IMG/VR virus record: IMGVR_UViG_3300031952_000010
Location: 27,512-91,511 of that record
From: a virus
DNA: 64,000 bases
Reading direction: 5' to 3' (one strand)
Part shown: one piece after another, positions 1 through 64,000 of the stretch
How the letters are laid out: each line of letters opens with the position of its first letter
Position numbering within the stretch: position 1 is the stretch's first letter
Notes under the pieces: model-generated
Told to the model about the DNA's origin: nothing
The model's input: the letters and a program-made list of their open reading frames with translations, nothing else
Databases searched by the model: none
Made by a program: the position numbers and the translations under genes

Positions 1-1227
1 AGACTCAATTAATTTTGTTAAAATTCCACCCATGGTTTCAATACCTAATGACAATGGTGTTACATCTAATAGTAATACATCCTTAACATCTCCCGCCAAT
101 ACACCACCTTGAATTGCCGCTCCTAAAGCAACAACCTCATCAGGATTAACACCTTTTGATGGTTCTTTACCAAAGAATTCTTTAACCGCGTTTTGGATTG
201 CTGGAATACGAGTAGTACCACCAACTAAAATAATTTCATCAATTTCACCGATAGTAATATTCGCATTTGACATTGCGGTTATACAAGGTTTAATTGTTCG
301 TTTAATTAATGAATCTGCCAATTGTTCAAATTTGGCACGAGATAAAGAAGTTACTAAGTGTTTAGGTCCTGTTGAGTCGGCACTTAAATACGGTAAGTTA
401 ATTTCTGTTTGAAGTGATGATGATAACTCAACTTTCGCCTTTTCTGCCGCCTCACGTAAACGTTGTAACGCCATTGAGTCTTTAGTAACATCAAGACCGC
501 CTGTTGATTTTTTAAATTCATCAACCATGAAATCAACAATCACTTGGTCAAAGTCATCCCCACCTAAGTGAGTGTCTCCGTCAGTTGATAAAACCTCAAA
601 TACACCATCCCCTAAGTCAAGAACAGATACATCGTGAGTTCCACCACCACAGTCAAATACAACAATTTTCATATCTTTAGACATTTTGTCTAAACCATAA
701 GCTAATGCCGCTGCGGTAGGTTCGTTAATAATACGTTTAACAGTTAGACCTGCAATTTCTCCAGCTTCTTTGGTTGCTTGACGTTGTGCGTCATTAAAAT
801 ATGCTGGTACAGTAATAACCGCTTCTGTAACACTCTCCCCTAAATAATCTTCAGCGGTTTGTTTCATTTTTTGTAAAACAACTGCGGAAATTTCTTGTGG
901 TGAGTAATGTCTATCATCAATACTTACTCTTGGAACGTTCCCATCTCCTTTTACAACTGAGTATGGAACTTTAGACGTTTCGTTTTTAACCTCATCATAA
1001 CTTGCACCCATGAAACGTTTAATTGATGAAATTGTTTTGGTTGGGTTTGTAACCGCTTGTCTTTTTGCTGGGTCACCAATTTTTCTTTCCCCACCATTAA
1101 TAAATGCCACGATTGAGGGTGTGGTTCTTTTCCCTTCACTGTTCGTAATGACAACAGGTTCACTTCCTTCCATGACTGCCACACATGAATTTGTTGTACC
1201 TAAGTCGATACCAATAATTTTTCCCAT
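1..1227 (-). CDS. dnaK: Hsp70 chaperone DnaK (C-terminus runs off the window)
   Basis: Reverse strand from ATG at 1227 reads [17 protein letters not shown]...; also [30 protein letters not shown] and [10 protein letters not shown]. Absent from the ORF track because it is open at the window edge. Confidence 0.97.
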
Positions 1228-1343
1228 AGTTAAATAATATTTTGTGTAATTATATAGAATAAAATTTATGGAGTCAAGCTCCAAAGTAGAATACTATATA
1301 ATTGTACCAAAACAAAAAAACTGACAAATTGTCAGTTTTATAA

Positions 1344-2387
1344 CTATTCAGGTGACAAAGTATACAGTCTGGAATAATTTCTTTGTAATTTTCTACCCGC
1401 CAACCTAATTCTTGGTTGGAATCTGACCATTAGGTCGAGTAAATGTTTTGAATTTGCGATGTATTTTTGTGGTTCATTACCAAAAGATTTAACACCTGCG
1501 TAATAGTCTCGTAAAAACCACTTATATAAACGATTCATTATTGGTACCAAATATTCGGGGTTGTGTTGTTTAATTCTTTCCATTAAAGTATCAAATAATT
1601 TGTTGGCATCAAAATTTTCCATCATTTTAGCCGATTTCCAATACTTAGTTTCTTTAAATTCGTCAAATGTCATTCTTAAACGTTTACTGTAGGCTTCTTG
1701 AGACATGGCTCTTATCTCATATGGTTCAGAATAATACACAAAATATAAAAAAGTACTCCAAACTTTAAATATTTCTTTAGGTACATTATAATTTGTACTA
1801 CCAGCATAACTTAATGTTGTATCAACTAACCCCGCCTTGTTTAAATTTCTATTATAAAATTCATAAACATGATTAAACTCGTGCATAATAGTGTCTCTTA
1901 AATCTAAAGACAATTCATTTTTCATATCATATTCAAAGTCCTGATTAATATATCCACTGAAGTCAAATTTAGCAACAATAGTCTTATTTACATCGTCTAA
2001 TAAATATTTTGGTAAACTATCGCTTGGTTTTTTAAGATATGACCCATCATCTTTTTTAAATAAAATTTGTTCTGCGGCACCACCCGAAGAATATTTAAAT
2101 TCAAATCTATCTCGTCTAAGTTTATCCATGGTAAAATTAATCCTTATCTCCTCAACAGGAAACTCTAAGAAATCATCAACACTATCTCTATAGATGTATT
2201 TAATGTCCTTGAATTGTATAACAATATCTTCAGATATTTTTTTATCGTTACCTTTTAAAAATTTATCAACTTTTGGTAATAACACAGAATAAACCAAATT
2301 AACAAATGGTATTGTTGCTCTTGCAACTCCAAGGTCTTCTGATAATAACGACATTTGATTTTCTGTTAGTATAATTTCCATAAACAT
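1344..2387 (-). CDS. Hypothetical protein with HExxH zincin-like motif
   Basis: TIMHEFNHVYE plus a downstream EIRA glutamate; N-terminal MEIILTENQ..LLSE leader motif. Confidence 0.6.
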   Translation of the reverse strand: MFMEIILTENQMSLLSEDLGVARATIPFVNLVYSVLLPKVDKFLKGNDKKISEDIVIQFKDIKYIYRDSVDDFLEFPVEEIRINFTMDKLRRDRFEFKYSSGGAAEQILFKKDDGSYLKKPSDSLPKYLLDDVNKTIVAKFDFSGYINQDFEYDMKNELSLDLRDTIMHEFNHVYEFYNRNLNKAGLVDTTLSYAGSTNYNVPKEIFKVWSTFLYFVYYSEPYEIRAMSQEAYSKRLRMTFDEFKETKYWKSAKMMENFDANKLFDTLMERIKQHNPEYLVPIMNRLYKWFLRDYYAGVKSFGNEPQKYIANSKHLLDLMVRFQPRIRLAGRKLQRNYSRLYTLSPE

Positions 2388-2448
2388 AAATACGCAAAAA
2401 AATAGTAATTATTTGACTTTTACTATTTTAAGAATATATTTATTTCCA

Positions 2449-2529
2449 ATGATACGAAACAGAAAAAAACGAAACTATGAAAACATTATAATAAACGGTA
2501 TTACCGTTAACAATCCCATCATTAATTGA
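2449..2529 (+). promoter_or_regulatory. Candidate Asn-rich leader peptide (26 aa) upstream of the AsnRS-like gene
   Basis: MIRNRKKRNYENIIINGITVNNPIIN, 7 Asn of 26, overlapping a terminator. Confidence 0.45.
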
Positions 2530-2542
2530 TGGGATTTTTTTT
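2512..2542 (+). terminator. Intrinsic terminator in the 5' leader of the AsnRS-like gene
   Basis: AATCCCATCA-ttaat-TGATGGGATT followed by a T run. Confidence 0.8.
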
Positions 2543-2583
2543 GCCCATACGTTAACAATAAATAAACATAAATAAAACAAAAA

Positions 2584-3411
2584 ATGAAGAACACAAAAAG
2601 TTACAATGAATTAGTACAAAAGATGAGAGGATTTTTCCTTGATAAAGGTTTTATAGAGGTACCAACCCAATCTAGATTATCAATATTAGCGGCATGTGAG
2701 AACCCACATTCAATCGCTACTTTCAACTATAATGGGGAGATTTGGCCTTTACCACAGACAGGTCAGATGTGGTTGGAGTATGAGTTACTTAAGAACCCTG
2801 AATGGGAAGGAGTATTCTGTATTTCAACATCTTATAGACAAGAAAAGAACCCAATCCATGGTAGACATGAATTAATATTCCCAATGTTTGAATTTGAATC
2901 TAAAGGTACGATGAAAGATATGGTGGAACTTGAATCAGAACTTTTGAATCACTTGGGATTTAACAAACCTGTTGAGGTAAAATATGATGATGTTTGTGAG
3001 GAATATGGAAATGTTTCAATTTTAGAGGACGAGCATGAATCGAGAATGTGGGAAGAAAAAGGTTCGGTGATATCACTTCAAAATTTTCCATTAAGAACAA
3101 ACCCATTTTGGAACATGAAACATAATGAAAATAGTGTCTTTAATAAAGTGGATGTAATTCTTTACGGGCAAGAAACAATTGGAAGTGCGGAAAGAAGTTG
3201 TGACCCTGAAGAGATGAAACATAATTTCTACACGATTGAAGGTGGCGGTTATTCCGCCAAGTTGTTTGAACTATTTGGTAAAGATAGAGTTGAGAAAGAA
3301 CTTGAAGAATTCTTATCTTTGGATTTCTTCCCAAGATTTGGTGCGGGTATTGGTTTAACAAGATTGTCAAGGGCTTGGAATTTAAATCAAGTTGAATTGG
3401 AATTTATTTAA
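2584..3411 (+). CDS. Class II Asp/Asn-tRNA synthetase catalytic-domain paralog (probable asparagine synthetase, AsnRS2/AS-AR type)
   Basis: Motif 1 GFIEVPT, motif 2 SYRQE..RH..F.MFEFE, ETIGSAER, motif 3 GAGIGLTRL; no anticodon-binding domain (275 aa). Confidence 0.8.
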   Translation: MKNTKSYNELVQKMRGFFLDKGFIEVPTQSRLSILAACENPHSIATFNYNGEIWPLPQTGQMWLEYELLKNPEWEGVFCISTSYRQEKNPIHGRHELIFPMFEFESKGTMKDMVELESELLNHLGFNKPVEVKYDDVCEEYGNVSILEDEHESRMWEEKGSVISLQNFPLRTNPFWNMKHNENSVFNKVDVILYGQETIGSAERSCDPEEMKHNFYTIEGGGYSAKLFELFGKDRVEKELEEFLSLDFFPRFGAGIGLTRLSRAWNLNQVELEFI

Positions 3412-3416
3412 TTTTT

Positions 3417-3626
3417 TTGTACCTTTGTATTATGAATAAGAAACCAATCAGTAAAAACGACATTGAACCTAAAAAGTGGGAACGTATCTACGAAGATGAA
3501 GATACGATTAGTATTTGGAAATACAATTCAAAAATAAGTATGATTAACCCTTATGAGGTTGAGATAAAATATAAAAAACAGCCAGTTACTGGTGGTGTTA
3601 AGAGAACAAAATTAAGTGGGTCGTAA
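3417..3626 (+). CDS. Hypothetical protein
   Basis: ORF track; TACCTTTG promoter element overlaps the annotated start, so ATG 3432 is the likelier start. Confidence 0.55.
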   Translation: MYLCIMNKKPISKNDIEPKKWERIYEDEDTISIWKYNSKISMINPYEVEIKYKKQPVTGGVKRTKLSGS

Positions 3627-3655
3627 AATTACCCACTTTTTTTATATTTATTAAT

Positions 3656-4081
3656 ATGAGATTACTTAACATTCTTAAAGAAAGTATTAATAAAAAACTA
3701 ATGTTAAACTCCTTAAAGGACATGGGGTTTAATAATGAAGACTCTCAATTTGAGTTGCAAAGTTTAGTTAGTTATGTTGAGAATTTACCTAATCCTGTAA
3801 AATTATATAGAATAGTCGTAATTGACGATAAGAACGATATTAACACGACTTACCCTGGTTCCCATTACTCAACAAGCCAAAAAGATTTAGAATACTCACA
3901 TTCTTATTTAACAGGATATGGTGACAAATATTTTTTAATGGTAGTAAGTGCCGATAAGAAATTAATTGATGTTAATAGTACGATTCATAACAATATTCTT
4001 TATCCTAATGAGAATGAAGTAACTTTAAAAAATAGAGGTAAAGGTGTTGAGATATTAAGTATTAAAAAAATAAAATTTTAA
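3656..4081 (+). CDS. Hypothetical protein
   Basis: 141-aa ORF after TATTTAT motif; N-terminal MRLLNILKES. Confidence 0.6.
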   Translation: MRLLNILKESINKKLMLNSLKDMGFNNEDSQFELQSLVSYVENLPNPVKLYRIVVIDDKNDINTTYPGSHYSTSQKDLEYSHSYLTGYGDKYFLMVVSADKKLIDVNSTIHNNILYPNENEVTLKNRGKGVEILSIKKIKF

Positions 4082-4106
4082 AATAAACTAAATTAAATTA
4101 AAAAAA

Positions 4107-4928
4107 ATGTTATTAAAAAAAGGGTCTAAAGGTGAAGACGTTAAAAAACTACAATCAAAATTAGGTCTAGTGGCTGACGGTGATTTCGGTTCTGGAACTG
4201 AAACTAAAGTAAAAGAATGGCAATCCTCAAACGGATTAACCGCCGATGGTGTCGTTGGAGACGGTACTTGGGGTAAAATGTTTGGTGGTGAAGTGATAAA
4301 AAAAGATGTGGTTATCCCAACAGGAGGACCATTAAAATTGGAAAAATTAAAAGGTCACGTTCCTGATGCGGTTATCTCACAAATTCCTGAAACTGCTGCG
4401 AAGTTTAATATAACTAACCCATTAAGATTAGCTCACTTCTTGGCACAATGTGGTCATGAAAGTGGTGGATTTAAAGCGGTTAGTGAAAATGTTAATTATT
4501 CTGCTGATGGTCTTAAAAAGATTTTTGGGAAATACTTTCCTGGTAACTTAAATGAGTCTTACGCTCGTCAACCTGAAAAAATTGCTGCAAGAGTGTACGC
4601 TGACCGTATGGGTAATGGTAATGAAGCGTCAAAAGAAGGGTTTAAATTTCGTGGAAGAGGGTATATCCAATTAACTGGAAAATCAAACTACACAAACTTT
4701 GCCAAATTTATTGGTGAAGATACGGTAACAAATCCTGATTTAGTTGCTACAAAATATCCATTAGCTTCCGCAGCATTTTTCTTTGATTCAAACAAACTTT
4801 GGTCAATATGTGATAAAGGAGCTGACGTTACCACGGTAACTGCGGTCACAAAAAGAGTTAACGGTGGTACTATCGGATTAGAAGATAGAATCAAACACTT
4901 TAAAGAATATTATTCATTATTATCATAA
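4107..4928 (+). CDS. Endolysin: peptidoglycan-binding domain plus glycoside hydrolase family 19
   Basis: LKKGSKGEDVKKLQ...ADGVVGDGTW (PG_binding_1); AHFLAQCGHESGGF, FRGRGYIQLTGKSNY, VTKRVNGG (GH19). Confidence 0.93.
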   Translation: MLLKKGSKGEDVKKLQSKLGLVADGDFGSGTETKVKEWQSSNGLTADGVVGDGTWGKMFGGEVIKKDVVIPTGGPLKLEKLKGHVPDAVISQIPETAAKFNITNPLRLAHFLAQCGHESGGFKAVSENVNYSADGLKKIFGKYFPGNLNESYARQPEKIAARVYADRMGNGNEASKEGFKFRGRGYIQLTGKSNYTNFAKFIGEDTVTNPDLVATKYPLASAAFFFDSNKLWSICDKGADVTTVTAVTKRVNGGTIGLEDRIKHFKEYYSLLS

Positions 4929-4932
4929 AAAT

Positions 4933-4959
4933 AAAAACCCCCTTAATTGGGGGTTTTTT
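4933..4959. terminator. Bidirectional intrinsic terminator
   Basis: AAAAACCCCC-ttaatt-GGGGGTTTTTT between convergent genes. Confidence 0.85.
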
Positions 4960-4960
4960 G

Positions 4961-5650
4961 TTAAAGAAACTTCACCTGATTAGTGATTGGGTCCCAATCA
5001 ATATTCCAAGGTAAGTGAGAGTAAAGGTATCTTTCATCTAATACTGCCGCGTTGAAATAATGAGTGTGTCCGTCAAAGTAGTGTCCATATCCTGTGTGGA
5101 TGTGACCACAAATGTGAATCTTCGGTTTGATAGTTTTAATTCTTTCCGCCAATAATTCACAACCTAAATGGTCTCCTCTGCGACCTTCAACGTCATCCAA
5201 GAATCCCCACGCAGGTCCGTGAGTAACTAAGATGTCAGTGTCCTCAGGAATTGCATTCCATTTTTCTTGTAACTCAGGTCCGTTTTTTTGTAGGTTGAAC
5301 GCCCATTGATAAAATTCAGGTTGCCAAGGACTACCATAAACTTTAACCATTTGATTGTCATCCCCAACTTTCGCCCAATCATCTTGCAAGTAATTAACGG
5401 TTTTGTAAGAGTTAACAATTTGCATCGCTTTCTCGGCGTTGTTTTGGAAACCCCAATCGTGATTACCCGCAATGAATATTTTGTGGTCATAGTTATCGAT
5501 TTTATCGAACCATTTAGTGAATTCAGTAATCTCGTGCTCATAACCCATAGAAGATATATCTCCTGCGTGGATTAACAAATCACCACCAGGTAAATCCTGG
5601 GTTATGTGTTTGTGTTTTGTGTGTGTATCTGATATAATTGTGATTTTCAT
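4961..5650 (-). CDS. Calcineurin-like metallophosphoesterase (MPPED/239FB-like)
   Basis: ISDTH, HAGD, AGNHD, THGP and CGHIH motifs. Confidence 0.9.
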   Translation of the reverse strand: MKITIISDTHTKHKHITQDLPGGDLLIHAGDISSMGYEHEITEFTKWFDKIDNYDHKIFIAGNHDWGFQNNAEKAMQIVNSYKTVNYLQDDWAKVGDDNQMVKVYGSPWQPEFYQWAFNLQKNGPELQEKWNAIPEDTDILVTHGPAWGFLDDVEGRRGDHLGCELLAERIKTIKPKIHICGHIHTGYGHYFDGHTHYFNAAVLDERYLYSHLPWNIDWDPITNQVKFL

Positions 5651-5672
5651 AGTACAAATATAATAATAATTT

Positions 5673-6272
5673 TTAATCCCACCAACCTTTTATTCCAGAA
5701 CCGTCAAATTGTTCATCCCAATCAACGTCTTTATCAAATTTGGTATAATCTTGACCTTTTAAAATAGTAAAAAGTTCATCCCATTCTTGTCGTTCAATTT
5801 CACGAGCTCTATCAAACACTTTACGATTGTGAATTTTTTCTTCGTCAGTGTCTTTATCAACTAAACGACTGTATCCTGGTTTATCCTCAACTGGTTCAAA
5901 CTCCCAATCGTGATGTACTATTTCGCCAAGTTCTTTTTCCGACATTTCAATGTAGTTATCCTGATTGTAGTTTTTAATTAACTCAATGGCTCTACGCATT
6001 GCGGCCACTTTCTTTAAACGAGGTCCATCAACCTCATTACCATATTTTTCAATAGTGTCAGAAGTATTGGTTAACCCAATTTCAAGAAACTTTAAAGTTC
6101 CGTGATGGTCAAACCAATAATGGCTCCATAAAGCTTTTCTAAATGTCCAAACATTCTTAAAGAATCTTGGTAAGTCATATCTAAATAATTCATATGTTTT
6201 ATACCACCAAGTTTGGTGTCGTATTAATGTTTTAAGGCTATCCCCAAAACTATCTGCAAATCCTACTTTCAT
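5673..6272 (-). CDS. Hypothetical phage protein
   Basis: 199-aa ORF ending GWWD; TAnnTTTG upstream. Confidence 0.7.
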   Translation of the reverse strand: MKVGFADSFGDSLKTLIRHQTWWYKTYELFRYDLPRFFKNVWTFRKALWSHYWFDHHGTLKFLEIGLTNTSDTIEKYGNEVDGPRLKKVAAMRRAIELIKNYNQDNYIEMSEKELGEIVHHDWEFEPVEDKPGYSRLVDKDTDEEKIHNRKVFDRAREIERQEWDELFTILKGQDYTKFDKDVDWDEQFDGSGIKGWWD

Positions 6273-6391
6273 AACTTTAATTTTTTACAAAGGTAGGTAA
6301 TTTTTTCCAAATAAAAAAGGGGATAGTAGCGAACTTCCCCTTTAATTTGTTACCACAACAGTAACGGTCCTAAAAGTCCCCAACTTGGGGA

Positions 6392-6898
6392 TTATTTTTC
6401 TTTAACTAAAACTAAACACCTTTTAAGATATTCTTTAGCTCTAGGTGTTGGGTCAGGATGACCAAGTACTTTCTCAATGTCTTTAACTAATTCTTCACCG
6501 TGTTCGTTTTCTTTATAAAGTTCAATAACTTTATCCATTGCTTGGATACACCCGTTATTAGTCTCGTCAAAATAATTCTTTTTTCTAAAACCATTAATAT
6601 GATTCATTAAGTTAAATGCCAAATGTTCACCACCATCATTAATTGTTTCAGGGTGTAATCTTAAAGTCCTTAGCATATCTAATGTATCAACCATTCCGTT
6701 AATACCACCTTCTCTTTTGTAGATTTTATTTGAATAGTTTTGGAAACTTTTAGACGGACCAACAATGTTATCTAAAGGAATTATATTTCCTGCAACACAT
6801 CTTGGCTTTTGTTCTTTAGACTCAATTTCAGTTTGTTCTAAAATATGTTGTCTAATTGTCATACGAAGTTTTTTTTCGTCAATTGTAATTTTTCCCAT
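6392..6898 (-). CDS. Hypothetical protein
   Basis: 168-aa ORF; N-terminal KITIDEKKLRMTIRQHILEQ; TATTTAT upstream. Confidence 0.65.
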   Translation of the reverse strand: MGKITIDEKKLRMTIRQHILEQTEIESKEQKPRCVAGNIIPLDNIVGPSKSFQNYSNKIYKREGGINGMVDTLDMLRTLRLHPETINDGGEHLAFNLMNHINGFRKKNYFDETNNGCIQAMDKVIELYKENEHGEELVKDIEKVLGHPDPTPRAKEYLKRCLVLVKEK

Positions 6899-7007
6899 TT
6901 TGTTTTCTTTATACTATAAATATTAGAAGAAATGTAATTATTTGTGAAGTCATATATTTATAGTAAAATAAGTCCGAGAGACATAAATTTTAAATACAAT
7001 ACTATGG

Positions 7008-7229
7008 ATGATGAGAGTTCCTATAAAAACATGGAGAAAGATATTTTTAGAAAATCTTTCAGTAAAATTTTTAATGTTAGCAATGTTCTTCAACCCATTT
7101 GGGTTCGATGCCATCCAATACTATCTTATTACAGTAACAGGGAGTATCTGGTACGCCAATTTAATTATGTACTTCATCTCGGGATTCTTCTTTGGTCTAT
7201 ACTTTTATTTTCGAAAATTATCTAAATGA
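7008..7229 (+). CDS. Small membrane protein
   Basis: Two hydrophobic segments; overlaps the ppk2 start. Confidence 0.6.
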   Translation: MMRVPIKTWRKIFLENLSVKFLMLAMFFNPFGFDAIQYYLITVTGSIWYANLIMYFISGFFFGLYFYFRKLSK

Positions 7230-8344
7230 AACTAATTGAATCCCACATATATAGAATAACTAACTTAATGGGGTTTACCCCTAATAATATTATTATTGAA
7301 TCTGAAAATGATAATAAAGACGAATATTATTTAAAAAGAATTGTTAATTTATTACAGTTCAACCGATTATATAATAGTGAAAATAAAATAAATTTAAATA
7401 AAATTCAACAATTTGCCAAAGAAAATTTAATAGATTTTGGATTATTGGAAAGGGGCATGATTAAATTATTAAAGTTAAAGGGTAATCGAAAATTAAATTT
7501 ATCCGAATTTTTTAGTGAATTAATTAAATCTTTAGAAAAAAGACATTCTCATAATTACATCGGTAACCTTGAAACTAACGACGAATTTTCATTTGAACCA
7601 CAAGAACCATCAGTCGTACCTAAAAAAGTATATAAAGAAGAGTTATATTATTTACAAATTGAATTATTAAAACTTCAAGAGTGGTTAAATAAAACTGGAA
7701 AAACAGTAATTATTGTTTTTGAGGGTAGAGATTCTGCGGGTAAAGGGTCAACTATTAAAAAATTTACTGAAAACATGAACCCAAGAAATTATAATGTAAT
7801 TGCTCTTGGAGTACCAACACCTGAAGAAAGAAAAAATTGGTGGGACAGGTACAGAAGTCAAATTCAAAAAGGTAAAATAAATTTATTTGATAGAAGTTGG
7901 TATAACAGAGGTCTTATTGAGCCAGTTATGGGTTATGGTAATCCTGAAGAATATGAAAATTTTATGAATAATGTTGAGGGGTTTGAGGAAGATTTGGTTA
8001 AAGACGGTAATTTTTTATTTAAATTGTGGTTCTCAATAGAAAAAGAAACTCAACAAAATAGATTTGATATGAGACAAAAATCTCAACTCAAGTATTGGAA
8101 GTATTCCCCTAATGATGAAAAAATGCAAGACCTTTGGGATAGATTTACAGAATTTAAAGAAAAATTATTTGATAAAACATCAACAGTTAATAATCCTTGG
8201 GTTGTCATTGATTCAAACGATAAAAAAATTTCAGGATTAAATTCAATCAGGTATATACTCCAAAATATACCTTATGAAGATAAAAATAAAAAAATATTAA
8301 ATCAATATTATCCTGAAGCTCTTTCAGTTTTAAACCCTAAGTAA
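7226..8344 (+). CDS. ppk2: Polyphosphate kinase 2 with an N-terminal extension
   Basis: VFEGRDSAGKGSTIK, FDRSWYNRG, YWKYSPND, PWVVIDSNDKK. Confidence 0.92.
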   Translation: MKLIESHIYRITNLMGFTPNNIIIESENDNKDEYYLKRIVNLLQFNRLYNSENKINLNKIQQFAKENLIDFGLLERGMIKLLKLKGNRKLNLSEFFSELIKSLEKRHSHNYIGNLETNDEFSFEPQEPSVVPKKVYKEELYYLQIELLKLQEWLNKTGKTVIIVFEGRDSAGKGSTIKKFTENMNPRNYNVIALGVPTPEERKNWWDRYRSQIQKGKINLFDRSWYNRGLIEPVMGYGNPEEYENFMNNVEGFEEDLVKDGNFLFKLWFSIEKETQQNRFDMRQKSQLKYWKYSPNDEKMQDLWDRFTEFKEKLFDKTSTVNNPWVVIDSNDKKISGLNSIRYILQNIPYEDKNKKILNQYYPEALSVLNPK

Positions 8345-8566
8345 TTACTCCACCAATTTATCATCATCTGGCGATTTTGGTAGGATAAGTTGTAACCAAA
8401 TATCAAACACTAAAAAGTAAATCCACCAAGTTAAGTCTGATATTGGATGACGGTCAGAATTTAAATTAGTTAGATATAATAAAACAAGTATGTTTGTTGC
8501 AATATATATTCTGACAACTATAACTAAAAATATTAAAAATTTTTTCATATTATAATTTAATCTCAA
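8345..8566 (-). CDS. Small membrane protein
   Basis: Two hydrophobic segments. Confidence 0.55.
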   Translation of the reverse strand: MRLNYNMKKFLIFLVIVVRIYIATNILVLLYLTNLNSDRHPISDLTWWIYFLVFDIWLQLILPKSPDDDKLVE

Positions 8567-8972
8567 AACGGTTTTTCATAATCTCCAATTTGTCTTCAGG
8601 AACTCCGTGAGTATTGACCCCTCCGTGACGGTTTTCAACAATAACTGTAAAAACGGTATAACCATATTTTTTAGCCAATTTAAAATATTCGTCCATCTCC
8701 CACTCTTGTGTGAATGTATTTGATACGGCGATTTCTCGATAATATTGGTCATTTAATAATGAGTCTTTCATATAAGTTTCCACAGTATCCTGACAGAATT
8801 TATGAGCGTCTTTGATTTTTGAAACATCAAATTTATATTCACCAGTTTCTTTATCAATAAAATATTTGTCGGCTTCACAGACTAAAAAGTCCTCACCAAC
8901 TAATTTTTCGGCAAAAGTAGATTTACCCGAACCAGGTAATCCTCTAACAATAAAAAGTATTTTTTTTTCCAT
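8550..8972 (-). CDS. P-loop kinase (AAA_33, polynucleotide-kinase-like)
   Basis: RGLPGSGKST, EADKYF, VSNTF, HGVPEDKL. Confidence 0.85.
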   Translation of the reverse strand: MEKKILFIVRGLPGSGKSTFAEKLVGEDFLVCEADKYFIDKETGEYKFDVSKIKDAHKFCQDTVETYMKDSLLNDQYYREIAVSNTFTQEWEMDEYFKLAKKYGYTVFTVIVENRHGGVNTHGVPEDKLEIMKNRFEIKL

Positions 8973-9109
8973 ACCACAAAGATAGTGGTTTTATTATTGA
9001 AAACAAGCTGTATTATAGAAATATTTTAGCAAACTCACACACTCTAATTGCGGTGTTAATTGTTTTATAATATAGGTTGTAGAATGTTTTTTGGTAATTT
9101 TTCACAACA

Positions 9110-9268
9110 TTAAATATCATGTTTTTCTTCATTAACTAATATTTCTATTTGTCTTTTAACCATTTCTAATGTTGTGTAAGCGTAAACTTGAGAATCTTCT
9201 AAATTTTCTTCAGGAAATTGGATTTGTTGCAACTCAATCCAATCAATAATTTTCTTACAGTCACACAT
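9110..9268 (-). CDS. Small hypothetical protein (52 aa)
   Basis: MCDCKKIIDWIELQQIQFPEE... starts right after the thioesterase stop; below the ORF-track cutoff. Confidence 0.45.
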   Translation of the reverse strand: MCDCKKIIDWIELQQIQFPEENLEDSQVYAYTTLEMVKRQIEILVNEEKHDI

Positions 9269-9269
9269 A

Positions 9270-9686
9270 TTACTCTGTTTCTTTGGGTAATGTCAAAACC
9301 ATCTTTTCAATCTTACATCTTCCTCTCTCACCGATTGGGATTGGGTTACCATACTCACTTATCTGAACAAATCTGATATTAGTTTTAAGTACAAGAATTT
9401 GATTTCCCGTGTAAACGTCATGAGCTCTTGCCTCCATATATAATGTTACTGAAGTATTACCAAGTTTAGAAGGATATCCATAAATTTTAAGTAATTGGCC
9501 TTCCTTCGCTGGCTTTTCAAAATTACACTTATCAATTGACACTGTAACCATTCTTGGCGAGTCACATAATTGCATTGAGTACCCTGCTGCGGCTGAGTCA
9601 ATCCATGCTAATAGTTTACCACCGAAAAGATTTCCATGGAACCCTAAATCGGATTTTTTAATCGGGTGAGTGTTCAATAATTCCAT
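9270..9686 (-). CDS. Acyl-CoA thioesterase (hotdog fold, YciA-like)
   Basis: HGNLFGGKLLAWID, VTVSID..F.KP, GNTSV. Confidence 0.9.
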   Translation of the reverse strand: MELLNTHPIKKSDLGFHGNLFGGKLLAWIDSAAAGYSMQLCDSPRMVTVSIDKCNFEKPAKEGQLLKIYGYPSKLGNTSVTLYMEARAHDVYTGNQILVLKTNIRFVQISEYGNPIPIGERGRCKIEKMVLTLPKETE

Positions 9687-9739
9687 AGGTAAATTATAAT
9701 AAAAAAAACATTAAACGTAAATAAAAGTATTTATATCAT

Positions 9740-10714
9740 ATGTTAAGTAATCAACAAATAGAAAAAATAAATACGACCATTTCCAACAAGGCATTCAATT
9801 ACCAAGGGGAGATACTCAATGGTGTTGATACAAAAGTGAATATTGACTTTAAGATTGAGTTTTTAGGGTACAAAGAAATGATTAGTGTTGGTGAATATTA
9901 CAATTACTTAAAAGTGGGTATTACTATTGTTGAGTTAAATGACCCATTATCAAAATTAATTTTTTCAGGGGATAAAAATGATAACTTAATGGATTGGAAG
10001 GTTTTCTTTAAGGCCAGTTTATATTATTTTTATTCTAGTTTAGAATCTTATATTTCTTCAGTTATTAAAATGTTTGATAGTGAAGATAGTAGAATTACTA
10101 TTTGGGATATTAAATTAGATTTAGAAAAAGAAAAACCAAAAATGAATGAAGGTAGAATGAGTAGAGTTGCTTTAAAAACAGTAGTTAGAGATATTATATA
10201 TAAAGTTAAAGAAGGTAAGAAAGGTTTCTTTTATTTACCTAAAGAAGATGATTCATATGAATTCACCAATTTACCATTTTCTTTTGATGTGGAGTTAACA
10301 TTAAAAACTAGTGGTAACATTAAAGATTATCAAATGAATGGTTATTACTCACCTGAGGATGAAGTAGTTGAGATTATTATAATATTTAACCCTAAAAGAT
10401 TTAAAGAATATGCTTATAATTTAATTGGTGAATTAAATGAGGTGTTGGCTCACGAATTGGAACATGGTCATCAGAATTATAGAGGTGAATTTGAGAATAG
10501 AAACGATGCCGACACTAAAGAGTCTTTAGTTTATTACACCCAAGAACATGAAATACCCGCACAATATGCAGGATTTAAAAGACTTGCTAAATTAAGGAAA
10601 GAACCACTTAGTTCTATTGTTAATGATTGGTTTAGAACTCACAAAGATATTCACGGTTTAACCGATGATGAAGAAAAAATAGTAATAGATAAGATTTTAA
10701 ATTTTAAAAGATAA
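9740..10714 (+). CDS. Hypothetical protein with HExxH zincin-like motif
   Basis: LAHELEHGHQ...EIPAQ. Confidence 0.6.
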   Translation: MLSNQQIEKINTTISNKAFNYQGEILNGVDTKVNIDFKIEFLGYKEMISVGEYYNYLKVGITIVELNDPLSKLIFSGDKNDNLMDWKVFFKASLYYFYSSLESYISSVIKMFDSEDSRITIWDIKLDLEKEKPKMNEGRMSRVALKTVVRDIIYKVKEGKKGFFYLPKEDDSYEFTNLPFSFDVELTLKTSGNIKDYQMNGYYSPEDEVVEIIIIFNPKRFKEYAYNLIGELNEVLAHELEHGHQNYRGEFENRNDADTKESLVYYTQEHEIPAQYAGFKRLAKLRKEPLSSIVNDWFRTHKDIHGLTDDEEKIVIDKILNFKR

Positions 10715-10720
10715 TTATCT

Positions 10721-11356
10721 TTAGTTTTTTTCCTTAAAAACTCTAATTAATTTAGAGAACAACTCTTTCACAACAATACCTGATACAGTTAAAACACCAA
10801 AAGAGGATAATCTAATTGCGATTTCTTTAGCGTCACCTGTTTTAAATGCCCCTGAAATAACTGCACTATAAACAATAGGTATTAATGGGATAATGAATGC
10901 GTAACTCATTATATTAGTGACTGAATGTAATGTGATGTTTAACCCATCCATAAAATCAACAAAAGTACTTTTTAATTGATTTGCTTTATTTAAACTTGTT
11001 TTAAATTCTTCAGACAATCCCTCAGATTTAATTCTCTCTAATATTTTTCGAATCATTTCTTTATTGTTCATATAGAACGTCGCAATAATTCCTGTTAATA
11101 TTAGACTCATTTCCACATCAGAAACATTAGGGAATCTACCAGATATAAACTCATTTAAAGGGCCAATAAACCCCCCGATACTTGCCCCCCATGTAAATAA
11201 GAATTCAAAATTCATACCCATTTGTTGTGACGACATTTTCAAAACGTCTTTAACAAATTTATAGTTTTGTTTAACCATATCACCGAATTCGTCATTAACG
11301 GATTCTCGTAATATAATTCTTTTTTGATTTTCGTTTATTAATAAAGTAGCACTCAT
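10721..11356 (-). CDS. Membrane protein
   Basis: Several hydrophobic helices; N-terminal LLINENQKRIILRES. Confidence 0.65.
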   Translation of the reverse strand: MSATLLINENQKRIILRESVNDEFGDMVKQNYKFVKDVLKMSSQQMGMNFEFLFTWGASIGGFIGPLNEFISGRFPNVSDVEMSLILTGIIATFYMNNKEMIRKILERIKSEGLSEEFKTSLNKANQLKSTFVDFMDGLNITLHSVTNIMSYAFIIPLIPIVYSAVISGAFKTGDAKEIAIRLSSFGVLTVSGIVVKELFSKLIRVFKEKN

Positions 11357-11408
11357 ACAACAATAAATACTTTGATTATATTTATTATTAAATTGAATTA
11401 TAAATTTT

Positions 11409-12017
11409 ATGATTAATCCTGAGTTATATGCTGGTGATAGAGTAGTTGTCCTACATATGGATGATGAATTTTCTGCGGTACCTATTGGAACTGCTGGAAC
11501 GGTTAAATCTCATACTAAGGTATTTGGAGGTGACCTATATTATGTGAAATGGGATAATGGTAGTTCTTTAGCTTTGCTTGGTGATGTTGATATTTGGGAT
11601 ACTGAAGAAAGTATGATTGCCAAGAGGACAATTAAAAAGAAGGTTGTTGAAGGCGAGTATGAAAGAAATATTAATTTATTAAAAAATATTGATGTATTTA
11701 AGAACTTTAATATGAAATTCTTACAAAAGTACTTGTTGGCCGTTAGGGAATCCAGTATTGTTAATATGTTTGCGGCATCCGATTACCTATGGTTAGGTCG
11801 AGAAAGAATTGAACATGAATTCAAATACAAAGACATACACAACGAAGACGCATTTGAACAAGTATTAGAAATGGCCGACAAAGCACAATCAGAAATGGTA
11901 CAAGGTGTTATGAAAATTCTTGAAAACGAAGGTAAGGAAGTTAGTTTAGAAAATGTTAACCGAAATATTAAAAGGTACGCATCTAAAGTTCTTCAGAATT
12001 ACATGATGTTATTTTAA
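11409..12017 (+). CDS. Hypothetical protein with DUF4314-like N-terminus
   Basis: GDRV...PIGTAGTV...VKWDNGSSLAL. Confidence 0.6.
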   Translation: MINPELYAGDRVVVLHMDDEFSAVPIGTAGTVKSHTKVFGGDLYYVKWDNGSSLALLGDVDIWDTEESMIAKRTIKKKVVEGEYERNINLLKNIDVFKNFNMKFLQKYLLAVRESSIVNMFAASDYLWLGRERIEHEFKYKDIHNEDAFEQVLEMADKAQSEMVQGVMKILENEGKEVSLENVNRNIKRYASKVLQNYMMLF

Positions 12018-12299
12018 TTCAAATTCCCAAACATCATCTTTCATAACAGGGTTAACAAACAAATCTAAAAAAACTGCGTTTTGTTCACCAGCGTGTAAAC
12101 CTATTATATTGTAATCATAAAATTCTTCAGCTTCACCCATAGTCATTAAGTCTCTCTCTTGGAGTATATCTAAGATTATTTGTTTTGAATAAAGAATTCT
12201 TCTACCGTTACCAAATTCCTCAACAATTCCAATTATTGCACTCTCTAAACCATCTAAAAGGATGGCACCTTCTGCGTATTCGTCTATATCTACTATCAT
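12009..12299 (-). CDS. Hypothetical phage protein
   Basis: LDGLESAIIG...EAEEFYDYNIIG. Confidence 0.7.
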   Translation of the reverse strand: MIVDIDEYAEGAILLDGLESAIIGIVEEFGNGRRILYSKQIILDILQERDLMTMGEAEEFYDYNIIGLHAGEQNAVFLDLFVNPVMKDDVWEFELK

Positions 12300-12359
12300 A
12301 TTATAATGATACTAAAAATATTTACTCCAATCAATATATTTATAAGGAAAACAATAACT

Positions 12360-12941
12360 ATGAACGCATATTTTTTTAAAATGACAAACGAAGAGAAAAC
12401 TAACATTCTTGACCAACATAAAGAAGTTTATGATGGGTATGTTACAAACTACTCTCAACCAAATACTCAACCTTTATATGTACAAGATTTTGCTAACGAT
12501 AAAGAAGGTATAACGGTTAACAATAAAGGCGTTGTTAGTACTTACAAAAACATGGGTATTAATGAACAATCTCATATATCCCCAGGTTCTGCTTACGAAG
12601 GTGAAGATACTTTTGAAAGTGAAGAAGAGGAAGAAGGATACATGGTAAGTGTTGGAGAACAGTTAGATATGATTGGTGACGGAGAAGATGATTTATCTCA
12701 GGGTACTTTCGATATTGATGATGAAGAGGAAACTCAATTTTTAGTTAGCCCTGAAGATGATATTGAACTTGATGATTATAAAGACAGAAGTATGTATGAC
12801 CCATATTATGGTGATGAGGATGAAAGTGATTTTGAAGAAGATTTATTCGGTGAAGACTTTGATGATGAAGAAAAAGGTGACATAGCCTTTAAGATTCACG
12901 AATCATTAGATATGTTTAATAGAATAAAAAAATATAACTAA
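12360..12941 (+). CDS. Highly acidic hypothetical protein
   Basis: ORF track 12306..12941; ATG 12360 follows TATTTAT; ends ESLDMFNRIKKYN. Confidence 0.65.
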   Translation: MNAYFFKMTNEEKTNILDQHKEVYDGYVTNYSQPNTQPLYVQDFANDKEGITVNNKGVVSTYKNMGINEQSHISPGSAYEGEDTFESEEEEEGYMVSVGEQLDMIGDGEDDLSQGTFDIDDEEETQFLVSPEDDIELDDYKDRSMYDPYYGDEDESDFEEDLFGEDFDDEEKGDIAFKIHESLDMFNRIKKYN

Positions 12942-13002
12942 TTTTGTCTTTTCATAAAAAATAAGATATTTCTTTGTTATAAACTAAATTAAACATTAGA
13001 AC

Positions 13003-13332
13003 ATGGAAATTAAAGAATTGGTTTCGTTTTTTATAAATGAATCATCGGAAACTTTAGAAATTACTTTTAGGTTGACGATTGACAGTGAAGACGAGATTAG
13101 AACAGACCAAATACAAATAAGTGAGACTCAATCATTTGGGTATAACTTTGAAAAATTTAAAATAAGTCCTTTAAGAGATTTATTCGAAGAGGATGAAGAT
13201 GAGGACGGATTTGAAAGTTTATTCGATGACGATGATTTTGAAGACCCATTAGATGAAGATGAGATTATGTCTTTTTTGAATGAATATTACTTAATCTACC
13301 CAAAGAAATTACCTACCGCAGAATTTTTTTAA
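13003..13332 (+). CDS. Acidic hypothetical protein
   Basis: 109-aa ORF followed by a terminator hairpin. Confidence 0.65.
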   Translation: MEIKELVSFFINESSETLEITFRLTIDSEDEIRTDQIQISETQSFGYNFEKFKISPLRDLFEEDEDEDGFESLFDDDDFEDPLDEDEIMSFLNEYYLIYPKKLPTAEFF

Positions 13333-13395
13333 AATAACTACCCCCTTAATTGGGGGTTTTTTGTTTTAGAAGTATTTATAATTAAAATAAAAATT

Positions 13396-13680
13396 ATGTC
13401 GGAAAATACAACTCCAGTTTCAGGATTCGCTGACACATTCTTATCTAAACTAAAAGAACAATCATTTACCATTATAGTTATGGTGGGTATTATTTGGTAT
13501 CAAGGTAAAATGATGGAAGAACGAGTTTCTTATTGGCAAAAATTATATGAAGAAAAAGAAGCATATATAGAACAAACCACAAAGGAGGACAGGGAAGATT
13601 TATTAGAAAGAATTAAATATCTTCAAGACCAACGAGACAAGTATGTTGAGGACGCAATTAATGAATTAAAAGAAAAATGA
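13396..13680 (+). CDS. Small membrane plus coiled-coil protein
   Basis: FTIIVMVGIIWY followed by a charged helix; 4-nt overlap with the PAS gene. Confidence 0.65.
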   Translation: MSENTTPVSGFADTFLSKLKEQSFTIIVMVGIIWYQGKMMEERVSYWQKLYEEKEAYIEQTTKEDREDLLERIKYLQDQRDKYVEDAINELKEK

Positions 13681-14786
13681 AAAATCTACCTAAAGAAGAG
13701 CTACTAAGCAGACTTGAAGCAATTAATAGAAGTAACGCTATTATCTACTTTGACCTTAACGGAATTATATTAGGGGTTAATGATATTTTTTTAGAAGCAA
13801 TGGGCTATGGTAAAGGTAACCATGAAGATTTAGTTGGAAAGCACCATAGTATTTTTGTATGTGATGACTATGCAAGAACACTTGAGTATGAAAAGTTTTG
13901 GGATATCTTAAGAAGCGGTAGGTACTATCAAGGCGAGTTTGAAAGAAGAAAAAAGGATGGTACTCTTATTAATCTTCAAGCAACTTACAATCCTATTTTT
14001 GATGAAGAGGGTAAGATTACTAAAATAATGAAGATTGCCACTGATATTAGTTTAATTGTTAATAGCCAAAAACAAATAGAGGCAATCAATAGAAGTACTG
14101 CTCTCATAAGTTTTAACCTTGATGGGTTCATAACAGAAGTTAATTCTATATTTTTAGAAACTATGGGATATACTGCTAATGAAAAATCTAAAGTCATCGG
14201 CAAACATCACAGTGTTTTTGTGAGTTATGAGTATTCAAAGTCTGATGATTATACTAAGTTTTGGGAAAGCTTGAAAAAAGGTAAATACTTTGATGGGATT
14301 TTTGAAAGAAAAAAAGTAGATGGCTCTACTGTTTATCTTCAAGCATCTTACAATCCTGTGTTAGATAGTAAAGGAAATATCACTGATGTAGTTAAAATTG
14401 CAACTGATGTTACTGAGTCTGTAAACAATAAGAAAAAAATAGATGACTTAACAAAGAATTTGACAATTGAGCTAAATAATTCAGAAAAACTTAAGAACTC
14501 AATAGAGATAGAAAAGAACGCAGCATTGAATGACTTAGACATAGTGATGAAAAAAAGTCAATCTGAGCTAATAAAAACAATTGTAAAGGTTGCATTGTCC
14601 GTTATCATTGGTGTAGGTGTTGTAACAACTATGTTATATTGGATGGCTATGGTTACAGGTAAAGACACACAAATTATAGGTTCTACTTGGAGTAATATGT
14701 TTAGTGTACTACTAACAAACGCGTTTTCAATAGTCGGTACAATTATGGGTATTAAGTATGCAACGCAAGATGGAAAAAAACAATAA
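13677..14786 (+). CDS. Tandem PAS-domain protein with coiled coil and two C-terminal TM helices
   Basis: Two repeats of AINRS.A.I.F.L.G.I..VN.IFLE.MGY...GKHHS.FV...FW..L..G....G.FER...DG....LQA.YNP..D..G.IT...KIATD (BdlA/MCP-type PAS). Confidence 0.9.
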   Translation: MKNLPKEELLSRLEAINRSNAIIYFDLNGIILGVNDIFLEAMGYGKGNHEDLVGKHHSIFVCDDYARTLEYEKFWDILRSGRYYQGEFERRKKDGTLINLQATYNPIFDEEGKITKIMKIATDISLIVNSQKQIEAINRSTALISFNLDGFITEVNSIFLETMGYTANEKSKVIGKHHSVFVSYEYSKSDDYTKFWESLKKGKYFDGIFERKKVDGSTVYLQASYNPVLDSKGNITDVVKIATDVTESVNNKKKIDDLTKNLTIELNNSEKLKNSIEIEKNAALNDLDIVMKKSQSELIKTIVKVALSVIIGVGVVTTMLYWMAMVTGKDTQIIGSTWSNMFSVLLTNAFSIVGTIMGIKYATQDGKKQ

Positions 14787-14809
14787 ATGAATTAAAAGAT
14801 AAATAAATT

Positions 14810-15754
14810 ATGAAAAAACACGCACACATTAAACACAACGAAACCGCAGAAACACATTCAGATGAAACTTCTGGCGGAGCATCAATTGATAACACAACTA
14901 CTGCATCCGCAGGTGTATCAACGGGAGATGAAAACGCATCAATAGGTATTGAGGCGTCAGTTAAAAGTGGAACCGAGGCATCTGTAGAAGGAGGATTAGA
15001 CGGTAATAATGTTTATGTAGAAGCAAACTACTCAGATACAACTGAGGCTCATGTAACAGTAGAAGGTCAAGCCAATGCGGAAGGATTTGGAGTTAGTGGT
15101 ACTGTTGACGCTTATGTTAAAACAGGAAATGAAGCGAGTTTAGAAGTAAGAGCTGGTGATGAAGGAGTCGTTGCGAACGGGGAACTATCTTCAGGAAGTT
15201 CAGTTGGTGTAGATGGTGAAGGAACATTAGATTTGAGAGAAGGTTCTGTAACCGCAGGTGCAGGGGTATCAGTTGGAGAACAAGTTGGTATCGGTGGTGG
15301 TGGTGAAGCTACTTTGGTAGATGGAGTTGCAACCGTAGGAGTTAGTGGTGAAGTGGCGGTTTTACTTGGTGTTGATGTTGATTTAAGTGTTAGTATTGAT
15401 ACAAACCAAATTGCAGAAGACGCTAAATTAGCCGCGGAACAATCAGAACGTGCGGCGGCAGAAGCTCAAGAATTGGCTGAATTAACACGAAAAGAAACTG
15501 AACGACTTGCGGCAATCGCCCAAGAAGAAACTGAAAGAAAAGCGAAAGAGGCTCAGGAAGAATTTGATAGACAAGCGAAAGCGGCTAAAGAAGAAAGTGA
15601 TAGATTGGCGAGAATTGCACAGGAAGAACTTGACAGACAGGCGAGAGCGGCACAGGAAGAACTTGACAGACAAGCGAGAGCGGCACAAGACGCACTTAAT
15701 AACGCGGCAAGAGAAGCTGAAAAATCAAAATGGAATCCTAAAAATTGGTTTTAA
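14810..15754 (+). CDS. Gly/Val-rich beta-strand protein with C-terminal coiled-coil repeats
   Basis: Alternating beta pattern; AQEELDRQARA repeats; ends WNPKNWF. Confidence 0.7.
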   Translation: MKKHAHIKHNETAETHSDETSGGASIDNTTTASAGVSTGDENASIGIEASVKSGTEASVEGGLDGNNVYVEANYSDTTEAHVTVEGQANAEGFGVSGTVDAYVKTGNEASLEVRAGDEGVVANGELSSGSSVGVDGEGTLDLREGSVTAGAGVSVGEQVGIGGGGEATLVDGVATVGVSGEVAVLLGVDVDLSVSIDTNQIAEDAKLAAEQSERAAAEAQELAELTRKETERLAAIAQEETERKAKEAQEEFDRQAKAAKEESDRLARIAQEELDRQARAAQEELDRQARAAQDALNNAAREAEKSKWNPKNWF

Positions 15755-15760
15755 AAAAAT

Positions 15761-16012
15761 ATGAGAACAGACGTTGATTATATAATTTCTTTAATGAAAG
15801 AATTCACCCCTAATAGTTCTAAGAATGAAATAGGGGAACAGGACGCTGCCCCCGCAGCGGGGGCAACTTCTTCAGGTGGGGGTAATTCACCATCCACTTG
15901 GTCTGACATTGTTGGGTCAAAACTTACCCGAGGTAAGGCAAATAAGTTAGGTAGGTCAGGTGAAAAATGGGAATCAGGTTTAACCCGAGGTCCTGCTAAT
16001 CAATTGAAGTAA
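15761..16012 (+). CDS. Hypothetical protein
   Basis: Internal duplication W...LTRG.AN.L. Confidence 0.6.
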   Translation: MRTDVDYIISLMKEFTPNSSKNEIGEQDAAPAAGATSSGGGNSPSTWSDIVGSKLTRGKANKLGRSGEKWESGLTRGPANQLK

Positions 16013-16071
16013 TACTTTATTGTAATAATAAACTATTTATCATTAATAAGATATTTATAGAAAAATAAAAA

Positions 16072-17517
16072 ATGGAAAAATTAGTCTTTGAAGGGATTTC
16101 CCACAACCTACAATATGTTTTTACTAACAGAGGGGTTTCAAGAATTTCGGAACAATTAAACGATTTAAACGGTAAGAATTATGTTTCTTATACCCATAAC
16201 AACTTAAATGTTGCTATAGATATAATGAAAGAGAATACCGAATTTAAATTTAAAACAGGTAAGTTAGACCTTGTAGAATATGCCGCAGCCCCGAGAAGAT
16301 TCCTAAATAATATTATTGAAATATTTCAACCTGAGAATTCCATATCTTTAATTAAAGAGTGGGAAACTATTTTTGGTGGTGATTTATTATTAATTAACGA
16401 ATCTGTTGATAGTTTAATAGTTGAATCAAGAATTAACGAATCATGGGAGTCATTCAAGATTCTTTTAGAACAATGGTATAATCCTGCCGATTGGGCTAGA
16501 GGAATTGCTAAAGGTGCTGAGAACGTTTATAATTACGGTAAAGAAAAAGTACAACAATTTAAAAAATGGGGTGGAGAACAAGTAAAACAAATACAACAAA
16601 AAGGTATTTGGAATTACGCTAAAGAAAAAGGTGCCGCTCTTTGGGACACCGTTAAAAATGCCGTTAAATCCGCATATAAATGTTTATCAAATAATTTTGT
16701 TGAGTGTTTAATGGAGGGTATTAGAGGAGCGGTTATGTCAGCTGGTGGAGTTGCGGTATTAACAGGTATATCTATGATTCCCGCTATTGGTCAAATACCG
16801 ACAGTTATTATTTTTGGGGCATTACTTCTTTGGGATTTATATAAAATGATGAGTGGTAAATATGAATCGGGGGAATATCAATGGTCTGTTATGGATATTG
16901 TAATTGACGCTATTTCATTATTATTACCTGCCTTGGGTAAAGTTGTTAAAGCAGCAACCATGGGGATTAAAAGTTTTGCTAGTTTAGGTAAAGCTGCGGT
17001 TTCTAAAGGAGGAGTATTATTAAAAGTATTTAACGCCATTAAAGGTGGAATAGTTAAATTGGGTGGTTATATAACACAAGCAGCTACTTGGTTAGGTGAG
17101 AAATTAGGAATGACCACATTAAAAAGTTGGGGGTCAAGAGCTACCTCTCAATTAAGTAAAATAACTGATGATATGGTTGCAGGTAGTGGAGGTAAAATCG
17201 CCACAAAAGCTTCAACCAAAATTAAACCTGTTAGTGTAGGCCAAAAAGTTAAAAGTGGTTTAAACAAAGCGTATAGACCTGATTTAGGTAAGGCAATTCC
17301 TGCTAAAGGTGTTATTGTTAAATCAGCAGGTAACGCATTTTTAGTTACAACGGCAATTTGTGCGGCGTTAGGATTAAATGGGGCAACATGTACCGAAAAA
17401 ATAGAAAATGGTGAAGTTACACCTGAACAATACGAGGCGGCAAAAAAACAAGCGGATATTGACATGTCTAATGCGATGGCTGCGGATGACAGTGGACTTG
17501 ACTTAATGGCACTTTAA
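16072..17517 (+). CDS. Putative virion-associated membrane protein
   Basis: 481 aa; INES/LLEQ motifs, hydrophobic Gly/Ala-rich hairpin; TATTTAT upstream. Confidence 0.55.
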   Translation: MEKLVFEGISHNLQYVFTNRGVSRISEQLNDLNGKNYVSYTHNNLNVAIDIMKENTEFKFKTGKLDLVEYAAAPRRFLNNIIEIFQPENSISLIKEWETIFGGDLLLINESVDSLIVESRINESWESFKILLEQWYNPADWARGIAKGAENVYNYGKEKVQQFKKWGGEQVKQIQQKGIWNYAKEKGAALWDTVKNAVKSAYKCLSNNFVECLMEGIRGAVMSAGGVAVLTGISMIPAIGQIPTVIIFGALLLWDLYKMMSGKYESGEYQWSVMDIVIDAISLLLPALGKVVKAATMGIKSFASLGKAAVSKGGVLLKVFNAIKGGIVKLGGYITQAATWLGEKLGMTTLKSWGSRATSQLSKITDDMVAGSGGKIATKASTKIKPVSVGQKVKSGLNKAYRPDLGKAIPAKGVIVKSAGNAFLVTTAICAALGLNGATCTEKIENGEVTPEQYEAAKKQADIDMSNAMAADDSGLDLMAL

Positions 17518-17531
17518 ATTAAATAAAAAAA

Positions 17532-18932
17532 ATGAAAATTATGAACAAAAATGAACAAATAATTGAATCTTTACATAGAGTTAAATTGTTAATGGGGTAT
17601 AAATCCACAATGACGTTAACTGAAAATGTTGAAAACCTAAAAGACTCTTTTATTAATGAGTCAATTATTATCACAGAAGGTGCAGGTAAACCTTTACTTA
17701 CGGCTTTATTTGGTGGTGTGGATGATGCGGTAAGAGCAGCCTCTATTTTGGCAAAAGACGCCAAATACGTTGCGGCAACAAAGTCTATTGACGATGCAAT
17801 TGCCGTTACAGGTAAAATAGCTCAAACTGATGGTAGGATACTAACAAAATCAAAGGATATTATCACGGCTATGGAGAAAGGGACTTTAAGTACTGCTGGG
17901 GTTAACCAATTAAAGGCAGGATTTTTAAAAAGTGGTAATCTTGGACCTGAACTTAGAAACACATTAGTTAATCAAGCCTCAGTTGACGCTAGAAATATTA
18001 AAGCTTTCCAAGGGATGACTCAGCAAGAAATAAAAGACGTATTAGTTAAAAAGGGGTTTAACACAGGAATTGCCGATGACATAGCAACACAAATACATCC
18101 TAAAGTTGGTGGTAAATTACCTGTCAAAGGTAATACAACAACTAAAGGTAAAACAAATGCTAAGGGTAAAAATACTACACCAGCAAGAAAAACTAGAGTA
18201 AAACCTGGCTCAAGAACTTACAAACCAGACCCAAGTAAAGTTACTGTTTGGGAAACTATCAAAGGTAGAATCGTGGGATTGACAAGAGGAAAAATATTTA
18301 AATATTTATTAATCGCTGGTGGTTTATACTTAGTATACAAATGGTGGACAGATGAAGGTTCTGCTCCGTTCCCTGATTGTATTTCAAAAAACATTCCTCA
18401 GGAAGATTTTGAAAAAATGGTTAGTGACGGTTTAGATTATGTCTTAATTACTGACACAGGAAATACAACTATTGACCAAAATGGTGGTGGTAGATTCTTT
18501 GATGATAAAAAATTCACAACAGGTAACGGTAAATATAGTGGAACTTGGAGTGAAAAAGATGGTGGTATAGTAATCTCTGTTAGTGGAACTGATTATTCTA
18601 TATCGTGTGAAGGTATGAGTGATAGTGATGACGATAATGATAATGGTGATGGTGGTGGTGATTCAGTAACTACTTATAGAGTATGTGACAGTTTCCCATT
18701 AACTAAAGGTTGTAAAGGTGGTAAAGTAAGTGAATTCCAAAAATGTATTGGAGTTAGTGCTGACGGTAAATTTGGACCTAAAACAGAACAAGGATTAAAA
18801 GATAAAGGACACGACATTATAGTAACTCAAGAGGTATACGATAAGATTCTTAAGAATTGTGGAAAAAGTAATAGTGACATCAATCCAAACGCACCTAAAC
18901 CTGATGCAGGTTCACCTGATGACGATAAATAA
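17532..18932 (+). CDS. Putative virion-associated protein with a TM helix and a C-terminal PG-binding-like domain
   Basis: YLLIAGGLYLVYKWW; GCKGGKVSEFQKCIGVSADGKFGPKTE. Confidence 0.6.
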   Translation: MKIMNKNEQIIESLHRVKLLMGYKSTMTLTENVENLKDSFINESIIITEGAGKPLLTALFGGVDDAVRAASILAKDAKYVAATKSIDDAIAVTGKIAQTDGRILTKSKDIITAMEKGTLSTAGVNQLKAGFLKSGNLGPELRNTLVNQASVDARNIKAFQGMTQQEIKDVLVKKGFNTGIADDIATQIHPKVGGKLPVKGNTTTKGKTNAKGKNTTPARKTRVKPGSRTYKPDPSKVTVWETIKGRIVGLTRGKIFKYLLIAGGLYLVYKWWTDEGSAPFPDCISKNIPQEDFEKMVSDGLDYVLITDTGNTTIDQNGGGRFFDDKKFTTGNGKYSGTWSEKDGGIVISVSGTDYSISCEGMSDSDDDNDNGDGGGDSVTTYRVCDSFPLTKGCKGGKVSEFQKCIGVSADGKFGPKTEQGLKDKGHDIIVTQEVYDKILKNCGKSNSDINPNAPKPDAGSPDDDK

Positions 18933-18945
18933 AACAAATACTATA

Positions 18946-20688
18946 ATGAAAAATAAAAATTTAATAAGAGAACAAGTTGAGGTGGCATGTTTACAAGCTT
19001 TCCCAAATAATAAAAATCTATTTACCGCGTGTGCAGCAGGATGTTTTACGGATAAAGCGTCAGGAACATTGTTTGCAAAACAAACAACAATTAAAGACGG
19101 CCCAAACGCAGGTGTTTACGCATATAAAGAATCGGTACAAAGTCCTGGAACATATTATTTCTATAAAGACAATATTGATATCACAACAGGTCTTGGTGGA
19201 ACTAAGTTAAAGGGTAATATGGATAAACAAGAACCTGCTGGTCAATGGCCATGTAGTTTGTTGACCAATATTATGGCGGCAACATTAAGTCCTAAAATTA
19301 AATTGGCGGTTGACGCATTAAAGGCGGCGACTAAATCTGAAATAGTTCCTTATCAAGACGTAACAGGTGCTGACACTATGAGTGGTAAATACAAGTTAAT
19401 GAAATTACAAGATGTACCACAAATTAAAGAAAGAAGTTTAGATTTATCTCCTGACTTGGCGGCAAGACAAGGTGATATCTTTGTATGGGTTTTACAACAA
19501 GGAAAGGTTCAATATCAAGGTAATAGAGCTGAAGAAATTATTTCAGGAATGACAAAAAATGGATGGACTGAAGGTAGATTACCCGCAGAACAAGCTGGAA
19601 CCGAAATTAACTTACAAACATCACCAATTGACACTGCTACAAAAGAACCTAAATACGCAGCAGAATTTAAATCACCATTTTACATGTATAAATTATACAG
19701 TGAAATGAAACCATCTGAGGTTTTAACTAGTATGAAAACTCAAGTTAAAAAAGCGGGAACAGACTATAGTAAAAGTAGTTGTAGAAAAACAATCAACAAC
19801 TATTATGACATTTATGATAAAGGTGGATTGAACATGTCTCAACAAGAGATTAACATATTCAAACCAATTGTTGCAACATGTATTAATAATAACCGTACAT
19901 CGTTTGGTGGTAATATGACGGATAAAATGAATACTGTTTGGAACGCAACACCTAAGAACGGTTTAACGTTTGAAGTAAAAAGTTCTATCCAACAAAAAGC
20001 TCAAAACGAATCTAACGAAATTAAATTGAAAAATATGATTAGAGAGAATTTAGTTAGTCTTTCTGAATCTAAACAAAAAACATTATTAGGTGAACAAAAT
20101 ATTATCACAACAAGATTTGGTATTATTAAAGAAAGTGGTAAACCTAAAAATAGAAGTCAAAGACTAAAATTAACAGATGAGTTAATTTCAGAAACATTTT
20201 ATTTAAATTCTCAAGGATTTAATAATGAATTAATTAATGAAGAATTTTTAGATGTTATTAAAGGTTTATTTGGTAATGCTGGTGAAGGAGTATTTAATTA
20301 TATTAAAGAAAGATTTGCAAGTTTTATTGTTACTAAGTTAACACCGATGGACCCTGATGGATGGGCAGCAAACATACTTATCACTGCAGTCGGTAACATT
20401 CCAATCGGAGATTATATGACAGGTAAAGTATTCAGTTGTGATTACATAAGTGATGTTTTATCTAAGTCTGTCGCTGAAGGAGCATTAAGAAAAGTACAAC
20501 ACGATAAAGGAATGGGTGGACCATTATATGACATATTAAGAAACGCGATTGTTGAATCGTTAGAAGACACCAAATTTGGTTCGGCTATTGAAAACGCAAT
20601 CGGTGATTTGGTTTGTCCTTTATTAGGGGGAATTCAGAGTAAAATGAATTTAGCGGGTGACGCTATGAAAGAGAAAGCACTAAGTTAA
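18946..20688 (+). CDS. Large hypothetical (putative virion-associated) protein
   Basis: ORF track 18859..20688; ATG 18946 follows the upstream stop. Confidence 0.6.
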   Translation: MKNKNLIREQVEVACLQAFPNNKNLFTACAAGCFTDKASGTLFAKQTTIKDGPNAGVYAYKESVQSPGTYYFYKDNIDITTGLGGTKLKGNMDKQEPAGQWPCSLLTNIMAATLSPKIKLAVDALKAATKSEIVPYQDVTGADTMSGKYKLMKLQDVPQIKERSLDLSPDLAARQGDIFVWVLQQGKVQYQGNRAEEIISGMTKNGWTEGRLPAEQAGTEINLQTSPIDTATKEPKYAAEFKSPFYMYKLYSEMKPSEVLTSMKTQVKKAGTDYSKSSCRKTINNYYDIYDKGGLNMSQQEINIFKPIVATCINNNRTSFGGNMTDKMNTVWNATPKNGLTFEVKSSIQQKAQNESNEIKLKNMIRENLVSLSESKQKTLLGEQNIITTRFGIIKESGKPKNRSQRLKLTDELISETFYLNSQGFNNELINEEFLDVIKGLFGNAGEGVFNYIKERFASFIVTKLTPMDPDGWAANILITAVGNIPIGDYMTGKVFSCDYISDVLSKSVAEGALRKVQHDKGMGGPLYDILRNAIVESLEDTKFGSAIENAIGDLVCPLLGGIQSKMNLAGDAMKEKALS

Positions 20689-20797
20689 TTAGTGTTTAAC
20701 TAACCTTCGGAGTAGAATCCGAAAGGGATAAACCATCTAAAAGAAAGGGGGGTATTCCAAATCTAGCAAAGAGGTGTCGTAAGACACCTTTTTGTTT

Positions 20798-21289
20798 TTA
20801 CTTAAATGTCAATTTAAATTCTTCCCAAATACCTGTAATAGAGGGATTAATTACTTCAGAAAATAATGAAGGTTCAAAAGGTCTATAAGGTAATCTCAAG
20901 TTGGCTTCTTCAGGAGTTCTATTACCTTTATGTTTATTACAATTAGAACAACAAGTAACTAAATTAGTCCATAGATTATTACCACCACGTGATTTTGGTA
21001 TTACGTGGTCAATAGTTAAATTTTTTTTAACACCACAATATACACACGAATAATTATCTCTCTTAAACAATCTTTGACGATTAATTCTAAGATTTCTTAC
21101 CCTGTATTTAACGTAGTTTAATAAACGAATAATTAACGGTCTAACGTGTGTTTCATATCCTGATAGTATTGGTATCTCAGATGACTTTAAAACCTCTGCC
21201 TTACCTTTACTAACGAGTATAAACCCTCGAATAACTGTAGTTACGTTAATCGGGGTATAATCAGAATTTAAAACTAATACTTTATCCAT
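20798..21289 (-). CDS. HNH endonuclease (McrA-like)
   Basis: VLVLN..Y.PI, RDNYSCVYCG, LTIDHVIPKSRGG, WTNLVTCCSNCNKHKG. Confidence 0.92.
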   Translation of the reverse strand: MDKVLVLNSDYTPINVTTVIRGFILVSKGKAEVLKSSEIPILSGYETHVRPLIIRLLNYVKYRVRNLRINRQRLFKRDNYSCVYCGVKKNLTIDHVIPKSRGGNNLWTNLVTCCSNCNKHKGNRTPEEANLRLPYRPFEPSLFSEVINPSITGIWEEFKLTFK

Positions 21290-21401
21290 AATAACGTAAG
21301 TTTAGTGTATTTTTTCGATAAAACAAAAAAAGGGTACAATTTCTTACACCCTTTTTTATAAGTTTTTATAATTTATGATTTTATTTGTTATAAAGAGGTT
21401 A

Positions 21402-22226
21402 TTAATCTGAAACCGCCCGACCCTTTAAAGATTTCCAATCTTGTTCAGGTCTAACCTCTAAATTAGTTTTCCAAGTTGCTTCAAGAATATTCATTGAGCA
21501 ACCCACTTCATTTGCCATAGTAATCAATGCGTTAATGTCTTTAGGAAAACAAGTTCCTCCAAACCCTAATTTACCATCAGGGCCTGGAACGTGTAAATGA
21601 GAATCCCCAATCCTTCCATCGGAAGCAAACCCATATAATGCTTTATCCCAATTAATCCCAATATTGGTCGCCAATCTATAATATTCGTTCATAAGACCAA
21701 CTTTAGCCGCAAAAAAAGTGTTGTTCATATATTTTACAAACTCAGCGGTTTTTGAATCCATATGAATGATGTGTCTATTCATAAACCTATCATTAAATAA
21801 TACTTCAACTTTTTTAGTCAATTTTTCATCTCCACCAAAAATAATTCTTGCTTGAGTTAACATATCTAATTTTGCAGTTCTCTCAGTTAAGAACTCAGGT
21901 GAGAATATTATGTTATAACTGTATTTCTCAATTAGTTGGTTTGTTGTTCCTGGTAATACAGTTGACTTAATGATGAAAATAGTATCTTCTTTTGGAGAAA
22001 CCGATTCAAAAAAGTTTTCAATGAATGATAAATCTTGAGACCCGTCAGTCGACATTGGGGTTGGTAAACATATAAAAATGAATTCCTGTTCCATCACTTC
22101 ATTCAAAGTATTAGTCGTTTTTAATGGGTTGATATCATAGACTTTAACTTCAGATGTTGGACTAAACGCGAATGCAATAGTTTCTCCAACAAAACCATTA
22201 CCTATAACTCCTACTGTTTTTTTCAT
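21402..22226 (-). CDS. UDP-glucose/GDP-mannose dehydrogenase family protein (short form)
   Basis: GNGFVG, ICLPTP, IKSTVLPGTT, SPEFL, GFGGTCFPKD. Confidence 0.88.
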   Translation of the reverse strand: MKKTVGVIGNGFVGETIAFAFSPTSEVKVYDINPLKTTNTLNEVMEQEFIFICLPTPMSTDGSQDLSFIENFFESVSPKEDTIFIIKSTVLPGTTNQLIEKYSYNIIFSPEFLTERTAKLDMLTQARIIFGGDEKLTKKVEVLFNDRFMNRHIIHMDSKTAEFVKYMNNTFFAAKVGLMNEYYRLATNIGINWDKALYGFASDGRIGDSHLHVPGPDGKLGFGGTCFPKDINALITMANEVGCSMNILEATWKTNLEVRPEQDWKSLKGRAVSD

Positions 22227-22297
22227 ATTTATAATTTAAAAATGATTATATGTATATATAATTATAGTAATAATAGTTAAATGGAAATCAACATAAA

Positions 22298-22984
22298 TTA
22301 CGATTCTTTAGACCACTTTTTGTTGTGTTTAACTTTAGTGAATAAAAATTTATTGGAATAAACATTACCAAAACCTTTTATAGTATTAATAGGTAATCCT
22401 ACTTTCCATGATGAGTAAACTTGGGATAACTGGTCCCTACCACTATGATTTTTAATTTCATTCCACCAAACATCATTAAAGTCATTAACTATCTTATTAT
22501 TTTTTCTAAACATAAATCCTGATTGAAATAACCCAAAATTTTCAGGATACCCTTCATTCCTATATTTTAACATTTGGGTATCAACAACCTCAGGGAGTTC
22601 TAAATTTAGTTTAGAAACTTTCGCACCTTCTTTGTAAATACAATTTCTTTCATCATGTTGGTATAACATAAGGTCTTTATCTGTAAACCCAATTGTTTTA
22701 ATCATTTCATTAACATCCTTAAATTTATAATCAAAACAATGGTCAATCCATATACTAATATCATGTTTAGGTAATACTTTATGAGGATTGGTTTTAAGGT
22801 ACCTGGCTTTAAGTCGAGAATCGAAACTATCGTCAATAAAATCTATATGGTTAACTTCCCATATATCTGATTTGAAATATTTGTTATCTGTGAATAAAAT
22901 ATATCTTACATTTGGGTCATAATTTTTGGGGTTCTTAAACATATCGTATCCCCCAATATTTACACTATAAATTATTATTTTCAT
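22298..22984 (-). CDS. Glycosyltransferase (DUF616/TOD1-MUCI70-like)
   Basis: GGYD, FTDN, K..PH, SIWID, H..RNCIY.E, RDQLS. Confidence 0.8.
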   Translation of the reverse strand: MKIIIYSVNIGGYDMFKNPKNYDPNVRYILFTDNKYFKSDIWEVNHIDFIDDSFDSRLKARYLKTNPHKVLPKHDISIWIDHCFDYKFKDVNEMIKTIGFTDKDLMLYQHDERNCIYKEGAKVSKLNLELPEVVDTQMLKYRNEGYPENFGLFQSGFMFRKNNKIVNDFNDVWWNEIKNHSGRDQLSQVYSSWKVGLPINTIKGFGNVYSNKFLFTKVKHNKKWSKES

Positions 22985-23793
22985 TTATAAGAGTCGTTAA
23001 TTATTTTTATTATGTTTTTAATCGGGTCTGAAAAGGTTGGTTCTATTCTTTTAAAATATTTTGAGTTACTGAATTCATCCCATTGATTTTTCCAATCGGA
23101 TAAATCCCACCCTAATTTATCATTTGGGTTCCTATTTAATGAAGTATGAATCCCATGAACTGGCCTATAGGTTAATTCTTCATTAAAATTAGGGTATTTT
23201 TTACCAATCAATTTATGTAGAAACACCTCATCTAAAGATAAATACCCTTGTTTAATCAAATCAGTAAAATCGGGTATTGGGTAATAGTTCTCGTAAGGGG
23301 TAAAATGTAAACCTGATAATTTTTTTTGATTGGTCTTTTTATCTTTAATTTTTCTCACCATATTTGAATACGGTTGATTATTATTAGACATATTTTGAAT
23401 ATGTATTTCATGAAATTTTGGTTCCATTACTATTATGTCAATATCTGAAATATAAACATATTTTGATTTAACAATTGGTTCCGAATAAAATCTAACCGTA
23501 TTTGGGATGGTTTCATAATATCTACCATCTAAAGTTTTTCCATCAAAATCAACTTCTCTAATTAAAAATCGATTTGGGTACTTTTGTTTTAACATACAGA
23601 TAGAAGTTTGTATTGGTTTGTAGTTGACAATGTCAACCCCAATCTCAACAAAACATTCGTCGTTATAGTATAAGTTTGAAAGTATAAATAAAGGGATAAA
23701 ATCTTTATAAATTCCGTTACAACAAGTGAATACATTAACTATTACATTTTCCATATTATAATAAGTGGGATTTATTATTTTGATTACCACCAC
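22981..23793 (-). CDS. Putative glycosyltransferase
   Basis: YVYISDIDII DxD motif; located in the glycosylation cluster. Confidence 0.5.
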   Translation of the reverse strand: MVVIKIINPTYYNMENVIVNVFTCCNGIYKDFIPLFILSNLYYNDECFVEIGVDIVNYKPIQTSICMLKQKYPNRFLIREVDFDGKTLDGRYYETIPNTVRFYSEPIVKSKYVYISDIDIIVMEPKFHEIHIQNMSNNNQPYSNMVRKIKDKKTNQKKLSGLHFTPYENYYPIPDFTDLIKQGYLSLDEVFLHKLIGKKYPNFNEELTYRPVHGIHTSLNRNPNDKLGWDLSDWKNQWDEFSNSKYFKRIEPTFSDPIKNIIKIINDSYK

Positions 23794-24325
23794 GATACCA
23801 ATGTTGTACGTAGATTCCCTTCATTAATCCAACTTTTAATTTCGCATGAATTGCTTTGATATGTATGTCGTTATCTATTGATAACATTTTATCTTCTTTA
23901 AAACCCCCAAGACGTTCCCAAACAGATTTTTTAATTAAAATAATAACACCGCTAAATAATTGTTTATTTGTAATATCCGTAACTTCGGTACTATATGTTT
24001 CCCACATTTTTTTACCAAATTCTCTGTGGTATGTTTGGTTATCATTTTTTTGGTCAATACCTGGTGCAATTTGATGAGGGCACCCAATCCTATTTGTTAC
24101 ACAAGTGAAAATAGAATATTGTGGATTTTTTTCAATAACCAACTCAATATATTTACCAAAAAAATGAGTAGTATGTACCGCATCACCATCAATAAAACAA
24201 ACCCAATCATTGGTTCTTACTAATGACATAGTTTCGTTATAAGACTTACCAATATTTTTATTGGAGTTCCAAGGTATGGAATGAAAAACTCTTGGTTTTG
24301 GTGGTACGAATGTATTTTCTGTCAT
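23756..24325 (-). CDS. GT-A fold glycosyltransferase
   Basis: IGKSYN, WVCFIDGD, VWERLGGF.E, IDND. Confidence 0.7.
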   Translation of the reverse strand: MTENTFVPPKPRVFHSIPWNSNKNIGKSYNETMSLVRTNDWVCFIDGDAVHTTHFFGKYIELVIEKNPQYSIFTCVTNRIGCPHQIAPGIDQKNDNQTYHREFGKKMWETYSTEVTDITNKQLFSGVIILIKKSVWERLGGFKEDKMLSIDNDIHIKAIHAKLKVGLMKGIYVQHWYRGGNQNNKSHLL

Positions 24326-24393
24326 ATTATCTTATATTACTACAAGTAAATTAAACAATCACTTGTATTTATAAATATAGATACCCCCTGTTT

Positions 24394-25449
24394 ATGAAAT
24401 TAGTAATCGTATCAACGTTTTGGAATTCCGAAAAATTTGTTTCGGATTGTATTAAATCTTTAAAAAACCAATATTACACAAATTTTGTGTCATATATGAT
24501 TGATGATATGTCAACCGACAAATCATACGATGTTGCCAAAAAAGAAATTGGTGATGATGAACGTTTTATTCTTATTAAAAACACTGAAAAAAAATATAAA
24601 ACTAAAAACTTTATAGATGTTATTCGTAATAACGTAAATATTGATTGGGATGATGTCATTATTGAATTGGATGGGGATGACCAATTAAATGATAATTTTG
24701 TGTTAGGTTTAATTAATAAAACTTATACTGACCCTAATATTTGGATTTGTGGTTCTAAATGGAAAGACAAAAAAGGTGGGACTATGAAGTATGGTCGTGC
24801 AAATGCAGATAAACCTAGAAGTACATCTTGGAACTTTTCTCATATGAGAACTTATCGAGCATTTTTATTCAGAATGATAAAAGACGAACATTTAAGGTAT
24901 AACGGGCAATATTTTAAAGCTGCGGTAGATTTAGGTATTGGGATACCTATGTTAGAAATGTCAGGTAATGAACATTATTATTTCTTAGATGAGGTAACCT
25001 ATCTTTACACATGGCACGACCATCAATCTTATTCTAAAAATAGTTCTTTTGGGGATTCTAAATTACAAGGTCTTACCGCAAAACATATATACCAATTACC
25101 TGTTTATAAAAAATTGGTTATTGGTGACAGTGATGTTAAAACGAATGTAGTTGTTGAAAATTCTCCGACTTCTATGGACTTAATAAATAATATATTAACG
25201 GATAAACCGTTTAACCCAAAACCATCATCACTTAATTATGATTTAATTAATCAAATTAAGAATAACAAAAATGTTTATAACCCCAAAGAAAACATTAAAC
25301 CTATTAGAGAGAATACCCCGTTAGATAGGAATAAATTAGTTGAAATTAAAAAAGGTTCAATTGCTGACCAAGCAAAAAGGGCCTTCATAGAAAAACCTAG
25401 TAGACTAAATCAGACACCAAATATTTTTGGTGGTAGAAAAAGAATGTAA
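24394..25449 (+). CDS. Glycosyltransferase family 2
   Basis: IDDMSTDKS, ELDGDD, SHMRTY. Confidence 0.85.
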   Translation: MKLVIVSTFWNSEKFVSDCIKSLKNQYYTNFVSYMIDDMSTDKSYDVAKKEIGDDERFILIKNTEKKYKTKNFIDVIRNNVNIDWDDVIIELDGDDQLNDNFVLGLINKTYTDPNIWICGSKWKDKKGGTMKYGRANADKPRSTSWNFSHMRTYRAFLFRMIKDEHLRYNGQYFKAAVDLGIGIPMLEMSGNEHYYFLDEVTYLYTWHDHQSYSKNSSFGDSKLQGLTAKHIYQLPVYKKLVIGDSDVKTNVVVENSPTSMDLINNILTDKPFNPKPSSLNYDLINQIKNNKNVYNPKENIKPIRENTPLDRNKLVEIKKGSIADQAKRAFIEKPSRLNQTPNIFGGRKRM

Positions 25450-25505
25450 CCCCACTTTGATTATTTCATAATTTATATTATCTTTGTATCATAATTAAAA
25501 AAAAT

Positions 25506-25682
25506 ATGTGGGTAATTGTAAAAATGATGAGAAATCTTAATGGGATTATGATACCTGTTATTATTTTAAATGGACAATCTGAAATTTGGGAATTTAAAAC
25601 TGAATCCGAGGCAAATGAGATGAAAAATATTTTTTCAAAAAATTCTGACTCAGGTTACGAGTACTTAATTAAGAAGATTTAA
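25506..25682 (+). CDS. Small hypothetical protein (58 aa)
   Basis: MWVIVKMMRNLNG...YLIKKI after TATCTTTG; below the ORF-track cutoff. Confidence 0.55.
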   Translation: MWVIVKMMRNLNGIMIPVIILNGQSEIWEFKTESEANEMKNIFSKNSDSGYEYLIKKI

Positions 25683-25687
25683 CTTAC

Positions 25688-25761
25688 GGCTCCGTAGCTC
25701 AATTGGACAGAGCAACACACTTCTAATGTGTAGGTTACTGGTTCGAGTCCAGTCGGGGTCA
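25688..25761 (+). tRNA. tRNA-Arg(UCU)
   Basis: Cloverleaf; ACACA-ctTCTaa-TGTGT; GGTTCGAGTCC. Confidence 0.95.
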
Positions 25762-25775
25762 CTAAAATTTATAAT

Positions 25776-26027
25776 ATGGGAAGTTATGACAATATATTAG
25801 AACAAGAACATAATGAGTTTGTTGAAAGCGACTTGTTTTGTTTTTACGTTCGTGAAAAAATAGAAAACTCACATTTTCATAAATACGATGGAATTGCCCC
25901 TGAGGGATTTATATTAATTCCAGAACAAACCTTAGAAAGATTAAAAGACTTCGAAACTTGGAAGGAATGGAAGAATAATCCATCTATTTTGAAAGAAATG
26001 ATGATTTATGACCTAAAAAATGAATAA
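25776..26027 (+). CDS. Hypothetical protein
   Basis: 83-aa ORF. Confidence 0.6.
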   Translation: MGSYDNILEQEHNEFVESDLFCFYVREKIENSHFHKYDGIAPEGFILIPEQTLERLKDFETWKEWKNNPSILKEMMIYDLKNE

Positions 26028-26066
26028 TTGTTTTGTGGATTAGAATATAATTAGTATATTTGTGGT

Positions 26067-26783
26067 ATGAAATATTCAGCACTTAAAGACATCGTTTATA
26101 TTGGTTTGATGGTTTTAGCTATCGGAGGAACCAACGAGTATTTGGACAAATACGACTACAGTTATGACAAAGTAATGGCGTCTATCGGGTCTGAAGCAAA
26201 AAGACTTGATAAAGTTTACGGTTATGACAAGAACTACTCAAAAGAAGATGTTGTTGAGGTAACTCCTGACGTAGAACAACCATCTTCAACTGAAGTTACT
26301 TCTGACCAAGTAATCTACATCCACGGTTTTGGTAACTACACTCAAAGTGACCTTTATACAATAAAAGAAGGTGTTGAAAACTTCTACGGTATCCGTTGTG
26401 TAATTTCTGAAAGTGTTGAGTCTGATGATTTCTACTATAACAATAACACTAACGTATTGTTAGCTTACAAAGTATTGTCATTATCTGTTGGTAAATCAAA
26501 CATGAATATGTACGTAACTGACGAACCATTATGTGAAGAAAATTCTAATAATTTAATCAGTGGTCACGCAAGAATTAATTGTGATGGTTCTGTTATCAGT
26601 ACTAAAGAAATGAGAAATAACAACCACTACAATAATAATAGTTTAGTTCACACTGCGGTACACGAGTTAGGTCATAACTTTGGGTTGTCTCACTGTAATA
26701 ACCAATCTTGTATCATGAAATCTCACGGTTTAGATACTAAAGAGTTCTGTGATGAGTGTAAATCAAAAATTAACAAACATTAA
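26067..26783 (+). CDS. Archaemetzincin-like zinc metallopeptidase with N-terminal membrane anchor
   Basis: HELGHNFGLSHC...CIM...FCDEC. Confidence 0.85.
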   Translation: MKYSALKDIVYIGLMVLAIGGTNEYLDKYDYSYDKVMASIGSEAKRLDKVYGYDKNYSKEDVVEVTPDVEQPSSTEVTSDQVIYIHGFGNYTQSDLYTIKEGVENFYGIRCVISESVESDDFYYNNNTNVLLAYKVLSLSVGKSNMNMYVTDEPLCEENSNNLISGHARINCDGSVISTKEMRNNNHYNNNSLVHTAVHELGHNFGLSHCNNQSCIMKSHGLDTKEFCDECKSKINKH

Positions 26784-26794
26784 AATAAATAGAT

Positions 26795-27058
26795 ATGCCT
26801 GATTTTAGTGCAGAAATTGACATCGAACCATATGAATATGTTTCGGCGTGTAGTAAACGTGAAATAGTAGAACTTCTTGAGTCTTTAGTTGAGGAGGGTT
26901 ACATTAGTAGAAGTGCAATCTCAGCAATTGATGCTGATAGGGATAAGAACCTTTTAGATGAAGAATGGGATGTGATAACTGATAAGTTGAATCAAAATCG
27001 ACTTATGTTATCTAATGAAGAAGAAGAACTAATTAGGAAAATATCAAAAAGATTTTAA
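26795..27058 (+). CDS. Hypothetical protein
   Basis: 87-aa ORF. Confidence 0.6.
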   Translation: MPDFSAEIDIEPYEYVSACSKREIVELLESLVEEGYISRSAISAIDADRDKNLLDEEWDVITDKLNQNRLMLSNEEEELIRKISKRF

Positions 27059-27063
27059 AAAAG

Positions 27064-27094
27064 TTTGACAATTGCAGAATTTTTCATAACTTTG
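27064..27094 (+). promoter_or_regulatory. Bacteroidota housekeeping-sigma promoter for leader 1 and tRNA operon 1
   Basis: TTTG (-33) ... TAACTTTG (-7). Confidence 0.75.
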
Positions 27095-27140
27095 TAATAA
27101 TTATAGAAACAGGTAGAAATACCACAACAAAAAAAAAACA

Positions 27141-27260
27141 ATGAAAACTAATAAACAACATATGGTCATTAACGTGAAATCGCAATTTAGTAATTGCTGG
27201 TATCCGCGTATTTCGCATACAAGTTCAGTTAGTTTATTAAGTGATATAATTTTTGAATAA
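27141..27260 (+). promoter_or_regulatory. Attenuator leader peptide of tRNA operon 1 (39 aa)
   Basis: MKTNKQHMVINVKSQFSNCWYPRISHTSSVSLLSDIIFE; A-rich initiation context; codons 12-26 match all 14 downstream tRNAs. Confidence 0.85.
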
Positions 27261-27285
27261 AAGATTAATCACACAAGATAACACG

Positions 27286-27320
27286 AATCCTGAACTCAAA
27301 AAGTTCAGGATTTTTTTTTT
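27286..27320 (+). terminator. Attenuator terminator of tRNA operon 1
   Basis: AATCCTGAACT-caaaa-AGTTCAGGATT plus T run; competing AGTTCAG at 27222-27228. Confidence 0.9.
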
Positions 27321-27330
27321 GTTATAAAGT

Positions 27331-27342
27331 GTTCTTTGACAT
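27331..27342 (+). promoter_or_regulatory. rrn-type boxA antitermination element
   Basis: GTTCTTTGACAT just before the first tRNA; recurs ahead of other RNA genes. Confidence 0.7.
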
Positions 27343-27358
27343 ATTGGTAAAAAGTAAA

Positions 27359-27430
27359 CGGGGTGTAGTCTCGAGGAGAGACGCGTGTTTTGGGAACACG
27401 AGGCGGCAGGTTCGACTCCTGTCACCCCGA
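27359..27430 (+). tRNA. tRNA-Pro(UGG)
   Basis: CGGGGTG/CACCCCG; CGTGT-ttTGGga-ACACG. Confidence 0.92.
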
Positions 27431-27436
27431 CTACAT

Positions 27437-27510
27437 TGTCACATAGCTCAGTTGGTTAGAGCGTTCGCCTGATACGCGAAAGGTCGATGGTTCGAGCCCA
27501 TCTGTGACAA
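27437..27510 (+). tRNA. tRNA-Ile(GAU)
   Basis: TTCGC-ctGATac-GCGAA. Confidence 0.95.
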
Positions 27511-27516
27511 CTTAAT

Positions 27517-27590
27517 GACTTCGTAGCTCAGTTGGCTAGAGCACCTCACTTTTAATGAGGGAGTCCCGAGTTCGAGTCTCGGCGGGGTCA
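27517..27590 (+). tRNA. tRNA-Lys(UUU)
   Basis: CCTCA-ctTTTaa-TGAGG. Confidence 0.95.
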
Positions 27591-27596
27591 CAATAA

Positions 27597-27668
27597 GGTC
27601 GGTTGGCCGAGTGGTTTAGGCGATAGTCTGCAAAACTATCAACACAGGTTCGACTCCTGTACCGACCT
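27597..27668 (+). tRNA. tRNA-Cys(GCA)
   Basis: ATAGT-ctGCAaa-ACTAT; U73 discriminator. Confidence 0.95.
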
Positions 27669-27673
27669 CAAAT

Positions 27674-27746
27674 ACGTCTGTAGCTCAGTTGGTAGAGCAT
27701 TGGTCTCCAAAACCAAGTGTCGGTGGTTCGAATCCATCCAGGCGTG
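27674..27746 (+). tRNA. tRNA-Trp(CCA)
   Basis: TTGGT-ctCCAaa-ACCAA. Confidence 0.95.
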
Positions 27747-27753
27747 CTAAAAT

Positions 27754-27839
27754 TGACGGGTTCGCGTAGTTGGCCGAACGCACCAGACTGTTAATCTGGC
27801 GAGACTTCTCCACCGTGGGTTCGAATCCCACCCCGTCAG
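27754..27839 (+). tRNA. tRNA-Asn(GUU) with a long variable arm
   Basis: TGACGGG/CCCGTCA; CCAGA-ctGTTaa-TCTGG; extra GAGActTCTC arm. Confidence 0.88.
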
Positions 27840-27888
27840 CAAACATTTACGAACTTTCTAATATTTATTAATATAAAATGTTAATATT

Positions 27889-28446
27889 ATGGAAAGGTAT
27901 TCGGAAAAAATAATTACCTTAAGGAAAGAAGGTAAAACCTATAAAGAAATTAAAAACATTATAGGGTGTGCAATGTCAACAATATCGTATCATTGTACAT
28001 TAAATGGTTTAGGGGATAATAACCAAAAGGTAACTGAGAACGAAATCATCGAACTTCAAAAAATGTATGACGAATTTGGTTCACTTAAAAAAGTTGCTAA
28101 AATAACGGGAAGGGCTTTTGATACCGTTCAAAAATATGTTAAGACAAAACAAAAAGTTAAAACTGTAACATCTTCTGAATCAGTTATTTTATGGAGAAAA
28201 AGGACTAAAATTAAATTGATTGAATATAAAGGAGGTAAATGTGAAATTTGTGGATATGATAAATGTAATAGAGCCTTACAATTTCATCATAAAAATCCAT
28301 TAGAAAAGGATTTTTCAATATCGGGTAGAAGTTTATCATTTGACAGATTAAAAGACGAGGTTGATAAATGTATGTTAGTTTGTTCTAATTGTCATTGTGA
28401 AATACACGATAATTTAATAACGATAAATAGGTTGATTAGGGAATGA
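27889..28446 (+). CDS. HTH-containing HNH (homing-type) endonuclease inserted in the tRNA operon
   Basis: Two HTH-like segments; KGGKCEICGY, LQFHH, CMLVCSNCHCEIH. Confidence 0.88.
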   Translation: MERYSEKIITLRKEGKTYKEIKNIIGCAMSTISYHCTLNGLGDNNQKVTENEIIELQKMYDEFGSLKKVAKITGRAFDTVQKYVKTKQKVKTVTSSESVILWRKRTKIKLIEYKGGKCEICGYDKCNRALQFHHKNPLEKDFSISGRSLSFDRLKDEVDKCMLVCSNCHCEIHDNLITINRLIRE

Positions 28447-28566
28447 TTGAACTGATAGTTCGAGAGTGAATACTGACTAGTACAATCGGAGTTTGCAGGT
28501 ATTCACCCGAGTAATGCTAATCGTAAAAACAGATGTCCACTGAACCATCTTCTGTTTTCCTAAATT

Positions 28567-28647
28567 GGGAGTATTGAGCAACGGTTGCTCAGCGGTCTGT
28601 AAAACCGTCGCCATTTGGCATTGCAGGTTCGAATCCCGCTACTCCCA
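28567..28647 (+). tRNA. tRNA-Tyr(GUA)
   Basis: GCGGT-ctGTAaa-ACCGT; long variable arm. Confidence 0.93.
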
Positions 28648-28701
28648 CAATAAAAAAAGGGGAATAACTTCCCCTCTTTTCTTTAATTTGGTTGTTATTA
28701 A

Positions 28702-28866
28702 TTATTTTTTTTTAGAAACAATTGACCACACACCACCTGCAAGTGTAACCGCTGCTCCGATAAGTTCTTGTACTGATGAATCAGTTGCAAGACCTTTCAT
28801 AATCAGGATACCACCTACGAAAGTAAGTGTGTGTCTAACGATACCTAGGATTTGTTCTTTAGTCAT
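28702..28866 (-). CDS. Small two-TM holin-like protein (54 aa)
   Basis: MTKEQILGIVRHTLTFVGGILIMKGLATDSSVQELIGAAVTLAGGVWSIVSKKK; below the ORF-track cutoff. Confidence 0.7.
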   Translation of the reverse strand: MTKEQILGIVRHTLTFVGGILIMKGLATDSSVQELIGAAVTLAGGVWSIVSKKK

Positions 28867-28922
28867 TTTAATGTTGATTAAAGGTTTATGCCAGTCTATA
28901 AGTATCGGAGAAATAGGTAAAC

Positions 28923-28993
28923 TGTCCTTTGGTCTAATGGCAGGACACGTGGTTTTGGTCCACGCGGTGGAGGTTCGAATCCTTCAGGGACAA
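28923..28993 (+). tRNA. tRNA-Gln(UUG)
   Basis: CGTGG-ttTTGgt-CCACG. Confidence 0.95.
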
Positions 28994-29045
28994 CAAGGGG
29001 TTCGGGGGAAACCCAATAGTGGGTGATGAGCCCACATCCTCCAAA

Positions 29046-29116
29046 TACCGAATGGTCTGGTGACCGAAAATGGCTCATATCCGTTTTTAGAGTGGTTCGA
29101 AACCATTATTCGGTAC
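29046..29116 (+). ncRNA. Non-canonical tRNA-like element (CAU anticodon, minimal D arm)
   Basis: TACCGAAT/ATTCGGTA; GGTC-tggt-GACC; ctCATat loop; GGTTCGAAACC. Confidence 0.55.
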
Positions 29117-29123
29117 TTTAAAC

Positions 29124-29196
29124 AGTTCCTTAGCTCAGTTGGGAGAGCGCTTGTTTTACATGCAAGATGTCGTAGGTTCGAATCCTACAGGAACTA
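29124..29196 (+). tRNA. tRNA-Val(UAC)
   Basis: CTTGT-ttTACat-GCAAG. Confidence 0.95.
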
Positions 29197-29558
29197 CAAA
29201 AAATGTTTGGAGAATTAAATAATTTGCCGTACATTTGTAATATAGAAGTAAGGGGGGTAGGTAGTTAGTGGGTTGGTGACCTACTCCCCTGACGAAAGAG
29301 TTCTTTGAATAAAATGTTGGTGGATGGTAAGAAACGGTAAACTCGTAAAGTGCATTAACCTGTTGATATGAAATGGTGAAACGAGAGTCCATATCAGCTA
29401 CTCATCACAATAAAAATATTGATAATGGTTTTCCCCATTCAACGAAGGTCGACTCTTCAGAATGGAATCGGAATTCATCACCCTTTGCTGAGGCCTCATT
29501 AAAACTCAGGAAGCAATTAAGATTGGAGCGAGACGGGTACTCCATCATTATTATACTT

Positions 29559-29631
29559 GGAACGGTAGCTCAGTTGGTAGAGCACTTGATTGAAGCTCAA
29601 GGTGTCGGCGGTTCGAACCCGTCTCGTTCCA
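29559..29631 (+). tRNA. tRNA-Phe(GAA)
   Basis: CTTGA-ttGAAgc-TCAAG. Confidence 0.95.
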
Positions 29632-29704
29632 CGGAGTCCTGAAATAACAGGATGCCCCCACTCCCATATGGCAGCCAGTCCATTAAGCTGGTGAAGGGGG
29701 TAAA

Positions 29705-29811
29705 TAGTCAAGTGGACGTAATGCGGGATGGTCCCAAGTCCCCAACTCTAACGAGGTAAGGTAGTCTAATCCGTCTTGAACGGTATTCGGTTCGAGTCCG
29801 ACCTTGATTAC
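29705..29811 (+). ncRNA. Enlarged tRNA-like element with no clear anticodon arm
   Basis: TAGTCAAG/CTTGATTA acceptor-like stem; TCGG-TTCGAGT-CCGA T arm; extra hairpins. Confidence 0.5.
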
Positions 29812-29814
29812 AAA

Positions 29815-29895
29815 TTGCGATAATGGTGTAGGGTCGTTCTCATGAGACGATTTGGTAGATATACCCCTGTGAGGTTCGAGTCCTCAAATCGCAAC
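29815..29895 (+). ncRNA. tRNA-like element lacking a D arm (CAU anticodon)
   Basis: TTGCGAT/ATCGCAA; TCGTT-ctCATga-GACGA; TGAGG-TTCGAGT-CCTCA. Confidence 0.55.
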
Positions 29896-29904
29896 AAATT
29901 ATAT

Positions 29905-29978
29905 GGTGACTATAGCTCAGTTGGCAGAGCAAAGGTTTGTGGTACCTTGTGCCATGGGTTCGATTCCCATTAGTCACC
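29905..29978 (+). tRNA. tRNA-His(GUG)
   Basis: Encoded G-1/C73; AAGGT-ttGTGgt-ACCTT. Confidence 0.95.
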
Positions 29979-30078
29979 CAAATAGGTTGGGGTCCCTTGT
30001 AGTAACGGATTGAACTATAGTAAGTAAACTACAAGTATCTAGTAAGAAGTCACAGATGGGTTCGTGACGACCTAAATT

Positions 30079-30163
30079 GGAGGAATGGCAGAGTGGTCTA
30101 TCGCACTTGTCTTGAAAACAAGCGTACCGAAAGGTACCGTAGGTTCGAATCCTACTTCCTCCG
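30079..30163 (+). tRNA. tRNA-Ser(UGA)
   Basis: CTTGT-ctTGAaa-ACAAG; long variable arm. Confidence 0.95.
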
Positions 30164-30186
30164 CAAAACAATTAGAAAAAAAACAT

Positions 30187-30390
30187 ATGACAGACAAGTT
30201 AAAAGAGTTGTTAGAGACATCTCAAATTGGGGAACCTGAAATCGTTGATTTAATTCATTCGTATTATAAATTAGTGACCGCTGAATTATTCACACAAGAA
30301 GAATTTGATACCGTATTAGAAAGATTAGGTATTACACAAAACGGGAACGTTTTTATTTTCAACGAGAACATAACTTATACTTTTAACTAA
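30187..30390 (+). CDS. Small hypothetical protein (67 aa)
   Basis: [13 protein letters not shown]...; the ORF-track start 30085 lies inside tRNA-Ser. Confidence 0.6.
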
Positions 30391-30393
30391 AAT

Positions 30394-30465
30394 AGTTCCT
30401 TGGTGTAATGGATAGCACTAAACACTACGGATGTTTCAGTGAGGGTTCGAGTCCTTCAGGGACTA
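30394..30465 (+). tRNA. tRNA-Arg(ACG)
   Basis: AAACA-ctACGga-TGTTT. Confidence 0.95.
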
Positions 30466-30470
30466 CTATT

Positions 30471-30555
30471 GGAAGATTGGCAGAGTGGTAATGCGGCGGT
30501 TTGCTAAACCGTAGACCTCGAAAGGGGTCCACAGGTTCGAATCCTGTATCTTCCG
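30471..30555 (+). tRNA. tRNA-Ser(GCU)
   Basis: GCGGT-ttGCTaa-ACCGT; long variable arm. Confidence 0.95.
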
Positions 30556-30600
30556 CTTATTTATAATTTTATACTATTTATTATCGAATAATATGATATC

Positions 30601-31995
30601 ATGAGTTACAAAAAATTTTTAATAGCGGAATCCGAGAAAAAGAACATTAGAGAAATGTACGGTTTACTAACCGAACAGTATTTCAAACCACCAAACGGTG
30701 GTGAAGGTCAAGTGGTAAATAAATATCCTGCGGGTTACTACTCCTTAAGTGGAACTGATAAGGCGGGTAACGTATATGACAATACAATCAATTTACAAAA
30801 AATTATTGACAATGCCAAAGAGTTTTTAACAACCAATAAAGGTTTTATTCCAAGAGTTGTAATAAACGCGGGAGAATCAATTATCCCTAACTACGACACT
30901 GAAGGGGGTACTGGTGTTAAAAACTCAGGATGGTTATCTGAAAAAAGAAAAAATAAGATTTCTGAATATGTCAAAAATCAATTAAAAGATTTAGTTAGTA
31001 AAAAATTAATATCAAAAGAACCTGAGGTTATTCTATATTTTGATGAAGCTAAAACATTAACGGTACCGTCAGGTGGTTGGGAGGGTTATCGAACATGGAA
31101 AAGAAGTTCTGAAGCTGAAAAGGTTAATAACCCTAATAATGCCGAGTACACCAAATTAAAAACAGGATACGATAATGACCAATTCACCAAAATAAATTTT
31201 AAAATTGTTCCTGATTTAGGCCCAAACCAATGTTCATTTAATGTCAAAATTGGTGTGCATTACGATGATTTAGATATTGGTCATAGATGTAATAAGGCGA
31301 GATTCCAAATATTGGCTAATGGTGTTCCGTTAACAACTGGTGCGGGCTCAACCTGTGGAAATGGTTTATCGTATGCGGACATGAATAACGGTGGTGGTAG
31401 TTTAGATTGTAAATCAGGCGACATTGGTGGTAAAAGAATGAATTACTTCCAACTAAATAGTAAGTCTATTGTGGACAAAATAATGGCGGCGTCTCCCGAC
31501 AAAAACTCAATAAAAATATCCATGAAATGTACATCAACAGGATTTGATGATGCTTCAGGTAGATGTCACCAAGATGTACCACATATTACGATTCATAACA
31601 CTGATGGTAAACAAACGGTTAACACCTACCCTAAAGTTAACGATAAAGATTTAATTACAATTGACAAGTGCGGTAATTTAATTACAGGTGGTGGTGGTGT
31701 CGCAACAAAAAGTAAAGATGCTGGTGGTACTGCAACAACTACAGTTACTACAACAAAACCTACAGGTCAAAAATTAAATTTTGCGTCACCAGCAACAGGA
31801 ACGTTAACTTCTGACCAAGCGATTCTTAATAAAATTAGTGATGGCTCAATTAAGAAAAACGCGGATAATACTTATTCAGTATTAAAAACATTTAATTATA
31901 ATGGTGTGTCTTATAGAATTAATGATACAATTGTTAAAATATTACCTAAAGGTAGTGTAGTAACTACGACAACGACAACTATTAAACCAAAATAA
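30601..31995 (+). CDS. Hypothetical (putative virion-associated) protein
   Basis: N-terminal FLIAESEKKNIREMYGLLTEQ; TATTTAT upstream. Confidence 0.6.
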   Translation: MSYKKFLIAESEKKNIREMYGLLTEQYFKPPNGGEGQVVNKYPAGYYSLSGTDKAGNVYDNTINLQKIIDNAKEFLTTNKGFIPRVVINAGESIIPNYDTEGGTGVKNSGWLSEKRKNKISEYVKNQLKDLVSKKLISKEPEVILYFDEAKTLTVPSGGWEGYRTWKRSSEAEKVNNPNNAEYTKLKTGYDNDQFTKINFKIVPDLGPNQCSFNVKIGVHYDDLDIGHRCNKARFQILANGVPLTTGAGSTCGNGLSYADMNNGGGSLDCKSGDIGGKRMNYFQLNSKSIVDKIMAASPDKNSIKISMKCTSTGFDDASGRCHQDVPHITIHNTDGKQTVNTYPKVNDKDLITIDKCGNLITGGGGVATKSKDAGGTATTTVTTTKPTGQKLNFASPATGTLTSDQAILNKISDGSIKKNADNTYSVLKTFNYNGVSYRINDTIVKILPKGSVVTTTTTTIKPK

Positions 31996-32020
31996 AAATG
32001 GGGGTCAGTGACCCCCAATT

Positions 32021-32416
32021 CTATTCGATATTACCGTAGTAGTGGTAAGAATTTTTACCATCATCAACAATAACTGTCATTGATGTGTTATCAACACATT
32101 GTGATGTGAAATAAGTCACAACACAGGTTTTGTTAGATTTCAATTCCACAGAGTAAAAAGAATTTACCCCAGGATTTGATTCTTTTGTACCTGAGAATTT
32201 GTATACCATCTCAGTACCTTCACTTTTAATTACTAAAGAATCTTTACCAATTAAAACGGTTGGTGAACTTAACAATACTGAATCAACCCATGTTGATGTA
32301 CTATCAGTGATTGCGTAACCAATCTCTAAAGATTTAACTTTTACTTTATAGATGTCTTGTGATAAACAAACTAATGTTGTTAAAGACAATAACGATGTTA
32401 GGATTAATTTTTTCAT
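32021..32416 (-). CDS. Secreted hypothetical protein
   Basis: Signal peptide MKKLILTSLLSLTTLVCLSQ. Confidence 0.7.
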   Translation of the reverse strand: MKKLILTSLLSLTTLVCLSQDIYKVKVKSLEIGYAITDSTSTWVDSVLLSSPTVLIGKDSLVIKSEGTEMVYKFSGTKESNPGVNSFYSVELKSNKTCVVTYFTSQCVDNTSMTVIVDDGKNSYHYYGNIE

Positions 32417-32546
32417 ACAACAAATATAACGCTCTTATTTGACTAAAACAAATTTTTTTATTATTTTCTTTCTAAAAATATTTTTTAAAAAGTTTTGGCA
32501 GTCTCAAAATTTATTGTATCTTTGTATTCACAAAAACGATATAACT

Positions 32547-32996
32547 ATGACAACTACCAACACAATCATCGACGTAACAACAGGAACATTAGCAGGTGAC
32601 GTATTCTACGGAAACTTTAAAACTCGTGTTAAAAATAAAGTAATTAATGTTATGGTTTCAAACCACTTGAAAGACATTAACAAAGAATATGAATTCCGTA
32701 TCGCAGGGAAATGTCAAGCAGGATTCATCAGTATCCACGATACTAAAGGAACCGCTGGTGAAGTTATCCGTGGATACCAAAAAAACTCTTTGGTTAATAT
32801 CCAAGCAAAAAATGAGTTCGGTCATTGGATGAATGTTTACACAACTAAAGGTGGTAAATGGTACTCAATCGACAAAGGTTTCTTGGAAACTATTACAGTT
32901 GGTACTATGAGAGAATCTTTCCCTGATATGTGCGATATGCAAATTTGGGAAAGAATGGGAGCTAAGACTTGGGCTGATAAGGCTTTCACAAAATAA
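32547..32996 (+). CDS. Hypothetical protein
   Basis: ORF track 32439..32996; ATG 32547 follows TATCTTTG. Confidence 0.65.
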   Translation: MTTTNTIIDVTTGTLAGDVFYGNFKTRVKNKVINVMVSNHLKDINKEYEFRIAGKCQAGFISIHDTKGTAGEVIRGYQKNSLVNIQAKNEFGHWMNVYTTKGGKWYSIDKGFLETITVGTMRESFPDMCDMQIWERMGAKTWADKAFTK

Positions 32997-33066
32997 GAAG
33001 TTTTTACCAATATTTGACTTTTTATGAAAGTCGTATATATTTAATAGAAAATACATAATACTGCAA

Positions 33067-33138
33067 ATGAAAAATTTAAATATCATACTATTAGGCGGGA
33101 CTGAGGCGGATACGTTAACTCGGACGGCGATGGTATGA
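33067..33138 (+). promoter_or_regulatory. Attenuator leader peptide of tRNA operon 2 (23 aa)
   Basis: MKNLNIILLGGTEADTLTRTAMV; run ATA CTA TTA GGC GGG ACT GAG GCG GAT matches the downstream tRNAs. Confidence 0.82.
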
Positions 33139-33162
33139 TGTTTTGTCAACAATAACAATCAG

Positions 33163-33192
33163 AACCCATCTCCAAAAAAGATGGGTTTTTTT
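33163..33192 (+). terminator. Attenuator terminator of tRNA operon 2
   Basis: AACCCATCT-ccaaaaa-AGATGGGTT plus T run; competing hairpin 33129-33170. Confidence 0.88.
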
Positions 33193-33261
33193 ATGTCTAA
33201 AAGTTGGTAATTAAATAAATTGTTGTATCTTTGTGAAACAATAAAGGGGATGAAACCCCGA

Positions 33262-33273
33262 GTTCTTTGACAT
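33262..33273 (+). promoter_or_regulatory. boxA element preceded by a boxB-like hairpin
   Basis: GGGG-atgaaa-CCCC then GTTCTTTGACAT. Confidence 0.7.
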
Positions 33274-33295
33274 GTTGGTTTGAAAAAAAAATTAA

Positions 33296-33367
33296 GGTCT
33301 ATTCGTTCATCGGCTAGGATGCTACCCTGTCACGGTAGTGAGGAGGGTTCGATTCCCTCATGGACCG
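33296..33367 (+). tRNA. tRNA-Asp(GUC)
   Basis: CTACC-ctGTCac-GGTAG. Confidence 0.95.
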
Positions 33368-33378
33368 CAAACAATAAG

Positions 33379-33454
33379 GGGGGTGCATGTACCAAGGCAT
33401 TGGCGATGTCGATTTGCAATCAACGTGAGGTGGGTTCGATTCCCATCATCTCCA
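33379..33454 (+). tRNA. tRNA-Ala(UGC) with atypical D arm
   Basis: G3.U70 pair; ttTGCaa loop; GGTTCGATTCC. Confidence 0.85.
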
Positions 33455-33467
33455 CACAAAAATATAT

Positions 33468-33539
33468 CGTGGGATAGAGCAGTGGTAGCTCGCAAGGCTC
33501 ATAACCTTGAGGTCGGGGGTTCGAATCCCTCTCCCGCAA
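33468..33539 (+). tRNA. tRNA-fMet(CAU)
   Basis: C1:A72 mismatch; CAAGG-ctCATaa-CCTTG. Confidence 0.88.
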
Positions 33540-33548
33540 CTAATACAT

Positions 33549-33622
33549 CGTGGGTTAGACTGGAGGTGGTTCCAGCTTGGTCTCATAAGCCAAAGACGGG
33601 GGTTCGAGTCCCTCACCCGCAA
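33549..33622 (+). tRNA. tRNA-Met(CAU)
   Basis: TTGGT-ctCATaa-GCCAA; also has C1:A72, so elongator versus initiator role is uncertain. Confidence 0.8.
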
Positions 33623-33700
33623 CAAATGTGTCTCAATTCCCTGAAGAAATTCAAAGTTGAGGTCTCGGTAGACAGAACGCGTCTGATTCTACCCAAATAC

Positions 33701-33773
33701 GCGAATATCGTATAGTGGTTTATTACTCCATCCTTCCAAGTTGGAGACGACAGTTCGATTCTGTCTATTCGCT
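33701..33773 (+). tRNA. tRNA-Gly(UCC)
   Basis: GCGAATA/TATTCGC; ctTCCaa loop; U73. Confidence 0.93.
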
Positions 33774-33780
33774 CAAAAAT

Positions 33781-33861
33781 GCTTAAGTGGTGGAATGGTA
33801 TACACGTATGTCTTAGGAACATATGTCTTATGACGTGAGGGTTCGAGTCCCTCCTTAAGTA
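33781..33861 (+). tRNA. tRNA-Leu(UAG)
   Basis: TATGT-ctTAGga-ACATA; variable arm. Confidence 0.93.
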
Positions 33862-34428
33862 CAAAACCAAGGTAATGTCAGTAGGATGAGGCCGCAATCG
33901 GATTCCTTTGAACAACGCGTGAGGGGCGGCTTTCACGATGTGGCTGATAACCCGAGGTTTTAAGACCCCACGAGTAACGGAGATATCCGACCGTTATGGA
34001 GTGTGAACCTGACTTGAAGGCTTCAAGGCTATGGGGGAGGCAACACAAACAAACACGGATTCCCCATTATGGATTAAGGGGGTAAGGGGCTTTAATTAGT
34101 CGTAATACAATCCACAAGTTGTAAGAACACTGAACAATCTTACAATACACACTCTGACTTCCGAGTGAGACTCACCACGTAACTTTGGGGGTAGGGTGAA
34201 GATGTTCTGAGGATAACACTGAACGCTGAACAGTAAAAACCATGACGCATTTGATTGGTAGAATAGGTTAAGACGGAGTGTGAAAGTAGAAACCCCCGAT
34301 GGATGGTTACTAAGCTCTTTAACTCAAAAGGGATAGTCGGGAGGGATATATAAGCTTAAGGGAAACTATAAGTAAAAACTAGGTCAGTTCCGATTTAACC
34401 CCTATCGGTACGAGTGTCTGACCTTAAT

Positions 34429-34501
34429 GCCTCCTTAGCTCAGTTGGCAGAGCACTTGTTTTGTAAACAAGATGTCGTTGGTTCGAATCCGACAGGAGGC
34501 T
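34429..34501 (+). tRNA. tRNA-Thr(UGU)
   Basis: CTTGT-ttTGTaa-ACAAG. Confidence 0.95.
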
Positions 34502-34527
34502 CAATGAGTAAGAGATACTCATCAAAT

Positions 34528-34613
34528 GCTCGGGTGGTGTAATTGGTAGCCACGCAAGACTTAAAATCTTGTGGACTGTAAGGTCCGTGCGGGTTCGATT
34601 CCCGCCCCGAGTA
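34528..34613 (+). tRNA. tRNA-Leu(UAA)
   Basis: CAAGA-ctTAAaa-TCTTG; long variable arm. Confidence 0.95.
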
Positions 34614-34615
34614 CT

Positions 34616-34813
34616 AAAACAAATCTTACATAAGACGGATTAGCACCGTTGAAAGGAACCTTGGCTTCACCGCGGAGTAATTACCGTAACAGAAGTTCTA
34701 AATGCCCCAAGGTACTATGTAATGGACCCTGCTCTGATGTGCACGTCAACAGGTGATGGGGAACAAACCATCGGTCAAATCTAAACCTACGGTGAGCGTA
34801 GAAGATTTGTTTT
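34616..34813 (+). ncRNA. Unidentified ~200-nt multibranched RNA
   Basis: 12-bp closing stem AAAACAAATCTT/AAGATTTGTTTT plus several internal stems; no ORF. Confidence 0.6.
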
Positions 34814-34818
34814 TATTT

Positions 34819-34893
34819 GGTCCCATCGTCTAACGGTTAGGACATCAGGTTTTCATCCTGAAAATCGGGGTTCGATTCCCCGTGGGACTACCA
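34819..34893 (+). tRNA. tRNA-Glu(UUC), CCA encoded
   Basis: TCAGG-ttTTCat-CCTGA. Confidence 0.95.
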
Positions 34894-34914
34894 AATATTC
34901 TTCATTTATATAAA

Positions 34915-34988
34915 GGACTTGTAGCTCAGTTGGTTAGAGCACCGCACTCATAATGCGTAGGTCCATGGTTCGAGTCCATGCTGGTCCA
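34915..34988 (+). tRNA. tRNA(CAU), probable Ile2 (lysidine; reads AUA)
   Basis: ctCATaa loop; body GGACTTGTAGCTCAGTTGGTTAGAGC resembles bacterial Ile2; Met not excluded. Confidence 0.75.
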
Positions 34989-35040
34989 CTTTTTTCAAAT
35001 TATACATTGCCAGTCCAAATTTTTTTTGTATATTTGTTAT

Positions 35041-35541
35041 ATGAAAAATCAACTACCATATTGTAACACATCTGAAGCGATTAAAGGATATGATAATTCT
35101 CCTATTGCAAAATCCGAAACAAATGATTGTGTTGTTCGTGCGATAGCATCAGCATTTGACCTTGAATACGATAGAGCTCATAAATTTGTTGCCGACACAT
35201 TTGGTCGTAAACCAAGACAAGGTACTTTTGGATTTGGTCCTGGTATGAATAAGATTGCCGAAGAAAGAACTCGTATTGGTAGAAAATGTGTCAAACCTAT
35301 GGGTACTAAAGCAGAACACAGTTCTTTCCGTTCACTATCTTACGATGTTAAAGTTAAAGGAGTTAAAACTTCACGACAAATGACTGTGGGTACTTTCATT
35401 TCAAAATACCCTTTAGGTACTTATGTAGTTACAGTTAAACGTCACGCCTTCACTATTAAAGATGGTGTGGTTATCGGTAATCGTGAAGATGCTATTCAGA
35501 AAAGAAAAATCATGTTATTGGCTTGGAGAGTTGGTTCATAA
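35041..35541 (+). CDS. Hypothetical phage protein
   Basis: ETNDCVVRAIA motif; the ORF-track start lies inside a tRNA. Confidence 0.65.
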   Translation: MKNQLPYCNTSEAIKGYDNSPIAKSETNDCVVRAIASAFDLEYDRAHKFVADTFGRKPRQGTFGFGPGMNKIAEERTRIGRKCVKPMGTKAEHSSFRSLSYDVKVKGVKTSRQMTVGTFISKYPLGTYVVTVKRHAFTIKDGVVIGNREDAIQKRKIMLLAWRVGS

Positions 35542-35565
35542 TATATAACCCATATATTTATCAGT

Positions 35566-36153
35566 ATGTCAGATAGTATTATAAATTTCTTAAAGAAACA
35601 GGGAGATATTTTTAGTTCCGCTAAATATTTTGGTGGTATAGATAAATTACGTGAGATTGGTAAGACTAATCCTAAAATTATGGATATGATAACTAAATCA
35701 TCTTATGGTTATCTGGAATTTCAGGCGGGTGATAGGCCAAGACAAACTAAGACCTATAAATTTAATTTCTATGTATTAGATTATGATATGGAGGACGATA
35801 TGGGTGGTGGTGATTACAACCACGCTTATTTAGCAATTGACTTAATTGTTGATTACCCAAATTTAACAGATGAAGAAATTTTAAGAATTGGTCAATGGGC
35901 TGCTGAGTATTGTGAGGATGGTCGTTGTGACTATAACATTTCAAACAAAATCTTTGAAGATTCTTTGATTATGTCAGACGTTAAAAAAATTAACGGTAAA
36001 GATGTCCCATGGGTATCAGGTTCTTTATTAAACAACCAATCAGATATCGTTCCCGATGAAGAAGTTGAAGAATTAATTAAGAAAAGCGAGAATGGTGGTA
36101 CTGTTAAAGAATCCGTTATACGAATAAAAAAATTACTTAAAGTTGATTTATAG
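35566..36153 (+). CDS. Hypothetical protein
   Basis: Ends VKESVIRIKKLL; TATTTAT upstream. Confidence 0.65.
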   Translation: MSDSIINFLKKQGDIFSSAKYFGGIDKLREIGKTNPKIMDMITKSSYGYLEFQAGDRPRQTKTYKFNFYVLDYDMEDDMGGGDYNHAYLAIDLIVDYPNLTDEEILRIGQWAAEYCEDGRCDYNISNKIFEDSLIMSDVKKINGKDVPWVSGSLLNNQSDIVPDEEVEELIKKSENGGTVKESVIRIKKLLKVDL

Positions 36154-36198
36154 ATTTATTTTTTATTTTATATTGTTTATTTTTATAAAAAAACAAAT

Positions 36199-36741
36199 AT
36201 GGGTAATAAAGTAAATGTTTTTGGGTTAGACAAATTAATTCAAAAACAATCGGCGGTAACTAAAAGTAAGATTTTAAGTCAAACCATTATTGATGGTGTT
36301 AAAACAAAATTCATTAGACCTGTTCCTCATGAAGATGGGACATTATGTGAGATTGCCAGAGCAGATTGGGATGAAATTACTGACCCTATTGTTCATACTC
36401 ATGTAACAACAACTCAAGTAGGTAGAATTCGTGCTTGGGGATTACATCAAAATAGTACAGATAGATTATTCGTTGTTAAGGGACTTGTTTCAATTGTAGT
36501 TTATGATGGAAGAATTGATTCACCAACATACGGTGTTATTAATGAATTTAAAGTTTCAGAAAGAAATCCAGTGTTATTAGTTATCCCACCAAATTTATAT
36601 CACGGATGGAAGAATATTGGTACTGATGAAGCGTATATTATTAATATGCCAACTTCAATGTATGATTATCATAAACCTGACGCCCTTGATTTACCTTATG
36701 ATTCTGAAGAGGCTATTAATATTGTCCCTCATAGATGGTAA
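36199..36741 (+). CDS. dTDP-4-dehydrorhamnose 3,5-epimerase (RmlC) family cupin
   Basis: IRAWGLH, YDGRIDSPTYG, LVIPPNLYHGWKNIG. Confidence 0.85.
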   Translation: MGNKVNVFGLDKLIQKQSAVTKSKILSQTIIDGVKTKFIRPVPHEDGTLCEIARADWDEITDPIVHTHVTTTQVGRIRAWGLHQNSTDRLFVVKGLVSIVVYDGRIDSPTYGVINEFKVSERNPVLLVIPPNLYHGWKNIGTDEAYIINMPTSMYDYHKPDALDLPYDSEEAINIVPHRW

Positions 36742-37472
36742 AATCGGTTATGGTGGTTATTCCAACTCATAATCACCCCACAACACTTAAATACTCTGTT
36801 GAAAGTGCTCAAAATCAAACGGTTGAAGATTTAGATATTGTTATCATTGGTGATGGTGTTACTGATGATACAAGAGATGTTATTAGTGATATAATTAAAA
36901 CTGACAATAGGGTTAGATTTGAAGATGAACCAAAAAGATTAAGTAGGAATGAAGTTGCTAGACATAGGATAATTTCTGAATCAAAATCTGACATAGTTAC
37001 TTATCTTGGGGATGATGACCTTCTATTATCTAAACACGTCGAAATAATGAAAAATATGTTGGTTGATAGCGATTTTACTCACCCATTACCTGTTTTGGTG
37101 TATCCTGATAAAAGTATAGAAGCTTTAAGGATTGACTTAAAAGAAAAAAAATGGGTTGATTATCATTTAAAACCTAAACAAAATAAAATTAGTTTAACTG
37201 GTGCCGCCCATACAATGGATTTATATCGAAAATTAAAATTTGGATGGAGGGCGGCCCCAAAAAATATTTGGAGTGACCTTTATATGTGGAGACAAATATT
37301 TTTAACACCAAATATTAAATTATCAAGTTCTGATTTATCAACCATGATTAAACTACCTTCATCAGCAAGAATAGAAAATGATTTAAATAGAAAATTTGAG
37401 ATTGAGTCTTGGTCTATTATTATAAAAAAACCTGATTTTTTTGATTTATGGCAGAAAAAAGTTCTCCCATAA
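36735..37472 (+). CDS. Glycosyltransferase family 2
   Basis: VVIPTHN, IGDGVTD, YLGDDD. Confidence 0.85.
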   Translation: MVKSVMVVIPTHNHPTTLKYSVESAQNQTVEDLDIVIIGDGVTDDTRDVISDIIKTDNRVRFEDEPKRLSRNEVARHRIISESKSDIVTYLGDDDLLLSKHVEIMKNMLVDSDFTHPLPVLVYPDKSIEALRIDLKEKKWVDYHLKPKQNKISLTGAAHTMDLYRKLKFGWRAAPKNIWSDLYMWRQIFLTPNIKLSSSDLSTMIKLPSSARIENDLNRKFEIESWSIIIKKPDFFDLWQKKVLP

Positions 37473-37637
37473 TAATCAGAACCTTTGAGGAAACTTTACA
37501 GTTTTCTTTTTAATAAAATATACTATATTTATAAATGAAACCTTGTTACTGAGGTCCACGTGTCCAAGAGACATTTGAGTTGGTTAACCACCAACGAAGT
37601 GGGGTTCAATAAACATAAAAATTAAAATAAGGAAAAA

Positions 37638-38474
37638 ATGTATTATCAAACAAAAACCGTAACGCCATGTGCGTTCATCACAAAAGACAAATTACGTCTT
37701 AAACAATTTGGACATAATGTCTATCTTAAAAACGGGTCTGAATTCGAATTAGAATTATTCAACCCAACACAATCAAGTGTTTTAACAAAAATTAGAATCG
37801 ACGGAAATTATATTTCAGGTGGAGGAATTGTTCTTAAACCAGGACAACGAATTTATCTTGAGCGATTTTTAGACGATGCTAAAAAATTTAAATTTGAGAC
37901 TTACGAAGTTGAATCAACTTCTAATGAAGTACTAAACGCAATATCTAATAATGGTAATGTGGACGTAGAATTCTACGAGGAATTTATTAAACCAACCTAC
38001 CAACAACCCTTTTTGGTTAATTACCCGTTGGTTAACCCTTTAGTTAATTACCCGTCAACAAATCCAAACCCTTACTATGTAAACACTTTTACAACCACAG
38101 GTTTAAATAATACCGTATCTACGTATACATCAAGTGTTGGGTTTAATCCTTCAAATAGTGGTGACGCAACTTTAAGTTTTACCAACGGTTACTCAAATAA
38201 ATTTGAAAATAAACCAAGAAGTCAAAGTTTATCTAAAAAATCAAAATCAATAGAAACAGGTAGAGTTGAGAAGGGTGGTAACAGTAACCAATCCTTTAGA
38301 ACTGTTAATAAAGATTTTAATAGTTATACGGTATCAACATCTAACTGGAAAATACTTCCTGAGTCAGTTAAACCATACGAATCAAATGATTTAAAAGTTC
38401 ACTGTACTGAATGCGGAAGTAAGAGAAAGAAAGATTCTCATAAATTTTGTCCTAATTGCGGAACAAAATACTAA
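37638..38474 (+). CDS. Hypothetical protein with C-terminal zinc ribbon
   Basis: CTECG...FCPNCG; structured 5' leader. Confidence 0.75.
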   Translation: MYYQTKTVTPCAFITKDKLRLKQFGHNVYLKNGSEFELELFNPTQSSVLTKIRIDGNYISGGGIVLKPGQRIYLERFLDDAKKFKFETYEVESTSNEVLNAISNNGNVDVEFYEEFIKPTYQQPFLVNYPLVNPLVNYPSTNPNPYYVNTFTTTGLNNTVSTYTSSVGFNPSNSGDATLSFTNGYSNKFENKPRSQSLSKKSKSIETGRVEKGGNSNQSFRTVNKDFNSYTVSTSNWKILPESVKPYESNDLKVHCTECGSKRKKDSHKFCPNCGTKY

Positions 38475-38598
38475 AATAAAACAACAAGGTTTCAAAAAAT
38501 AAACCCCTTCTATTCGGAGGGGTTTTGTTTTTAATAAAAAATGCAGTATCTTTGTTCAAATAAAGGTGATGAAAAGAACAAGTAAAAAAAATTATACT

Positions 38599-39009
38599 AT
38601 GAAACAAAGAATATATTTGGATGATGTTAGAACTCCTGTAGAAAAAGACCAATGGATTGTTGTTAGAAATTACGATGAGTTCGTAACTAAAGTTACTGAA
38701 ATTGGTTTAGAGAATATTGGCTTGATTTCCTTGGACCACGACTTAGGTGATACTGCGATGGCGGAATGGCGTAAAAACGTTTACCACAACTACGAATTAA
38801 ATTACGATAACATCACTGAAAAAACAGGGATGGATTGTACTAAATGGTTAGTGGAAAAATGGATGGATGGTGAACCTGTTGTAGATGTAGTAATCCATTC
38901 AGCTAATGCTATTGGTAGTGCTAATATGATGGGATATATTAATAACTATCGTCACATTAATCGTTTACCACAAAATTGTGTAAGAGTACAAATCGAACAT
39001 ACTGTATAA
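38599..39009 (+). CDS. Cyclic-phosphate-processing receiver-like domain protein
   Basis: IYLDDVRTP, ISLDHDLG, TGMDC, HSAN. Confidence 0.8.
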   Translation: MKQRIYLDDVRTPVEKDQWIVVRNYDEFVTKVTEIGLENIGLISLDHDLGDTAMAEWRKNVYHNYELNYDNITEKTGMDCTKWLVEKWMDGEPVVDVVIHSANAIGSANMMGYINNYRHINRLPQNCVRVQIEHTV

Positions 39010-39011
39010 AA

Positions 39012-39503
39012 ATGAATATTTTCTTCTTAGATTTTGATGTTAAAAAGTGTGCGGAGTATCATTGTGACAAACACGTTGTTAAGATGATACTGGAAACCGC
39101 ACAACTTTTATGTTCGTCCCACCATGTTACAGGGGGAACTGCACCATATAAGTTATCACATAAAAACCACCCATGTTCAATATGGGTTCGGTCGTCGTTA
39201 TCTAATTACCTTTACTTATGTGAATTAGGGTTGGAGTTAGGTAAAGAATATACTCATCGTTATGGTAAAAAACATAAGTCAGTTGAGGTGATTGAATGGT
39301 GTTTGGTGAATAGACCTAATATCCGCGATATTGATTTCACATGTCCACCATTAGCAATGGGTGATGAATACAAAATAGGTAATGATGTTATTGAATCCTA
39401 CCGAAATTATTATAAAGGAGCCAAGTCAAAAATTGTTTCTTGGAAAAACAGAGAAAAACCTTTTTGGTTTGAAAAAAAAGAGTTAAATTTGCAATATGAT
39501 TAA
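39012..39503 (+). CDS. Pyrimidine-dimer DNA glycosylase/endonuclease V-like protein
   Basis: MNIFFLD, CDKHVVKMILETAQLL, HKNHPC, EYTHRYGKKH. Confidence 0.8.
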   Translation: MNIFFLDFDVKKCAEYHCDKHVVKMILETAQLLCSSHHVTGGTAPYKLSHKNHPCSIWVRSSLSNYLYLCELGLELGKEYTHRYGKKHKSVEVIEWCLVNRPNIRDIDFTCPPLAMGDEYKIGNDVIESYRNYYKGAKSKIVSWKNREKPFWFEKKELNLQYD

Positions 39504-40158
39504 GATAGATAAAGACTTTAAAGGAGATGTGTGGGTTTTTTCGGACCCACACTACAACCACAAAAATATATGTCGTGGTGTAACCGCGTGGCGTTTACCT
39601 GACGGAACTGTACCATTATCACAAACTCGTGATTTTGAAACAATCGACAAGATGAACGCATTGATAGTAAATAACATCAATGAAAATGTGATGCAAGACG
39701 ATATTTTAATTTGTCTTGGTGATTGGAGTTTCGGAGGTTTTGAATCAATCAAAGAATTTTGGGATAGAATTGTTTGTAAAAACATTCACCTTATTTTAGG
39801 TAACCATGACCATCACATTGAAAACAACCGAGACGGTTGTCAGGGATACTTCAAGAGTGTTTCTCATTACAACACTTTGAGAATTGACGAACACACGTTC
39901 CGATTGATGCACTACCCAATAAGTTCTTGGGATGGGTTAAATAAAGGTGTTATGCACCTTCACGGACACTGTCACTTACCAACTAGTTTACGTTTAGGTA
40001 AAGGACAACGATTAGATGTTGGTATGGATGGTCACCCTGAATTTCGACCATACAATATTCGACGTGAAGTTGTTCCTATGTTACGACACAGAGATAAAGT
40101 ATCTGAGATGGATAATGACCATCACACTGATGAAATAATTAATAAAGATAAAGGATAA
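39496..40158 (+). CDS. Calcineurin-like metallophosphoesterase
   Basis: SDPH, LGD, GNHD, HYP, HGHCH, DVGMD. Confidence 0.88.
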   Translation: MIKIDKDFKGDVWVFSDPHYNHKNICRGVTAWRLPDGTVPLSQTRDFETIDKMNALIVNNINENVMQDDILICLGDWSFGGFESIKEFWDRIVCKNIHLILGNHDHHIENNRDGCQGYFKSVSHYNTLRIDEHTFRLMHYPISSWDGLNKGVMHLHGHCHLPTSLRLGKGQRLDVGMDGHPEFRPYNIRREVVPMLRHRDKVSEMDNDHHTDEIINKDKG

Positions 40159-40162
40159 TAAT

Positions 40163-40435
40163 ATGAAACATGATAAAGACATTTTGATTTGCAGTTGCCA
40201 TTCAACTGACCACCAATTAATTGTTCTATACGAACAAGATGAAGATTTTCCGATGGTTTATTTCCACATTCATTTGAATGAAAGACCTTTTTGGGAAAGA
40301 TTGGTTTATGGTGTAAAATATATTTTTGGTAGAAAATCTAGATACGGAGCCTTTGATGAATTTATATTTAATCACGACGACGCTCACAAAGTTGAAAGAA
40401 TTTTAAAATATTTACGAGATGAAAAAACCGTGTAA
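40163..40435 (+). CDS. Hypothetical protein
   Basis: CSCHSTDH motif. Confidence 0.6.
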   Translation: MKHDKDILICSCHSTDHQLIVLYEQDEDFPMVYFHIHLNERPFWERLVYGVKYIFGRKSRYGAFDEFIFNHDDAHKVERILKYLRDEKTV

Positions 40436-40625
40436 GGAATGTCCTTGGGTTGTTAAAAACAAACATAACGAAATGATTACTAATCATTCGACAAAACATA
40501 ATAAACCCCATAATTGTCATATGATATCACCTGAAAAAAGAGGTGGGTTATGGGATGTAAAAGAAGAAACTAAATGTATAGGGAGAAAATTATATGAACA
40601 CAGAGAGAAAGTTAGCGAGTATTAG
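40419..40625 (+). CDS. Small Cys/His protein
   Basis: KPCKECPW...HNCH...C. Confidence 0.6.
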   Translation: MKKPCKECPWVVKNKHNEMITNHSTKHNKPHNCHMISPEKRGGLWDVKEETKCIGRKLYEHREKVSEY

Positions 40626-41616
40626 AATTATCAGTGACATCCAACCTATTGAGGGGGCTGATGTGATTGAATTAGCTATTGTCGACAGTTGGAAGGTTGT
40701 TGTTGCTAAGAATGTTGGTTATAAAGTGGGTGATATGGTTATCTACTGTGAAATCGATTCATTCTTACCAATCAAAGATGAATTTGAATTCTTAAGAAAG
40801 ACTTCGTATAAAAAAATGTCTGACGGAACGGAAGGATTTCGTTTAAAAACAATTAAAATGAGAGGGCAAGTTTCTCAGGGATTAATCTTACCAATGTCTG
40901 TTGTAGAATATACTAACGTAGATTTTGAAATTGGCGTGGATGTAACTAATTTATTAGGAATTAGTAAATACGAACCACCAATTCCTGCTGAATTATCAGG
41001 GAAAGTAAAAGGTTTATTCCCTTCTTTCTTACGTAAAACAGATGAGGAAAGAGTTCAAAACTTGACAAAAGAATATGAGAACTATAAATCATTAGGTCGT
41101 AAATTTTATGTGACTGAAAAATTGGATGGTTCTTCTGCAACATTTTACTTCAGAGACGGTGTATTTGGAGTATGTTCTCGTAACTTAGAATTACTTGAAA
41201 CTGAAGGTAACACTTTTTGGAGAGTTGCTCGTGAATTGGATTTGGAAAATAAAATGAAATCTTTGGGTAAAAACATTTCACTCCAAGGGGAATTAATTGG
41301 TGAAGGTATTCAAGGGAATCCTTACAAAATAAAAGGTCAAACTGTAAAATTCTTTAATTTGTTTAATATTGATTTACAAGTATATCATTCTTTATCTCAT
41401 TTGGATAGAGCTCTTGGTATTATGGGACTTAAAATGGTTCCAATTGTTGATGAGTTTTTCAAATTACCTGAAACTATTGAAACTTTATTAAAATATGCGG
41501 ATAATAAATCAATATTAAACCCAAAATTTAATAGAGAGGGAATTGTCATTCGTTCTAACGATAGAACCATCAGTTTCAAGGTTATTAGTAATAAATTCTT
41601 ATTAAACGAAAAATAA
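40594..41616 (+). CDS. RNA ligase (DRB0094/Rnl2-like with N-terminal OB domain)
   Basis: RKLASI..I..I.PIEGAD, KTDEERVQN, TEKLDGSS, QGELIG, EGIV, FKVISNKFLL. Confidence 0.9.
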   Translation: MNTERKLASIRIISDIQPIEGADVIELAIVDSWKVVVAKNVGYKVGDMVIYCEIDSFLPIKDEFEFLRKTSYKKMSDGTEGFRLKTIKMRGQVSQGLILPMSVVEYTNVDFEIGVDVTNLLGISKYEPPIPAELSGKVKGLFPSFLRKTDEERVQNLTKEYENYKSLGRKFYVTEKLDGSSATFYFRDGVFGVCSRNLELLETEGNTFWRVARELDLENKMKSLGKNISLQGELIGEGIQGNPYKIKGQTVKFFNLFNIDLQVYHSLSHLDRALGIMGLKMVPIVDEFFKLPETIETLLKYADNKSILNPKFNREGIVIRSNDRTISFKVISNKFLLNEK

Positions 41617-41834
41617 TGGAAGAAAAGAATATTAGAAGAACCTTAATACGAGAGGAACTCAACGATAAACAACAGAAAATGTATGATGAATGGTTGTCTC
41701 ACATTAAAGCGATTTATGGTAGTTACGGTTTATTTACTTGGAAAATAACCCCAAACGGTATTGATAGTGAAATTGTAATTTATAGTCACCATACAAAAAC
41801 AGAATTAGATTTAACCGACGTTGATAGTTGGTAA
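41616..41834 (+). CDS. Hypothetical protein
   Basis: 72-aa ORF ending DLTDVDSW. Confidence 0.6.
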   Translation: MEEKNIRRTLIREELNDKQQKMYDEWLSHIKAIYGSYGLFTWKITPNGIDSEIVIYSHHTKTELDLTDVDSW

Positions 41835-41861
41835 TTAATAAAAAAGTATTACCTTTGTGAC

Positions 41862-42944
41862 ATGTTAGAAAGATTGAACAAATATTATGATGAGGGTTTG
41901 ATGCAAAAACAATCGCACCCAACCCTTCCTTTAACTATATGGAACTACACCCCAAAAGTTCAATACGGGGTGACTGGTGACCAATATAAGTTATGGGATG
42001 ATATCACTGTACAATGTAGAGGATTAGTCACTGACAATAACGGAGTTGTTGTTGCAAGACCATTTAAAAAATTCTTCAACATAGAAGAAAACCGACATAT
42101 CTCAACTTCAGATTTTGAAGTATATGAGAAAATGGACGGTTCTTTAGGAATCTTATTCAACTATAAGGGAGAATGGGTTCTTGCGACTCGTGGTTCTTTC
42201 ACTTCTGACCAATCAGTTAAAGGTACTGAGTTACTTCAAAAATACGATTATAACAAATTACATCCTGATTACACTTATTTATTTGAAATAATCTATCCTG
42301 AAAACAGAATAGTTTGCTCTTATAATTTTGAGGATTTAGTTTTGTTAGGAATGATACACACTGAAAGTGGTGTTGAGGTTGATATCCATTTAGGTAATAA
42401 TAACGATGTTAGGTTTAAAAATTTATTAAATAATCTTGAGTTAAATATTGTTAAAAAATACGACGGTATCAAAGATTATACTTTTTTGAAACGTATGATA
42501 GCGGATTCTAAAGAGGGTTTTGTTGTTAGATTCTCAAATGGTGATAGGATAAAAATAAAAGGTGAAGAATACCTTCGTCTTCATAAAATAATGACTAACG
42601 TATCAACAACTGCGGTTTGGGAGGTTCTAAGTTCTGGCGGTGATATGGAGGAAATAATAAAAGATGTACCTGATGAGTTCTACAAGAAAATAAAAATGTA
42701 TGTTCAGGAGCTTAATTATCAGTTTTACCGTTATTCAGAATATGCTGGTAAGATTCATGATTATTTCCGATACGGTAAGTATGGTGATAACGAAAAAGAA
42801 TATAGTAAAAAAGAATTTGCAGAACATTTGGTGAAATGTGATGTACATCCTAAAGTAAAATCTATCTGTTTCGCTATGTGGGACCAAAAACCATATGACC
42901 ATATCATATGGAATTTACTTAAACCAAAATTCGAAAAACTATAA
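41862..42944 (+). CDS. T4 RNA ligase 1 (Rnl1)-like protein
   Basis: CRGL, RPFKKFFN, EKMDGSL, ATRGSF, FEII, EGFVV, KIKGEEY. Confidence 0.9.
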   Translation: MLERLNKYYDEGLMQKQSHPTLPLTIWNYTPKVQYGVTGDQYKLWDDITVQCRGLVTDNNGVVVARPFKKFFNIEENRHISTSDFEVYEKMDGSLGILFNYKGEWVLATRGSFTSDQSVKGTELLQKYDYNKLHPDYTYLFEIIYPENRIVCSYNFEDLVLLGMIHTESGVEVDIHLGNNNDVRFKNLLNNLELNIVKKYDGIKDYTFLKRMIADSKEGFVVRFSNGDRIKIKGEEYLRLHKIMTNVSTTAVWEVLSSGGDMEEIIKDVPDEFYKKIKMYVQELNYQFYRYSEYAGKIHDYFRYGKYGDNEKEYSKKEFAEHLVKCDVHPKVKSICFAMWDQKPYDHIIWNLLKPKFEKL

Positions 42945-43006
42945 AACACGACATAAAGTCGTGTTTTTTTTATTATCATTATATTTATTAATAAAAAATA
43001 TTTATA

Positions 43007-43612
43007 ATGTCAACAGAAGTTATTGTAGCGTTTATAACAGGGGTATTAGGACCAGTTATTCTTCTATATGCAAAAAACAAATTTGAGAAGAACAAAGAAA
43101 AACCTGACATGGTTAAAGAAGCACTACAAGTTAGTGAATTGATAACTTCAAAGATTGAACATATTAAAGATGAATTTAAGTCCGATAGAGTTTGGATAAC
43201 ACAATTCCATAACGGAGGTCATTATTATCCAACAGGTAAATCTATGGCTAAATTCAGTGTTATTTATGAGACTGTTTCCCAAAATACAAATTCAATTCAA
43301 GCAAATTTTCAAAACATCCCTGTTAATTTATTTAGTAAGTCTATCAATTATTTATTAGAAAATAATGTGATTGAAATTGCCGACTACACAAACGCAAATA
43401 TCGCAACTCACGGGTTAAAATATATTGCAACAGACACAGGTTGTAAATCAGGGTATTTATTCGCAATAAAAACAATTGATAATAAGTTTATTGGGACCTT
43501 AGGTTTAGATTTTTCAAAAAGAAAAACAAACCTTGATATAGAATCAATAAATCACTTACAAGTTCACGCAACTGCAATAGGTGGCGTTCTTATGGGACAC
43601 CTAAATGGTTAA
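43007..43612 (+). CDS. N-terminal TM plus GAF-like domain protein (possible holin-type)
   Basis: TM VIVAFITGVLGPVILLY; DRVWITQFHNG...FIGTLGLDF; sits upstream of cell-wall peptidase genes. Confidence 0.55.
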   Translation: MSTEVIVAFITGVLGPVILLYAKNKFEKNKEKPDMVKEALQVSELITSKIEHIKDEFKSDRVWITQFHNGGHYYPTGKSMAKFSVIYETVSQNTNSIQANFQNIPVNLFSKSINYLLENNVIEIADYTNANIATHGLKYIATDTGCKSGYLFAIKTIDNKFIGTLGLDFSKRKTNLDIESINHLQVHATAIGGVLMGHLNG

Positions 43613-43641
43613 CAAATCGAAATCTCATTATATTTATTAAG

Positions 43642-44310
43642 ATGAGACGATTATTAAACGAAACTTTACAAATACCAGACCCTTCAGATTATACAAACAC
43701 TGACTTCAAACCGTTTGTTGTTGGTAGAAGTAATCCGTTAGCAGATAAGATAAATCCATCCTTATTAAAAGATGTTGATACTGCAGCCAAAAAAGCTAAT
43801 ATTAAAGTTAGTATCACAACCGCGGTTAGTGGTCACGATAAAGGTTCTCGACATGAAAAAGGTTTAGCAGTTGATATAGCCATGATTAATGGTCAAGGAT
43901 ATGGTAGTGAAAAAGCTGCAAAACAAAAAGGTATTTACGACGACATTATGAGATTTGTTTCTGAGTTAGAAAAACTTGGATATACTAAAAATAGTGAATC
44001 GGGTAATGATAAAGCCGTTTTAACATTTGGGTTCCCAAATCACCATCACCATGTACATGTTTCAAGGAATTCAGATACTGGAGTGTCAGATAGTAATGGT
44101 AATGTTACTACAAACCCTAAACCTGATTCACAGGAAACTCCTGACTCAGGTGAAAACTACGATAATATTGATTTTGATACTTCGTCAGATAGTGATAACG
44201 TAATCCAAAAATTTTTAAATCCATTGTTAAGTACATTAGGATTTAAAGAAGGTGAAGAACCAACCAATAAATTAGTTGAGGATATCCAACGAATTAAAAA
44301 TTTATTATAA
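43642..44310 (+). CDS. Zinc peptidase, M15/Hedgehog-like fold
   Basis: SRHEKGLAVDI ... HHHHVHVS. Confidence 0.7.
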   Translation: MRRLLNETLQIPDPSDYTNTDFKPFVVGRSNPLADKINPSLLKDVDTAAKKANIKVSITTAVSGHDKGSRHEKGLAVDIAMINGQGYGSEKAAKQKGIYDDIMRFVSELEKLGYTKNSESGNDKAVLTFGFPNHHHHVHVSRNSDTGVSDSNGNVTTNPKPDSQETPDSGENYDNIDFDTSSDSDNVIQKFLNPLLSTLGFKEGEEPTNKLVEDIQRIKNLL

Positions 44311-44933
44311 TGGAAAAATTTACTAATCCAGCACCATATGGTAATATGAAATCATCAATAATGTCAAAATCTGTTGATTTAATTTCATATCCAAATTCAA
44401 AATTAATAAATCCGTATGATGGTGTTATTGTTTTTGACAGAACTCCTTCTTGTGAAAACTTAATTAAAATTAAACATGAGTTTAATGGCGATAATGTATA
44501 TTCTGAATTTTGTAATGTTGGTAAGTCATTTGTTTCACCAGGAGATAGAATAAAACAAGGTCAAATTATTGGACATTTCACTGACGATAGAATTGGGTAC
44601 TCAATTAAAAACGATGATGATAAAAAATTAGACGTGTCAAAATATATGGAAGGGTTTAAAACTAAAAAAGAGGAACCTAAAAAAGAGGAACCTAAAAAAG
44701 AGGAACCTAAAAAAGAAGACCCTGAAAAAAAGATTAATAAACTTGATGTCGGTAATAAAGACGTTGGTTCTGGTAATATATTCTTAGATACTTTACTATC
44801 CCCATTTTCAATTGCAAACGATATTACAAGTGGTGTTGGTAAAGAGATTAAGAAAGCCTTTAAAGAAGATTACGGTGGTAATAAAAGACTTACAGAACAA
44901 ATAGATAAGATTAAAAAAATTATAAAGTATTAA
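44310..44933 (+). CDS. Degenerate M23-like protein with KKEEP repeats
   Basis: PYDGVI, IKIKH, VSPGDRIKQGQIIG; catalytic HxH absent. Confidence 0.6.
   Translation: MEKFTNPAPYGNMKSSIMSKSVDLISYPNSKLINPYDGVIVFDRTPSCENLIKIKHEFNGDNVYSEFCNVGKSFVSPGDRIKQGQIIGHFTDDRIGYSIKNDDDKKLDVSKYMEGFKTKKEEPKKEEPKKEEPKKEDPEKKINKLDVGNKDVGSGNIFLDTLLSPFSIANDITSGVGKEIKKAFKEDYGGNKRLTEQIDKIKKIIKY
44665..44716 (+). repeat. 15-nt coding tandem repeat (KKEEP x3)
   Basis: AAAAAGAGGAACCTA repeated. Confidence 0.85.
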
Positions 44934-44962
44934 AAAACCCCCTTTTCAGGGGGTTTTGTTTT

Positions 44963-45145
44963 TTACTTAACAGAATGAACTGAAGTGGTGTCTACTAAAG
45001 TAGAGTCTACACTGATTTTAGTTGAGTCTGTGGCTACAGATATACTGTCTGCCGTTGTTAGAGTTTCCTCAGTTTTAGTTGATTGTCCACAAGATGTAAT
45101 CATCATTGTTCCTGCAACCAACATAGTGAAAATTACTTTTTTCAT
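44963..45145 (-). CDS. Small lipoprotein
   Basis: MKKVIFTMLVAGTMMITSC lipobox; Thr/Asp/Ser-rich tail. Confidence 0.75.
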   Translation of the reverse strand: MKKVIFTMLVAGTMMITSCGQSTKTEETLTTADSISVATDSTKISVDSTLVDTTSVHSVK

Positions 45146-45380
45146 GTTATGTTTGTTTGTTTTTATTGATAAATAAATAGGTGATTGTTGACGTAAAATC
45201 AACTTATACTTTAAAATAATTTAGATTTTCTTAATAAAGTACACTATTTATCTAAAAAATAAAAAAATATACTGTTTAGGTATTGTTAGAACAGTTTTTT
45301 TTACTATCTTTGTAAAACAATTCAGGGAAATGGTTGGAGTATCTGTAAAACCGTGGATTCCTAACCTTGAAAAAAAAAAC

Positions 45381-45514
45381 AAAAAAAGATTTGGTAAATC
45401 AAAAAACTTTACCTACCTTTGTACAACAAAAGAGATAGACAACAATTCAGATACAAATCTCAAAAAAAAATAAAAAAAGATTTGGTAAATCAAAAAACTT
45501 TACCTATCTTTGTA
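45381..45514 (+). promoter_or_regulatory. Duplicated 43-nt promoter unit (tandem promoters) upstream of the large ncRNA
   Basis: 45381-45423 and 45472-45514 differ at one base; each has TTTG...TAyCTTTG; a third TATCTTTG at 45305. Confidence 0.85.
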
Positions 45515-45538
45515 AAACAAATCGGAAGAGTCCGAAAC

Positions 45539-45550
45539 GTTCTTTGAAAA
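45539..45550 (+). promoter_or_regulatory. boxA element after a boxB-like hairpin
   Basis: TCGGA-agag-TCCGA then GTTCTTTGAAAA. Confidence 0.7.
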
Positions 45551-45559
45551 ATATTATTT

Positions 45560-46435
45560 ATCCGTCAGGATGTTGATGCTGAGACCTTCGGGTTGATTCT
45601 GAGATAACTGAGAAAGATAATCGGCCGTATATGGTCGTTAAATAAACCTCGAAAGGGGGATAAAGTGGAATCATCTGTGTTAGTGGTTCTGCGGTTTGGG
45701 AAACCAAACTCAAGTATACAAGTGGGATATCAGTGAGCCTGTAGTACCGAGGATGACTTCGTAGGGAAATGGAAAACTGAATGGGCAATGTGGATTGTCT
45801 GTTTGAGGTGGGAACACCAATAAGAATAACCCATAGGAATCAAGTGAGAAGTGTACTTCCAAATACACAATTGCGGGTTCCAATATAAAAGGTGACTTAA
45901 AACCGAAGGGGTAATACCTGAAGGTAAGATATAGAACGAGTGGTGTCGCTAATATCCTTACCAAAGGCCTACCAAGGTCTTGGTACGAAGTAATCTTAAA
46001 ATATGAGAGTGGGGACACTCTACTGAGTAGAAAAGTATCTTGTTATTCAAAAGATAACGAGGCTTAAGACGGACCTCTACTTGGAACCATCCACAACACT
46101 AAAAACTTATATGCTATTTTAAGTAAAACTAAAAAACAGATAAGCAAAAGTGTTCGTCAGGGTTTGATGAAAGTCGCCTACACAGTCACGGGTTGTCCGT
46201 GGCATACAGAGACCGCAAGTTAATGTATATTTTTACAAAAAACCTCTAGGGAGTCGAATCCCGAGTTAGTTCGCAAGACTGAAGAGAGTAGAGTAGTAAA
46301 AGAGTAGTTGAACCCTTTAGGAGTGATTGGTCTAACCAATCGGCGATGAGGATTACCATTCAAAAGATGGTGGAAATGAAGGGAAACAATAATCCTTCTA
46401 AAGATTCTCACAAAACGGTGTATTCTCAGCCTTTT
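45560..46435 (+). ncRNA. Large ornate ncRNA (~0.85 kb; GOLLD-like or novel)
   Basis: No credible ORF; raised GC; many hairpins with UUCG/GNRA loops; GCTGAGA (45578) complementary to TCTCAGC (46424). Confidence 0.75.
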
Positions 46436-46830
46436 AGCCTAACTATGAAAACAGTGACTCCAACCGAGGTAATTACGGTATATTCCTCGAGGTAATGAGT
46501 TTAAACTTCCCCTTAAAAAAGTCCCATAGAGTGTGTTTTTGGTTTTTTACTATGTTACAACCTTTATCTACTCTGATTGAGAAATCCAAAAAACAAGTGT
46601 GTTTGTGTCAAGATAAGACATCTTCTCTAAAAGATAAAAAACATCAACACCGATATTCTTAGGTTGTGGATTTTTATGATAACCACAGGTTTTTTATAGG
46701 TGTCTAAATAAGTAAAAAACTAAAAAACATAGACGTTTAGGTCGCGAATTCACCTCACGATAGAAGGTCCCATTCGGTGTCACAAACTGATGGAGTGGTT
46801 AAGGTTGTACCACTGAGTAAAAAGCCCAAC

Positions 46831-46862
46831 GGGAGTAACATGACGATGTTACTCCCTTTTTT
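46831..46862 (+). terminator. Intrinsic terminator of the ncRNA transcript
   Basis: GGGAGTAACAT-gacg-ATGTTACTCCC-TTTTTT. Confidence 0.9.
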
Positions 46863-46947
46863 ATGCTATAAAAACTAATTTTTGTACAACACCAAATAAT
46901 AATTTTACCGCATAAAAAAACCCCATCCGAAGATGAGGTTTAATGAG

Positions 46948-47333
46948 TGGAGGTAGAGGGGTTCGAACCCTCGTGTTGTACACCTTACCTATTAAGGACT
47001 ACACGCTTAGGATAACATTTTCTAATGTTCCAAAAATATTTAGTTTGTTCTTCACCATCGTAAACTAACAACCAATGGACGACTCGATTTTGGGTTCAGT
47101 CATTTTTCCACCTTTGTAAAGACTTCTGTTCCTAGGTTGTATGTCCACCGACCCGTATGGTGTTTCCTATATGTTAGGCAACAACCGCAGCGTCTTCACG
47201 GATTAATCCGATGGTCGCCATTTTGTCTAAAACGTTTCCGTTTACAGTTTACATCCGTAGATTTAAGTGATAGGATACATCTCACTGCGTGCCCCGAATA
47301 ACTAACAATGCCAGTCAATTCCAAGTTACCCCC
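46948..47333 (-). ncRNA. ssrA: tmRNA
   Basis: 5' GGGGGUA pairs with 3' UACCUCC-A including G3.U; T arm GAGGGUUCGAACCCCUC; tag ORF 47239-47174 GNVLDKMATIGLIREDAAVVA; boxA upstream, terminator downstream. Confidence 0.92.
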
Positions 47334-47421
47334 ATATGTTAAAGAACTTATTTCTCCTACAAAGATAGTAAAGTTTTCTCAATTACCAAACTATTTTATA
47401 TTTATATGTAAATAAATATTT

Positions 47422-48786
47422 GTGAAAGATTCAAAAAACGCTAAGATACTATTTGAAAATGAGTATGTCGTATTGGTACAGGTATTCAATAAGAATGCCG
47501 CAACCTATTACGGGCCCCCCAAGGTTACTGAATTATATGACCAAGATTTTAGTCATGGTGATTTATATTTTGCCGTGAGTAAATATAATCCTGGCCCTGA
47601 GTACATATACACACTATACAAACCTACAGATGGTGAACTTAAATATTATTCAGGTGACGTTTTAAAATCTGAAAGTTACGACAACATCACATTTAAGTAT
47701 CCATACCTAAAACCGTATGTTCAAGATATTAGGGGGAATAGTGAAATATATGATTTATTATTGAAAATTAAAAACGGTCAAAAGGTTAATAACTGGGACG
47801 CTAATAGATTTGACCCAATTGTGTACGATATTAAGTTTAACGAACAAACACCTGGTAAAAGTAGAGTTAAATTAAAATTTGACGATTATGAGGATTATTG
47901 GAAATTATTTGATTTAAAAGATGGTGATATTTGGTTTGGAAATTACATATATTCTAATTATGATTCTTACGAATTTGAAAGCGCAGATTTTGCTGATGAG
48001 GATTGGAAAGAGGGTTATTTATTACGTGAATTAAATGACGAAAACCAAATTAAATTAAAAGAAATTTTAACACTATTATCTCCAGAACTATCTCAATTAC
48101 GAAATGATGAAGAATGGAAAAAGGCTTCTAATTTATTATTAACAACATTTGAACGTGAATCTGAAGAAATTAAGTATGAATGGTTATCAGAAAAAAATAA
48201 CTGTAAAGAACGAGGAGCACGTAAGATGATTGAGGACGATTGTTGTAATTTTTTTCAAAATTATGGAATATTCAATATGGGTAGTTGTTTTTATAGTTAT
48301 GTGACGACAGTATCGGTATTATTATCTTTATATAAAATGGTTGATGAAAGACATTTCACGGTTAGTGAGGTTTTAAGTGATATTGGTCATAAATCAGGAA
48401 ATATTGGTGGATGGGAAGAATATTCTTATGAACAAGATTGTATTGATTTTGACGATGAATCTTTCAATCGTAGTTGTGGTTGGCAATTAGATAAGATGTT
48501 TACTAAACTTGAAGATTCTGAAGAATTTGAGGATATTAAAAAATTCTCAGATAATGCGTCAAAAATTTTAAGTAAGTACGACATGGAAACTAATTACAAA
48601 TTACCTAAAGACGAATCAAGAACATTTAGAATTATTAAAATAGACCCAAAAACTAATAAAATCCATGTTGTAGTTTCTAAGAAGGGTGAGTATCAAGGTG
48701 AACAAAGAAGTTATGATTTTGAAAATTTTGACCAATTTTTACATCAACCCGAATTATTTGAAAATAGATTTGTTAAAGTAAAGTAA
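47422..48786 (+). CDS. Hypothetical protein
   Basis: 454-aa ORF after TATTTAT. Confidence 0.65.
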   Translation: MKDSKNAKILFENEYVVLVQVFNKNAATYYGPPKVTELYDQDFSHGDLYFAVSKYNPGPEYIYTLYKPTDGELKYYSGDVLKSESYDNITFKYPYLKPYVQDIRGNSEIYDLLLKIKNGQKVNNWDANRFDPIVYDIKFNEQTPGKSRVKLKFDDYEDYWKLFDLKDGDIWFGNYIYSNYDSYEFESADFADEDWKEGYLLRELNDENQIKLKEILTLLSPELSQLRNDEEWKKASNLLLTTFERESEEIKYEWLSEKNNCKERGARKMIEDDCCNFFQNYGIFNMGSCFYSYVTTVSVLLSLYKMVDERHFTVSEVLSDIGHKSGNIGGWEEYSYEQDCIDFDDESFNRSCGWQLDKMFTKLEDSEEFEDIKKFSDNASKILSKYDMETNYKLPKDESRTFRIIKIDPKTNKIHVVVSKKGEYQGEQRSYDFENFDQFLHQPELFENRFVKVK

Positions 48787-48804
48787 TTTACTTATCTTTG
48801 GCTT

Positions 48805-49635
48805 ATGGAGAGAAACTATCAATTACTAAAGGACGTTTTGTCGGTCCCAACAAAGACATATAAGGAAGACCGAATGATTGAGTTTTTAGTTAATTGGTTA
48901 ACTGAAAACCAAATACCATTTCAGGTTGACGAACACCGAAATATTTACGCGACTAAAACATCTCAGGATATTACTGAAGATTTCTATTTCCCGTGTGTTA
49001 TTGCTCATACTGACACCGTACATCAATTAGATGTAATCAACGTCAGAGAAATGGAATTACCTAACGCTCAGGGGATAATTAAACCATCATTAAAAGCATT
49101 CAACGATTTTGGTGAACCAACAGGGATTGGTGGTGATGATAAATGTGGCGTTTACGCATGTTTAGAATTACTAAAAGAATTACCAAATCTTAAAGCAGCA
49201 TTTTTTGTTTCTGAAGAAACAGGTTGTCACGGTTCAAAACAAGCCGATAAAAATTTCTTCGAGAACGTAGGATACGGGATTCAATTTGACGCACCTGAGA
49301 ACTGGATGGTTAGTGAGTTCTGTATGGGTGTTCAGTTATTTGGTCGAGATACAGAGTTCTTTAAATCATGTGATGAGGTATTAACAGAAACATTTAATCC
49401 TGATAGAAAATATCAATCTCACCCATACACAGATGTGTACGCACTGAAGAACACATTTGACTTCTCGTGTATTAACTTCTCAATTGGGTACTACGACTAC
49501 CACACTAAAGAAGAATACGTTGTAATCGAAGATGTTTATAACGGAATCAAAACGGGTAAAGAATTAATTGAAAAATTAGGTAACGTAAAATACCCATTCA
49601 AATCAAAACCACGATATAGTCATTTATTTGACTAA
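48805..49635 (+). CDS. M20/M28-family zinc peptidase
   Basis: AHTDTVH, GGDDKCG, SEETG, QFD, YHT. Confidence 0.88.
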   Translation: MERNYQLLKDVLSVPTKTYKEDRMIEFLVNWLTENQIPFQVDEHRNIYATKTSQDITEDFYFPCVIAHTDTVHQLDVINVREMELPNAQGIIKPSLKAFNDFGEPTGIGGDDKCGVYACLELLKELPNLKAAFFVSEETGCHGSKQADKNFFENVGYGIQFDAPENWMVSEFCMGVQLFGRDTEFFKSCDEVLTETFNPDRKYQSHPYTDVYALKNTFDFSCINFSIGYYDYHTKEEYVVIEDVYNGIKTGKELIEKLGNVKYPFKSKPRYSHLFD

Positions 49636-49697
49636 CAAAAAACCCCTCCGTAAGGTGGGGTTATTTTTTGTTTATTAACGAACATAAAAAAAGGGGG

Positions 49698-51740
49698 TTA
49701 TTCAACCCCTTTTCTTTTTCTTATAACTTTCTTTCCATCTTTGAATTTGACATCCCCATTTTCACTGATTAAAGTGTATTCGATATTTTCTTGGATGTTA
49801 CTCTTAAGAACTTCTTCCGAGATAAAATCTTCTATTTTATCCTGAATAGCCCTTTTTAGTGGACGAGCCCCGTACATCTCATCAAACCCAACCTCAGAAA
49901 TCATTTCAATAATAGAGTCATCAAATTTAATATTATATTTAAGACCTGTTAATCTTTCAGATAAAACATTCAACTCAAGTTTAACAATTTTTTTAACATC
50001 TTCTTTCACTAATGAATTGAAAATGATAACTTCATCAATACGATTTAAAAATTCAGGAGCGAAAAACTTCTTAAGTTCTTTCTTCAAAACTTCTCTTTTT
50101 TGTTCTTCCTCAACATAAGAACTTGAGTTAGTTTTAAAACCTACACCAGCTCCAAAATCTTGTAGTTTTTTAACTCCAACATTCGATGTCATGATGATAA
50201 TACAGTTTTTGAAATTAATCTTTCTTCCCATACCATCAGTAAGGTGACCGTCATCCAACACTTGTAATAATGTTGAGAATATGTCTTTGTTTGCCTTTTC
50301 AATCTCGTCAAACAAAATTACCGAGTAAGGTTTGTTCTTAACTTGTTCAGTTAATTGACCACCTTCATCATAACCTACATATCCTGGAGGTGCCCCAATT
50401 AATCTTGAAATACTATGTTTTTCTTGGTATTCAGACATGTCCACACGAATCATATTTTCTTCACTACCAAACATTTGTTTTGCCAATTGTTTTGCCAAGT
50501 AGGTTTTACCCACACCAGTTGAGCCAAGGAAAATAAATGAACCTATTGGTTTGTTAGGGTCTTTAATACCTAATCTGTTTCGTCTGATTGACTTAGCAAT
50601 TTTCATAACCGCTTCAGATTGTCCAATTACTTTGTCAGATAAACTACTGTCTAATTGACTTAATAACATTGTTTCATCGGCGTTTAATTTACTAATAGGA
50701 ATTTTGGTCATGTTTGAAACAACCTCATAAACCAACTCAATAGAAACTTCTTTCTTCTTAACTTGAAGTTCATCTTCAAATTTTTTCTTCTCAATATCTA
50801 ATTTATTAAGAATACGTTTTTCTTTATCACGTAAGTTTGCCGCCTCCTCGTAATTTTGTTTTTTAACTACCTCAAGTTTTTCAATTTTAACATCCGCAGC
50901 CTCTTGCTTTAATTTCTCAATAATTTCAGGCATTTTAATCTCAACCTGACATCTTGCACCAACCTCATCAATAATGTCAAATGCCTTATCAGGGAACTCT
51001 CTATCAGTGATATATCTTGCCGCCAAATCAACACATACAGAAAGTACTTCATCAGTATAGGACACCTTATGAAATGTTTCGTACTTGTCTTTAACATTTT
51101 TAAGAATTTCTAATGTTTCTTCTTTTGTTGAAGCGTCAACAATAACCTTTTGGAATCGTCTTTCTAAAGCTCCGTCTTTCTCAAAGTTCTTACGATACTC
51201 GTCAAGAGTTGTAGCACCAACACATTGAATTTCTCCACGAGCAAGTGCTGGTTTAAAGATATTTGATGCGTCTAAAGAACCTGATGAATTACCAGCTCCA
51301 ACAATAGTGTGAATCTCATCAATAAACACAATGATATTTGGGGCGTTTTGTAATTCTTCAATAATTACCTTCATACGTTCCTCAAACTGACCACGATATT
51401 TTGTACCTGCAACGATTGAAGTCATATCTAAAGACACTATTCTTTTGTCCATTAAATTTCTCGGACATTCACCGTTAAAAATTTTAATAGCTAATCCTTC
51501 TACGATTGCGGTTTTACCACAACCAGGTTCACCAATAATAATAGGGTTGTTTTTCTTTCTACGAGAAAGAATTTGAGCTATTCTCGTAATTTCTCTCTCT
51601 CTACCAACTACAGGGTCTAACTTACCTTGTTCGGCTAATTTGATTAAATCTCTACTGAAGTTATCCAACACAGGTGTTGAAGAGTCAGATGTTGATTTAG
51701 GTGGGTTATTCTTTCCCCCATTGTCCATGGATTCTATCAT
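49698..51740 (-). CDS. clpC: ClpC-like Hsp100 ATPase without N-terminal repeat domain
   Basis: GEPGCGKT, FIDEIH, UVR-like YEEAANLRD, GSTGVGKT, RIDEVIIF, YGARPLKR. Confidence 0.88.
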   Translation of the reverse strand: MIESMDNGGKNNPPKSTSDSSTPVLDNFSRDLIKLAEQGKLDPVVGREREITRIAQILSRRKKNNPIIIGEPGCGKTAIVEGLAIKIFNGECPRNLMDKRIVSLDMTSIVAGTKYRGQFEERMKVIIEELQNAPNIIVFIDEIHTIVGAGNSSGSLDASNIFKPALARGEIQCVGATTLDEYRKNFEKDGALERRFQKVIVDASTKEETLEILKNVKDKYETFHKVSYTDEVLSVCVDLAARYITDREFPDKAFDIIDEVGARCQVEIKMPEIIEKLKQEAADVKIEKLEVVKKQNYEEAANLRDKEKRILNKLDIEKKKFEDELQVKKKEVSIELVYEVVSNMTKIPISKLNADETMLLSQLDSSLSDKVIGQSEAVMKIAKSIRRNRLGIKDPNKPIGSFIFLGSTGVGKTYLAKQLAKQMFGSEENMIRVDMSEYQEKHSISRLIGAPPGYVGYDEGGQLTEQVKNKPYSVILFDEIEKANKDIFSTLLQVLDDGHLTDGMGRKINFKNCIIIMTSNVGVKKLQDFGAGVGFKTNSSSYVEEEQKREVLKKELKKFFAPEFLNRIDEVIIFNSLVKEDVKKIVKLELNVLSERLTGLKYNIKFDDSIIEMISEVGFDEMYGARPLKRAIQDKIEDFISEEVLKSNIQENIEYTLISENGDVKFKDGKKVIRKRKGVE

Positions 51741-51833
51741 ATTTTGTTTTTTAGTTAATTATAAGGATTAATTTTGTATTTTCAACTACAGGTACAAAGG
51801 TAAGAAAAATATCTAAATTAAAAAATTTAATTT

Positions 51834-52187
51834 TTGGTTATATTTATGAATATGATAAAACACTATACCAAATATATTGAGACTCTTGGTGCCGACGAAG
51901 AACTTATAGAAACCTATAAGAATCTTAGACAGGCCTTTCAAAGAGAAGGATGGTCAGAAAAAGATTTAGAAAGTCCACCATACTACCCTCAAGATATTAT
52001 GAGGAACTTTCAAAGGTTTAGTAGTTTACATTCAAAATTATTCCAAGAATTAAAAAGTTTTTTTCCTGATATTGACCACAATGAATTTGTTGATTATCTT
52101 AGTGGTAAATTACAAATAATAGATTCAGAAACACCTTTACAAAATGGCAGTAAAAAAAGAAGAGATAATCGGGACGAAGATTATTAA
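51834..52187 (+). CDS. Hypothetical protein
   Basis: 117-aa ORF. Confidence 0.55.
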   Translation: MVIFMNMIKHYTKYIETLGADEELIETYKNLRQAFQREGWSEKDLESPPYYPQDIMRNFQRFSSLHSKLFQELKSFFPDIDHNEFVDYLSGKLQIIDSETPLQNGSKKRRDNRDEDY

Positions 52188-52386
52188 TGAGATTGACTCA
52201 AGTAACTTAGTAAAAACTGAGTACGACACCGAAACCAAATTAATGGTGGTGGAATTTAAAAACGGTATGAAATATCAATATGATGCGGTTCCTCATGAAG
52301 TTTACACAAGATTTAGAATGAATGAATCTCAGGGTAAATTTTTTAATACCGAAATTTCTAAAAAATACAAATATACTAAACTTTAA
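52144..52386 (+). CDS. KTSC-domain protein
   Basis: SSNL...YD....L.VEFKNG..YQY..VP...ESQGKFFN..I. Confidence 0.9.
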   Translation: MAVKKEEIIGTKIINEIDSSNLVKTEYDTETKLMVVEFKNGMKYQYDAVPHEVYTRFRMNESQGKFFNTEISKKYKYTKL

Positions 52387-52416
52387 TTATTATCAATACT
52401 CGACTATTTATTAGTA

Positions 52417-53712
52417 ATGAGTGATTTAAAAAGTATATTAACTAGTTTTCACGTACAAGACGAATTAAATCCTAAGATTTGGGATAATTCTATGGAGAAG
52501 ATGTCACCTAAAGTTAGGTCACGTCTACTTGAGATTGCTTATGAGTTCATAGAATTTTTAAAAGTTGATATTGTAGTATCAGACGTTATAATGACAGGGT
52601 CATTAGCCAACTATAACTGGTCAAAATTTTCAGATGTTGATTTACATATCTTAGTCGACTTTAATCAGTTCTCAAAAACCGAATTACCTTTATACGAAGA
52701 ATTATTTCAACTAAAAAAAACCATATATAACGACAAACACGATATCACCATCTACGGATATGAAGTTGAGTTATATGTTCAAAACGAAATTGAGGCTCAC
52801 TTTAGTAGTGGAGTGTATTCTGTTTTATTTGATACATGGGAAAATGAACCTAAAAAAGAAAATGTTAAAATTGACCTTGAATTGATTAAAAACAAATCAA
52901 AACAATGGATGGATATTATTGACGGTGTTATTGAAAGTGTTCAGGATGAATCTATTGATGATACTAAAAAAATTATCGACAAGTATAAGAAAAAACTTAA
53001 GAAATATAGAACTTGCGGATTGGAAGAAGGAGGTGAATATTCTGACGAAAACTTAGTATTCAAAGTATTACGAAGAAATGGGTATATTGAGAAATTATAC
53101 CAATATCAAGATAATCGTATTGATAAGGAATTATCATTGAAAGAATCTACAACAACTATCGGTGGTAATTTTAAAACTGATTTAGAAAACGGTCCAAAAA
53201 ATCATGGTAGTAGAAAATTAGGTAATTGGCAGTCGGATAACGCTTGGGATATTTTTGCACCTCCCAATACAGTTGTTAATTCATATACTAACGGTACTGT
53301 TACTAAAATTAGAGATACAGGAAAAAATTCTGGAAAAATTTTTGGAACACAAGTATCAATTAAAGGTGCTGAAGGATTTCCTGAAATTTTTTACACTCAC
53401 GTTAAAGATGTAAAACTAAAAAATGGTGATACTGTTAAAGTTGGTGATTACATTGGGGTTGTTTCTGAATGGGTTGGACATGATACAATGACTCACGTAC
53501 ACATAGGATTACCTTATGGTCAACATATCAGAGATTTGTTAAAAAATTCTGGAAAAATTTTTACCAATAAATTGGGTACTGATTATAAAGATGACAGTAA
53601 TAATGACAAAACAGATTACGATGAGCCTGTTATTACCAAAGGTAGTGAAGGAAGTAATAAAGAAGTTAATAATTGGCTAGAACCATTATTATCGACATTA
53701 GGATTTAAATAA
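52417..53712 (+). CDS. Pol-beta-type nucleotidyltransferase fused to an M23-like peptidase
   Basis: GSLANYNWSKFSDVDLH, VELYVQ; C-terminal AWDIFAP, FYTHV, VKVGDYIG, HVHIG. Confidence 0.8.
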   Translation: MSDLKSILTSFHVQDELNPKIWDNSMEKMSPKVRSRLLEIAYEFIEFLKVDIVVSDVIMTGSLANYNWSKFSDVDLHILVDFNQFSKTELPLYEELFQLKKTIYNDKHDITIYGYEVELYVQNEIEAHFSSGVYSVLFDTWENEPKKENVKIDLELIKNKSKQWMDIIDGVIESVQDESIDDTKKIIDKYKKKLKKYRTCGLEEGGEYSDENLVFKVLRRNGYIEKLYQYQDNRIDKELSLKESTTTIGGNFKTDLENGPKNHGSRKLGNWQSDNAWDIFAPPNTVVNSYTNGTVTKIRDTGKNSGKIFGTQVSIKGAEGFPEIFYTHVKDVKLKNGDTVKVGDYIGVVSEWVGHDTMTHVHIGLPYGQHIRDLLKNSGKIFTNKLGTDYKDDSNNDKTDYDEPVITKGSEGSNKEVNNWLEPLLSTLGFK

Positions 53713-53794
53713 ATGATTCAATTACGTTAGAACGATAACATTTTTGATTCTGAATATATTTATATATAAATTAATTTAAAAAAAAAACAAAATA

Positions 53795-55147
53795 ATGGGA
53801 AACTTAAAACCAATTGGAAGTGAAAAATTACAAGGTATGGATAAAATCAATCGTATCATTGAAATTTCTAGATATAACGAAAATACTCCGACGCCTATAA
53901 ATGAAGATAAATCAATCGAATATAGAAAGACTTTATCTGACGGAAACAATTATCTAATTGTTAAAGAAAAAAATGGATATGTGATTAAAAAATCACTAAC
54001 CGAATCTGCTGGTGAAAATGATTACTTAGAACCAATGAAAAATAGAAAATACTATTCTTCTTATTCACAAGCATTCAAACGTCTTAACTTAATCGCTAAA
54101 GAGGTTAATGTTAATGAAGGGTATGAATCAAATGTTTCATTATTTGGTGAGAGTGATATTGATGAAAAAGCGGCAACAAAATACATTTTAAAAATGGGTG
54201 AAACTAAGGAACAAGCGGCTCCCGCACCTGCTCCCGCACCTGCTCCCGCACCTGCTCCCGCACCTGCTCCCGCACCTGCTCCCGCACCTGCACCTGCACC
54301 GACAGATGACTTAGGTATGGAGGATGAATTAGGTATGGAAGAACCTGAAGGTGACGAAATGGAACAACCTGAAGAGGATGAAGTTATAACATTAAAAGTT
54401 ATTCAAAAATTAACAGGTAAATTAGCTCAGAAGTTAAGAGCTTTCCAAGATACTCAAGAAGATGAGGAACCAATGACATCTAAGGACATTAAATATGTTG
54501 TTAATTCTATATTATCGGCATTAAATTTAGAATCATTAGACGAAGAAGATAAAGAAGATATTTTAAATAAAATTGAAGGTGTCGAATCTGATGAAGAATT
54601 TGGTGGTGAAGAAATGGGTATAGAAGAACCTGAAGGTGACGAAATGGGTATGGAAGAACCTGAAGGTGAAATGGCTGAGGGTGATTCTGGTATGTTTGAT
54701 GATGAAGATGAAGCACTTTCTGCAGGTAAAAAATTGACGGATAAAATTTTTGGTGAAGGTCATGATGAAGAAGATGGTGAAGAATACCATTCAAAAATTA
54801 AAGGTGTTAACCCAAAACATGGTAAACACATGGAAGATGTTATCGAAGGACTTTTTACCGAATCTAAAGTTGACAATATATTAAAAAAATATTTTAAAGT
54901 TGAGGAAAACGAACGTAATTTAATTGAGGCTAAAAAACAAAAACTTAATTTAATTAAAGAAAACAAATCAAAAACAATTAGTAAAATTAAGATTGTTTCT
55001 GAAAGTATTTCTCAAGAAGTTGCATCAACTAAATTGGTCTCTAAATACCCTAACGCTAAATTAGTAGGTAAAACAAATCATAAAAATTTAGTTTTTGAAA
55101 TGAACAATAAACAACTTAGAGTTACTGTTAAAGGTCAGATACTATAA
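53795..55147 (+). CDS. Acidic, Pro/Ala-repeat putative head/scaffold-associated protein
   Basis: (AP)n linker, MEEPEG repeats; upstream of terminase. Confidence 0.6.
   Translation: MGNLKPIGSEKLQGMDKINRIIEISRYNENTPTPINEDKSIEYRKTLSDGNNYLIVKEKNGYVIKKSLTESAGENDYLEPMKNRKYYSSYSQAFKRLNLIAKEVNVNEGYESNVSLFGESDIDEKAATKYILKMGETKEQAAPAPAPAPAPAPAPAPAPAPAPAPAPAPTDDLGMEDELGMEEPEGDEMEQPEEDEVITLKVIQKLTGKLAQKLRAFQDTQEDEEPMTSKDIKYVVNSILSALNLESLDEEDKEDILNKIEGVESDEEFGGEEMGIEEPEGDEMGMEEPEGEMAEGDSGMFDDEDEALSAGKKLTDKIFGEGHDEEDGEEYHSKIKGVNPKHGKHMEDVIEGLFTESKVDNILKKYFKVEENERNLIEAKKQKLNLIKENKSKTISKIKIVSESISQEVASTKLVSKYPNAKLVGKTNHKNLVFEMNNKQLRVTVKGQIL
54218..54300 (+). repeat. 12-nt coding tandem repeat (APAP)
   Basis: GCTCCCGCACCT x6. 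Confidence 0.9.
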
Positions 55148-55557
55148 TGAGTTATTTAATATATGTTAATGAATTAGGCCCTAACTATAAGGGTGATAAC
55201 ATATATGAATTCATATTTTCTGACACTTTAGAAAAAATATGGGGGGATAATTGGGAATCAAAACCGTCAAACGGTTACCCACTACCACCTGATTTAGAAT
55301 TCATACGAAAAGTAGGGAGTCTAAAAGATGACCAAGTTACATTATCAGTTATCCAAAATTCTGATTATTTCTCAATGATGGATTCTATGGATGGAGTAAT
55401 TGCGATGGCTTGGGAGAACGAAAGTGATGATGTCGATTTTGACCATCAAAAAAGATTGGTGTTTAGATTCGGTGACGAAGAAACCACAGTCAAAGATAAA
55501 TTATATGAACGTGATATCGTTTTAGAATTTGAAAAAAAGGTTGTCTATGAAAACTAA
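55147..55557 (+). CDS. Hypothetical protein
   Basis: 136-aa ORF in the head operon. Confidence 0.7.
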   Translation: MSYLIYVNELGPNYKGDNIYEFIFSDTLEKIWGDNWESKPSNGYPLPPDLEFIRKVGSLKDDQVTLSVIQNSDYFSMMDSMDGVIAMAWENESDDVDFDHQKRLVFRFGDEETTVKDKLYERDIVLEFEKKVVYEN

Positions 55558-56476
55558 CCAAAAACAATTAAGATTAATACAACACGGGTTGAAAGCGTCC
55601 ACTGTCACTAGATTAAGTGAATCACAAGTGGATATTTTGTTTAACAGACTTAATGAGTCTAAAAAAGAAAATAAAGAGCAAGTTACTAAAACTACTGAAC
55701 CTGCTAAAGAAATTGTTACTATAGGTGCTCAAGGAGGTGATTTACCAAATAACCCAACAGGGAAGGGATATAAGTTTGAAAAGAAACCTGATGGTACTAT
55801 GAAAGCGACTCCCATGGAGACTGAGATGACTGAAGACACTGATTCTGAAATGGATTGGTTAATGAAAGGTGATACGCAAGACCCTGTTCAAAAAGGACCT
55901 ACAGGTGACGGTGACCCCGATTCATTACAAGAGTATAAAAATCTTGCAGAAAAATTTGAGTCTAAAAAACAACAAAAATATTTCTTTGCTAAATGCGGTG
56001 ATGGTAAAACAAACGAACAAAAGAAATGGTGTAAAATGGCTGAAGAATTCTCTGACAAAACAAACTTTAAAAAGTTACCTGAAAAGAAAAAAACAGAAGC
56101 AAAAGAAAGTGGTTTAAATAATTTAGTTAATAAAGTTTCCGCAGCATATGCTGGTGGAGTAAAAAATAAGTTGAATTCCATGTCTCCAAGCGTTACCTTT
56201 GGTGAAAACGAAATAGAAAAAAAAATTATGAGACTAGTTGAAAAACATATAACTCCAAAAATGACTAAAAGGGAATTTCTTAATTTAGTTAAAGAACAAG
56301 GTACTAAAACGGCACCATCAAGACCAGGGGTTAAACCTGATGTTGATACACCATCAAGACCTTCAAAACCTGCAACACCGTACCAACCAAAGCCAGGTGT
56401 TAAACCAGCACCTAAAGCAAAAAGAGAGATACCAACTTGGTTATCATTTAAATCATTAGGAATTAAATTAAAGTAA
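55547..56476 (+). CDS. Hypothetical protein
   Basis: ORF track 55529..56476; ATG at 55547. Confidence 0.65.
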   Translation: MKTNQKQLRLIQHGLKASTVTRLSESQVDILFNRLNESKKENKEQVTKTTEPAKEIVTIGAQGGDLPNNPTGKGYKFEKKPDGTMKATPMETEMTEDTDSEMDWLMKGDTQDPVQKGPTGDGDPDSLQEYKNLAEKFESKKQQKYFFAKCGDGKTNEQKKWCKMAEEFSDKTNFKKLPEKKKTEAKESGLNNLVNKVSAAYAGGVKNKLNSMSPSVTFGENEIEKKIMRLVEKHITPKMTKREFLNLVKEQGTKTAPSRPGVKPDVDTPSRPSKPATPYQPKPGVKPAPKAKREIPTWLSFKSLGIKLK

Positions 56477-56480
56477 AACA

Positions 56481-57806
56481 ATGAGTCTAAATCCAAATAC
56501 AGAAAAAAATCTAAAAGTTAAAAAATTTTTAGAAAAAAAATTAGTTAGTGAAGGTTTAACCAATAGTGAACGTAGTCTTTTAAGTGAGTTAAAAAATAAA
56601 TTAAAAGAAGCTCCTATTGATTATGAAGGCCCTGAAAGAATGGAACCTGGTATTGAAAGAAAAATTACGTCAAAAGAGACTCCATACAATAACTTCCCCG
56701 CAATCCCTAACATGGATATGGATAAGGATTATATTGAATTAATCTCTTCAAAAAGATTTAAAGATTCTGTAGATAAAGTTAGAAGAGCCATGGGTGACAC
56801 CAGAGCAATCCAAGGAGCAAATCCGTTGAATTCATTAATGGCGACCGCAATGCAATCGTTACAAACGGTTGTATCAATTCAAATTCAAAACAAAGAAGTG
56901 TTAGAACAACTTGCGGTTGATTTAGTTATTAAAGAAATGGGTATTCCTGAAGGAGCGATGCAATTCGACGCAAAATTAGTTATGCAACCTATGGGAGCGT
57001 CTCAAGGGATGCAAGAAGAACCTGAAATGCCAAGTGAAGAAGAGATTGAAGAGTTTATGGGTGATGCCGAAACATTTGATTTAGAAAGAGCAAAAAGAAG
57101 ATTTATTAACTCACTTATCCAAGGTGCCGCATTTAAAGGAGGACACATGTTTAATTTAGTGTCAAGAGAACTTAATGATATTGACCCTAGATTAATGAAT
57201 TTATACACCGTGTCACAATCTTTAATGGAACACGCATATTGGTTGTTTCCTGATATGGAAGGAATGGCTGGCGGCGGTGGTGGCCAAATGGGGCAATCAG
57301 AAGTTGATACCGAAACAGACCCACCAACAGTAAAAGCGAGAGCAATGACATTTCCACTTTTAGTTCATGAATTGGTTAAAGGTGTTTATGAAATATTTGG
57401 AACTCACGGTTTACCTGACGACCCAAAACAACAAGAAATGATTATGAAAGCTGAAGACACTTTGCCTGCAGAGATTTGGGATTCTAGATTAGGACCAATT
57501 TTTTGGGAAAAATTTATAGGTACTTACCCAATGGAATTATTTGATGAGGATATGAAACACATCCAACATTACTTATTCATGAGATTTTCTAAGTTAAATG
57601 CTGAAGAATTTTTTAGAGTTGCTAAACTTATACTTTCAGGTAACCCACAAGGAACTCAATTTATTCAGAGAATGGTTAATGAAATTGTTACTGAACTAAA
57701 ACAATATGATGCTGAAGAAGCGTTAAGCGGTGATAATGACGATGATTTTGACGATGATGGGTTTGATGATTTATTAAGTGGTTTAGGTATATCAAGACCA
57801 AAATAA
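56481..57806 (+). CDS. Hypothetical protein (HE motif) upstream of terminase
   Basis: KRRFINSLIQG, FPLLVHELVKG, WDSRLGP. Confidence 0.7.
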   Translation: MSLNPNTEKNLKVKKFLEKKLVSEGLTNSERSLLSELKNKLKEAPIDYEGPERMEPGIERKITSKETPYNNFPAIPNMDMDKDYIELISSKRFKDSVDKVRRAMGDTRAIQGANPLNSLMATAMQSLQTVVSIQIQNKEVLEQLAVDLVIKEMGIPEGAMQFDAKLVMQPMGASQGMQEEPEMPSEEEIEEFMGDAETFDLERAKRRFINSLIQGAAFKGGHMFNLVSRELNDIDPRLMNLYTVSQSLMEHAYWLFPDMEGMAGGGGGQMGQSEVDTETDPPTVKARAMTFPLLVHELVKGVYEIFGTHGLPDDPKQQEMIMKAEDTLPAEIWDSRLGPIFWEKFIGTYPMELFDEDMKHIQHYLFMRFSKLNAEEFFRVAKLILSGNPQGTQFIQRMVNEIVTELKQYDAEEALSGDNDDDFDDDGFDDLLSGLGISRPK

Positions 57807-57812
57807 TGAAAC

Positions 57813-59582
57813 ATGTCAAATTTAACAAGAGAACAGGTACTAATAGAGTATGTAAAATGTCATAAAGACGTAGAATATGCGTTAAGAACTTATCTACAAA
57901 CATACGATAATACAGTATCAAAATACGTACCATTAGAATTATTTCCAGACCAAGTATCATTACTTGAAGATTACGAAAATTATAACGAAAATATCGCCTT
58001 AAAATATCGACAAGCGGGAGTAACTACAGTTACATCTGCTTGGGCTTCGATGAAACTTTCTTTTGCTAAGAAAAACAAACCCGAAAAAGTTCTTATAATC
58101 GCTAACAAACTTGATACGTCATTAGAGATGGCAAACAAGATTAGAAACTTTGTCAGTCAATGGCCGAGTTGGGTTGGTATTGATTTTGCGGTGGAAAAAA
58201 ACTCACAAAAACATTATAAATTAAATAACGGTAGTGAGGTTAAAGCCGTTGCAACATCTAAAGATGCCTTACGTGGATTTACTCCAACAATACTTATATT
58301 TGATGAGGCGGCGTTTATTGAGGCCGACAGTGATTTTTGGGCGGCGTGTATGGCATCTTTATCTACAGGTGGTAAAGTAATCGTGGTTTCAACACCAAAT
58401 GGTTATGACCGAATTTATTATGAGATATATGACCAAGCCTTAAGAAACATGAATGACTTCAGAATTTCTGAAATGTATTGGTATCGTGACCCTCGTTACA
58501 CAAAAGATTTATATCTAATTAAAACCGATGATATGATTCACTATCTTTTAAATAAAGAAGAGTACAGTGAGAAAGATATCCTTAGTTGGTCTCATATACC
58601 CGCAAACGAAAGAGATTATAAAGAACTAAGAGAATTAATGAACCAAGGTTATAAACCTTGTTCTTCTTGGTTTGAAGCGATGGTTAAGAAATTAAAATAC
58701 GATAAACGTAAAGTATCTCAGGAGTTAGAATGTAACTTCTTAGGTTCAGGTGATAACGTATTTGACTCTAAAATGTTACAAACAATAAGAGAAAATTCTA
58801 TTATAGAACCCAAGAATAAACTTATGGGAAACGCTTTATGGATTTGGAAAGAACCTGTCGTTGGCCATAAATACATTATGGGGGTCGATGTTTCTCGTGG
58901 GGATAGTGAAGACTTTAGCTCGTTTCAAATTATTGATTTTGATGAAAGAGAACAGGTTGCTGAATATGTTGGTAAATTACCGCCAGATACTATGGCTGAA
59001 ATTTGTTATAAATGGGCTAACATGTATTCGTGTTTTATTGTGATTGATATTACAGGTGGAATGGGAGTTTCCACGTCAAGAAAATTACAGGAAATGGGTT
59101 ACAAAGATTTATATGTTGATGGTGTGGATACCGCTAATAAGTGGAAATACGACGCTAAGTCACATGAAAAAATACCAGGAATTAATTTTAATAATAAAAG
59201 AGTTCAAATTATTGCTTCATTTGAAGAGGGTATGAGACATGGATTTAAAATTTATAGCTCAAGACTTTTCAATGAAATGAATACGTTCATTTACATTAAT
59301 GGTCGTCCTGACCATCAGAAAGGACATCATGATGACTTAATTATGTCAGTGGCTATGGCAACTTATGTTGCTGAATCGTCATTTAGTAATTTAACTAAGG
59401 TTGTGGAACATACTAAGGCAATGATTGAGTCTTGGGCAGTTAGTAACAATGACCAAGCGGCTAAAAATTTAGAATTTAATCCTGTTATACCACACATGTC
59501 AGAAAGAATTGGGCAGTATAATAATCAGAACATGTCTAAAGAGGATTATCAAAAGTACGGTTGGTTATTTGGTATTAGATAA
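57813..59582 (+). CDS. terL: Terminase large subunit (T4 gp17-like)
   Basis: KYRQAGVTT, LIFDEAAF, VSTPNG, MGVDVSRG, HDDLIMS. Confidence 0.95.
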   Translation: MSNLTREQVLIEYVKCHKDVEYALRTYLQTYDNTVSKYVPLELFPDQVSLLEDYENYNENIALKYRQAGVTTVTSAWASMKLSFAKKNKPEKVLIIANKLDTSLEMANKIRNFVSQWPSWVGIDFAVEKNSQKHYKLNNGSEVKAVATSKDALRGFTPTILIFDEAAFIEADSDFWAACMASLSTGGKVIVVSTPNGYDRIYYEIYDQALRNMNDFRISEMYWYRDPRYTKDLYLIKTDDMIHYLLNKEEYSEKDILSWSHIPANERDYKELRELMNQGYKPCSSWFEAMVKKLKYDKRKVSQELECNFLGSGDNVFDSKMLQTIRENSIIEPKNKLMGNALWIWKEPVVGHKYIMGVDVSRGDSEDFSSFQIIDFDEREQVAEYVGKLPPDTMAEICYKWANMYSCFIVIDITGGMGVSTSRKLQEMGYKDLYVDGVDTANKWKYDAKSHEKIPGINFNNKRVQIIASFEEGMRHGFKIYSSRLFNEMNTFIYINGRPDHQKGHHDDLIMSVAMATYVAESSFSNLTKVVEHTKAMIESWAVSNNDQAAKNLEFNPVIPHMSERIGQYNNQNMSKEDYQKYGWLFGIR

Positions 59583-59603
59583 TATTTATTAATAAAATAT
59601 CGC

Positions 59604-59759
59604 ATGGGACTAACTTCTAGAAAAAAATCGGGGAATAAACTTAATGGTAGTAAATTAAACGTACCTGGTCAGGGTATTAGTAATGTTAGGCCTGGTGGTG
59701 ATAATAAAATAAACCAACAAAAAGGTGACCCTAACATAAAGAAAGGTAAACAAAATTAA
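59604..59759 (+). CDS. Small basic protein (51 aa)
   Basis: MGLTSRKKSGNKLNGSKLNVPGQG... after TATTTAT; below the ORF-track cutoff. Confidence 0.55.
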   Translation: MGLTSRKKSGNKLNGSKLNVPGQGISNVRPGGDNKINQQKGDPNIKKGKQN

Positions 59760-59796
59760 CTATTTAATTATAGATAATTAGAATTAAATTTATTAC

Positions 59797-61641
59797 ATGG
59801 AAAACAATCAAAATAATCAATTTACAGTTTGGCAGAGGTTATCTCAAGCCTTTGGTCCTAACGCCCTGTTAAATCAAGATTATCCAACATATAAGTTAGA
59901 CAAGACTGAGTTATTAAAAACAACATCAAAACAAGAATACGACAAAGAAAAATTACAAGCTCAACAAACGTATTACTTAGCCAATCAATGGACTAAAATT
60001 GAGAGTAACTTATACACTCAAGCGGTTTATTATGAACCAACAAGATTAGCATCATTCTATGATTATGAATCGATGGAATATACTCCTGAAATTTCTGCAG
60101 CTTTAGATATCTACGGTGAAGAATCAACAACTGTTGACCAAAATGGTTACATGTTACAAATCTATTCAGAATCTAAACGTATTAAATCAATCTTAATTGA
60201 CTTATTTAATAATGTTTTAGATATCAATACTAATTTACCAATGTGGACAAGAAATACCGCAAAATACGGTGATAATTTTGTTTATTTAAAATTAGATGCT
60301 GAGAAAGGTATAGTTGGTTGTATGCAATTACCAAATATTGAGATTGAACGACTTGAAAGAGGTATGGCTGCAAAATCAGCAAACGTTGAGGAACCCGCAG
60401 AAAACAAAGGTTTAAGGTTTAAGTGGAAAGCCAAAGATATGGAATTTAATTCATGGGAAGTTGCTCACTTTAGATTATTAGGTGATGATAGAAAATTACC
60501 TTACGGTACTTCTATGTTAGAAAAAGCAAGACGTATTTGGAAACAATTATTATTATCAGAAGATGCGATGTTAATCTATCGTACCTCAAGAGCCCCTGAA
60601 AGACGTGTGTTTAAAGTCTTTGTAGGTAATATGGATGATAAAGACGTTGAGTCATACGTACAACGTGTTGCAAACAAATTTAAACGTAGTCAGGTTGTTG
60701 ATAGTCAATCGGGTAATGTCGATATGAGATTTAACCAAATGGCCGTTGACCAAGATTATTTTATACCTGTACGTGACCCAGCTCAAGCATCCCCAATTGA
60801 GACTCTACCAGGAGCTCAGAACTTAGCAGAGATTGCCGACATCGAATACATACAAAAGAAATTATTAACCGCTCTTAGAGTTCCTAAAGCGTTTTTAGGG
60901 TTTGAGGAAGTTGTTGGTGACGGTAAGAATTTATCATTACAAGACATCCGTTTTGCAAGAACAATTAATAGAATTCAAAAATCTATGATTGCTGAAATGA
61001 ATAAAATCTCTATTATTCATTTATTCTTATTAGGATTTGAAGATGAGTTATCAAACTTTACATTAGGTTTAACTAACCCATCAACACAAGCCGATTTATT
61101 AAAAATTGATGTTTGGAAAGAAAAAGTTTTATTATACAAAGATGCCGTAACACCAATCGAAGGTATTGCTCCAGTGTCTGTGACTTGGGCTAAGAAACAC
61201 GTATTAGGATTCTCGGATGAAGAGATTAAATTAGATTTACAACAACAACGTGTTGAAAAAGCCGTTGGTGCTGAATTAACTAACACCGCAACTATTATCA
61301 GTCATACAGGTGTATTTGATAATATTGATAAATTATATGGTGTTAAATCAGGAGCCACTCAAACTGTGGGGGCAACTCCACCACCTCCAGGAGGTGAATC
61401 AAGTGGAGGAGGATTAGGCGCACCTGAAGATATGGGTGGAGGAGCCCCAATACCACCGCCACCAGGGCCTGAGCCAGTCGGTGACGCGGGGTTAACACCT
61501 GAATCATATAAACGTGATAACTTAACAATTTTATTAGAAAGTGATAACTTAACAGATTCGGATTCATTTATTGATTTGTCTAAAGCAAGAAATTCTTTAG
61601 GTGAAATGGAAAAAGAATTAAACAAACTTCTAAAAGACTGA
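59797..61641 (+). CDS. Portal protein (T4 gp20-like)
   Basis: PEISAALDI, EDAMLIYRTSRAPERRVF, DYFIPVR, IETLPG, ALRVPK. Confidence 0.95.
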   Translation: MENNQNNQFTVWQRLSQAFGPNALLNQDYPTYKLDKTELLKTTSKQEYDKEKLQAQQTYYLANQWTKIESNLYTQAVYYEPTRLASFYDYESMEYTPEISAALDIYGEESTTVDQNGYMLQIYSESKRIKSILIDLFNNVLDINTNLPMWTRNTAKYGDNFVYLKLDAEKGIVGCMQLPNIEIERLERGMAAKSANVEEPAENKGLRFKWKAKDMEFNSWEVAHFRLLGDDRKLPYGTSMLEKARRIWKQLLLSEDAMLIYRTSRAPERRVFKVFVGNMDDKDVESYVQRVANKFKRSQVVDSQSGNVDMRFNQMAVDQDYFIPVRDPAQASPIETLPGAQNLAEIADIEYIQKKLLTALRVPKAFLGFEEVVGDGKNLSLQDIRFARTINRIQKSMIAEMNKISIIHLFLLGFEDELSNFTLGLTNPSTQADLLKIDVWKEKVLLYKDAVTPIEGIAPVSVTWAKKHVLGFSDEEIKLDLQQQRVEKAVGAELTNTATIISHTGVFDNIDKLYGVKSGATQTVGATPPPPGGESSGGGLGAPEDMGGGAPIPPPPGPEPVGDAGLTPESYKRDNLTILLESDNLTDSDSFIDLSKARNSLGEMEKELNKLLKD

Positions 61642-61661
61642 TATTTATAAATAAAAAAGAG

Positions 61662-62381
61662 ATGACAAATTTTGGAATAATTAAATCGAAGATAGAAGAT
61701 GTGTTATTAGAATCATATAAAAACAACACATTTAAACAAGAATTCAAAAACTTTAAAAAGTTAGTTTTAGAAAATAAAAAAATATGCAAACTTTTTTATT
61801 TATACGATGATTTATCTTCTAATAAAGGATTATCGGAATCAATTGTTAACGAATATGTAAATGAATGTATAACCATTTATGAAAATACCGTTAATAAAAT
61901 ACAAGAGTCGGATATTATACCATTAAAGTCTTGGGTTAAAAACTCTAAGGTTGATAATCAATATAATAATATTGATAATTTATTCTCGAGAGATGTCTTA
62001 ACGATTGAATCAAGAATAACTAGTAAAAAAAATATTTCAGAATCTCTTAAGAAATTACCTACCAAGAAAGTAGATACAGTTCAAATATCATTAACTTCTA
62101 TGGTTAATGTTGCTAATAAAACAATTTCAAATTTTATTGATTCATTAACTGAGTCAGACAAAAAAGAATTAACAAGACTTTTATCTGAGGATGACGTTAC
62201 TTTAAATCAAAAATTTGATAATGTTAAAGAAAGTGTTGTAAATAAATTAACTGAAATGAAAAACAATAATGAGGATAAGTCAACTCAAACAAGAATTGAT
62301 GAAACTCTTGATAAAGTAATTTCAGAAAAATACGACAAGTTAACTTATTTTAAACTTAAAAGTTTAAATGAGAATCTTTAA
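61662..62381 (+). CDS. Hypothetical protein in the head module
   Basis: 239-aa ORF between portal and bS21. Confidence 0.7.
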   Translation: MTNFGIIKSKIEDVLLESYKNNTFKQEFKNFKKLVLENKKICKLFYLYDDLSSNKGLSESIVNEYVNECITIYENTVNKIQESDIIPLKSWVKNSKVDNQYNNIDNLFSRDVLTIESRITSKKNISESLKKLPTKKVDTVQISLTSMVNVANKTISNFIDSLTESDKKELTRLLSEDDVTLNQKFDNVKESVVNKLTEMKNNNEDKSTQTRIDETLDKVISEKYDKLTYFKLKSLNENL

Positions 62382-62572
62382 TCATTATTTGATTTATATT
62401 TTTTCTGAACGTATTTTGCTTTTGAAATTTCTTTCCTCCTTTTAACTGATTTTTTTTGGAATTCTTTTCTTTCATTTAATTCCTTACTTTGCCTTGTCTT
62501 TATGACTTTGCTTTTGTAAATTTTTAACGCTTTCTCAAGTGTTACATTCTTTTCTACCTTTACGATTAACAT
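62378..62572 (-). CDS. rpsU: Ribosomal protein bS21
   Basis: LEKALK.YK.K, ELNERKEFQKKSVKRR, KAKY (Tyr54). Confidence 0.9.
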   Translation of the reverse strand: MLIVKVEKNVTLEKALKIYKSKVIKTRQSKELNERKEFQKKSVKRRKEISKAKYVQKKYKSNND

Positions 62573-62660
62573 ATTTTTGTGAGTTTATATTTATTTTGAC
62601 TATTGCTGTAAATATACCTATTTTTATTAAAACAATAAACTTAAAAAATTATGAAATTTA

Positions 62661-63131
62661 ATGAAAAAGGGGAAAACCTCACACATTCACGGATTCAACA
62701 CTGCCAAGGTAGTATACGGAACAGTTGATTCGATGAATTTTAAGTCACTCTATCTTAACATCCAAACATGGGTAGAACCAACTACAGAGTGCGAAAATTG
62801 GACAAGGACAGTTCTCAATATGAGCAGAGCCATAAAACATTCGGTCTACGAAACCTTAGATAAAGAGTTATTTGATGATAAATTTATAGTGGATTTAGAT
62901 TTAAGGTCCAGCGGGTTAAATCAAGGTAAAAAATCTTTTATGAATTTAGAAATTAATTTCTTTTTGAATGATGATGGGCATGACTTTAAATCCAAAGAAA
63001 TTAAAGATTCACTTAAAGATATTACTACAAGAATTTTTTACGAAAACTTTGTAGGTAACGATTACTTTAAATTTTATCTAACTAAAAAAATCAAAACAAA
63101 CAACGAGACGTTACAATTAGAGAATGTTTAA
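62661..63131 (+). CDS. Hypothetical protein
   Basis: 156-aa ORF. Confidence 0.7.
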   Translation: MKKGKTSHIHGFNTAKVVYGTVDSMNFKSLYLNIQTWVEPTTECENWTRTVLNMSRAIKHSVYETLDKELFDDKFIVDLDLRSSGLNQGKKSFMNLEINFFLNDDGHDFKSKEIKDSLKDITTRIFYENFVGNDYFKFYLTKKIKTNNETLQLENV

Positions 63132-63153
63132 TATTTATAATAAAACATTTGAG

Positions 63154-63882
63154 ATGAATTTAAGAATTTTACAACCAACTGAAATAGGTAAAGGTATATT
63201 AATAGAATACGATGCGGGTTACGTATCACCAACAGATACACATAATGCTAAGATTATTAAAGAATCTAAAGGTAATATGTTAGACCATTCTAAACCATTT
63301 GAATTTTATGCGGTATTACAGAAATATAATACCCCAAACAGAAATGGTAGAATATACCCTGAACGTATTTTAAAAAGAGAAGCTGAAAACTATAAAAAAA
63401 TGATAGAAAAGGGTACCTCTCTTTCAGAGTTAAATCACCCTGAATCATCTTTAATAGATTTAGATAGAGTTTCTCATATGATTACTGAAGTATGGTGGGA
63501 AGGACCTGTATTAATGGGTAAGATACAATTACTTACTTCACCAGGATTCCACGAAAGAGGTATTGTATCAACCAAAGGAGATTTAGCAGCTAACTACCTA
63601 AGACAAGGAGTTACGTTAGGAATCTCCTCAAGAGGGGTTGGTTCCCTTAAAAAAGTTGGTGAACAGAACGAGGTCCAAGAAGATTTTGAATTAATCTGTT
63701 TTGACTTAGTATCGTCACCATCAACACCAGGAGCGTATTTATTCCAAAATCCTGAAGATAGATTTAACTTTGAGGAGAACTTGGAAGAGGAGAAAAAAAT
63801 TAAAGTCGAAAGAGAAGTTGGGGAAAGTGGAAATAAATCACTTGACTTAATGAAAAAATTGAACGATTATTTAGGATATTAA
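63154..63882 (+). CDS. Prohead core protease (T4 gp21-like)
   Basis: NRNGRIYP, ELNHP, VSH, GISSRGVGS, DLVSSPSTPGA. Confidence 0.93.
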   Translation: MNLRILQPTEIGKGILIEYDAGYVSPTDTHNAKIIKESKGNMLDHSKPFEFYAVLQKYNTPNRNGRIYPERILKREAENYKKMIEKGTSLSELNHPESSLIDLDRVSHMITEVWWEGPVLMGKIQLLTSPGFHERGIVSTKGDLAANYLRQGVTLGISSRGVGSLKKVGEQNEVQEDFELICFDLVSSPSTPGAYLFQNPEDRFNFEENLEEEKKIKVEREVGESGNKSLDLMKKLNDYLGY

Positions 63883-63896
63883 AAAAAAATTATAAC

Positions 63897-64000
63897 ATGG
63901 ACGAAAAGTATTTTATTGCAAAAATCACAACCGATATGATTGATGAAAAATCGGGAAAACTTAAAAAATTAAGAGAAGAAAAATTAGTAAAAGGTTATAA
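63897..64000 (+). CDS. Partial hypothetical protein (DUF4494-like)
   Basis: MDEKYFIAKI...GKLKKLREEKLV, open at the window end. Confidence 0.55.
   Translation, partial: MDEKYFIAKITTDMIDEKSGKLKKLREEKLVKGY

Follow-up and report, generated by a model that had tools for sequence, protein, structure and literature searches.

A tRNA island with one gene per decoding box beside an RNA-repair cassette in a putative giant freshwater phage

The closest described relatives of the locus analyzed here are the bS21-encoding jumbo phages of freshwater Bacteroidota, for which 5–25 tRNA genes per genome are given (Chen et al. 2022, PMC9723584). Larger sets are known: the 56 tRNAs of the Xanthomonas jumbo phage XacN1 serve all 20 amino acids (PMC5852040), and huge phages have up to 67 tRNAs, alongside tmRNA, ribosomal proteins and ligases for tRNA repair (PMC7162821). 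Minimal superwobble sets have been described for organelles (plastids, Helicosporidium; PMC3413147). In experiments, phage tRNAs rescue infection from tRNA-cutting defences, as in the case of mycobacteriophage tRNAs whose anticodon loops are altered (PMC10264068) and of T5 tRNAs countering PARIS and retron effectors (PMC11464382, PMC11555353). Damaged tRNAs are repaired by Rnl1 and polynucleotide kinase-phosphatase in T4, and jumbo phages also carry RNA-repair systems (PMC7824862). A phage tRNA spare-parts kit is of an already known kind.

Here, we analyzed a window of 64,000 nt (positions 27,512–91,511 of the IMG/VR record IMGVR_UViG_3300031952_000010). According to CheckV, the whole contig of 91.5 kb (GC content 32.4%) represents about 31% of the genome, which gives a genome size of about 300 kb. 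On sequence grounds, we assign it to a giant lake myophage of about 300 kb predicted to infect freshwater Bacteroidota, and to the published bS21 jumbo phages, with which it shares the reverse-strand bS21 gene between terminase/portal and prohead protease and a similar tRNA number (5–25 versus a range of 6–27 here). The cellular bS21 homologues closest to the phage protein all belong to Bacteroidota. In the sections of PMC9723584 used for this comparison, tRNAs are covered by counts only; the one-per-box design, CAU classes, odd shapes, linkage to RNA repair and leaders are described here. A Flavobacteriaceae genome served as proxy host for tRNA comparisons.

Like XacN1 and the huge phages, the phage has tRNAs for each of the 20 amino acids. 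The sets of those phages are redundant and include numerous isoacceptors and repeated copies, whereas the 22 non-CAU anticodons found here include no duplicate. With the organellar sets the phage set shares a single U34 tRNA for each family box and an AUN box keeping fMet, Met, Ile-CAU and Ile-GAU. However, organellar tRNAs are the sole set in their compartment and have an unmodified U34, whereas the phage set stands beside a full host set. The counter-defence tRNAs follow the same proposed logic of phage replacements for nuclease-destroyed host tRNAs, but they are single tRNAs with demonstrated resistance, whereas here such a role is a proposed one. Since 19/25 anticodon loops equal those of the Flavobacteriaceae proxy, the loop changes for nuclease escape considered in the first-pass annotation are not evident; the stand-out differences lie in the D arm and variable arm. 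As in the T4 and jumbo phage repair systems, an Rnl1-type and a second ATP-dependent RNA ligase occur beside end-healing phosphoesterases including cREC. Unlike in T4, no polynucleotide kinase was identified, and the Rnl1-type protein reaches 77.7 bits against an NCBIfam equivalog cut-off of 242 bits.

Non-redundant coverage of the decoding boxes

ARAGORN called 27 tRNA genes, all on the plus strand at 25688–34989, and no further tRNA in the rest of the 91.5-kb contig, including the 27.5 kb outside the window. At gathering score, 24/27 calls pass the Rfam tRNA model. The genes of ordinary or near-ordinary form, all called by ARAGORN, are listed with their Rfam scores:

25688–25762, +, tRNA-Arg(UCU), 69.2 bits, single gene ahead of both clusters, decodes AGA/AGG
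27359–27431, +, tRNA-Pro(UGG), 51.7 bits
27437–27511, +, tRNA-Ile(GAU), 71.9 bits
27517–27591, +, tRNA-Lys(UUU), 66.2 bits
27597–27669, +, tRNA-Cys(GCA), 64.9 bits
27674–27747, +, tRNA-Trp(CCA), 69.1 bits
27754–27840, +, tRNA-Asn(GUU), 49.7 bits, 87 nt, long variable arm (class-II shape), discriminator G
28567–28648, +, tRNA-Tyr(GUA), 51.5 bits
28923–28994, +, tRNA-Gln(UUG), 60.2 bits
29124–29197, +, tRNA-Val(UAC), 69.5 bits
29559–29632, +, tRNA-Phe(GAA), 65.1 bits
29906–29979, +, tRNA-His(GUG), 64.6 bits
30079–30164, +, tRNA-Ser(UGA), 55.8 bits
30394–30466, +, tRNA-Arg(ACG), 53.3 bits
30471–30556, +, tRNA-Ser(GCU), 62.4 bits
33296–33368, +, tRNA-Asp(GUC), 50.8 bits
33701–33774, +, tRNA-Gly(UCC), 58.3 bits
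33781–33862, +, tRNA-Leu(UAG), 58 bits
34429–34502, +, tRNA-Thr(UGU), 69.7 bits
34528–34614, +, tRNA-Leu(UAA), 56.4 bits
34819–34893, +, tRNA-Glu(UUC), 65.3 bits

In agreement with the one-tRNA-per-box design proposed earlier, no two of the 22 non-CAU anticodons are alike and the 22 non-AUR decoding boxes are each filled once. Seven family boxes have a U34 gene (UAG, UAC, UGA, UGG, UGU, UGC, UCC), the CGN box is served by ACG, and the remaining non-CAU genes account for 13 two-codon sets and Ile-GAU. The chance that 22 draws from a host-like pool fill 22 boxes singly is about 7e-10. Altogether, 25 decoding jobs are covered (8 family boxes, 13 two-codon sets, Ile-GAU, Ile2, elongator Met and initiator), with one tRNA gene for each. 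A spare variant of the initiator and one tRNA-like remnant come in addition. There are 27 calls rather than the 25 tRNAs described at first sight. An Arg tRNA with I34, derived from A34, reads CGU, CGC and CGA but not CGG, so that CGG is the one unread codon; it is almost unused (4 of 23,137 phage codons). As noted before, tRNA-Arg(UCU) is the sole tRNA outside both clusters. Its position is the same in all sister strains, and AGA makes up 21 per mille of the phage codons. Apart from these features, tRNA-Glu(UUC) is the only gene of the set encoding CCA.

CAU anticodons and unusual tRNA shapes

Six further calls comprise the CAU genes and an odd Ala gene:

29047–29116, +, 70-nt tRNA(CAU) of elongator-Met type (ARAGORN), C3:G70, A73
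29809–29895, +, tRNA-like element with CAU loop and long variable arm, lowest-class ARAGORN call (103)
33379–33455, +, non-canonical tRNA-Ala(UGC)-like gene, weakest ARAGORN call of all (100)
33468–33540, +, initiator tRNA(CAU), C1xA72, A11:U24, G12:C23, Rfam 64.3 bits
33549–33623, +, second initiator-type tRNA(CAU), C1xA72, Rfam 38 bits
34915–34989, +, tRNA-Ile2 type (CAU), A3:U70, C4:G69, Rfam 66.4 bits

The two genes previously regarded as Met-type (33468 and 33549) both carry the C1xA72 mismatch and are of initiator type. The former is 78% identical to the initiator of the proxy host. The latter has a D arm consisting of a 6-bp hairpin whose loop has 4 nt; its type is missing in strain L010 and is the sole initiator type in strain L004. 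A better candidate for the elongator Met is the gene at 29047, left uncounted before, which likely fills this role. Its D arm is reduced to a 4-bp stem and a 4-nt loop and its Rfam score of 22.5 bits lies under the 29-bit cut-off, but the cloverleaf is the minimum free energy structure (z −3.3), the gene is retained with two changes in strain L080, and it clusters with normal Met tRNAs of relatives.

Using the Ile2 discriminators of PMC1635315 for CAU classing, we assign the gene at 34915 to the Ile2 type, as had been suspected; it is 80% identical to an Ile2-type tRNA of a Flavobacteriaceae genome. Its C34 is predicted to become lysidine via the host TilS and to read AUA, a codon also present in leader ORF 2. 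AUA is therefore covered, and the concern that a Met tRNA at this site would leave it unread does not apply.

The three calls that do not pass the Rfam tRNA model are the gene at 29047, the Ala-like gene and the element at 29809. The Ala-like gene has an acceptor of GGGGGUG/CAUCUCC with G3:U70, a normal T arm, an aberrant D region and an anticodon stem with one C-A mismatch. It gives no match to the Rfam tRNA model, its 3' half alone resembles tmRNA, and folding yields no cloverleaf (z −0.24); its 7:66 pair covaries with the Ala gene of L031. We infer that the odd Ala and Met tRNAs are active in decoding. The element at 29809 is probably not a working tRNA, given three acceptor mismatches (pairing is perfect for an acceptor shifted to 29815), no Rfam match and its absence from strain L080.

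Leaders, RNA repair and related strains

Besides the tRNA genes, the window contains the following elements:

27141–27260, +, leader ORF 1, 39 codons, contains all 15 boxes of cluster 1 (P about 5e-4)
27285–27320, +, terminator-like hairpin, 12 bp and T run, 38 nt upstream of tRNA-Pro
27889–28446, +, HTH and HNH-like ORF adjoining the long-arm tRNA-Asn; Pfam reports only HTH, HNH is based on Cys/His motifs read in the sequence
28658–28675, facing both ways, terminator-like hairpin after tRNA-Tyr (hairpin search)
28702–28866, −, 54-aa two-helix membrane-type ORF splitting cluster 1, read from sequence, no family match in the profile search
33067–33138, +, leader ORF 2, 23 codons, contains all 8 boxes of cluster 2 (P about 0.011)
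33161–33196, +, terminator-like hairpin, 11 bp and T run, precedes cluster 2
38566–42944, +, RNA-repair cassette: cREC phosphoesterase domain, metallophosphoesterase, DRB0094-type RNA ligase, T4 Rnl1-type ligase
46945–47333, −, tmRNA, Rfam 68.5 bits, E 1.4e-24, no ARAGORN call
62378–62572, −, bS21 gene, PF01165 34.8 bits, inside the structural module (terminase, portal, prohead protease)

Each leader ORF contains the boxes of its own cluster (15/15 and 8/8; Fisher p 2e-4), and leader ORF 2 includes AUA, GCG and one CGG. Segment 27222–27228 of leader 1 can pair with the 5' arm of the terminator as an alternative pairing. AGA and AGG are indeed absent from both leaders, which would occur by chance with a probability of 0.23 and has no weight alone. 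Inducible expression has sequence support from codon-matched leaders and strong terminators. Speaking against the proposed reading, homologous leaders of sister strains retain codons for tRNAs lost from those strains. In four metatranscriptome studies, contigs extend over spacers specific to the phage in both clusters and connect the leader, the terminator and the first tRNAs, although they may include carried-over DNA. Two leader-headed clusters are present, but cluster 1 is broken by the HNH/HTH ORF, a terminator and the minus-strand membrane ORF, and the term 'two operons' used before is therefore a simplification.

The tmRNA, the two RNA ligases and bS21 reported in the first-pass annotation are real. 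TilS was found neither on the contig nor in three large relatives, two of them 96–100% complete, and no CCA-adding enzyme was found on the contig; the tRNAs depend on the host for synthetases, TilS, A34 deaminase and CCA-adding enzyme.

Among close strains, island content varies from 6 to 27 genes. Strain L080 retains the same 24 tRNA genes; it lacks the HNH/HTH ORF and has an ordinary 73-nt Asn gene at the site of the long-arm tRNA-Asn, indicating that this ORF arrived together with a different Asn gene. A sister lineage, whose flanking metalloprotease is 90–91% identical at the protein level, has no more than 6, 8 or 14 tRNAs on contigs of 39–93 kb, and the complete set is therefore dispensable. 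Breaks of sister contigs lie just past the island. Five sister contigs (91.6% nucleotide identity over the fetched overlap) reaching about 85 kb further downstream contain no tRNA there. Complete or large relatives contain 13–26 tRNAs, all within a single island of about 10 kb, with identical anticodon choices and almost never a duplicate. In relatives, the island adjoins the RNA-repair cassette; where the fetched flank extends as far as the island, most of them have tRNAs no more than 10 kb away from the Rnl1-type ligase.

A possible reserve for lost host tRNAs

We consider a non-redundant spare decoding kit against tRNA loss to be the best reading, with a probability of roughly 0.55. The genes with their anticodons, the lack of redundancy, the pattern across the family and the link to repair genes are observed, whereas the reserve function and the regulation are inferred. 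The tRNAs would be transcribed as long precursors, from which host enzymes would cut them out, add CCA, modify and charge them. Entry of transcription into each cluster would probably be set by ribosome speed on its leader ORF. The phage tRNAs could then sustain phage translation when host tRNAs become scarce, be it by cleavage through defence nucleases or by a stop of tRNA synthesis after infection. The adjoining RNA ligases would mend cut tRNAs, and the phage would thereby have both replacement and repair.

Another explanation, to which we attach a rather low probability, is a translation boost by codon tuning, the classical view as described in PMC10264068, with more decoders for the heavy late protein output of an AT-rich phage and no host tRNA loss. 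Each family-box U34 tRNA is cognate to an A-ending codon, the phage (32% GC) strongly uses A/U-ending codons, and the variation from 6 to 27 genes between strains suits a quantitative benefit more than an essential function. However, rarely used boxes are covered too (Cys 9, Trp 12, CGN 10 per mille), and with one gene per box the commonest codons have no extra copies. The commonest family-box codons end in U, and codons ending in U or C make up 55% (4131/7463), yet frequency-matched G34 tRNAs are not carried; in the proxy host, G34 and U34 tRNAs occur side by side. How far U34 reads C-ending codons depends on its modification state. The GC content of Flavobacteriia hosts also leaves little compositional gap to the phage. 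In PMC9723584, the hosts are Flavobacteriia and phage GC is 31–34%. Repair linkage and the choice of U34 despite U/C-ending codons fit a spare kit better than codon-frequency matching. The earlier preference for an inducible full back-up over codon tuning is in line with this but unproven, and 'full' is unproven as well, given the non-canonical Ala and elongator-Met genes, the missing CGG reader and the need for host enzymes.

It is doubtful that the complete set is just one unselected state of a mobile cassette region, in which homing endonucleases and recombination shuffle tRNAs. The HNH/HTH ORF that entered with a different Asn gene, the two initiator types, which are alternative alleles in L010 and L004 and both present here, the 6–27 genes among close strains and the contig breaks just past the island all speak for such shuffling. 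Random gain and loss, however, predicts duplicates and gaps, whereas 22/22 boxes are filled once, relatives are almost without duplicates and L080 retains the same 24 genes. Least convincing, in our opinion, is that the tRNAs are processing signals, with RNase P and RNase Z cuts freeing structured non-coding RNAs between them as the real cargo. There are long, G+C-rich, structured spacers, including a freshwater-1 RNA (34718–34779, Rfam) and, at 33863–34428, a spacer some 560 nt long, whose contig depth in RNA libraries is 31–41 versus 3–6 for neighbouring ORFs, although contig depth cannot rank expression. Yet punctuation has no need of 22 different anticodons, one per box, and many neighbouring tRNA genes are only 5–15 nt apart with nothing between them.

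Composition of the tRNA island

We searched for tRNA genes with ARAGORN and with the Rfam tRNA model. ARAGORN called 27 genes, all on the + strand at 25688-34989, where a lone Arg-UCU gene precedes two clusters; it called none in the other 27.5 kb of the contig. Twenty-four genes score at or above the Rfam gathering score within 9.3 kb on one strand, which makes the island a tRNA cluster. The 22 genes with anticodons other than CAU carry 22 distinct anticodons, with neither duplicate nor gap.

Readers of the non-CAU boxes, by ARAGORN anticodon
+ strand: family-box readers, seven U34 tRNAs (Leu-UAG, Val, Ser-UGA, Pro, Thr, Ala, Gly)
+ strand: CGN reader, anticodon ACG
+ strand: two-codon sets, 13 sets with one tRNA apiece
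+ strand: Ile-GAU, single gene

All 22 boxes are filled once, the family boxes through U34 or, for CGN, ACG. Drawing 22 genes from a Flavobacteriaceae-like pool would hit each box once with a probability of ~7e-10, so the one-per-box pattern is real and not a product of chance. Arg-UCU, the sole tRNA outside both clusters, keeps its site in every sister strain, six-tRNA strains included, and reads AGA, the main Arg codon of the phage (21 per mille).

The isotypes of the CAU genes were assigned from published discriminator positions and from similarity to relatives and to Planktosalinus lacus (Flavobacteriaceae), used as a proxy for the phage's host. C3:G70 occurs in Met and fMet, and G3/A3 or C70/T70 marks Ile2, in which C4:G69 and C5:G68 are common; A11:T24 and G12:C23 mark fMet (Silva et al. 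2006, PMC1635315). The gene starting at 33468 has C1xA72, A11:U24 and G12:C23 and is 78% identical to the proxy's initiator, so it is an initiator tRNA. Its neighbor at 33549 has the same mismatched 1:72 pair, near-identical acceptor and T arms and a hairpin as D arm. At the initiator place, strain L010 has only the 33468 type, strain L004 only the 33549 type and the window both. The first-pass annotation had listed two Met-type genes; an elongator role for 33549 is ruled out by C1xA72, the initiator-type feature of both genes, and by L004 having only the 33549 type there. The two genes are alleles of the initiator. The gene at 34915 (A3:U70, C4:G69) is 80% identical to the one P. lacus CAU tRNA that is neither an initiator nor a C3:G70 Met. 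By discriminators and similarity it is Ile2-type, as had been thought probable, and not Met, the assignment that would have left AUA unread.

The best elongator-Met candidate is a 70-nt gene at 29047, which the first-pass annotation had not counted. It has C3:G70, G4:C69, A5:U68 and A73, and groups with the normal elongator-type Met tRNAs of relatives. Its D arm has only a 4-bp stem and a 4-nt loop, and it reaches 22.5 bits in Rfam against a 29-bit cut-off; it folds into a compact cloverleaf (z -3.3), and the copy in strain L080 differs by two changes. The AUN box thus holds an initiator, Ile-GAU, the Ile2-type and this below-cut-off candidate. The call at 29809 pairs poorly in the acceptor stem when read in the ARAGORN register, has no Rfam match and is missing from L080; it was counted as a putative tRNA-like remnant. 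Just before it, at 29705-29811, lies a further tRNA-like element with a good acceptor stem and T arm and an enlarged middle, of which L080 has a diverged counterpart at about 2330-2460 (reverse complement).

L080 shares 98.5% identical DNA with the window over the common part and encodes 21/22 non-CAU anticodons and one of each CAU class on a contig that ends before the Arg-UCU site. Since this content plus Arg-UCU gives 25, the intended kit would comprise the 22 non-CAU tRNAs, fMet, Met and Ile2. The size agrees with the 25 tRNAs claimed earlier, with 29047 in place of the gene then taken as Met. Against the claim of completeness, Ala gives no Rfam tRNA match, elongator Met stays below the cut-off and CGG is left as a sense codon without a reader. 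I34 does not pair with G, so an I34 Arg tRNA cannot read CGG. This codon accounts for 4 of 23,137 codons (0.2 per mille) and occurs once in leader 2, the short ORF at 33067-33138 before cluster 2. The description as two operons is roughly right; since cluster 1 contains a terminator after Tyr and, on the opposite strand, a plausible gene for a 54-aa membrane protein, it has at least two transcription blocks.

Family-box codons ending in U or C make up 55% of their class (summed from the codon table). P. lacus, with 37 tRNAs and 33 anticodons, has G34 and U34 tRNAs in each family box and reads these codons with the G34 tRNAs. The phage kit could read them only via wobble of modified or unmodified U34, and four-codon reading depends on the modification state of U34 in the host.

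Reshaped tRNAs and codon-matched leaders

Of all ARAGORN calls, that of the Ala gene is the weakest. Searched alone, the gene still gave no Rfam tRNA match; only the 3' half resembles the tRNA-like end of tmRNA, and the fold of minimum energy differs from a cloverleaf (z -0.24). When the register is shifted four bases upstream relative to the ARAGORN call, the acceptor stem is perfectly paired with G3:U70 kept, and pair 7:66 covaries from A:U to G:C relative to the Ala tRNA of related locus L031. Alanyl-tRNA synthetase needs the G3:U70 pair, and this Ala-like tRNA may well be charged. Ala is one of three genes in which a hairpin with a 4-nt GG-containing loop replaces the normal D arm, and these three are the ones that score low or fail covariance models.

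Genes with hairpin D arms
29047-29116, + strand: elongator-Met candidate, GGUC-UGGU-GACC
33379-33455, + strand: Ala, CCAA-GGCA-UUGG
33549-33623, + strand: second initiator type, CUGGAG-GUGG-UUCCAG

A different alteration affects Asn-GUU, which has a long variable arm and thus a class-II shape. In the relatives, too, class-II-shaped tRNAs carry anticodons of normally short-armed isoacceptors; with the window's Asn included, these tRNAs measure 83-87 nt. Long-arm Asn-GUU occurs in three diverged relatives as mutual best matches at 68-76% identity, and long-arm Thr-UGU in three relatives with compensatory acceptor-stem changes, alongside long-arm Gln and Lys.

Long-arm tRNAs and the ordinary Asn of L080
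27754-27840, + strand, window: long-arm Asn-GUU
L020:1566-1648: long-arm tRNA
L069:8933-9017 (c): long-arm tRNA
L029:2641-2724: long-arm tRNA
L041:1117-1200: long-arm tRNA
L070:246-329 (c): long-arm tRNA
L020:3613-3697: long-arm tRNA
L066:12810-12893: long-arm tRNA
L080:717-790 (reverse complement): ordinary Asn of the 98.5%-identical strain

Our literature search found no paper describing long-arm Asn, Thr, Gln or Lys tRNAs. The long arm could be a way of evading nucleases through shape, a cause of mischarging or simply an insertion that is tolerated. At 27757-28426 the long-arm Asn and an HTH/HNH-type ORF take the place of the ordinary Asn (73 nt) that L080 has, which looks like a homing-endonuclease-linked tRNA gene swap. 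Elsewhere, at 2584-3411 (+), lies a gene for a 275-aa protein with nothing beyond the catalytic core of a class-IIb aminoacyl-tRNA synthetase (PF00152). It lacks an anticodon-binding domain, weakly resembles AsnRS, AspRS and the EF-P lysine ligase EpmA, has an 82%-identical counterpart in the complete relative G008 and is absent from four other relatives. A role as dedicated charger of long-arm Asn was rejected, as G008 encodes the protein although its Asn is normal, and two relatives with long-arm Asn, G010 and G017, lack it.

Upstream of each cluster, a short ORF is followed by a strong hairpin with a T run. Leader 1 (27141-27260; 38 codons after the start) contains all 15 cluster-1 boxes, among them Cys, Trp, His, CGN and an internal AUG. 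Such coverage is reached by 5e-4 of random peptides with phage codon usage and by 8/19,337 windows taken from real ORFs. All 8 cluster-2 boxes, AUA and GCG among them, occur in leader 2 (P about 0.011), and the split of codons between the leaders tracks the split of tRNAs between the clusters (Fisher p 2e-4). The leader codons thus give independent support that 34915 reads AUA, that a Met reader belongs to cluster 1 and that Ala counts as a member. The absence of AGA and AGG from both leaders, noted in the first-pass annotation, is true; its chance probability is 0.23, and we gave it no weight on its own. Leader 2 consists mostly of G-ending codons rare in the phage (GGC, GGG, GAG, GCG, ACG) plus CGG, which the phage's own Arg-ACG tRNA cannot read.

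The suggestion that the set is inducible is favored by the codon-matched leaders, the terminators and a 7-nt segment within leader 1 that can pair (7 bp) with the terminator 5' arm if the 3' arm is absent. Against it, no alternative antiterminator pairing was found in leader 2, and leader-1 homologues followed by a terminator persist in sister strains with reduced arrays (L073:11705-11809, L075:1740-1850), where they retain codons for Lys, Val, Asn, Ser, Phe, Tyr and Arg, tRNAs no longer encoded there. Leader and tRNA content are therefore not kept strictly in step: the leader may respond to decoding capacity as a whole, or these strains may have lost the genes recently.

Four metatranscriptome runs, each from a different study, gave contigs that span phage-specific spacers of both clusters with few differences (among the covered stretches 28652-29546, 33724-34344 and 34061-34521). 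Two of these RNA-library contigs bridge leader, terminator and first tRNAs (27067-27419, 33038-33515), which is compatible with long precursor transcripts reading through the terminators, with DNA carry-over as a further possible source. The runs are assembled contigs whose depth cannot rank genes and whose tRNA parts attract tRNAs of other organisms; for these reasons, and given possible carry-over, depth was dismissed as proof of expression, and uncovered parts, e.g. 31015-32216, carry no information. A freshwater-1 RNA (84 bits) lies at 34718-34779 (+) between tRNA-Leu(UAA) and tRNA-Glu, and the G+C-rich spacer of ~560 nt from Leu(UAG) to Thr (33863-34428) shows RNA-library depths of 31-41 against 3-6 for nearby ORFs.

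Relatives, RNA repair and dependence on the host

The window corresponds to bases 27512-91511 of its source contig, an IMG/VR virus record (91.5 kb, 32.4% G+C; CheckV completeness 31% of the genome). Genes for a large terminase of the T4 type, a portal and a prohead protease confirm a virus genome. The bS21 gene named in the first-pass annotation is present between these genes on the opposite strand, and its closest cellular homologues are all from Bacteroidota, chiefly Flavobacteriaceae. According to Chen et al. 2022, bS21-encoding jumbo phages of freshwater Bacteroidetes have genomes of 293-331 kb with 31.0-33.7% G+C, carry bS21 in the structural module on its reverse strand and encode "5-25 (average 17) tRNA genes" (PMC9723584). 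By these traits, namely bS21 position and strand, GC range and tRNA count, our phage matches that group, which is therefore already published together with its high and variable number of tRNAs. We found no discussion there of the make-up of the tRNA sets. Megablast of the island against cultured phages returned short tRNA matches only and no related genome.

A search with the Rnl1-type ligase yielded 66 related IMG/VR loci, many with tRNA arrays at most 10 kb away; the 464-aa ORF between the clusters retrieved no relatives. Relatives make identical anticodon choices with rare duplicates, some reading AUA with Ile-UAU in place of, or alongside, Ile2, and in complete or large relatives all tRNAs lie within one island of ~10 kb.

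Whole-record tRNA counts of large relatives (Rfam)
G008, 308 kb with terminal repeats, completeness 100%: 20 tRNAs
G006, 287 kb, completeness 86%: 23 tRNAs
G010, 182 kb, completeness 61%: 26 tRNAs
G007, 282 kb, completeness 96%: 13 tRNAs

A sister lineage whose metalloprotease, encoded immediately upstream of the island, is 90-91% identical carries 6, 8 or 14 tRNAs on contigs of 39-93 kb, so that non-redundancy is the family rule and completeness is not. The island is an accessory region that changes fast, the Asn gene replacement relative to L080 being a local example. Beyond a stretch collinear with the window at 39-53 kb (91.6% identity over the overlap that was fetched), five sister contigs run ~85 kb further with zero tRNAs, and together with the single-island relatives they argue against tRNAs hidden in the remaining genome. 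These independent contigs (88-92 kb) all begin within 37500-41400, just downstream of the island, a sign that assemblies may break at this point owing to strain differences in the island; that start, the ~85-kb extension and the lack of tRNAs also led us to reject them as permuted copies of a 90-kb genome.

The tmRNA (Rfam 68.5 bits, minus strand) and two RNA ligases of the first-pass annotation were likewise recovered. One ligase is of the DRB0094 type (201.7 bits, above the NCBIfam cut-off); the other is T4 Rnl1-type at the Pfam level. Since it exceeds the PF09511 cut-off (62.9 versus 28.3 bits) and misses the NCBIfam equivalog cut-off, it is a family member and not an equivalog. A cREC cyclic-phosphate domain and a metallophosphoesterase are encoded directly upstream of the ligases, and no kinase domain of a polynucleotide kinase-phosphatase partner was found among the ORFs scanned. 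These genes match the RNA-repair gene sets of jumbo phages (PMC7824862).

Only the Glu gene encodes CCA. Neither a CCA-adding enzyme nor TilS was found on the contig, and TilS is missing from three large relatives (two of them 96-100% complete), with one in P. lacus; phage-encoded versions were thus discarded, and the kit depends on host enzymes.

Interpretation of the tRNA island

The anatomy of the tRNA island is near certain. As to its function, we favor, at a probability of roughly 0.55, a spare decoding kit free of redundancy, which would sustain translation once host tRNAs have been cleaved or have ceased to be made. Such a kit would work with host enzymes, would be paired with RNA repair and would probably be gated by decoding-sensitive leaders. 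This reading is supported by the one-per-box design, by U34 tRNAs chosen contrary to codon frequency, by the conserved linkage to ligases and by published experiments in other phages (PMC11464382, PMC11555353, PMC10264068). It is weakened by the few-tRNA strains, the unproven members and the lack of visible loop escape. On the last point, phage tRNAs are 53-82% identical to their P. lacus counterparts, and the 7-nt anticodon loops of 19/25 working candidates are identical to those of this proxy, a stand-in for the host. The proposed comparison of loops for nuclease escape thus gave six differing loops (Ile-GAU, Val, Phe, Arg-ACG, Ala, Met) and no evident escape signature. Against this proxy, loop mutations like those reported for mycobacteriophage tRNAs (PMC10264068) are not obvious.

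The same observations bear on the rivals. A plain translation boost we hold unlikely beside the one-per-box pattern and the U34 choices. The view that the island is a neutral region of mobile cassettes sits well with its variable content in sister strains and the apparent Asn gene swap, and appears doubtful in the light of the non-redundancy kept across the family. That the tRNAs serve as processing punctuation for embedded structured RNAs seems very improbable. A more elaborate version of the spare kit, to which we give only a small chance, is a self-sensing reserve, in which each leader would open its own cluster upon slowed decoding and members would be reshaped against host tRNA-targeting enzymes. 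Escape through the tRNA body would replace anticodon-loop changes, while synthetases and ribosome would still accept the reshaped members, namely long-variable-arm Asn, Thr, Gln and Lys and hairpin-D-arm Met, Ala and initiator with their 4-nt GG loops.

Other phages whose tRNAs serve all 20 amino acids have been described, such as XacN1 (PMC5852040) and huge phages (PMC7162821), and the phage group, its tRNA range and the reserve or counter-defence idea are already published. The less expected details here are the class-II-shaped Asn, with its Thr, Gln and Lys counterparts in relatives, and the three hairpin D arms. One decoder per job would represent the smallest tRNA kit that selection treats as useful, and it would make the supply of tRNAs one of the chief points of conflict between Bacteroidota and these abundant phages of lakes. 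If active, the odd-shaped tRNAs are natural examples of how far the tRNA body tolerates alteration. For annotation, standard tools would call the set incomplete by missing Ala and elongator Met, or would mislabel Ile2 as Met and the second initiator as an elongator.

Outside the island, a full-length GOLLD RNA (Rfam 320 bits) lies at 46023-46432 (+), ~500 nt away from the minus-strand tmRNA gene. Host-like genes at 7226-8344, 13677-14786, 49698-51740 (-) and 52417-53712 encode polyphosphate kinase 2 (240 bits), a tandem-PAS protein, a ClpB/ClpA-type double AAA+ ATPase and a nucleotidyltransferase-M23 peptidase fusion.

Follow-up and report, generated by a model that had tools for sequence, protein, structure and literature searches.

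Within the 64,000-nucleotide stretch of viral DNA analysed here (the window), a short open reading frame (ORF) and an intrinsic terminator stand between a promoter and an array of phage tRNA genes, which raises the question of whether the ORF encodes a leader peptide that controls the array. Judging from the nucleotide sequence, we consider it likely that this leader (leader 1) would act as a trp-type, ribosome-mediated attenuator that gates the tRNA operon by sensing tRNA supply. Its regulatory codons would then represent an inventory, one codon per downstream tRNA, rather than a run for a single amino acid. An attenuator had been proposed in an initial annotation of the DNA, and comparison supports that interpretation through the co-variation of leaders with arrays, a second leader, matched antiterminators and the position of the codons, as described below.

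Layout of the two leader-array loci

The window is part of a viral record of 91.5 kb with a G+C content of 32%. The promoter, 39-codon ORF, terminator, boxA and tRNA array listed in the initial annotation are each present in the sequence (Table 1). The promoter is of the Bacteroidota type, and the pattern TTTG-N18-21-TANNTTTG occurs 15 times in the window, compared with 3.7 expected occurrences; none of 100 shuffled sequences reached 15. An attenuator should have a short ORF after its promoter, which is the case for leader 1, the translation of which has not been shown. It should also have a terminator between the ORF and the genes without an intervening promoter. This holds for leader 1, with no match to the promoter pattern between terminator 1 (27322) and tRNA-Pro (27359), and does not hold for leader 2. 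Searches of Pfam and PHROG with both leader peptides returned no family. Megablast of 26000-31000 against deposited phages gave stray tRNA matches only, implying that no annotated relative exists.

Table 1. Coordinates of the features at the two tRNA loci, as positions in the window.
Feature	Position	Strand	Details
Leader 1 promoter, Bacteroidota type	27064..27094	+	TTTG 27064-27067, N19, TAACTTTG 27087-27094
Leader ORF 1	27141..27260	+	39 codons; A-rich stretch 5' of ATG
Codon inventory of leader 1	27150..27218	+	Extended form, codons 4-26; core of the initial annotation 27174-27218
Antiterminator 5' strand AGTTCAG	27221..27229	+	Heptamer 27222-27228; within codons 27-30; copies terminator 3' arm
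Inner hairpin GTGAT...ATCAC	27241..27272	+	Stop codon inside hairpin; in minimum-energy folds
Intrinsic terminator 1	27285..27322	+	12-pair stem 27285-27313, T run to about 27322; -15.4 kcal/mol
boxA-like 17-mer	27331..27347	+	GTTCTTTGACATATTGG; exact second copy at 33262-33278
tRNA array 1	27359..30556	+	16 tRNAs by ARAGORN, 14 backed by Rfam; order Pro, Ile, Lys, Cys, Trp, Asn, Tyr, Gln, (CAU), Val, Phe, (CAU), His, Ser-UGA, Arg-ACG, Ser-GCU
HNH endonuclease gene	27889-28446		Inserted in array 1
Internal promoter unit of array 1	29206..29309	+	Promoter 29206-29237; G+C-rich hairpin 29252-29289; boxA-like GTTCTTTGAA 29300-29309
Leader 2 promoter-like site	33013..33043	+	TTTG, 19 nt, TATATTTA
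Leader ORF 2	33067..33138	+	23 codons; codons 7-22 list array 2
Intrinsic terminator of leader 2	33161..33195	+
Second promoter and boxA-like motif of locus 2	33229..33278	+	-7 box TATCTTTG 33229-33236; hairpin 33247-33259; boxA-like motif 33262-33278
tRNA array 2	33296..34989	+	Asp, Ala, CAU, CAU, Gly, Leu-UAG, Thr, Leu-UAA, Glu, CAU

The 14 tRNAs first assigned to array 1 are the same 14 that Rfam recovers, to which ARAGORN adds two CAU tRNAs (29047 and 29809), neither of them backed by Rfam. The CAU tRNA between Gln and Val, at 29047, recurs in relatives. An internal promoter had been placed at about 29231; it is present, and its position was refined to 29206-29237. The unit that it heads sits 5' of the Phe, His, Ser, Arg and Ser genes and is homologous to a leaderless array head in three related contigs (L005-L007). 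With this promoter and its own boxA, five of the 14 array 1 tRNAs can be expressed independently of the leader.

The layout of leader 1 and array 1 is independently replicated in the same window by leader 2 and array 2. Codons 7-22 of ORF 2 specify ATA, CTA, TTA, Gly, Gly, Thr, Glu, Ala, Asp, Thr, Leu, Thr, CGG, Thr, Ala and Met, and leader 2 covers all eight anticodon classes of array 2 (P 4e-5 to 1e-4). Thus, the two leaders split the amino acids between them as the two arrays do. The CGG codon is decoded by no phage tRNA and is absent from the long ORFs of the phage. The -7 box of the leader 2 promoter deviates from the consensus in its final base, and the antiterminator of leader 2 comprises only 5 bp. 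Two homologues of leader 2 were identified (L118 and L041).

The boxA-like 17-mer, which we take to resemble the general boxA consensus, was also found in Bacteroidota genomes (Pedobacter, Mucilaginibacter, Chitinophaga, Flavobacteriales and Bacteroidales). Among the matches listed, the exact 17-mer was located in the 16S-23S spacer, 254-858 nt downstream of the 3' end of 16S, in about 48 of 81 Bacteroidota instances, which points to a Bacteroidota host. No 16S 5' end lay within 600 nt downstream of the motif in cellular genomes. A second boxA set is known from the 16S-23S spacer of rrn operons (PMC10250234). A boxA of the rrn kind should be shared with the boxA of host rrn operons and lie downstream of a promoter, and the 17-mer meets both expectations. 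Hairpins at 29252 and 33247 each precede a boxA-like motif. These data suggest that boxA renders the polymerase processive once it is past the attenuator, an inference for which there are no NusB/NusE binding data.

The same phage carries another leader-like element ahead of a class II aaRS-like gene. It is an Asn-rich ORF of 26 codons (about 2449-2529), seven of them for Asn, and a terminator (to about 2540) overlaps its end. This arrangement is a classical-looking attenuator.

Codon inventory and predicted alternative pairing in leader 1

The initial annotation had stated that codons 12-26 of leader 1 account for all 14 tRNAs of the array. Applying strict wobble rules, we confirmed this observation: each of the 15 codons at 27174-27218 is decoded by an array 1 tRNA, and all 14 firm tRNAs are covered. 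Among 74,050 stop-free segments of 15 codons, taken from all six frames of the whole record, this was the only one to reach 14 tRNAs; the eight best segments all lie within leader ORF 1, and unrelated ones stop at about 11. The analytic probability of a 15-codon match is 7e-11 with phage coding usage and 2e-9 with base composition. When the whole 39-codon ORF is considered, without choosing a segment, P is 3e-4 to 3e-3. The codons of an attenuator should match what its genes supply, and leader 1 fulfils this expectation with 14 of 14 tRNAs in 15 codons, together with the co-variation over 22 families described below. In addition, an in-frame ATG at codon 8 is invariant among homologues, and since a CAU tRNA recurs in relatives, codons 4-26 can be read as one inventory of 23 codons.

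Rare synonymous codons are over-represented in the inventories of both leader 1 (TCG, CCG, GTG and TGC; p 0.003) and leader 2 (p <2e-4). Such codons would make both inventories sensitive; alternatively, RNA structure could explain their presence. The last inventory codons of leader 1, ATT, TCG and CAT, lie near the antiterminator strand and have earlier copies at codons 10, 14 and 7, respectively.

The AGTTCAG sequence had been proposed to pair with CTGAACT in the terminator 5' arm, supported by an inner GTGAT/ATCAC hairpin, and both helices form in our folds. The best duplex between AGTTCAG and the arm has an energy of -8.5 kcal/mol (p about 0.1 against shuffled sequences), and the resulting helix of 7 bp closes a loop of about 61 nt. 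Folding both states had been put forward as a check, and we did so with the nucleotides under a ribosome masked. With the ribosome at codons 4-24, AGTTCAG (27222-27228) was predicted to pair with CTGAACT before the 3' arm exists; when the stall was placed at codon 24, six of the seven pairs were left. A ribosome positioned between codon 28 and the stop codon left the terminator 5' arm free. The masked folds thus behave as the proposed mechanism requires. The initial annotation had also cautioned that a ribosome stalled on the last listed codons could mask the antiterminator, and a stall at codon 26 indeed masks AGTTCAG.

The terminator was preferred in every full-length fold of leader 1, which means that any switching would have to be kinetic. 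The antiterminator formed in the ribosome-free fold of leader 1 as well, before the 3' arm was transcribed, which implies that an untranslated leader might read through. AGTTCAG is invariant in 16 distinct homologues, in which the next 60 nt vary. All seven pairs are invariant in homologues, and we found no compensatory changes in the antiterminator of the leader 1 family. The inner helices, including the GTGAT/ATCAC hairpin, are not conserved in relatives. An attenuator should offer an alternative to its terminator, and for the leader 1 copy taken alone this rests on an invariant 7-bp helix at p about 0.1; for the leader class overall, the sequence support for an alternative antiterminator pairing is strong (see below).

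A T-box riboswitch would be recognized by a specifier loop and a T-box sequence, and a search of 24000-36000 against Rfam at E<=1 revealed no T-box and no known leader or riboswitch; the only leader-type match, to Thr_leader, was rejected because it scored 24.4 bits against a cut-off of 55 and lay mostly over the terminator.

Leaders and arrays in other viral contigs

The gene located 5' of leader 1 led to seven related contigs (L001-L007). With lengths of 39-93 kb and a CheckV completeness of 13-32%, they are fragments of very large phages. Neither leader gave a blastn match in these contigs, and their leaders were therefore located by position. The leader is kept in L001-L004 and the array is different; L003 and L004 have kept the leader with an array reduced to eight tRNAs of another mix (purity about 0.29). 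Arrays seem to change faster than leaders. A degenerate pattern derived from the leader 1 core identified 24 homologous leaders, the ORF being kept in 24 related viral contigs. In 18 homologues, the inventory core is nearly invariant, synonymous sites included, and the tail 3' of AGTTCAG varies freely. The arrays behind the 24 homologues differ in order and content and are drawn only from the amino-acid set of the leader, except for L258, in which the gap limit of 1,500 nt lets array 2 be counted too, the two arrays following each other as in this window. Between two leader 1 variants, TGG and TCG have swapped places, which implies that both codons are kept.

Scanning viral contigs with the boxA-like 17-mer gave more than 116 loci. 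A tRNA array begins within 150 nt of the motif in at least about 51 viral loci, and a short ORF and a terminator lie just 5' in 36 among the matches listed; the other 15 of these 51 arrays lack a leader. The leaders formed 27 clusters at 50% identity, which were merged by hand to 22 families that include both leaders of this window. The leaders matched their own arrays with a mean purity of 0.68, a mean coverage of 0.93 and a mean F1 of 0.77, compared with 0.55, 0.78 and 0.61 when leaders were shuffled (z 6.8, 5.9 and 7.7, respectively), and none of 100,000 permutations reached the observed values. The signal survived both dropping this window (z 7.3) and restricting the set to complete arrays (z 6.2). 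The proposed permutation test of co-variation is therefore passed. Leaders that do not track their arrays had been named as grounds for refutation; this was not borne out over the 22 families and applies, in part, to L003 and L004 only.

Individual families illustrate the match. L009 has a WSSSRWSSR core ahead of an array for Ser, Ser, Arg, Trp, Arg and Arg, and L105 contains 17 consecutive codons for only six amino acids, matching its array of Pro, Gln, Tyr, Thr, Gly and Lys. Asp, Glu, Val, Leu and Ala residues dominate the leader of L053, whose array carries those tRNAs, and the leader of L120 contains 13 of the 13 amino acids of its array. In L118, a homologue of leader 2, the array has gained a tRNA-Phe and the leader a Phe codon.

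The pairing potential of the leaders was also assessed. In 34 distinct leaders, the terminator 5' arm pairs better within the leader than within shuffled leaders (mean z -2.4; p<=0.05 in 53%), and the antiterminator strand mostly ends 0-17 nt 5' of the stop codon, a placement shared with classical attenuators. When arms were swapped among the 22 families, the own terminator arm gave -12.9 kcal/mol versus -8.4 kcal/mol for others (z -8.5; 0 of 100,000 permutations). ORF ends are thus matched to the terminators of their own loci, which at the level of sequence families is co-variation. Residues that match the array are also placed unevenly, with 67% matching upstream of the antiterminator strand, in the zone where a stalled ribosome would be expected not to cover that strand, versus 54% in the tail (Fisher 4e-5; paired Wilcoxon 2e-5); the respective counts for leader 1 are 21 of 22 and 11 of 16. 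The parts of the system, the codon match, the co-variation, the matched antiterminators and the position effect are what sequence and comparison can show.

These data bear on whether the leaders might instead form a general translation-capacity attenuator, in which a diverse, rare-codon peptide gauges overall elongation speed and does not match the array codon by codon. The leaders are indeed very diverse, with 15-19 different amino acids, and enriched in rare codons; moreover, the same set of 13 amino acids is kept while arrays differ (L001-L004 and L248-L253), and leader 2 contains CGG without a phage tRNA to decode it. Yet within one genome the split of amino acids between the two leaders mirrors that between the two arrays, the leaders of small arrays are narrow in composition (Ser/Arg/Trp; Pro/Gln/Tyr/Thr/Gly/Lys; Asp/Glu/Val/Leu/Ala), the arrays of the leader 1 family are always subsets of the leader set, and the match is lost on shuffling leaders among arrays in all 100,000 permutations. 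We therefore regard a mere gauge of translation capacity as an unlikely explanation of the leaders.

That the ORF is an independent small gene, equipped with a promoter and a terminator of its own and encoding a functional micro-peptide, while the tRNAs are transcribed from elsewhere, appears less probable still, and we give it little credence. A peptide core conserved in 24 contigs would be in line with such a gene, as would the internal promoter in array 1 and the second promoter that lies between leader and array in 9 of 32 leaders, leader 2 among them. About 22 of the 32 leaders have none, however, and leader 1 is one without a promoter within 27322-27359. The peptide belongs to no Pfam or PHROG family, its synonymous sites are conserved as much as the others, and among unrelated leaders it is composition, not sequence, that tracks the arrays. 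Matched antiterminator strands and the position effect would have no role in a free-standing gene. Finally, one might invoke chance, or the compositional bias of an AT-rich small ORF beside the terminator of neighbouring genes, considering that short ORFs are common in AT-rich DNA and that the 15-codon segment had been chosen post hoc. The permutation and genome-wide controls rule this out, and we reject it as having next to no probability: the segment is unique among the 74,050 (P about 1e-9 to 1e-10; whole ORF 3e-4 to 3e-3), the arrangement recurs at array 2 and in another 20 families, and the terminator sits downstream of the leader's own promoter.

Proposed mechanism and relation to known systems

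An attenuator that reads a codon inventory remains the reading that we favour, and it predicts the following course of events. Host RNA polymerase would start at 27064-27094, and a ribosome would translate the 39-codon ORF. As long as all listed codons are decoded fast, the ribosome would cover or pass AGTTCAG in the tail of the ORF, so that the terminator (27285-27322) could form and transcription would stop. Scarcity of any listed tRNA would stall the ribosome at codons 4-24, AGTTCAG would pair with the terminator 5' arm, and the polymerase would read on to boxA, which would probably load host Nus factors, and transcribe the array. Accumulation of phage tRNAs would then end the stall, which would make the loop self-limiting. 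Translation of the ORF, stalling, conditional read-through and what boxA does are inferred and lack experimental evidence, as does the natural trigger, for which starvation or anticodon nucleases had been suggested in the initial annotation. Amino-acid starvation would trip the same switch, though extra tRNA would be of no help in that case.

Contigs from freshwater metatranscriptomes span 27067-27419, from leader 1 into tRNA-Pro, and 33038-33515, from leader 2 into array 2. These bridging contigs fit read-through, which we take as a weak hint only, as carry-over of DNA is not excluded and regulation is not shown by them. They provide no RNA ends, strand or levels, and the parts that they do not cover are uninformative.

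Why phages carry tRNA genes, and at what times these are used, is debated, the proposals being a match to codon usage and the replacement of tRNAs destroyed by host defences (PMC11464382). Tentatively, and with less confidence than we have in attenuation itself, we speculate that the leaders sense the tRNA pool through many inputs and are programmable, each phage recording in a mini-gene which tRNAs it is able to replace. A single slow codon, as in an OR gate, would flag the loss of a tRNA, for example to host anticodon nucleases or other tRNA-cleaving defences, and exactly the matching spare set would be switched on, then off once decoding recovers. Such leaders would be widespread among large phages of Bacteroidota and would serve both as a tRNA homeostat and as a counter-defence that can be induced. 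If this is true, the phage expresses tRNAs on demand, with the decoding speed at individual codons as the signal, and the leader offers a small natural part with which the availability of selected tRNAs can be reported. In our view, the strength of the comparative signal well justifies testing a reporter in Flavobacterium or in a related host.

Full-text searches of the literature returned no account of leader-peptide control of tRNA genes, and the closest systems each share some of the features described here. The trn operon of Anabaena sp. PCC 7120 comprises a long tRNA array that is induced under translational stress (PMC8421152, PMC10272220) and is the nearest published case; it resembles the phage arrays as a spare set that normally stays silent and is turned on upon impairment of translation. 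Its control, unlike that of the phage leaders, is at the promoter, where the repressor TrcR binds direct repeats, and the main text of the 2021 study of Anabaena trn (PMC8421152) mentions no leader peptide, attenuation or terminator. The antitermination elements of rrn operons (boxB, boxA and boxC; rrnTAC; PMC10250234) include the same motif as in Bacteroidota 16S-23S spacers, whereas the phage motif heads tRNA arrays and lies downstream of an attenuator. T-box riboswitches share with the phage leader a transcription attenuation that responds to the state of a specific tRNA, but they bind the uncharged tRNA directly, have no ORF, respond to one tRNA and control aaRS or amino-acid genes.

The nearest relatives in design are the leader attenuators of enterobacteria, some of which are multivalent, such as ilvGMEDA (Ile, Leu and Val) and thr (Thr and Ile), and others devoted to a single amino acid, such as trp, his, leu and pheA. 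The pheL leader is a single-amino-acid example (PMC3082878). With all of these, the phage leaders would have in common a promoter, a short translated ORF, codons tied to the supply that the operon provides and a terminator, as well as an upstream copy of the terminator 3' arm near the end of the ORF and rare sensor codons. They differ in that they would regulate tRNAs instead of biosynthetic enzymes, are followed by boxA and occur in a Bacteroidota phage. In place of runs for one to three amino acids, a phage leader lists up to 14 or more codons, mostly once each, which implies that one slow codon must suffice. If the proposed mechanism is true, classical attenuation, with its one to three amino acids and its enzyme genes, is extended to tRNAs and to 14 or more inputs.

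Possible non-coding units inside and outside the tRNA arrays

Within array 1, the tRNA genes behind leader ORF 1, an additional unit with an internal promoter and a boxA-like motif precedes tRNA-Phe (Table). A convincing ORF was not found in the ~250 nt between this boxA-like GTTCTTTGAA and tRNA-Phe, and the stretch following the motif is homologous to the array head of three related viral contigs (L005-L007), which is leaderless. We consider that the unit may give rise to a processed small RNA.

Array 2, which lies behind leader ORF 2, contains a match to freshwater-1 RNA, flanked by tRNA-Leu-UAA and tRNA-Glu, and a tRNA-free spacer, which was covered by long contigs in all four RNA libraries (freshwater metatranscriptomes, for which DNA carry-over is not excluded) and may represent a structured RNA set free by tRNA processing. 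Elsewhere in the window, near-identical promoter matches were located, as was a third boxA-like site that adjoins another promoter match, and additional boxA-driven non-coding units may be present.

Features in the window and leaders in related contigs
Feature	Position	Strand	Basis or location
26-codon ORF, 7 Asn codons, ending in terminator	2449-2540	+	upstream of class II aaRS-like gene
Class II aaRS-like gene	2584-3411	+	Pfam tRNA-synt_2, 3e-14
HNH endonuclease gene, N-terminal helix-turn-helix	27889-28446	+	inserted in array 1, between tRNA-Asn and tRNA-Tyr
Two CAU-anticodon tRNA calls	29047-29116 and 29809-29895	+	ARAGORN
Internal promoter, G+C-rich hairpin, boxA-like GTTCTTTGAA, then stretch lacking a convincing ORF	29206-29558	+	sequence
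tRNA-free spacer, ~560 nt	33867-34426	+	array 2, between tRNA-Leu-UAG and tRNA-Thr
Freshwater-1 RNA (RF02979), full-length match	34718-34779	+	Rfam, 84 bits vs cut-off 72
Two near-identical promoter matches, 91 nt apart	45390 and 45481 (region 45390-45512)	+	
Third boxA-like site, two mismatches	47331-47347 (region 47331-47390)	-	
Same-family leaders immediately 5' of tRNA arrays	L003 and L004 (about 1740-1850 in L003); L001 and L002 (11705-11809)		

An insertion and uncertain tRNA calls in array 1

The HNH gene inserted in array 1 probably encodes a homing endonuclease. Neither CAU-anticodon call was reported by the Rfam tRNA model at E<=1; the upstream call was found again in relatives, between tRNA-Gln and tRNA-Val, while the downstream one, 87 nt in length, did not recur in them.

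Leaders in relatives, a CGG codon and an Asn-rich ORF

In the related contigs L001-L004, the arrays behind the leaders have lost boxA and several of the listed tRNAs. Same-family leaders directly precede these reduced arrays. Our data suggest recent deletions to which the leader has not been adjusted. Leader 2 contains a CGG codon (33121-33123, + strand) that no phage tRNA reads and that is not used at all in the long ORFs of the phage; it could be a built-in, host-dependent slow codon. Finally, the Asn-rich ORF and its terminator ahead of the aaRS-like gene look like a classical Asn attenuator, residing in the same phage as leaders 1 and 2.

Follow-up and report, generated by a model that had tools for sequence, protein, structure and literature searches.

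A codon-matched leader ORF and a covarying RNA switch suggest translation-sensing attenuation ahead of a phage tRNA array

What controls the tRNA genes of a phage, and why they are sorted into blocks, is poorly understood, and the locus described here raises both questions for ten tRNA genes preceded by a promoter, a short ORF, and a terminator. The window, a 64,000-nucleotide stretch of AT-rich DNA (G+C = 33%), belongs to a 91.5-kb fragment of an uncultured large phage, with a completeness estimate of ca. 31%, and carries 27 tRNA genes according to ARAGORN. These comprise (i) a lone tRNA-Arg(TCT) at 25688; (ii) array 1, at 27359-30556, with 16 tRNAs, namely Pro, Ile-GAT, Lys, Cys, Trp, Asn, Tyr, Gln, two Met-type tRNAs, Val, Phe, His, Ser-TGA, Arg-ACG, and Ser-GCT; and (iii) array 2, at 33296-34989, with ten tRNAs found by ARAGORN together with an Rfam scan, including Asp-GTC, Ala-TGC, three CAT tRNAs, Gly-TCC, Leu-TAG, Thr-TGT, Leu-TAA, and Glu-TTC. 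Array 2 contains the putatively controlled genes and lies on the + strand, as do all features of the region ahead of it that are discussed below. The CAT tRNA at 34915-34989 is called Met(CAT), having been read as a probable tRNA-Ile2 in the original prediction; among the five CAT tRNAs it is the closest to Ile tRNAs (identity 0.81 to Ile-GAT and 0.76 to Ile-TAT), and it resembles elongator Met tRNAs too. A distant DNA search of the region against public phage records returned tRNA genes as the sole matches, with no close relative.

The leader ORF at 33067-33138, MKNLNIILLGGTEADTLTRTAMV, comprises 23 codons and a TGA stop codon, and 37 distinct homologues retain an open frame here. The original prediction had read in it a codon barcode, a run of codons corresponding one by one to the tRNAs of the downstream array, and the ORF with its run is present as described. 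In scoring the match, codon boxes were kept apart within the split families, namely Leu CUN/UUR, Ser UCN/AGY, Arg CGN/AGR, and Ile AUY/AUA, with AUA counted as matched only if one of the CAT tRNAs is tRNA-Ile2, an assignment that is unproven. On that condition the claimed correspondence holds: 16 of the 22 post-ATG codons fall in array-2 boxes, all nine boxes are represented (9/9), and 12 consecutive codons match, from ATA to ACT (33085-33120). Against a Monte Carlo null of 22 codons drawn from the window's own coding usage, hits and full coverage each have P = 0.004 and the run has P = 0.0003, and among the 109 ORFs of the window with 20-26 post-start codons, full coverage of the nine boxes is reached by the leader ORF only.

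The match is specific to the array that follows. Leader 1, at 27141-27260, matches array 1 with 31/38 codons, 15/15 boxes, and a run of 23 (P from 0.001 to 0.000025), and the non-cognate array 2 with 8/38 codons, whereas leader 2 matches the non-cognate array 1 with 7/22 codons, so that the two leaders partition the code as the two arrays do, as had been proposed. Six of the 22 leader-2 codons lie outside array 2, namely (i) the opening Lys, two Asn, and Ile-AUC codons and the closing Val codon, all of array-1 type, and (ii) CGG, which, as already pointed out, has no cognate tRNA in the tRNA list of the window. The unusual codon endings reported for the leader are reflected in an enrichment of G-ending codons, with 8/22 in leader 2 compared with 11.6% in coding sequence (P = 0.002).

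The argument that such a correspondence is not due to chance gains from its recurrence, with leader and array co-varying, in 29 distinct leader/array pairs of other phages (z ca. 7). Viral contigs were scanned for the 12-mer GTTCTTTGACAT, a motif that precedes both arrays of the window, in the vicinity of tRNAs, disclosing many unrelated arrays. A unit required a tRNA with a terminator fewer than 150 nt upstream and an ATG ORF of 12-60 codons, the longest being chosen, whose end lies 5-50 nt ahead of the terminator. Of the 74 units obtained, 29 are distinct at 80% peptide identity and have at least five tRNAs. Across these 29 pairs, the leader covers 0.90 of the boxes of its own array compared with 0.70 for shuffled pairs (z 7.0, reached by 0 of 20,000 shuffles), and the fraction of leader codons matching the own array is 0.65 compared with 0.47 (z 7.8); the two other frames of the leader DNA give a coverage of 0.58-0.64, and 16/29 arrays are fully covered by their own leader. 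Thinning to a single pair per 50% cluster (n = 20) leaves z at 5.6 for coverage and 6.2 for matches. The leaders are phylogenetically related, so that the permutation tests overstate independence and do not provide exact probabilities. The cross-phage match is nevertheless a large effect, acting at the level of codon boxes, and the leader codons thus correspond to what the operon supplies, as regulatory codons should, both at this locus and across phages. The same principle is visible in the complete 321-kb genome of a relative, in which the tRNAs are split differently among arrays: the first array (Pro, Asn, Asp, two Gly, Thr, and Ala) has a short ORF and a terminator upstream, the ORF containing the run P-T-T-P-N-G-D-G-G-N.

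Closer homologues of leader 2, collected with a pattern built from the leader start, comprise 58 viral contigs with 37 distinct leader-to-terminator sequences, in which gaps within the ORF are multiples of three and the encoded N-terminus, MKNL(H/N)I, is well conserved. Arrays behind leaders with the core I-(I/S)-L-(I/L)-G-G..L-A-E-D always contain Leu-TAA and Gly-TCC and nearly always Glu and Asp. Within this family, (i) Thr-TGT occurs in the array only in the lineage of the window, whose leader carries four Thr codons compared with a mean of 1.2 elsewhere; (ii) CUN codons are found only where the array has tRNA-Leu(TAG); and (iii) relatives with tRNA-Arg(TCT) in the array carry AGA, whereas here that tRNA is encoded elsewhere and the leader has CGG. 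These co-changes of codons and tRNAs represent few evolutionary events, and the match in relatives is imperfect, given that Ala codons remain where no tRNA-Ala is found; the locus L002, for instance, has no tRNA-Ala according to ARAGORN, yet retains two GCG codons. The protein encoded upstream of the leader (32439-32996) has relatives at 45 loci, with arrays only at two near-identical ones (L001 and L002), which indicates that the leader travels with the array and not with that gene.

Downstream of the ORF, an intrinsic terminator with a T tract (33161-33196) comprises an 11-bp stem and a 7-nt loop, the stem being located at 33161-33189, 24 nt past the leader stop codon, with a calculated energy of -13.6 kcal/mol. 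It agrees with the terminator originally placed at 33163-33192, and it stands between the leader and the putatively regulated genes, as the intrinsic terminator of an attenuator should. Its two arms, segment 3 (33161-33173) and segment 4 (33179-33189), are paired to 99.4% across 36 homologous sequences. Segment 2 (33126-33142), formed by the tail of the ORF, the stop codon, and 4 nt, has either segment 1 or segment 3 as its partner. In the 2:3 antiterminator (-13.4 kcal/mol), GGcGATGG at 33126-33133 pairs with CCATCtCC at 33166-33173, inside the 5' arm of the terminator. The hairpin initially drawn at 33129-33170 can be retained in part: its GATGG/CCATC pairing is present within this longer helix, but its inner pairs (TGA/TCA and the others) are not conserved.

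The homologues bear out that an antiterminator overlaps the end of the ORF and holds the 5' arm of the terminator. In the alignment of 36 leaders, the antiterminator is 93.8% paired with compensatory changes in 4 of its 8 pairs; none of 500 shuffles reaches the observed values, and slid registers are at most 77% paired. At one position the ORF tail and both terminator arms change together (UA/GC in 2:3 and AU/CG in 3:4), a three-way covariation, and the peptide tail varies (MEMV, KERV, KKRV, and AMV) as the terminator varies, which points to selection on RNA pairing. An attenuator calls for an antiterminator that excludes the terminator and that a ribosome reaching the last codons can mask, and the 2:3 helix has both properties. 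What the analysis establishes is how the locus is built and conserved, that both 2:3 and 3:4 covary, and that leader codons match arrays statistically. In other leader families, complementarity between the ORF end and the terminator's 5' arm is unusually high in 20/28 cases (mean z -2.8) and the gap from stop codon to terminator measures 21-35 nt, the same geometry as here; the antiterminator of leader 1 is weak by duplex energy (z ca. -1.2).

A fourth segment, absent from the original prediction, is predicted within the ORF. Segment 1 (33079-33092) is the 5' strand of a putative anti-antiterminator helix, in which 14 contiguous base pairs join it to 33129-33142, including the stop codon, at -25.0 kcal/mol; the helix connects codons 5-9 to the ORF tail and stop codon and encloses matched codons. 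This 1:2 pairing is kept in the 21 sequences of the subfamily to which the window belongs, with changes that are one-sided and compatible, none of them compensatory, and RNAalifold predicts the helix together with the terminator. A second subfamily, with a TAA stop codon, seems by eye to form a shifted 1:2 helix (TTACAC with GTGTAA). For the entire leader, the calculated folding energy is -41.4 kcal/mol (z -5.35 compared with shuffles). In the folding model, the 1:2 helix completes a trp-like four-segment switch with a predicted default of off. A permissive Rfam scan of 32900-35100 assigned no family, T-box included, to 33013-33273, the best hit scoring 22 bits against a cut-off of 100.

Transcription of the leader could be driven by promoter P1 (33014-33043), identified by a consensus scan and comprising TTGAC, a spacer of 17 nt, and TATATTTA, i.e., Bacteroidota-type -33/-7 boxes. 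Of 40 distinct upstream regions in the leader-2 family, 36 share the arrangement TTGAC-N17-TA(T/C)(A/C)TTTA-N21-25-ATG, and the short promoter-proximal ORF expected of a leader-peptide attenuator is thus in place. RNA data provide weak support. A metatranscriptome contig of 478 nt spans 33038-33515, encompassing the leader, terminator, boxA-like element, tRNA-Asp, tRNA-Ala, and part of the next tRNA; it begins ca. 11 nt upstream of the predicted start site, and cover of the gene upstream of the leader in the same run is almost absent. The contig fits, weakly, a start near P1 with some read-through of the terminator. The data consist of assembled contigs only, without transcript ends or strand, so that uncovered parts are uninformative; that the contig represents a single transcript is unproven, and contaminating DNA is possible.

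Beyond the terminator, the boxA-like element GTTCTTTGACATgTTGG (33262-33278) includes the 12-mer GTTCTTTGACAT at 33262-33273, an identical copy of which occurs at 27331 before array 1. Of 38 placed matches in phage arrays, most have a tRNA 7-18 nt downstream of the 12-mer, with some copies between tRNAs, and in a bacterial genome collection it belongs overwhelmingly to Bacteroidota. In a Pedobacter hartonius rrn operon (one contig, annotated with Rfam), it is located in the spacer, after two tRNAs and ca. 150 nt before the 23S rRNA, which is the usual site of spacer boxA elements, and it resembles the rrn boxA of E. coli. Among the bacterial matches, no 16S start was found within 400-1500 nt downstream, and a strict 23S pattern matched in only 10/122. 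A conserved sequence upstream of structural RNA, as in the rrn operons of the host clade, is one criterion for a boxA, and the 12-mer satisfies it. The reading of GTTCTTTGACAT as a promoter placed just before the tRNA was dropped, considering that it occurs between tRNAs as well, leaves only 7-18 nt to the mature 5' end, and is shared with the rrn spacer of Bacteroidota. Judged by its sequence, GTTCTTTGACAT is a Bacteroidota rrn boxA-like motif, which by analogy may bind NusB/NusE and act in antitermination. The rrn-type boxA/Nus antitermination is a known system (PMC10931766), to which the phage element is similar in standing ahead of structural RNAs and in matching the motif of the Pedobacter 16S-23S spacer, and from which it differs in heading phage tRNA arrays and in sitting also between tRNAs. 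A small GGGG/CCCC hairpin just before the element (33247-33259) occupies a boxB-like position, its function being inferred only. The host phylum is probably Bacteroidota, because the boxA-like motif is almost confined to Bacteroidota genomes and promoter-like boxes of the Bacteroidota type (TTTG or TAnnTTTG) occur throughout the window.

A boxA acts in RNA, so that the promoter must be located upstream of it, a position that P1 shares with a second candidate. Promoter P2 (33204-33233), read from the sequence 3' of the terminator, comprises TTG, a spacer of 19 nt, and the box TATCTTTG at 33226-33233, between the terminator and the boxA-like element. The caveat attached to the original prediction, that a promoter at 33226 lies past the terminator, stands for this locus, where the TAnnTTTG box is a good one: P2 could supply most array-2 transcripts, and, with this box in that position, attenuation may only add to a basal expression from the TATCTTTG promoter. 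Other loci are different. A TAnnTTTG box between terminator and boxA is found in 14/32 boxA-bearing units and is absent from the others; boxA starts at most 25 nt past the terminator stem in 18/32 units, and in the arrays of some relatives the first tRNA starts 12-13 nt past the terminator. With boxA or a tRNA directly after the terminator, many relatives have no room for a promoter, and read-through of the terminator is the only evident entry into the array.

Taken together, it is quite likely that a translation-sensing attenuator gates, at least in part, the transcription of array 2. The translation of the leader, the stalling of ribosomes on it, the direction of regulation, and the size of the effect relative to P2 are inferred. 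In the proposed mechanism, the host RNA polymerase would start at P1 and transcribe the 23-codon leader, with its middle codons read by array-2 tRNAs, and three outcomes can be envisaged: (i) without a ribosome, the 1:2 and 3:4 helices would form and transcription would terminate; (ii) a ribosome reaching the last codons or the stop codon quickly, with its A site at codons 18-24, would cover segment 2, allowing 3:4 to form and leading again to termination; and (iii) where a charged tRNA is scarce, a ribosome stalled at codons ca. 3-17 would break 1:2 and leave segment 2 free to pair with segment 3 before segment 4 is made, resulting in read-through, the picking up of boxA, and transcription of the tRNAs. 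The tRNAs produced would speed the translation of the leader and close the switch, which amounts to negative feedback on the tRNA pool.

The sensing window inferred from a stall scan comprises codons 3-17 (33073-33117) and contains 12 codons in 8/9 array-2 boxes, all but Met. The scan assumes a footprint that blocks the RNA as far as 12 nt beyond the first A-site nucleotide, and by this measure the sensing window coincides with the matched run. The sensed codons would be enclosed in the loop of the predicted 1:2 hairpin, so that stalling on each of ca. 15 codons would have the same outcome and one switch could accommodate many codons. The phage probably makes more array-2 tRNAs when the codons of the leader are read slowly. 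The attenuator interpretation put forward in the original prediction is supported by the cross-phage codon match, the covariation of the antiterminator, the conserved P1, and the in-frame indels; its function is experimentally unshown.

Three other readings of the same features deserve consideration. The leader could be a separate tiny transcription unit, with a peptide or RNA product of its own, the array being transcribed from P2 and the codon match arising as a by-product of ancestry or composition. Such a unit would accommodate the good Bacteroidota-type box after the terminator, the recurrence of this box in the 14 units mentioned above, and the well-conserved peptide start, but not the residues of the ORF tail, which change in step with the 5' arm of the terminator as expected if RNA pairing, and not the peptide, is selected. 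Moreover, in leader families unrelated to each other the choice of codons follows the array, down to the codon box, which a peptide function does not call for, and the many relatives without promoter room after the terminator could not be served in this way, making a separate unit quite improbable. Reversed logic, in which efficient translation of the leader would lead to read-through and stalling to termination, with positive feedback on tRNA synthesis, is left formally possible by the similar energies of 2:3 and 3:4 and by a direction of regulation that is unmeasured. The geometry nevertheless speaks against it: segment 2 overlaps the last codons and the stop codon, so that a finishing ribosome masks the antiterminator and not the terminator; the stop codon, 24 nt from the terminator stem, is too far for a terminating ribosome to block the latter; and the arrangement recurs in other families with comparable gaps. 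We regard a switch of this polarity as very hard to sustain.

The remaining reading concerns what is sensed. An attenuator built as proposed could report general translation capacity, amino-acid supply, or the timing of infection instead of the abundance of the tRNAs of its own array. Leader-peptide attenuators respond to charged tRNA, and amino-acid starvation would accordingly open the switch; the first codons (Lys, Asn, and Ile-AUC) lie in the sensing window, yet are of array-1 type, and CGG has no phage tRNA, all of which is compatible with a general sensor. A general sensor, however, does not need codons that follow the content of the array, and the tracking holds for the split families (Leu CUN/UUR, Arg AGR/CGN, Ser UCN/AGY, and AUA) as well as in the differently partitioned arrays of relatives. 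We therefore consider a general sensor unlikely and favor attenuation that responds to the tRNAs encoded downstream.

If attenuation by array-specific tRNA supply is true, (i) textbook attenuation would be extended to a new class of targets, with direct product feedback on tRNA supply; (ii) the partition of tRNAs among operons would be explained; and (iii) the leader would be a predictor, readable from sequence, of which tRNAs an operon should replace. The leader would also amount to a compact, programmable device for monitoring how fast many codons are decoded simultaneously. A wider reading, tentative and perhaps somewhat more open to doubt than to belief, is that large Bacteroidota phages place each tRNA operon under a multiplexed sensor of the tRNA pool, as an inducible counter-defence and the first such autoregulated tRNA operon. 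In such a sensor, with one codon per encoded tRNA, the depletion of any single tRNA would turn the operon on, and restoration of the pool would turn it off. Depletion could originate from host shut-off, a mismatch in codon usage, or host anticodon nucleases acting as anti-phage defence, and nearby RNA repair genes would join the tRNA operons in the counter-defence.

Multivalent leader-peptide attenuators are well known from the amino-acid operons of enterobacteria, such as thr (Thr and Ile) and ilvGMEDA (Ile, Leu, and Val), in addition to trp, his, leu, and pheA. The phage leader shares with them a short ORF close to the promoter, regulatory codons within it, an intrinsic terminator, and alternative pairings of four RNA segments that exclude one another (2:3 and 3:4, with 1:2 as a prediction), and the position of the ribosome would report the supply of charged tRNA, following the logic of trp and his. 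It differs in that (i) the targets are tRNA genes and not biosynthetic enzymes, so that the sensed molecule would be the product; (ii) approximately one codon is devoted to each of 9 (here) to 20 boxes, in place of repeats for 1-3 amino acids; (iii) the sensed codons would be inside the loop of the predicted 1:2 hairpin; and (iv) the device is phage-borne, stands in a Bacteroidota-type promoter context, and is followed by boxA. To our knowledge, all described leader-peptide attenuators regulate genes for amino-acid biosynthesis or aminoacyl-tRNA synthetases, a target that is not found here, with ten tRNAs downstream, and a literature search found no description of leader-peptide attenuation controlling tRNA genes.

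The pheST attenuator, with its pheM leader, and the T-box riboswitches control the translation apparatus through tRNA charging and resemble the phage leader, as interpreted here, in making the expression of decoding genes depend on the state of certain tRNAs. Unlike the phage leader, they control aminoacyl-tRNA synthetase or amino-acid genes and not tRNA genes, and the T-box binds uncharged tRNA directly, without requiring a ribosome; membership of the phage leader in the T-box class is not supported by the Rfam scan. In Anabaena sp. PCC 7120, a long tRNA operon (trn) is silent until translational stress (PMC8421152) and is repressed by the RHH protein TrcR (PMC10272220). In contrast to the phage device, trn relies on a protein repressor at the promoter, the words leader, attenuator, and terminator being absent from the cited paper, has no codon-matched ORF, and is cellular, located on a megaplasmid. 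Anabaena trn is the nearest published inducible accessory tRNA array, and, as proposed for array 2, it is kept off and comes on when translation is impaired.

The leader-2 family, comprising the short ORF and terminator preceding the ten-tRNA array 2 of the window and their homologues on other viral contigs, includes one member that lacks the terminator (L233:465-650, plus strand). In this viral locus, the boxA-like motif directly follows the leader with no terminator in between, and the leader is a natural 'constitutive' variant, useful for comparison. In the complete 321-kb relative G001, three tRNA blocks are encoded on the minus strand (locus L075, G001:133500-143500), with a leader and terminator associated with the first block only; no leader is visible before the other two, both directly preceded by protein genes. 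The near-identical relative L002 displays 98% identity to the window locus, and at the head of its array 2 (L002:1364-1457) ARAGORN found no tRNA-Ala and a single initiator-like tRNA, compared with two in the window. Both GCG codons are retained in the L002 leader despite the lack of a tRNA-Ala call; the tRNA may have been lost recently, or ARAGORN may have overlooked it.

The two adjacent CAT-anticodon tRNAs of array 2 in the window (33468-33540 and 33549-33623) both carry an initiator-like C1-A72 mismatch, the second also displaying an irregular D arm. In array 1, the acceptor stem of the 87-nt 'tRNA-Met' at 29809-29895 is poor, and this gene may be non-functional as a tRNA. The same array accommodates, between tRNA-Asn and tRNA-Tyr, an ORF of 185 aa (27889-28446, plus strand) that encodes a helix-turn-helix domain (PF13936) and may be a mobile, homing-type insert.

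Array 2 also comprises candidate RNA elements other than tRNAs. The stretch 34718-34779 (plus strand), flanked by tRNA-Leu(TAA) and tRNA-Glu, matches the Rfam family freshwater-1 RNA (RF02979) with 84 bits, above the cut-off of 72. The function of this motif is unknown; here it is co-transcribed with the phage tRNAs. The 560-nt plus-strand spacer from tRNA-Leu(TAG) to tRNA-Thr (33867-34426) matches no Rfam family at E<=1 and is covered by long contigs from four metatranscriptomes at notable depth, up to ~125, which makes this spacer a candidate for a stable non-coding RNA.

The motif search located GTTCTTTGACATnTTGG at 27331-27342 and 33262-33273 of the window and in viral loci L079-L191, with 38 of the 120 hits placed in phage tRNA arrays, many of them unrelated, and tRNA genes lying 7-18 nt downstream in most of these; some of the sites follow terminators and others lie between tRNAs. 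An identical motif occurs in Bacteroidota rrn spacers, and the phage tRNA arrays seem to have borrowed an rrn antitermination signal from the host.

Follow-up and report, generated by a model that had tools for sequence, protein, structure and literature searches.

A GOLLD RNA gene behind a promoter, hairpin and boxA-like leader in a very large phage of probable Bacteroidota hosts

The GOLLD locus and its surroundings

The window analysed here is a 64-kb stretch of DNA that corresponds to positions 27512-91511 of an IMG/VR virus contig of 91.5 kb. At 45517-46436 (+) it carries a locus of the GOLLD RNA family; the family is already catalogued, and this locus is a typical lake-type member of it and not a new class. 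Among the non-coding RNAs of bacteria and phages, GOLLD ranks with the largest besides rRNA, and its 14-mer cage exceeds the ribosome in size. In the window the RNA is preceded by three putative promoters and by a leader of about 100 nt, and it adjoins a convergent tmRNA gene. The features of the region are as follows.

45282-45312 (+): putative promoter P1, with ATTG in the -33 region and the -7 box TATCTTTG at 45305-45312; predicted start near 45317
45371-45430 and 45462-45521 (+): 60-nt repeat at 95% identity, with P2 in copy 1 and P3 in copy 2
45390-45421 (+): putative promoter P2 (TTTG, 20 nt, TACCTTTG), in repeat copy 1; predicted start near 45426
45481-45512 (+): putative promoter P3 (TTTG, 20 nt, TATCTTTG), in repeat copy 2; predicted start near 45517
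45522-45535 (+): leader hairpin in the boxB position, UCGG-AAGAGU-CCGA
45539-45549 (+): boxA-like word GTTCTTTGAAA, with the 10-nt form GTTCTTTGAA at 45539-45548
45558-45620 (+): rest of the leader of about 100 nt, with a conserved UUAUCC(R)UUCAGGA followed by a lineage-specific hairpin insert
45621-46022 (+): GOLLD 5′ domain, equivalent to env-38 residues 1-420; helices 3-23, mostly with compensatory changes
46023-46432 (+): GOLLD 3′ domain, defined by the RF02032 match, covariation and loop classes
about 46085-46149 (+): variable A/U-rich linker, poorly aligned, corresponding to an unpaired part of the RF02032 model
46249-46262 (+): P21a-like hairpin with the loop GUCGAA
46265-46282 (+): P21b-like hairpin, in the 3′ domain
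46416-46432 (+): terminal hairpin with an invariant UCUCAG loop, at the end of the 3′ domain
46433-46436 (+): short U tract after the last stem, where homolog similarity ends
46831-46856 (+): first strong intrinsic terminator, an 11-bp stem followed by a T run
46945-47333 (-): tmRNA gene, from the Rfam scan
47390-47360 (-): putative tmRNA promoter of the P2/P3 promoter family, followed by GTTCTTTAACA
27331, 29300 and 33262 (+): copies of the 9-mer GTTCTTTGA ahead of tRNA blocks; a further copy at 45539 (+) stands ahead of GOLLD

CheckV estimates the completeness of the contig at 31%, and it is therefore a fragment of a very large phage. The window holds 27 tRNA genes, referred to here as a complete tRNA set, and an Rfam scan of the whole window also identified the tmRNA and a freshwater-1 RNA motif. 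Among the proteins that flank the locus the sole recognised domain is a Peptidase_M23 at 44310-44933, the remaining ones being unassigned. The only phage relatives in GenBank are LR745206.1 and LR756502.1, genomes of 635 kb and 642 kb, and both of them carry GOLLD.

The host of the phage is probably a member of the Bacteroidota, similar to the Flavobacteriaceae of lakes and other freshwaters. This assignment draws on the promoter type and the boxA word described below, on the size of the relatives, since phage genomes above 634 kb are all predicted to replicate in Bacteroidetes, and on the 20 runs that contain the sequence, which come from freshwater and sediment. The Bacteroidota-type promoter pattern, TTTG-N17-21-TAnnTTTG, is enriched in the window, with 17 occurrences against 4.3 expected. 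Six metatranscriptome runs from freshwater or lakes, each belonging to a different study, contain 52-54% of the sampled words of 45300-46500, a content that is compatible with expression of GOLLD and proves nothing on the ends or level of the transcript.

Identity and structural conservation of the RNA

In the Rfam scan the GOLLD model RF02032 matched 46023-46432 (+) with a score of 320.3 bits (E = 6e-91), the curated cut-off being 150, and the match runs through model positions 1-416, end to end and free of truncation. Rfam's model spans only the conserved 3′ half of the RNA, which amounts to 410 nt. For the 5′ half, the env-38 construct, whose sequence Kretsch et al. (2025) give in their supplement, served as the reference, and a side-by-side comparison by eye finds 45621-46022 collinear, block by block, with the env-38 5′ region. 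Because RF02032 accounts for the 3′ half and the collinearity with env-38 for the 5′ half, the RNA is assigned to the lake/marine type of GOLLD, complete with both domains, and counts as a full member of the family.

Within 45250-46900, no other Rfam family matched at E values up to 1, except for a chance match on the downstream terminator, and the ROOL model gave no match either at its gathering score or at E values up to 1. A sequence-only reading of the region had offered two possibilities, a GOLLD relative or a new class of RNA, and had pointed to GOLLD and ROOL as the families to be compared. The strong GOLLD match and the collinearity with env-38 bear out the first possibility and not the second, which confirms the RNA and lowers its novelty.

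The sequence-only reading had also described the region as enriched in G+C, dense in hairpins and free of ORFs. The G+C content is indeed 0.40-0.41 inside the RNA region as opposed to 0.24-0.32 in the flanks, and the hairpins that were named are all present where they had been placed. On the + strand no ORF exceeds 47 aa, and the - strand has ORFs of 76 and 102 aa.

The structure is conserved well beyond this one copy. A search of IMG/VR with a conserved GOLLD word returned at least 119 stretches, and BLAST comparison finds the whole unit kept, at identities from 99% down to about 67%, in more than 100 IMG/VR stretches. The similarity always stops at 46430-46439 and begins at P3 or further upstream. 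Alignment A1 consists of 63 distinct full-length IMG/VR homologs with the leader included, and its RNAalifold consensus contains 228 pairs in 42 helices. Across these homologs 96.4% of cells form standard pairs, compared with 38-44% when the partners are slid by 1-3 columns. Both sides change in 145 of the 228 pairs, and the observed values were reached by none of 500 shuffles. The covariation among homologs that the sequence-only reading had looked to as a check is thus present, and it extends over both GOLLD domains. The two-domain RNA is under strong structural selection.

Two loop classes occur at the hairpin 46249-46262, GUCGAA in the window and 17 other sequences and CGCAAG in 44. In env-38, the self-complementary loop L21a, which is subject to a GC/CG switch, forms the cage bridge B8 between the halves of the cage. 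The two classes fit this published switch if the hairpin corresponds to L21a, as we infer from the sequence.

The 3′ end of the RNA, or a processing point, is likely to lie at the U tract 46433-46436, since similarity among homologs stops there. At least five T within the 8 nt after the last stem are found in 47 of 68 loci. In 11 of the 68, a tRNA-Met begins 10-19 nt downstream, so that tRNA processing would be able to define the GOLLD 3′ end there; this copy has no adjacent tRNA-Met. As a terminator the last GOLLD hairpin with its four U is weak; a strong one appears for the first time at 46831-46856, 400 nt downstream, where it would stop any read-through transcript. The + strand has no protein gene between GOLLD and this terminator, and the 55-aa ORF at 46495-46662 has no match in Pfam or PHROGs. 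The trailer of about 410 nt (46451-46862) was aligned with 15 relatives and proved too divergent for a consensus fold, with a median identity of 53% and no more than 12 base pairs.

Promoters, leader and the boxA-like word

The TAnnTTTG boxes of the three promoters begin at 45305, 45414 and 45505, where the sequence-only reading had seen them. Its near-perfect 43-nt duplication around two of the boxes turns out to span 60 nt at 95% identity. A TTTG -33 element is present in P2 and P3, while P1 has only ATTG. In Flavobacterium, the -7 box TAnnTTTG spans positions -12 to -5 (PMC9723704), and the starts near 45317, 45426 and 45517 follow from this spacing. By their sequence, all three are promoters of the Bacteroidota sigma-A type. 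They differ in how widely they are kept, P1 being found only in the 8 closest loci and P3 in most relatives. Of the 63 homologs, 47 have a -7 box no more than 45 nt upstream of the boxA word, and in 44 of these it starts 34-36 nt upstream.

The hairpin and boxA that had been noticed behind the promoters were both recovered, and the hairpin covaries. In alignment A2, double changes occur in four of its five pairs, and the share of paired cells is 94%, as compared with 18-60% when the partners are slid. The 10-nt word GTTCTTTGAA is exact in 57 of the 63 homologs and differs by one letter in the other 6. When loci were taken without pre-selection, the boxA word stood 380-520 nt before the 3′ domain in 67 of the 69 distinct loci with enough upstream sequence. 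Downstream of it, TATCC occurs in 54 of the 63 homologs, and the hairpin insert at about 45572-45612, which carries GCTGAGA, is lineage-specific and absent in close relatives. The two-domain GOLLD fold starts about 70 nt past the boxA word. No boxC-like element was recognised in the leader, where the conserved UUAUCC(R)UUCAGGA follows boxA, an element that is presumably unlike the boxC of E. coli.

The hairpin and boxA leader lies upstream of the env-38 construct, and the boxA word is absent from the portion of the published GOLLD alignment that was consulted. A full-text literature search found no paper linking GOLLD with boxA.

The word is not confined to GOLLD. The 91.5-kb contig contains the 9-mer GTTCTTTGA four times, always on the + strand and in front of a stable-RNA unit, and the copies ahead of the tRNA blocks read GTTCTTTGACATATTGG and GTTCTTTGACATGTTGG. 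The GOLLD word GTTCTTTGAAA agrees with the gamma-proteobacterial boxA consensus GYTCTTTAANA at 10 of 11 positions, and the tmRNA leader GTTCTTTAACA fits it perfectly.

The rRNA operons of 31 Flavobacteriaceae genomes were examined for the same word. Most of the rrn leaders that could be examined, 17 by our count, contain GTTCATTGACATATTG or a close variant, positioned 116-224 nt before the 16S gene and after a TATATTTG promoter and a hairpin. Of 20 distinct 16S-23S spacers from Flavobacteriaceae, 19 contain the word again, and one of them reads GTTCTTTGACATATTG and so equals the phage tRNA-leader word exactly. An rrn boxA is classically recognised by its presence in leader and spacer alike (reviewed in PMC10250234). 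In its letters, the GOLLD word is near-identical to the word of the Flavobacteriaceae rrn leaders and spacers. The idea that the RNA is expressed like an rRNA operon, put forward in the sequence-only reading, therefore holds at the level of sequence signals, given the host-type promoters, the covarying hairpin and a boxA common to tRNA, tmRNA and rrn units.

A full-length GOLLD match of 127.7 bits, below the threshold, was found in one of 41 sampled Flavobacteriaceae genomes, where it sits after a 10-tRNA array and behind GTTCATTGAAA. Two further Flavobacteriaceae matches to the GOLLD word in genome contigs were judged not to be GOLLD.

An rRNA-like stem between leader and trailer was also considered. 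The segments 45332-45346 and 46451-46465 can form a stem of -23 kcal/mol, a value for which none of 100 shuffled trailers was as good. A result of this kind is limited to the window and two near-identical relatives. In the L077 group the stem does less well (4 of 100 shuffles), and in the remaining loci it does not outdo the shuffles; we regard it as lineage-specific or a product of chance.

The main alternative to a Nus site is that the RNA is GOLLD, with GTTCTTTGAA acting as a structural or processing element, either by pairing with UCAAGGA or as an RNase site. RNAalifold pairs columns 82-88 of A1 with columns 984-990, joining UCUUUGA of boxA to UCAAGGA of the 3′ domain, with 93% of cells paired. 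The boxA word also stands about 10 nt before the conserved UUAUCC, which can pair with GGAUAA in the 5′ domain (helix 2). However, none of the pairs in the helix between boxA and the 3′ domain (helix 1) shows changes on both sides, and its middle is mismatched in 16 of the 63 sequences. The word also precedes tRNA blocks, which lack a GOLLD 3′ domain to pair with, and it stands in host rrn leaders and spacers. Furthermore, the env-38 construct forms its cage without the leader. The pairing with the 3′ domain, which has no covariation and 16 mismatched sequences, is unsupported and is kept only as part of this alternative, which we consider unlikely, though not negligibly so.

Far less probable is a closure of the molecule by its ends, in which GCTGAGA at 45578 would pair with TCTCAGC at 46424. 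Both words that the sequence-only reading had seen are present, and the single-sequence minimum-energy fold uses them; it is the conservation of the pairing in homologs that fails. GCTGAGA belongs to the lineage-specific insert and occurs in this sequence alone, the 98%-identical L024 having a different letter, and YTGAGA is missing from the first 120 nt behind boxA in 54 of the 63 homologs. In env-38, the UCUCAG loop (L27) makes its contacts inside the 3′ domain. With a lineage-specific insert on one side and the loop of the last hairpin, UCUCAG, on the other, the end pairing is not conserved and does not exceed chance, and as a feature unique to this sequence it was rejected.

It is more improbable still that the stretch represents a new RNA class, in which a GOLLD-like 3′ module would be joined to an unrelated 5′ half. 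Such an arrangement would be in keeping with an Rfam model that covers just the 3′ 410 nt and with the known variation of GOLLD 5′ regions, but the 5′ half aligns with env-38 block by block, including the hairpin insert after AAAACCGAA, and other Rfam families are without a match. A protein-coding stretch or a long mRNA leader, for which the - strand ORFs and the 47-aa ORF on the + strand could be cited, can practically be dismissed, given a substitution pattern of paired RNA, with compensatory changes in 145 pairs, a neighbouring 55-aa ORF that lacks database matches and a + strand without protein genes before 46831.

Expression and possible role of the GOLLD unit

The closest structural counterpart of this RNA is env-38 GOLLD (RF02032), which was seen by cryo-EM as a 14-mer cage (Kretsch et al., 2025, PMC12286853). 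Both RNAs have a two-domain layout with the two domains collinear, and the core measures 812 nt here and 833 nt in env-38. They also have in common an A/U-rich internal linker, P21a-like and P21b-like hairpins and a UCUCAG terminal loop, and each was recovered from aquatic metagenomic viral DNA in the vicinity of tRNA genes. This copy differs in that the loop of its P21a-like hairpin is of the CG (UCGA) variant, in that it has no tRNA-Met next to it, and in that its leader of about 100 nt, with hairpin and boxA, lies beyond both the solved construct and the published alignment. Moreover, the cage was observed for env-38 and is predicted for the present RNA.

Streptococcus agalactiae GOLLD, which forms a 12-mer and is without P9, P11a-c and P21b (reviewed in PMC12990946), also belongs to the family and shares the conserved 3′ domain. 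Unlike it, the RNA in the window has two hairpins at the P21a/P21b position, as does env-38. ROOL, which forms an 8-mer cage and is phage- and tRNA-associated, is likewise a large, ornate, cage-forming RNA of phage tRNA islands, but its sequence and fold are unrelated and it has no match in the window.

Two other systems bear on the leader. Bacterial rrn leaders feature tandem promoters and a boxB-boxA-boxC arrangement on which a Nus/SuhB antitermination complex acts (PMC10250234, PMC5725501). The GOLLD unit resembles them in its tandem strong promoters, in a hairpin that is followed by a boxA word and in the untranslated structured RNA downstream. It differs in its cargo, which is a phage cage RNA, in the lack of a recognised boxC and in a leader-trailer stem that is present in this lineage only. 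The nut sites of lambda consist of boxA plus boxB and function with the N protein and host Nus factors (PMC2800207). The likeness lies in the use by a phage of the host boxA/Nus system for a termination-resistant polymerase, which is predicted here. However, in lambda boxA precedes boxB, to which N binds, while here the hairpin precedes boxA in the order of rrn, and no N-like factor is known for this phage.

In the explanation that we consider likely, 45517-46436 (+) is the GOLLD gene of a huge Bacteroidota phage, with a boxA leader and a cage RNA as its product. Transcripts from all three promoters would run through the covarying hairpin and GUUCUUUGAAA, which as the boxA of host rRNA operons would recruit NusB/NusE and the other Nus factors. 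These factors would make RNA polymerase fast and Rho-resistant on an untranslated RNA of about 0.9 kb, and the modified polymerase may also help GOLLD to fold while it is being made. The phage tRNA blocks and the tmRNA would be transcribed in the same way. That the word recruits the host NusB/NusE and Nus complex, and thereby allows Rho-resistant, processive transcription of the 0.9-kb RNA, seems to us reasonably probable, a reading of function that draws on sequence and position only. Profile searches found no NusB, NusG or S10 genes in the 91.5-kb fragment; since this holds about 31% of the genome, the result says nothing about the whole phage.

By homology to env-38, the RNA probably forms a closed homo-oligomeric cage. 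The relatives of GOLLD form 10-, 12- or 14-mers depending on the helices that are present; here a 14-mer would be expected, the stoichiometry being uncertain, with the variable A/U-rich linker inside. A service of the cage to the takeover of translation by the phage is the likeliest role, though a tentative and speculative proposal, suggested by a leader and promoter family common to GOLLD, the complete tRNA set and the tmRNA. The cage would in that case hold or shield, for example, RNAs or ribosome-related cargo.

Beyond the individual locus, we lean slightly towards the view that the leader of promoter, hairpin and boxA, so far unpublished, is conserved as an integral part of the GOLLD units of Bacteroidota phages, which together with the tRNAs and the tmRNA would make up a Nus-dependent 'stable RNA regulon'. 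The 63-sequence A1 alignment, with its graded divergence and a leader absent from the published alignments, can be reused for structure-function work. The locus itself is a clean example of expression signals that are common to GOLLD, the tRNA set and the tmRNA and that appear modelled on host rRNA operons. GOLLD would thus be tied to the translation apparatus by its regulation and not by its position alone, and if the explanation is true, the phage copies the signals of host rRNA operons to mass-produce a cage RNA for the takeover of translation.

The region between GOLLD and its terminator

The GOLLD RNA gene (RF02032) is followed on the (+) strand by an ORF-poor stretch of approximately 410 nt (46451-46862), which opens with the word AGUGACUCC and contains no convincing ORF. 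It is closed by the following element:

46831-46856, (+) strand: intrinsic terminator

A unit of 370-450 nt that opens with AGUGACUCC and ends in an intrinsic terminator of its own occurs in 16 distinct loci, located 3′ of GOLLD or of GOLLD plus tRNA-Met. The window's unit may represent a second RNA that is co-transcribed with GOLLD. A quick alignment of the post-GOLLD units gave no consensus fold, as the sequences are too divergent (median identity 53%).

Among 68 relatives scored for their 3′ flank, 11 feature a tRNA-Met (CAU) that separates the 3′ end of GOLLD from AGUGACUCC. At 46433-46465 (+) in the window both flanks are joined directly (AGCC...AGTGACTCC) without a tRNA; judging from the sequence, it is as if the tRNA-Met had been lost, or had been absent from the outset. 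The segment just 3′ of GOLLD (46451-46465) is also complementary to 45332-45346, downstream of promoter P1, at 13 of 15 nt (-23 kcal/mol). This pairing around GOLLD resembles an rRNA leader-trailer stem, and is shared only with the two near-identical relatives, not with more distant ones.

BoxA leaders of the tmRNA and tRNA blocks

The boxA word, a putative rrn-type antitermination word and Nus-factor site, also precedes other RNA genes of the window.

Features of the tmRNA and tRNA regions
46945-47390, (-) strand: tmRNA locus including promoter, Rfam match of 68.5 bits
27331-27347, 29300-29320 and 33262-33278, (+) strand: boxA word before each tRNA block, GTTCTTTGAC/A, as ahead of GOLLD
34718-34779, (+) strand: freshwater-1 RNA motif (RF02979, 84 bits), within the second tRNA array

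The tmRNA is absent from the ARAGORN listing, though Rfam matches it. Its promoter closely copies GOLLD promoters P2 and P3 and is followed in the leader by GTTCTTTAACA, a perfect fit to the gamma-proteobacterial boxA consensus GYTCTTTAANA. GOLLD and the tmRNA are convergent, with terminators back to back (46831-46856 on the (+) strand and 46941-46918 on the (-) strand). At the tRNA blocks, the boxA word is followed on its 3′ side by ATATTGG, ATGTTGG or a variant, and the layout at 33230-33271 (promoter, hairpin, boxA) is identical to that of the GOLLD leader.

Leaders of cage RNAs in other genomes

In the 635-kb phage LR745206.1 (L002:2800-4345), a single, gene-free cassette holds, in this order, repeated promoter-boxA-tRNA units, a hairpin, GTTCTTTGAA and GOLLD. 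Unlike this phage, LR756502.1 (L003) has a promoter, tRNA and GOLLD, and the boxA word is absent from this unit. On a Flavobacteriaceae chromosome (G025, L155:1-2100), ten tRNA genes and a tRNA-like remnant precede GTTCATTGAAA, a GOLLD match and a second GTTCATTGAAA. The match (1501-1977) is full-length and, at 127.7 bits, sub-threshold (RF02032 cut-off, 150 bits). The unit is GOLLD-like, either chromosomal or integrated, and shares the leader word.

Within the part of the supplementary ROOL alignment examined (PMC12286853), GUUCUUUGA occurs four times, and rows from human-gut metagenome scaffolds start with UGUUCUUUGAUAUG, at what looks like the 5′ edge. Because this boxA-like word opens those ROOL rows, the portion examined hints that other cage RNAs may bear boxA-type leaders.
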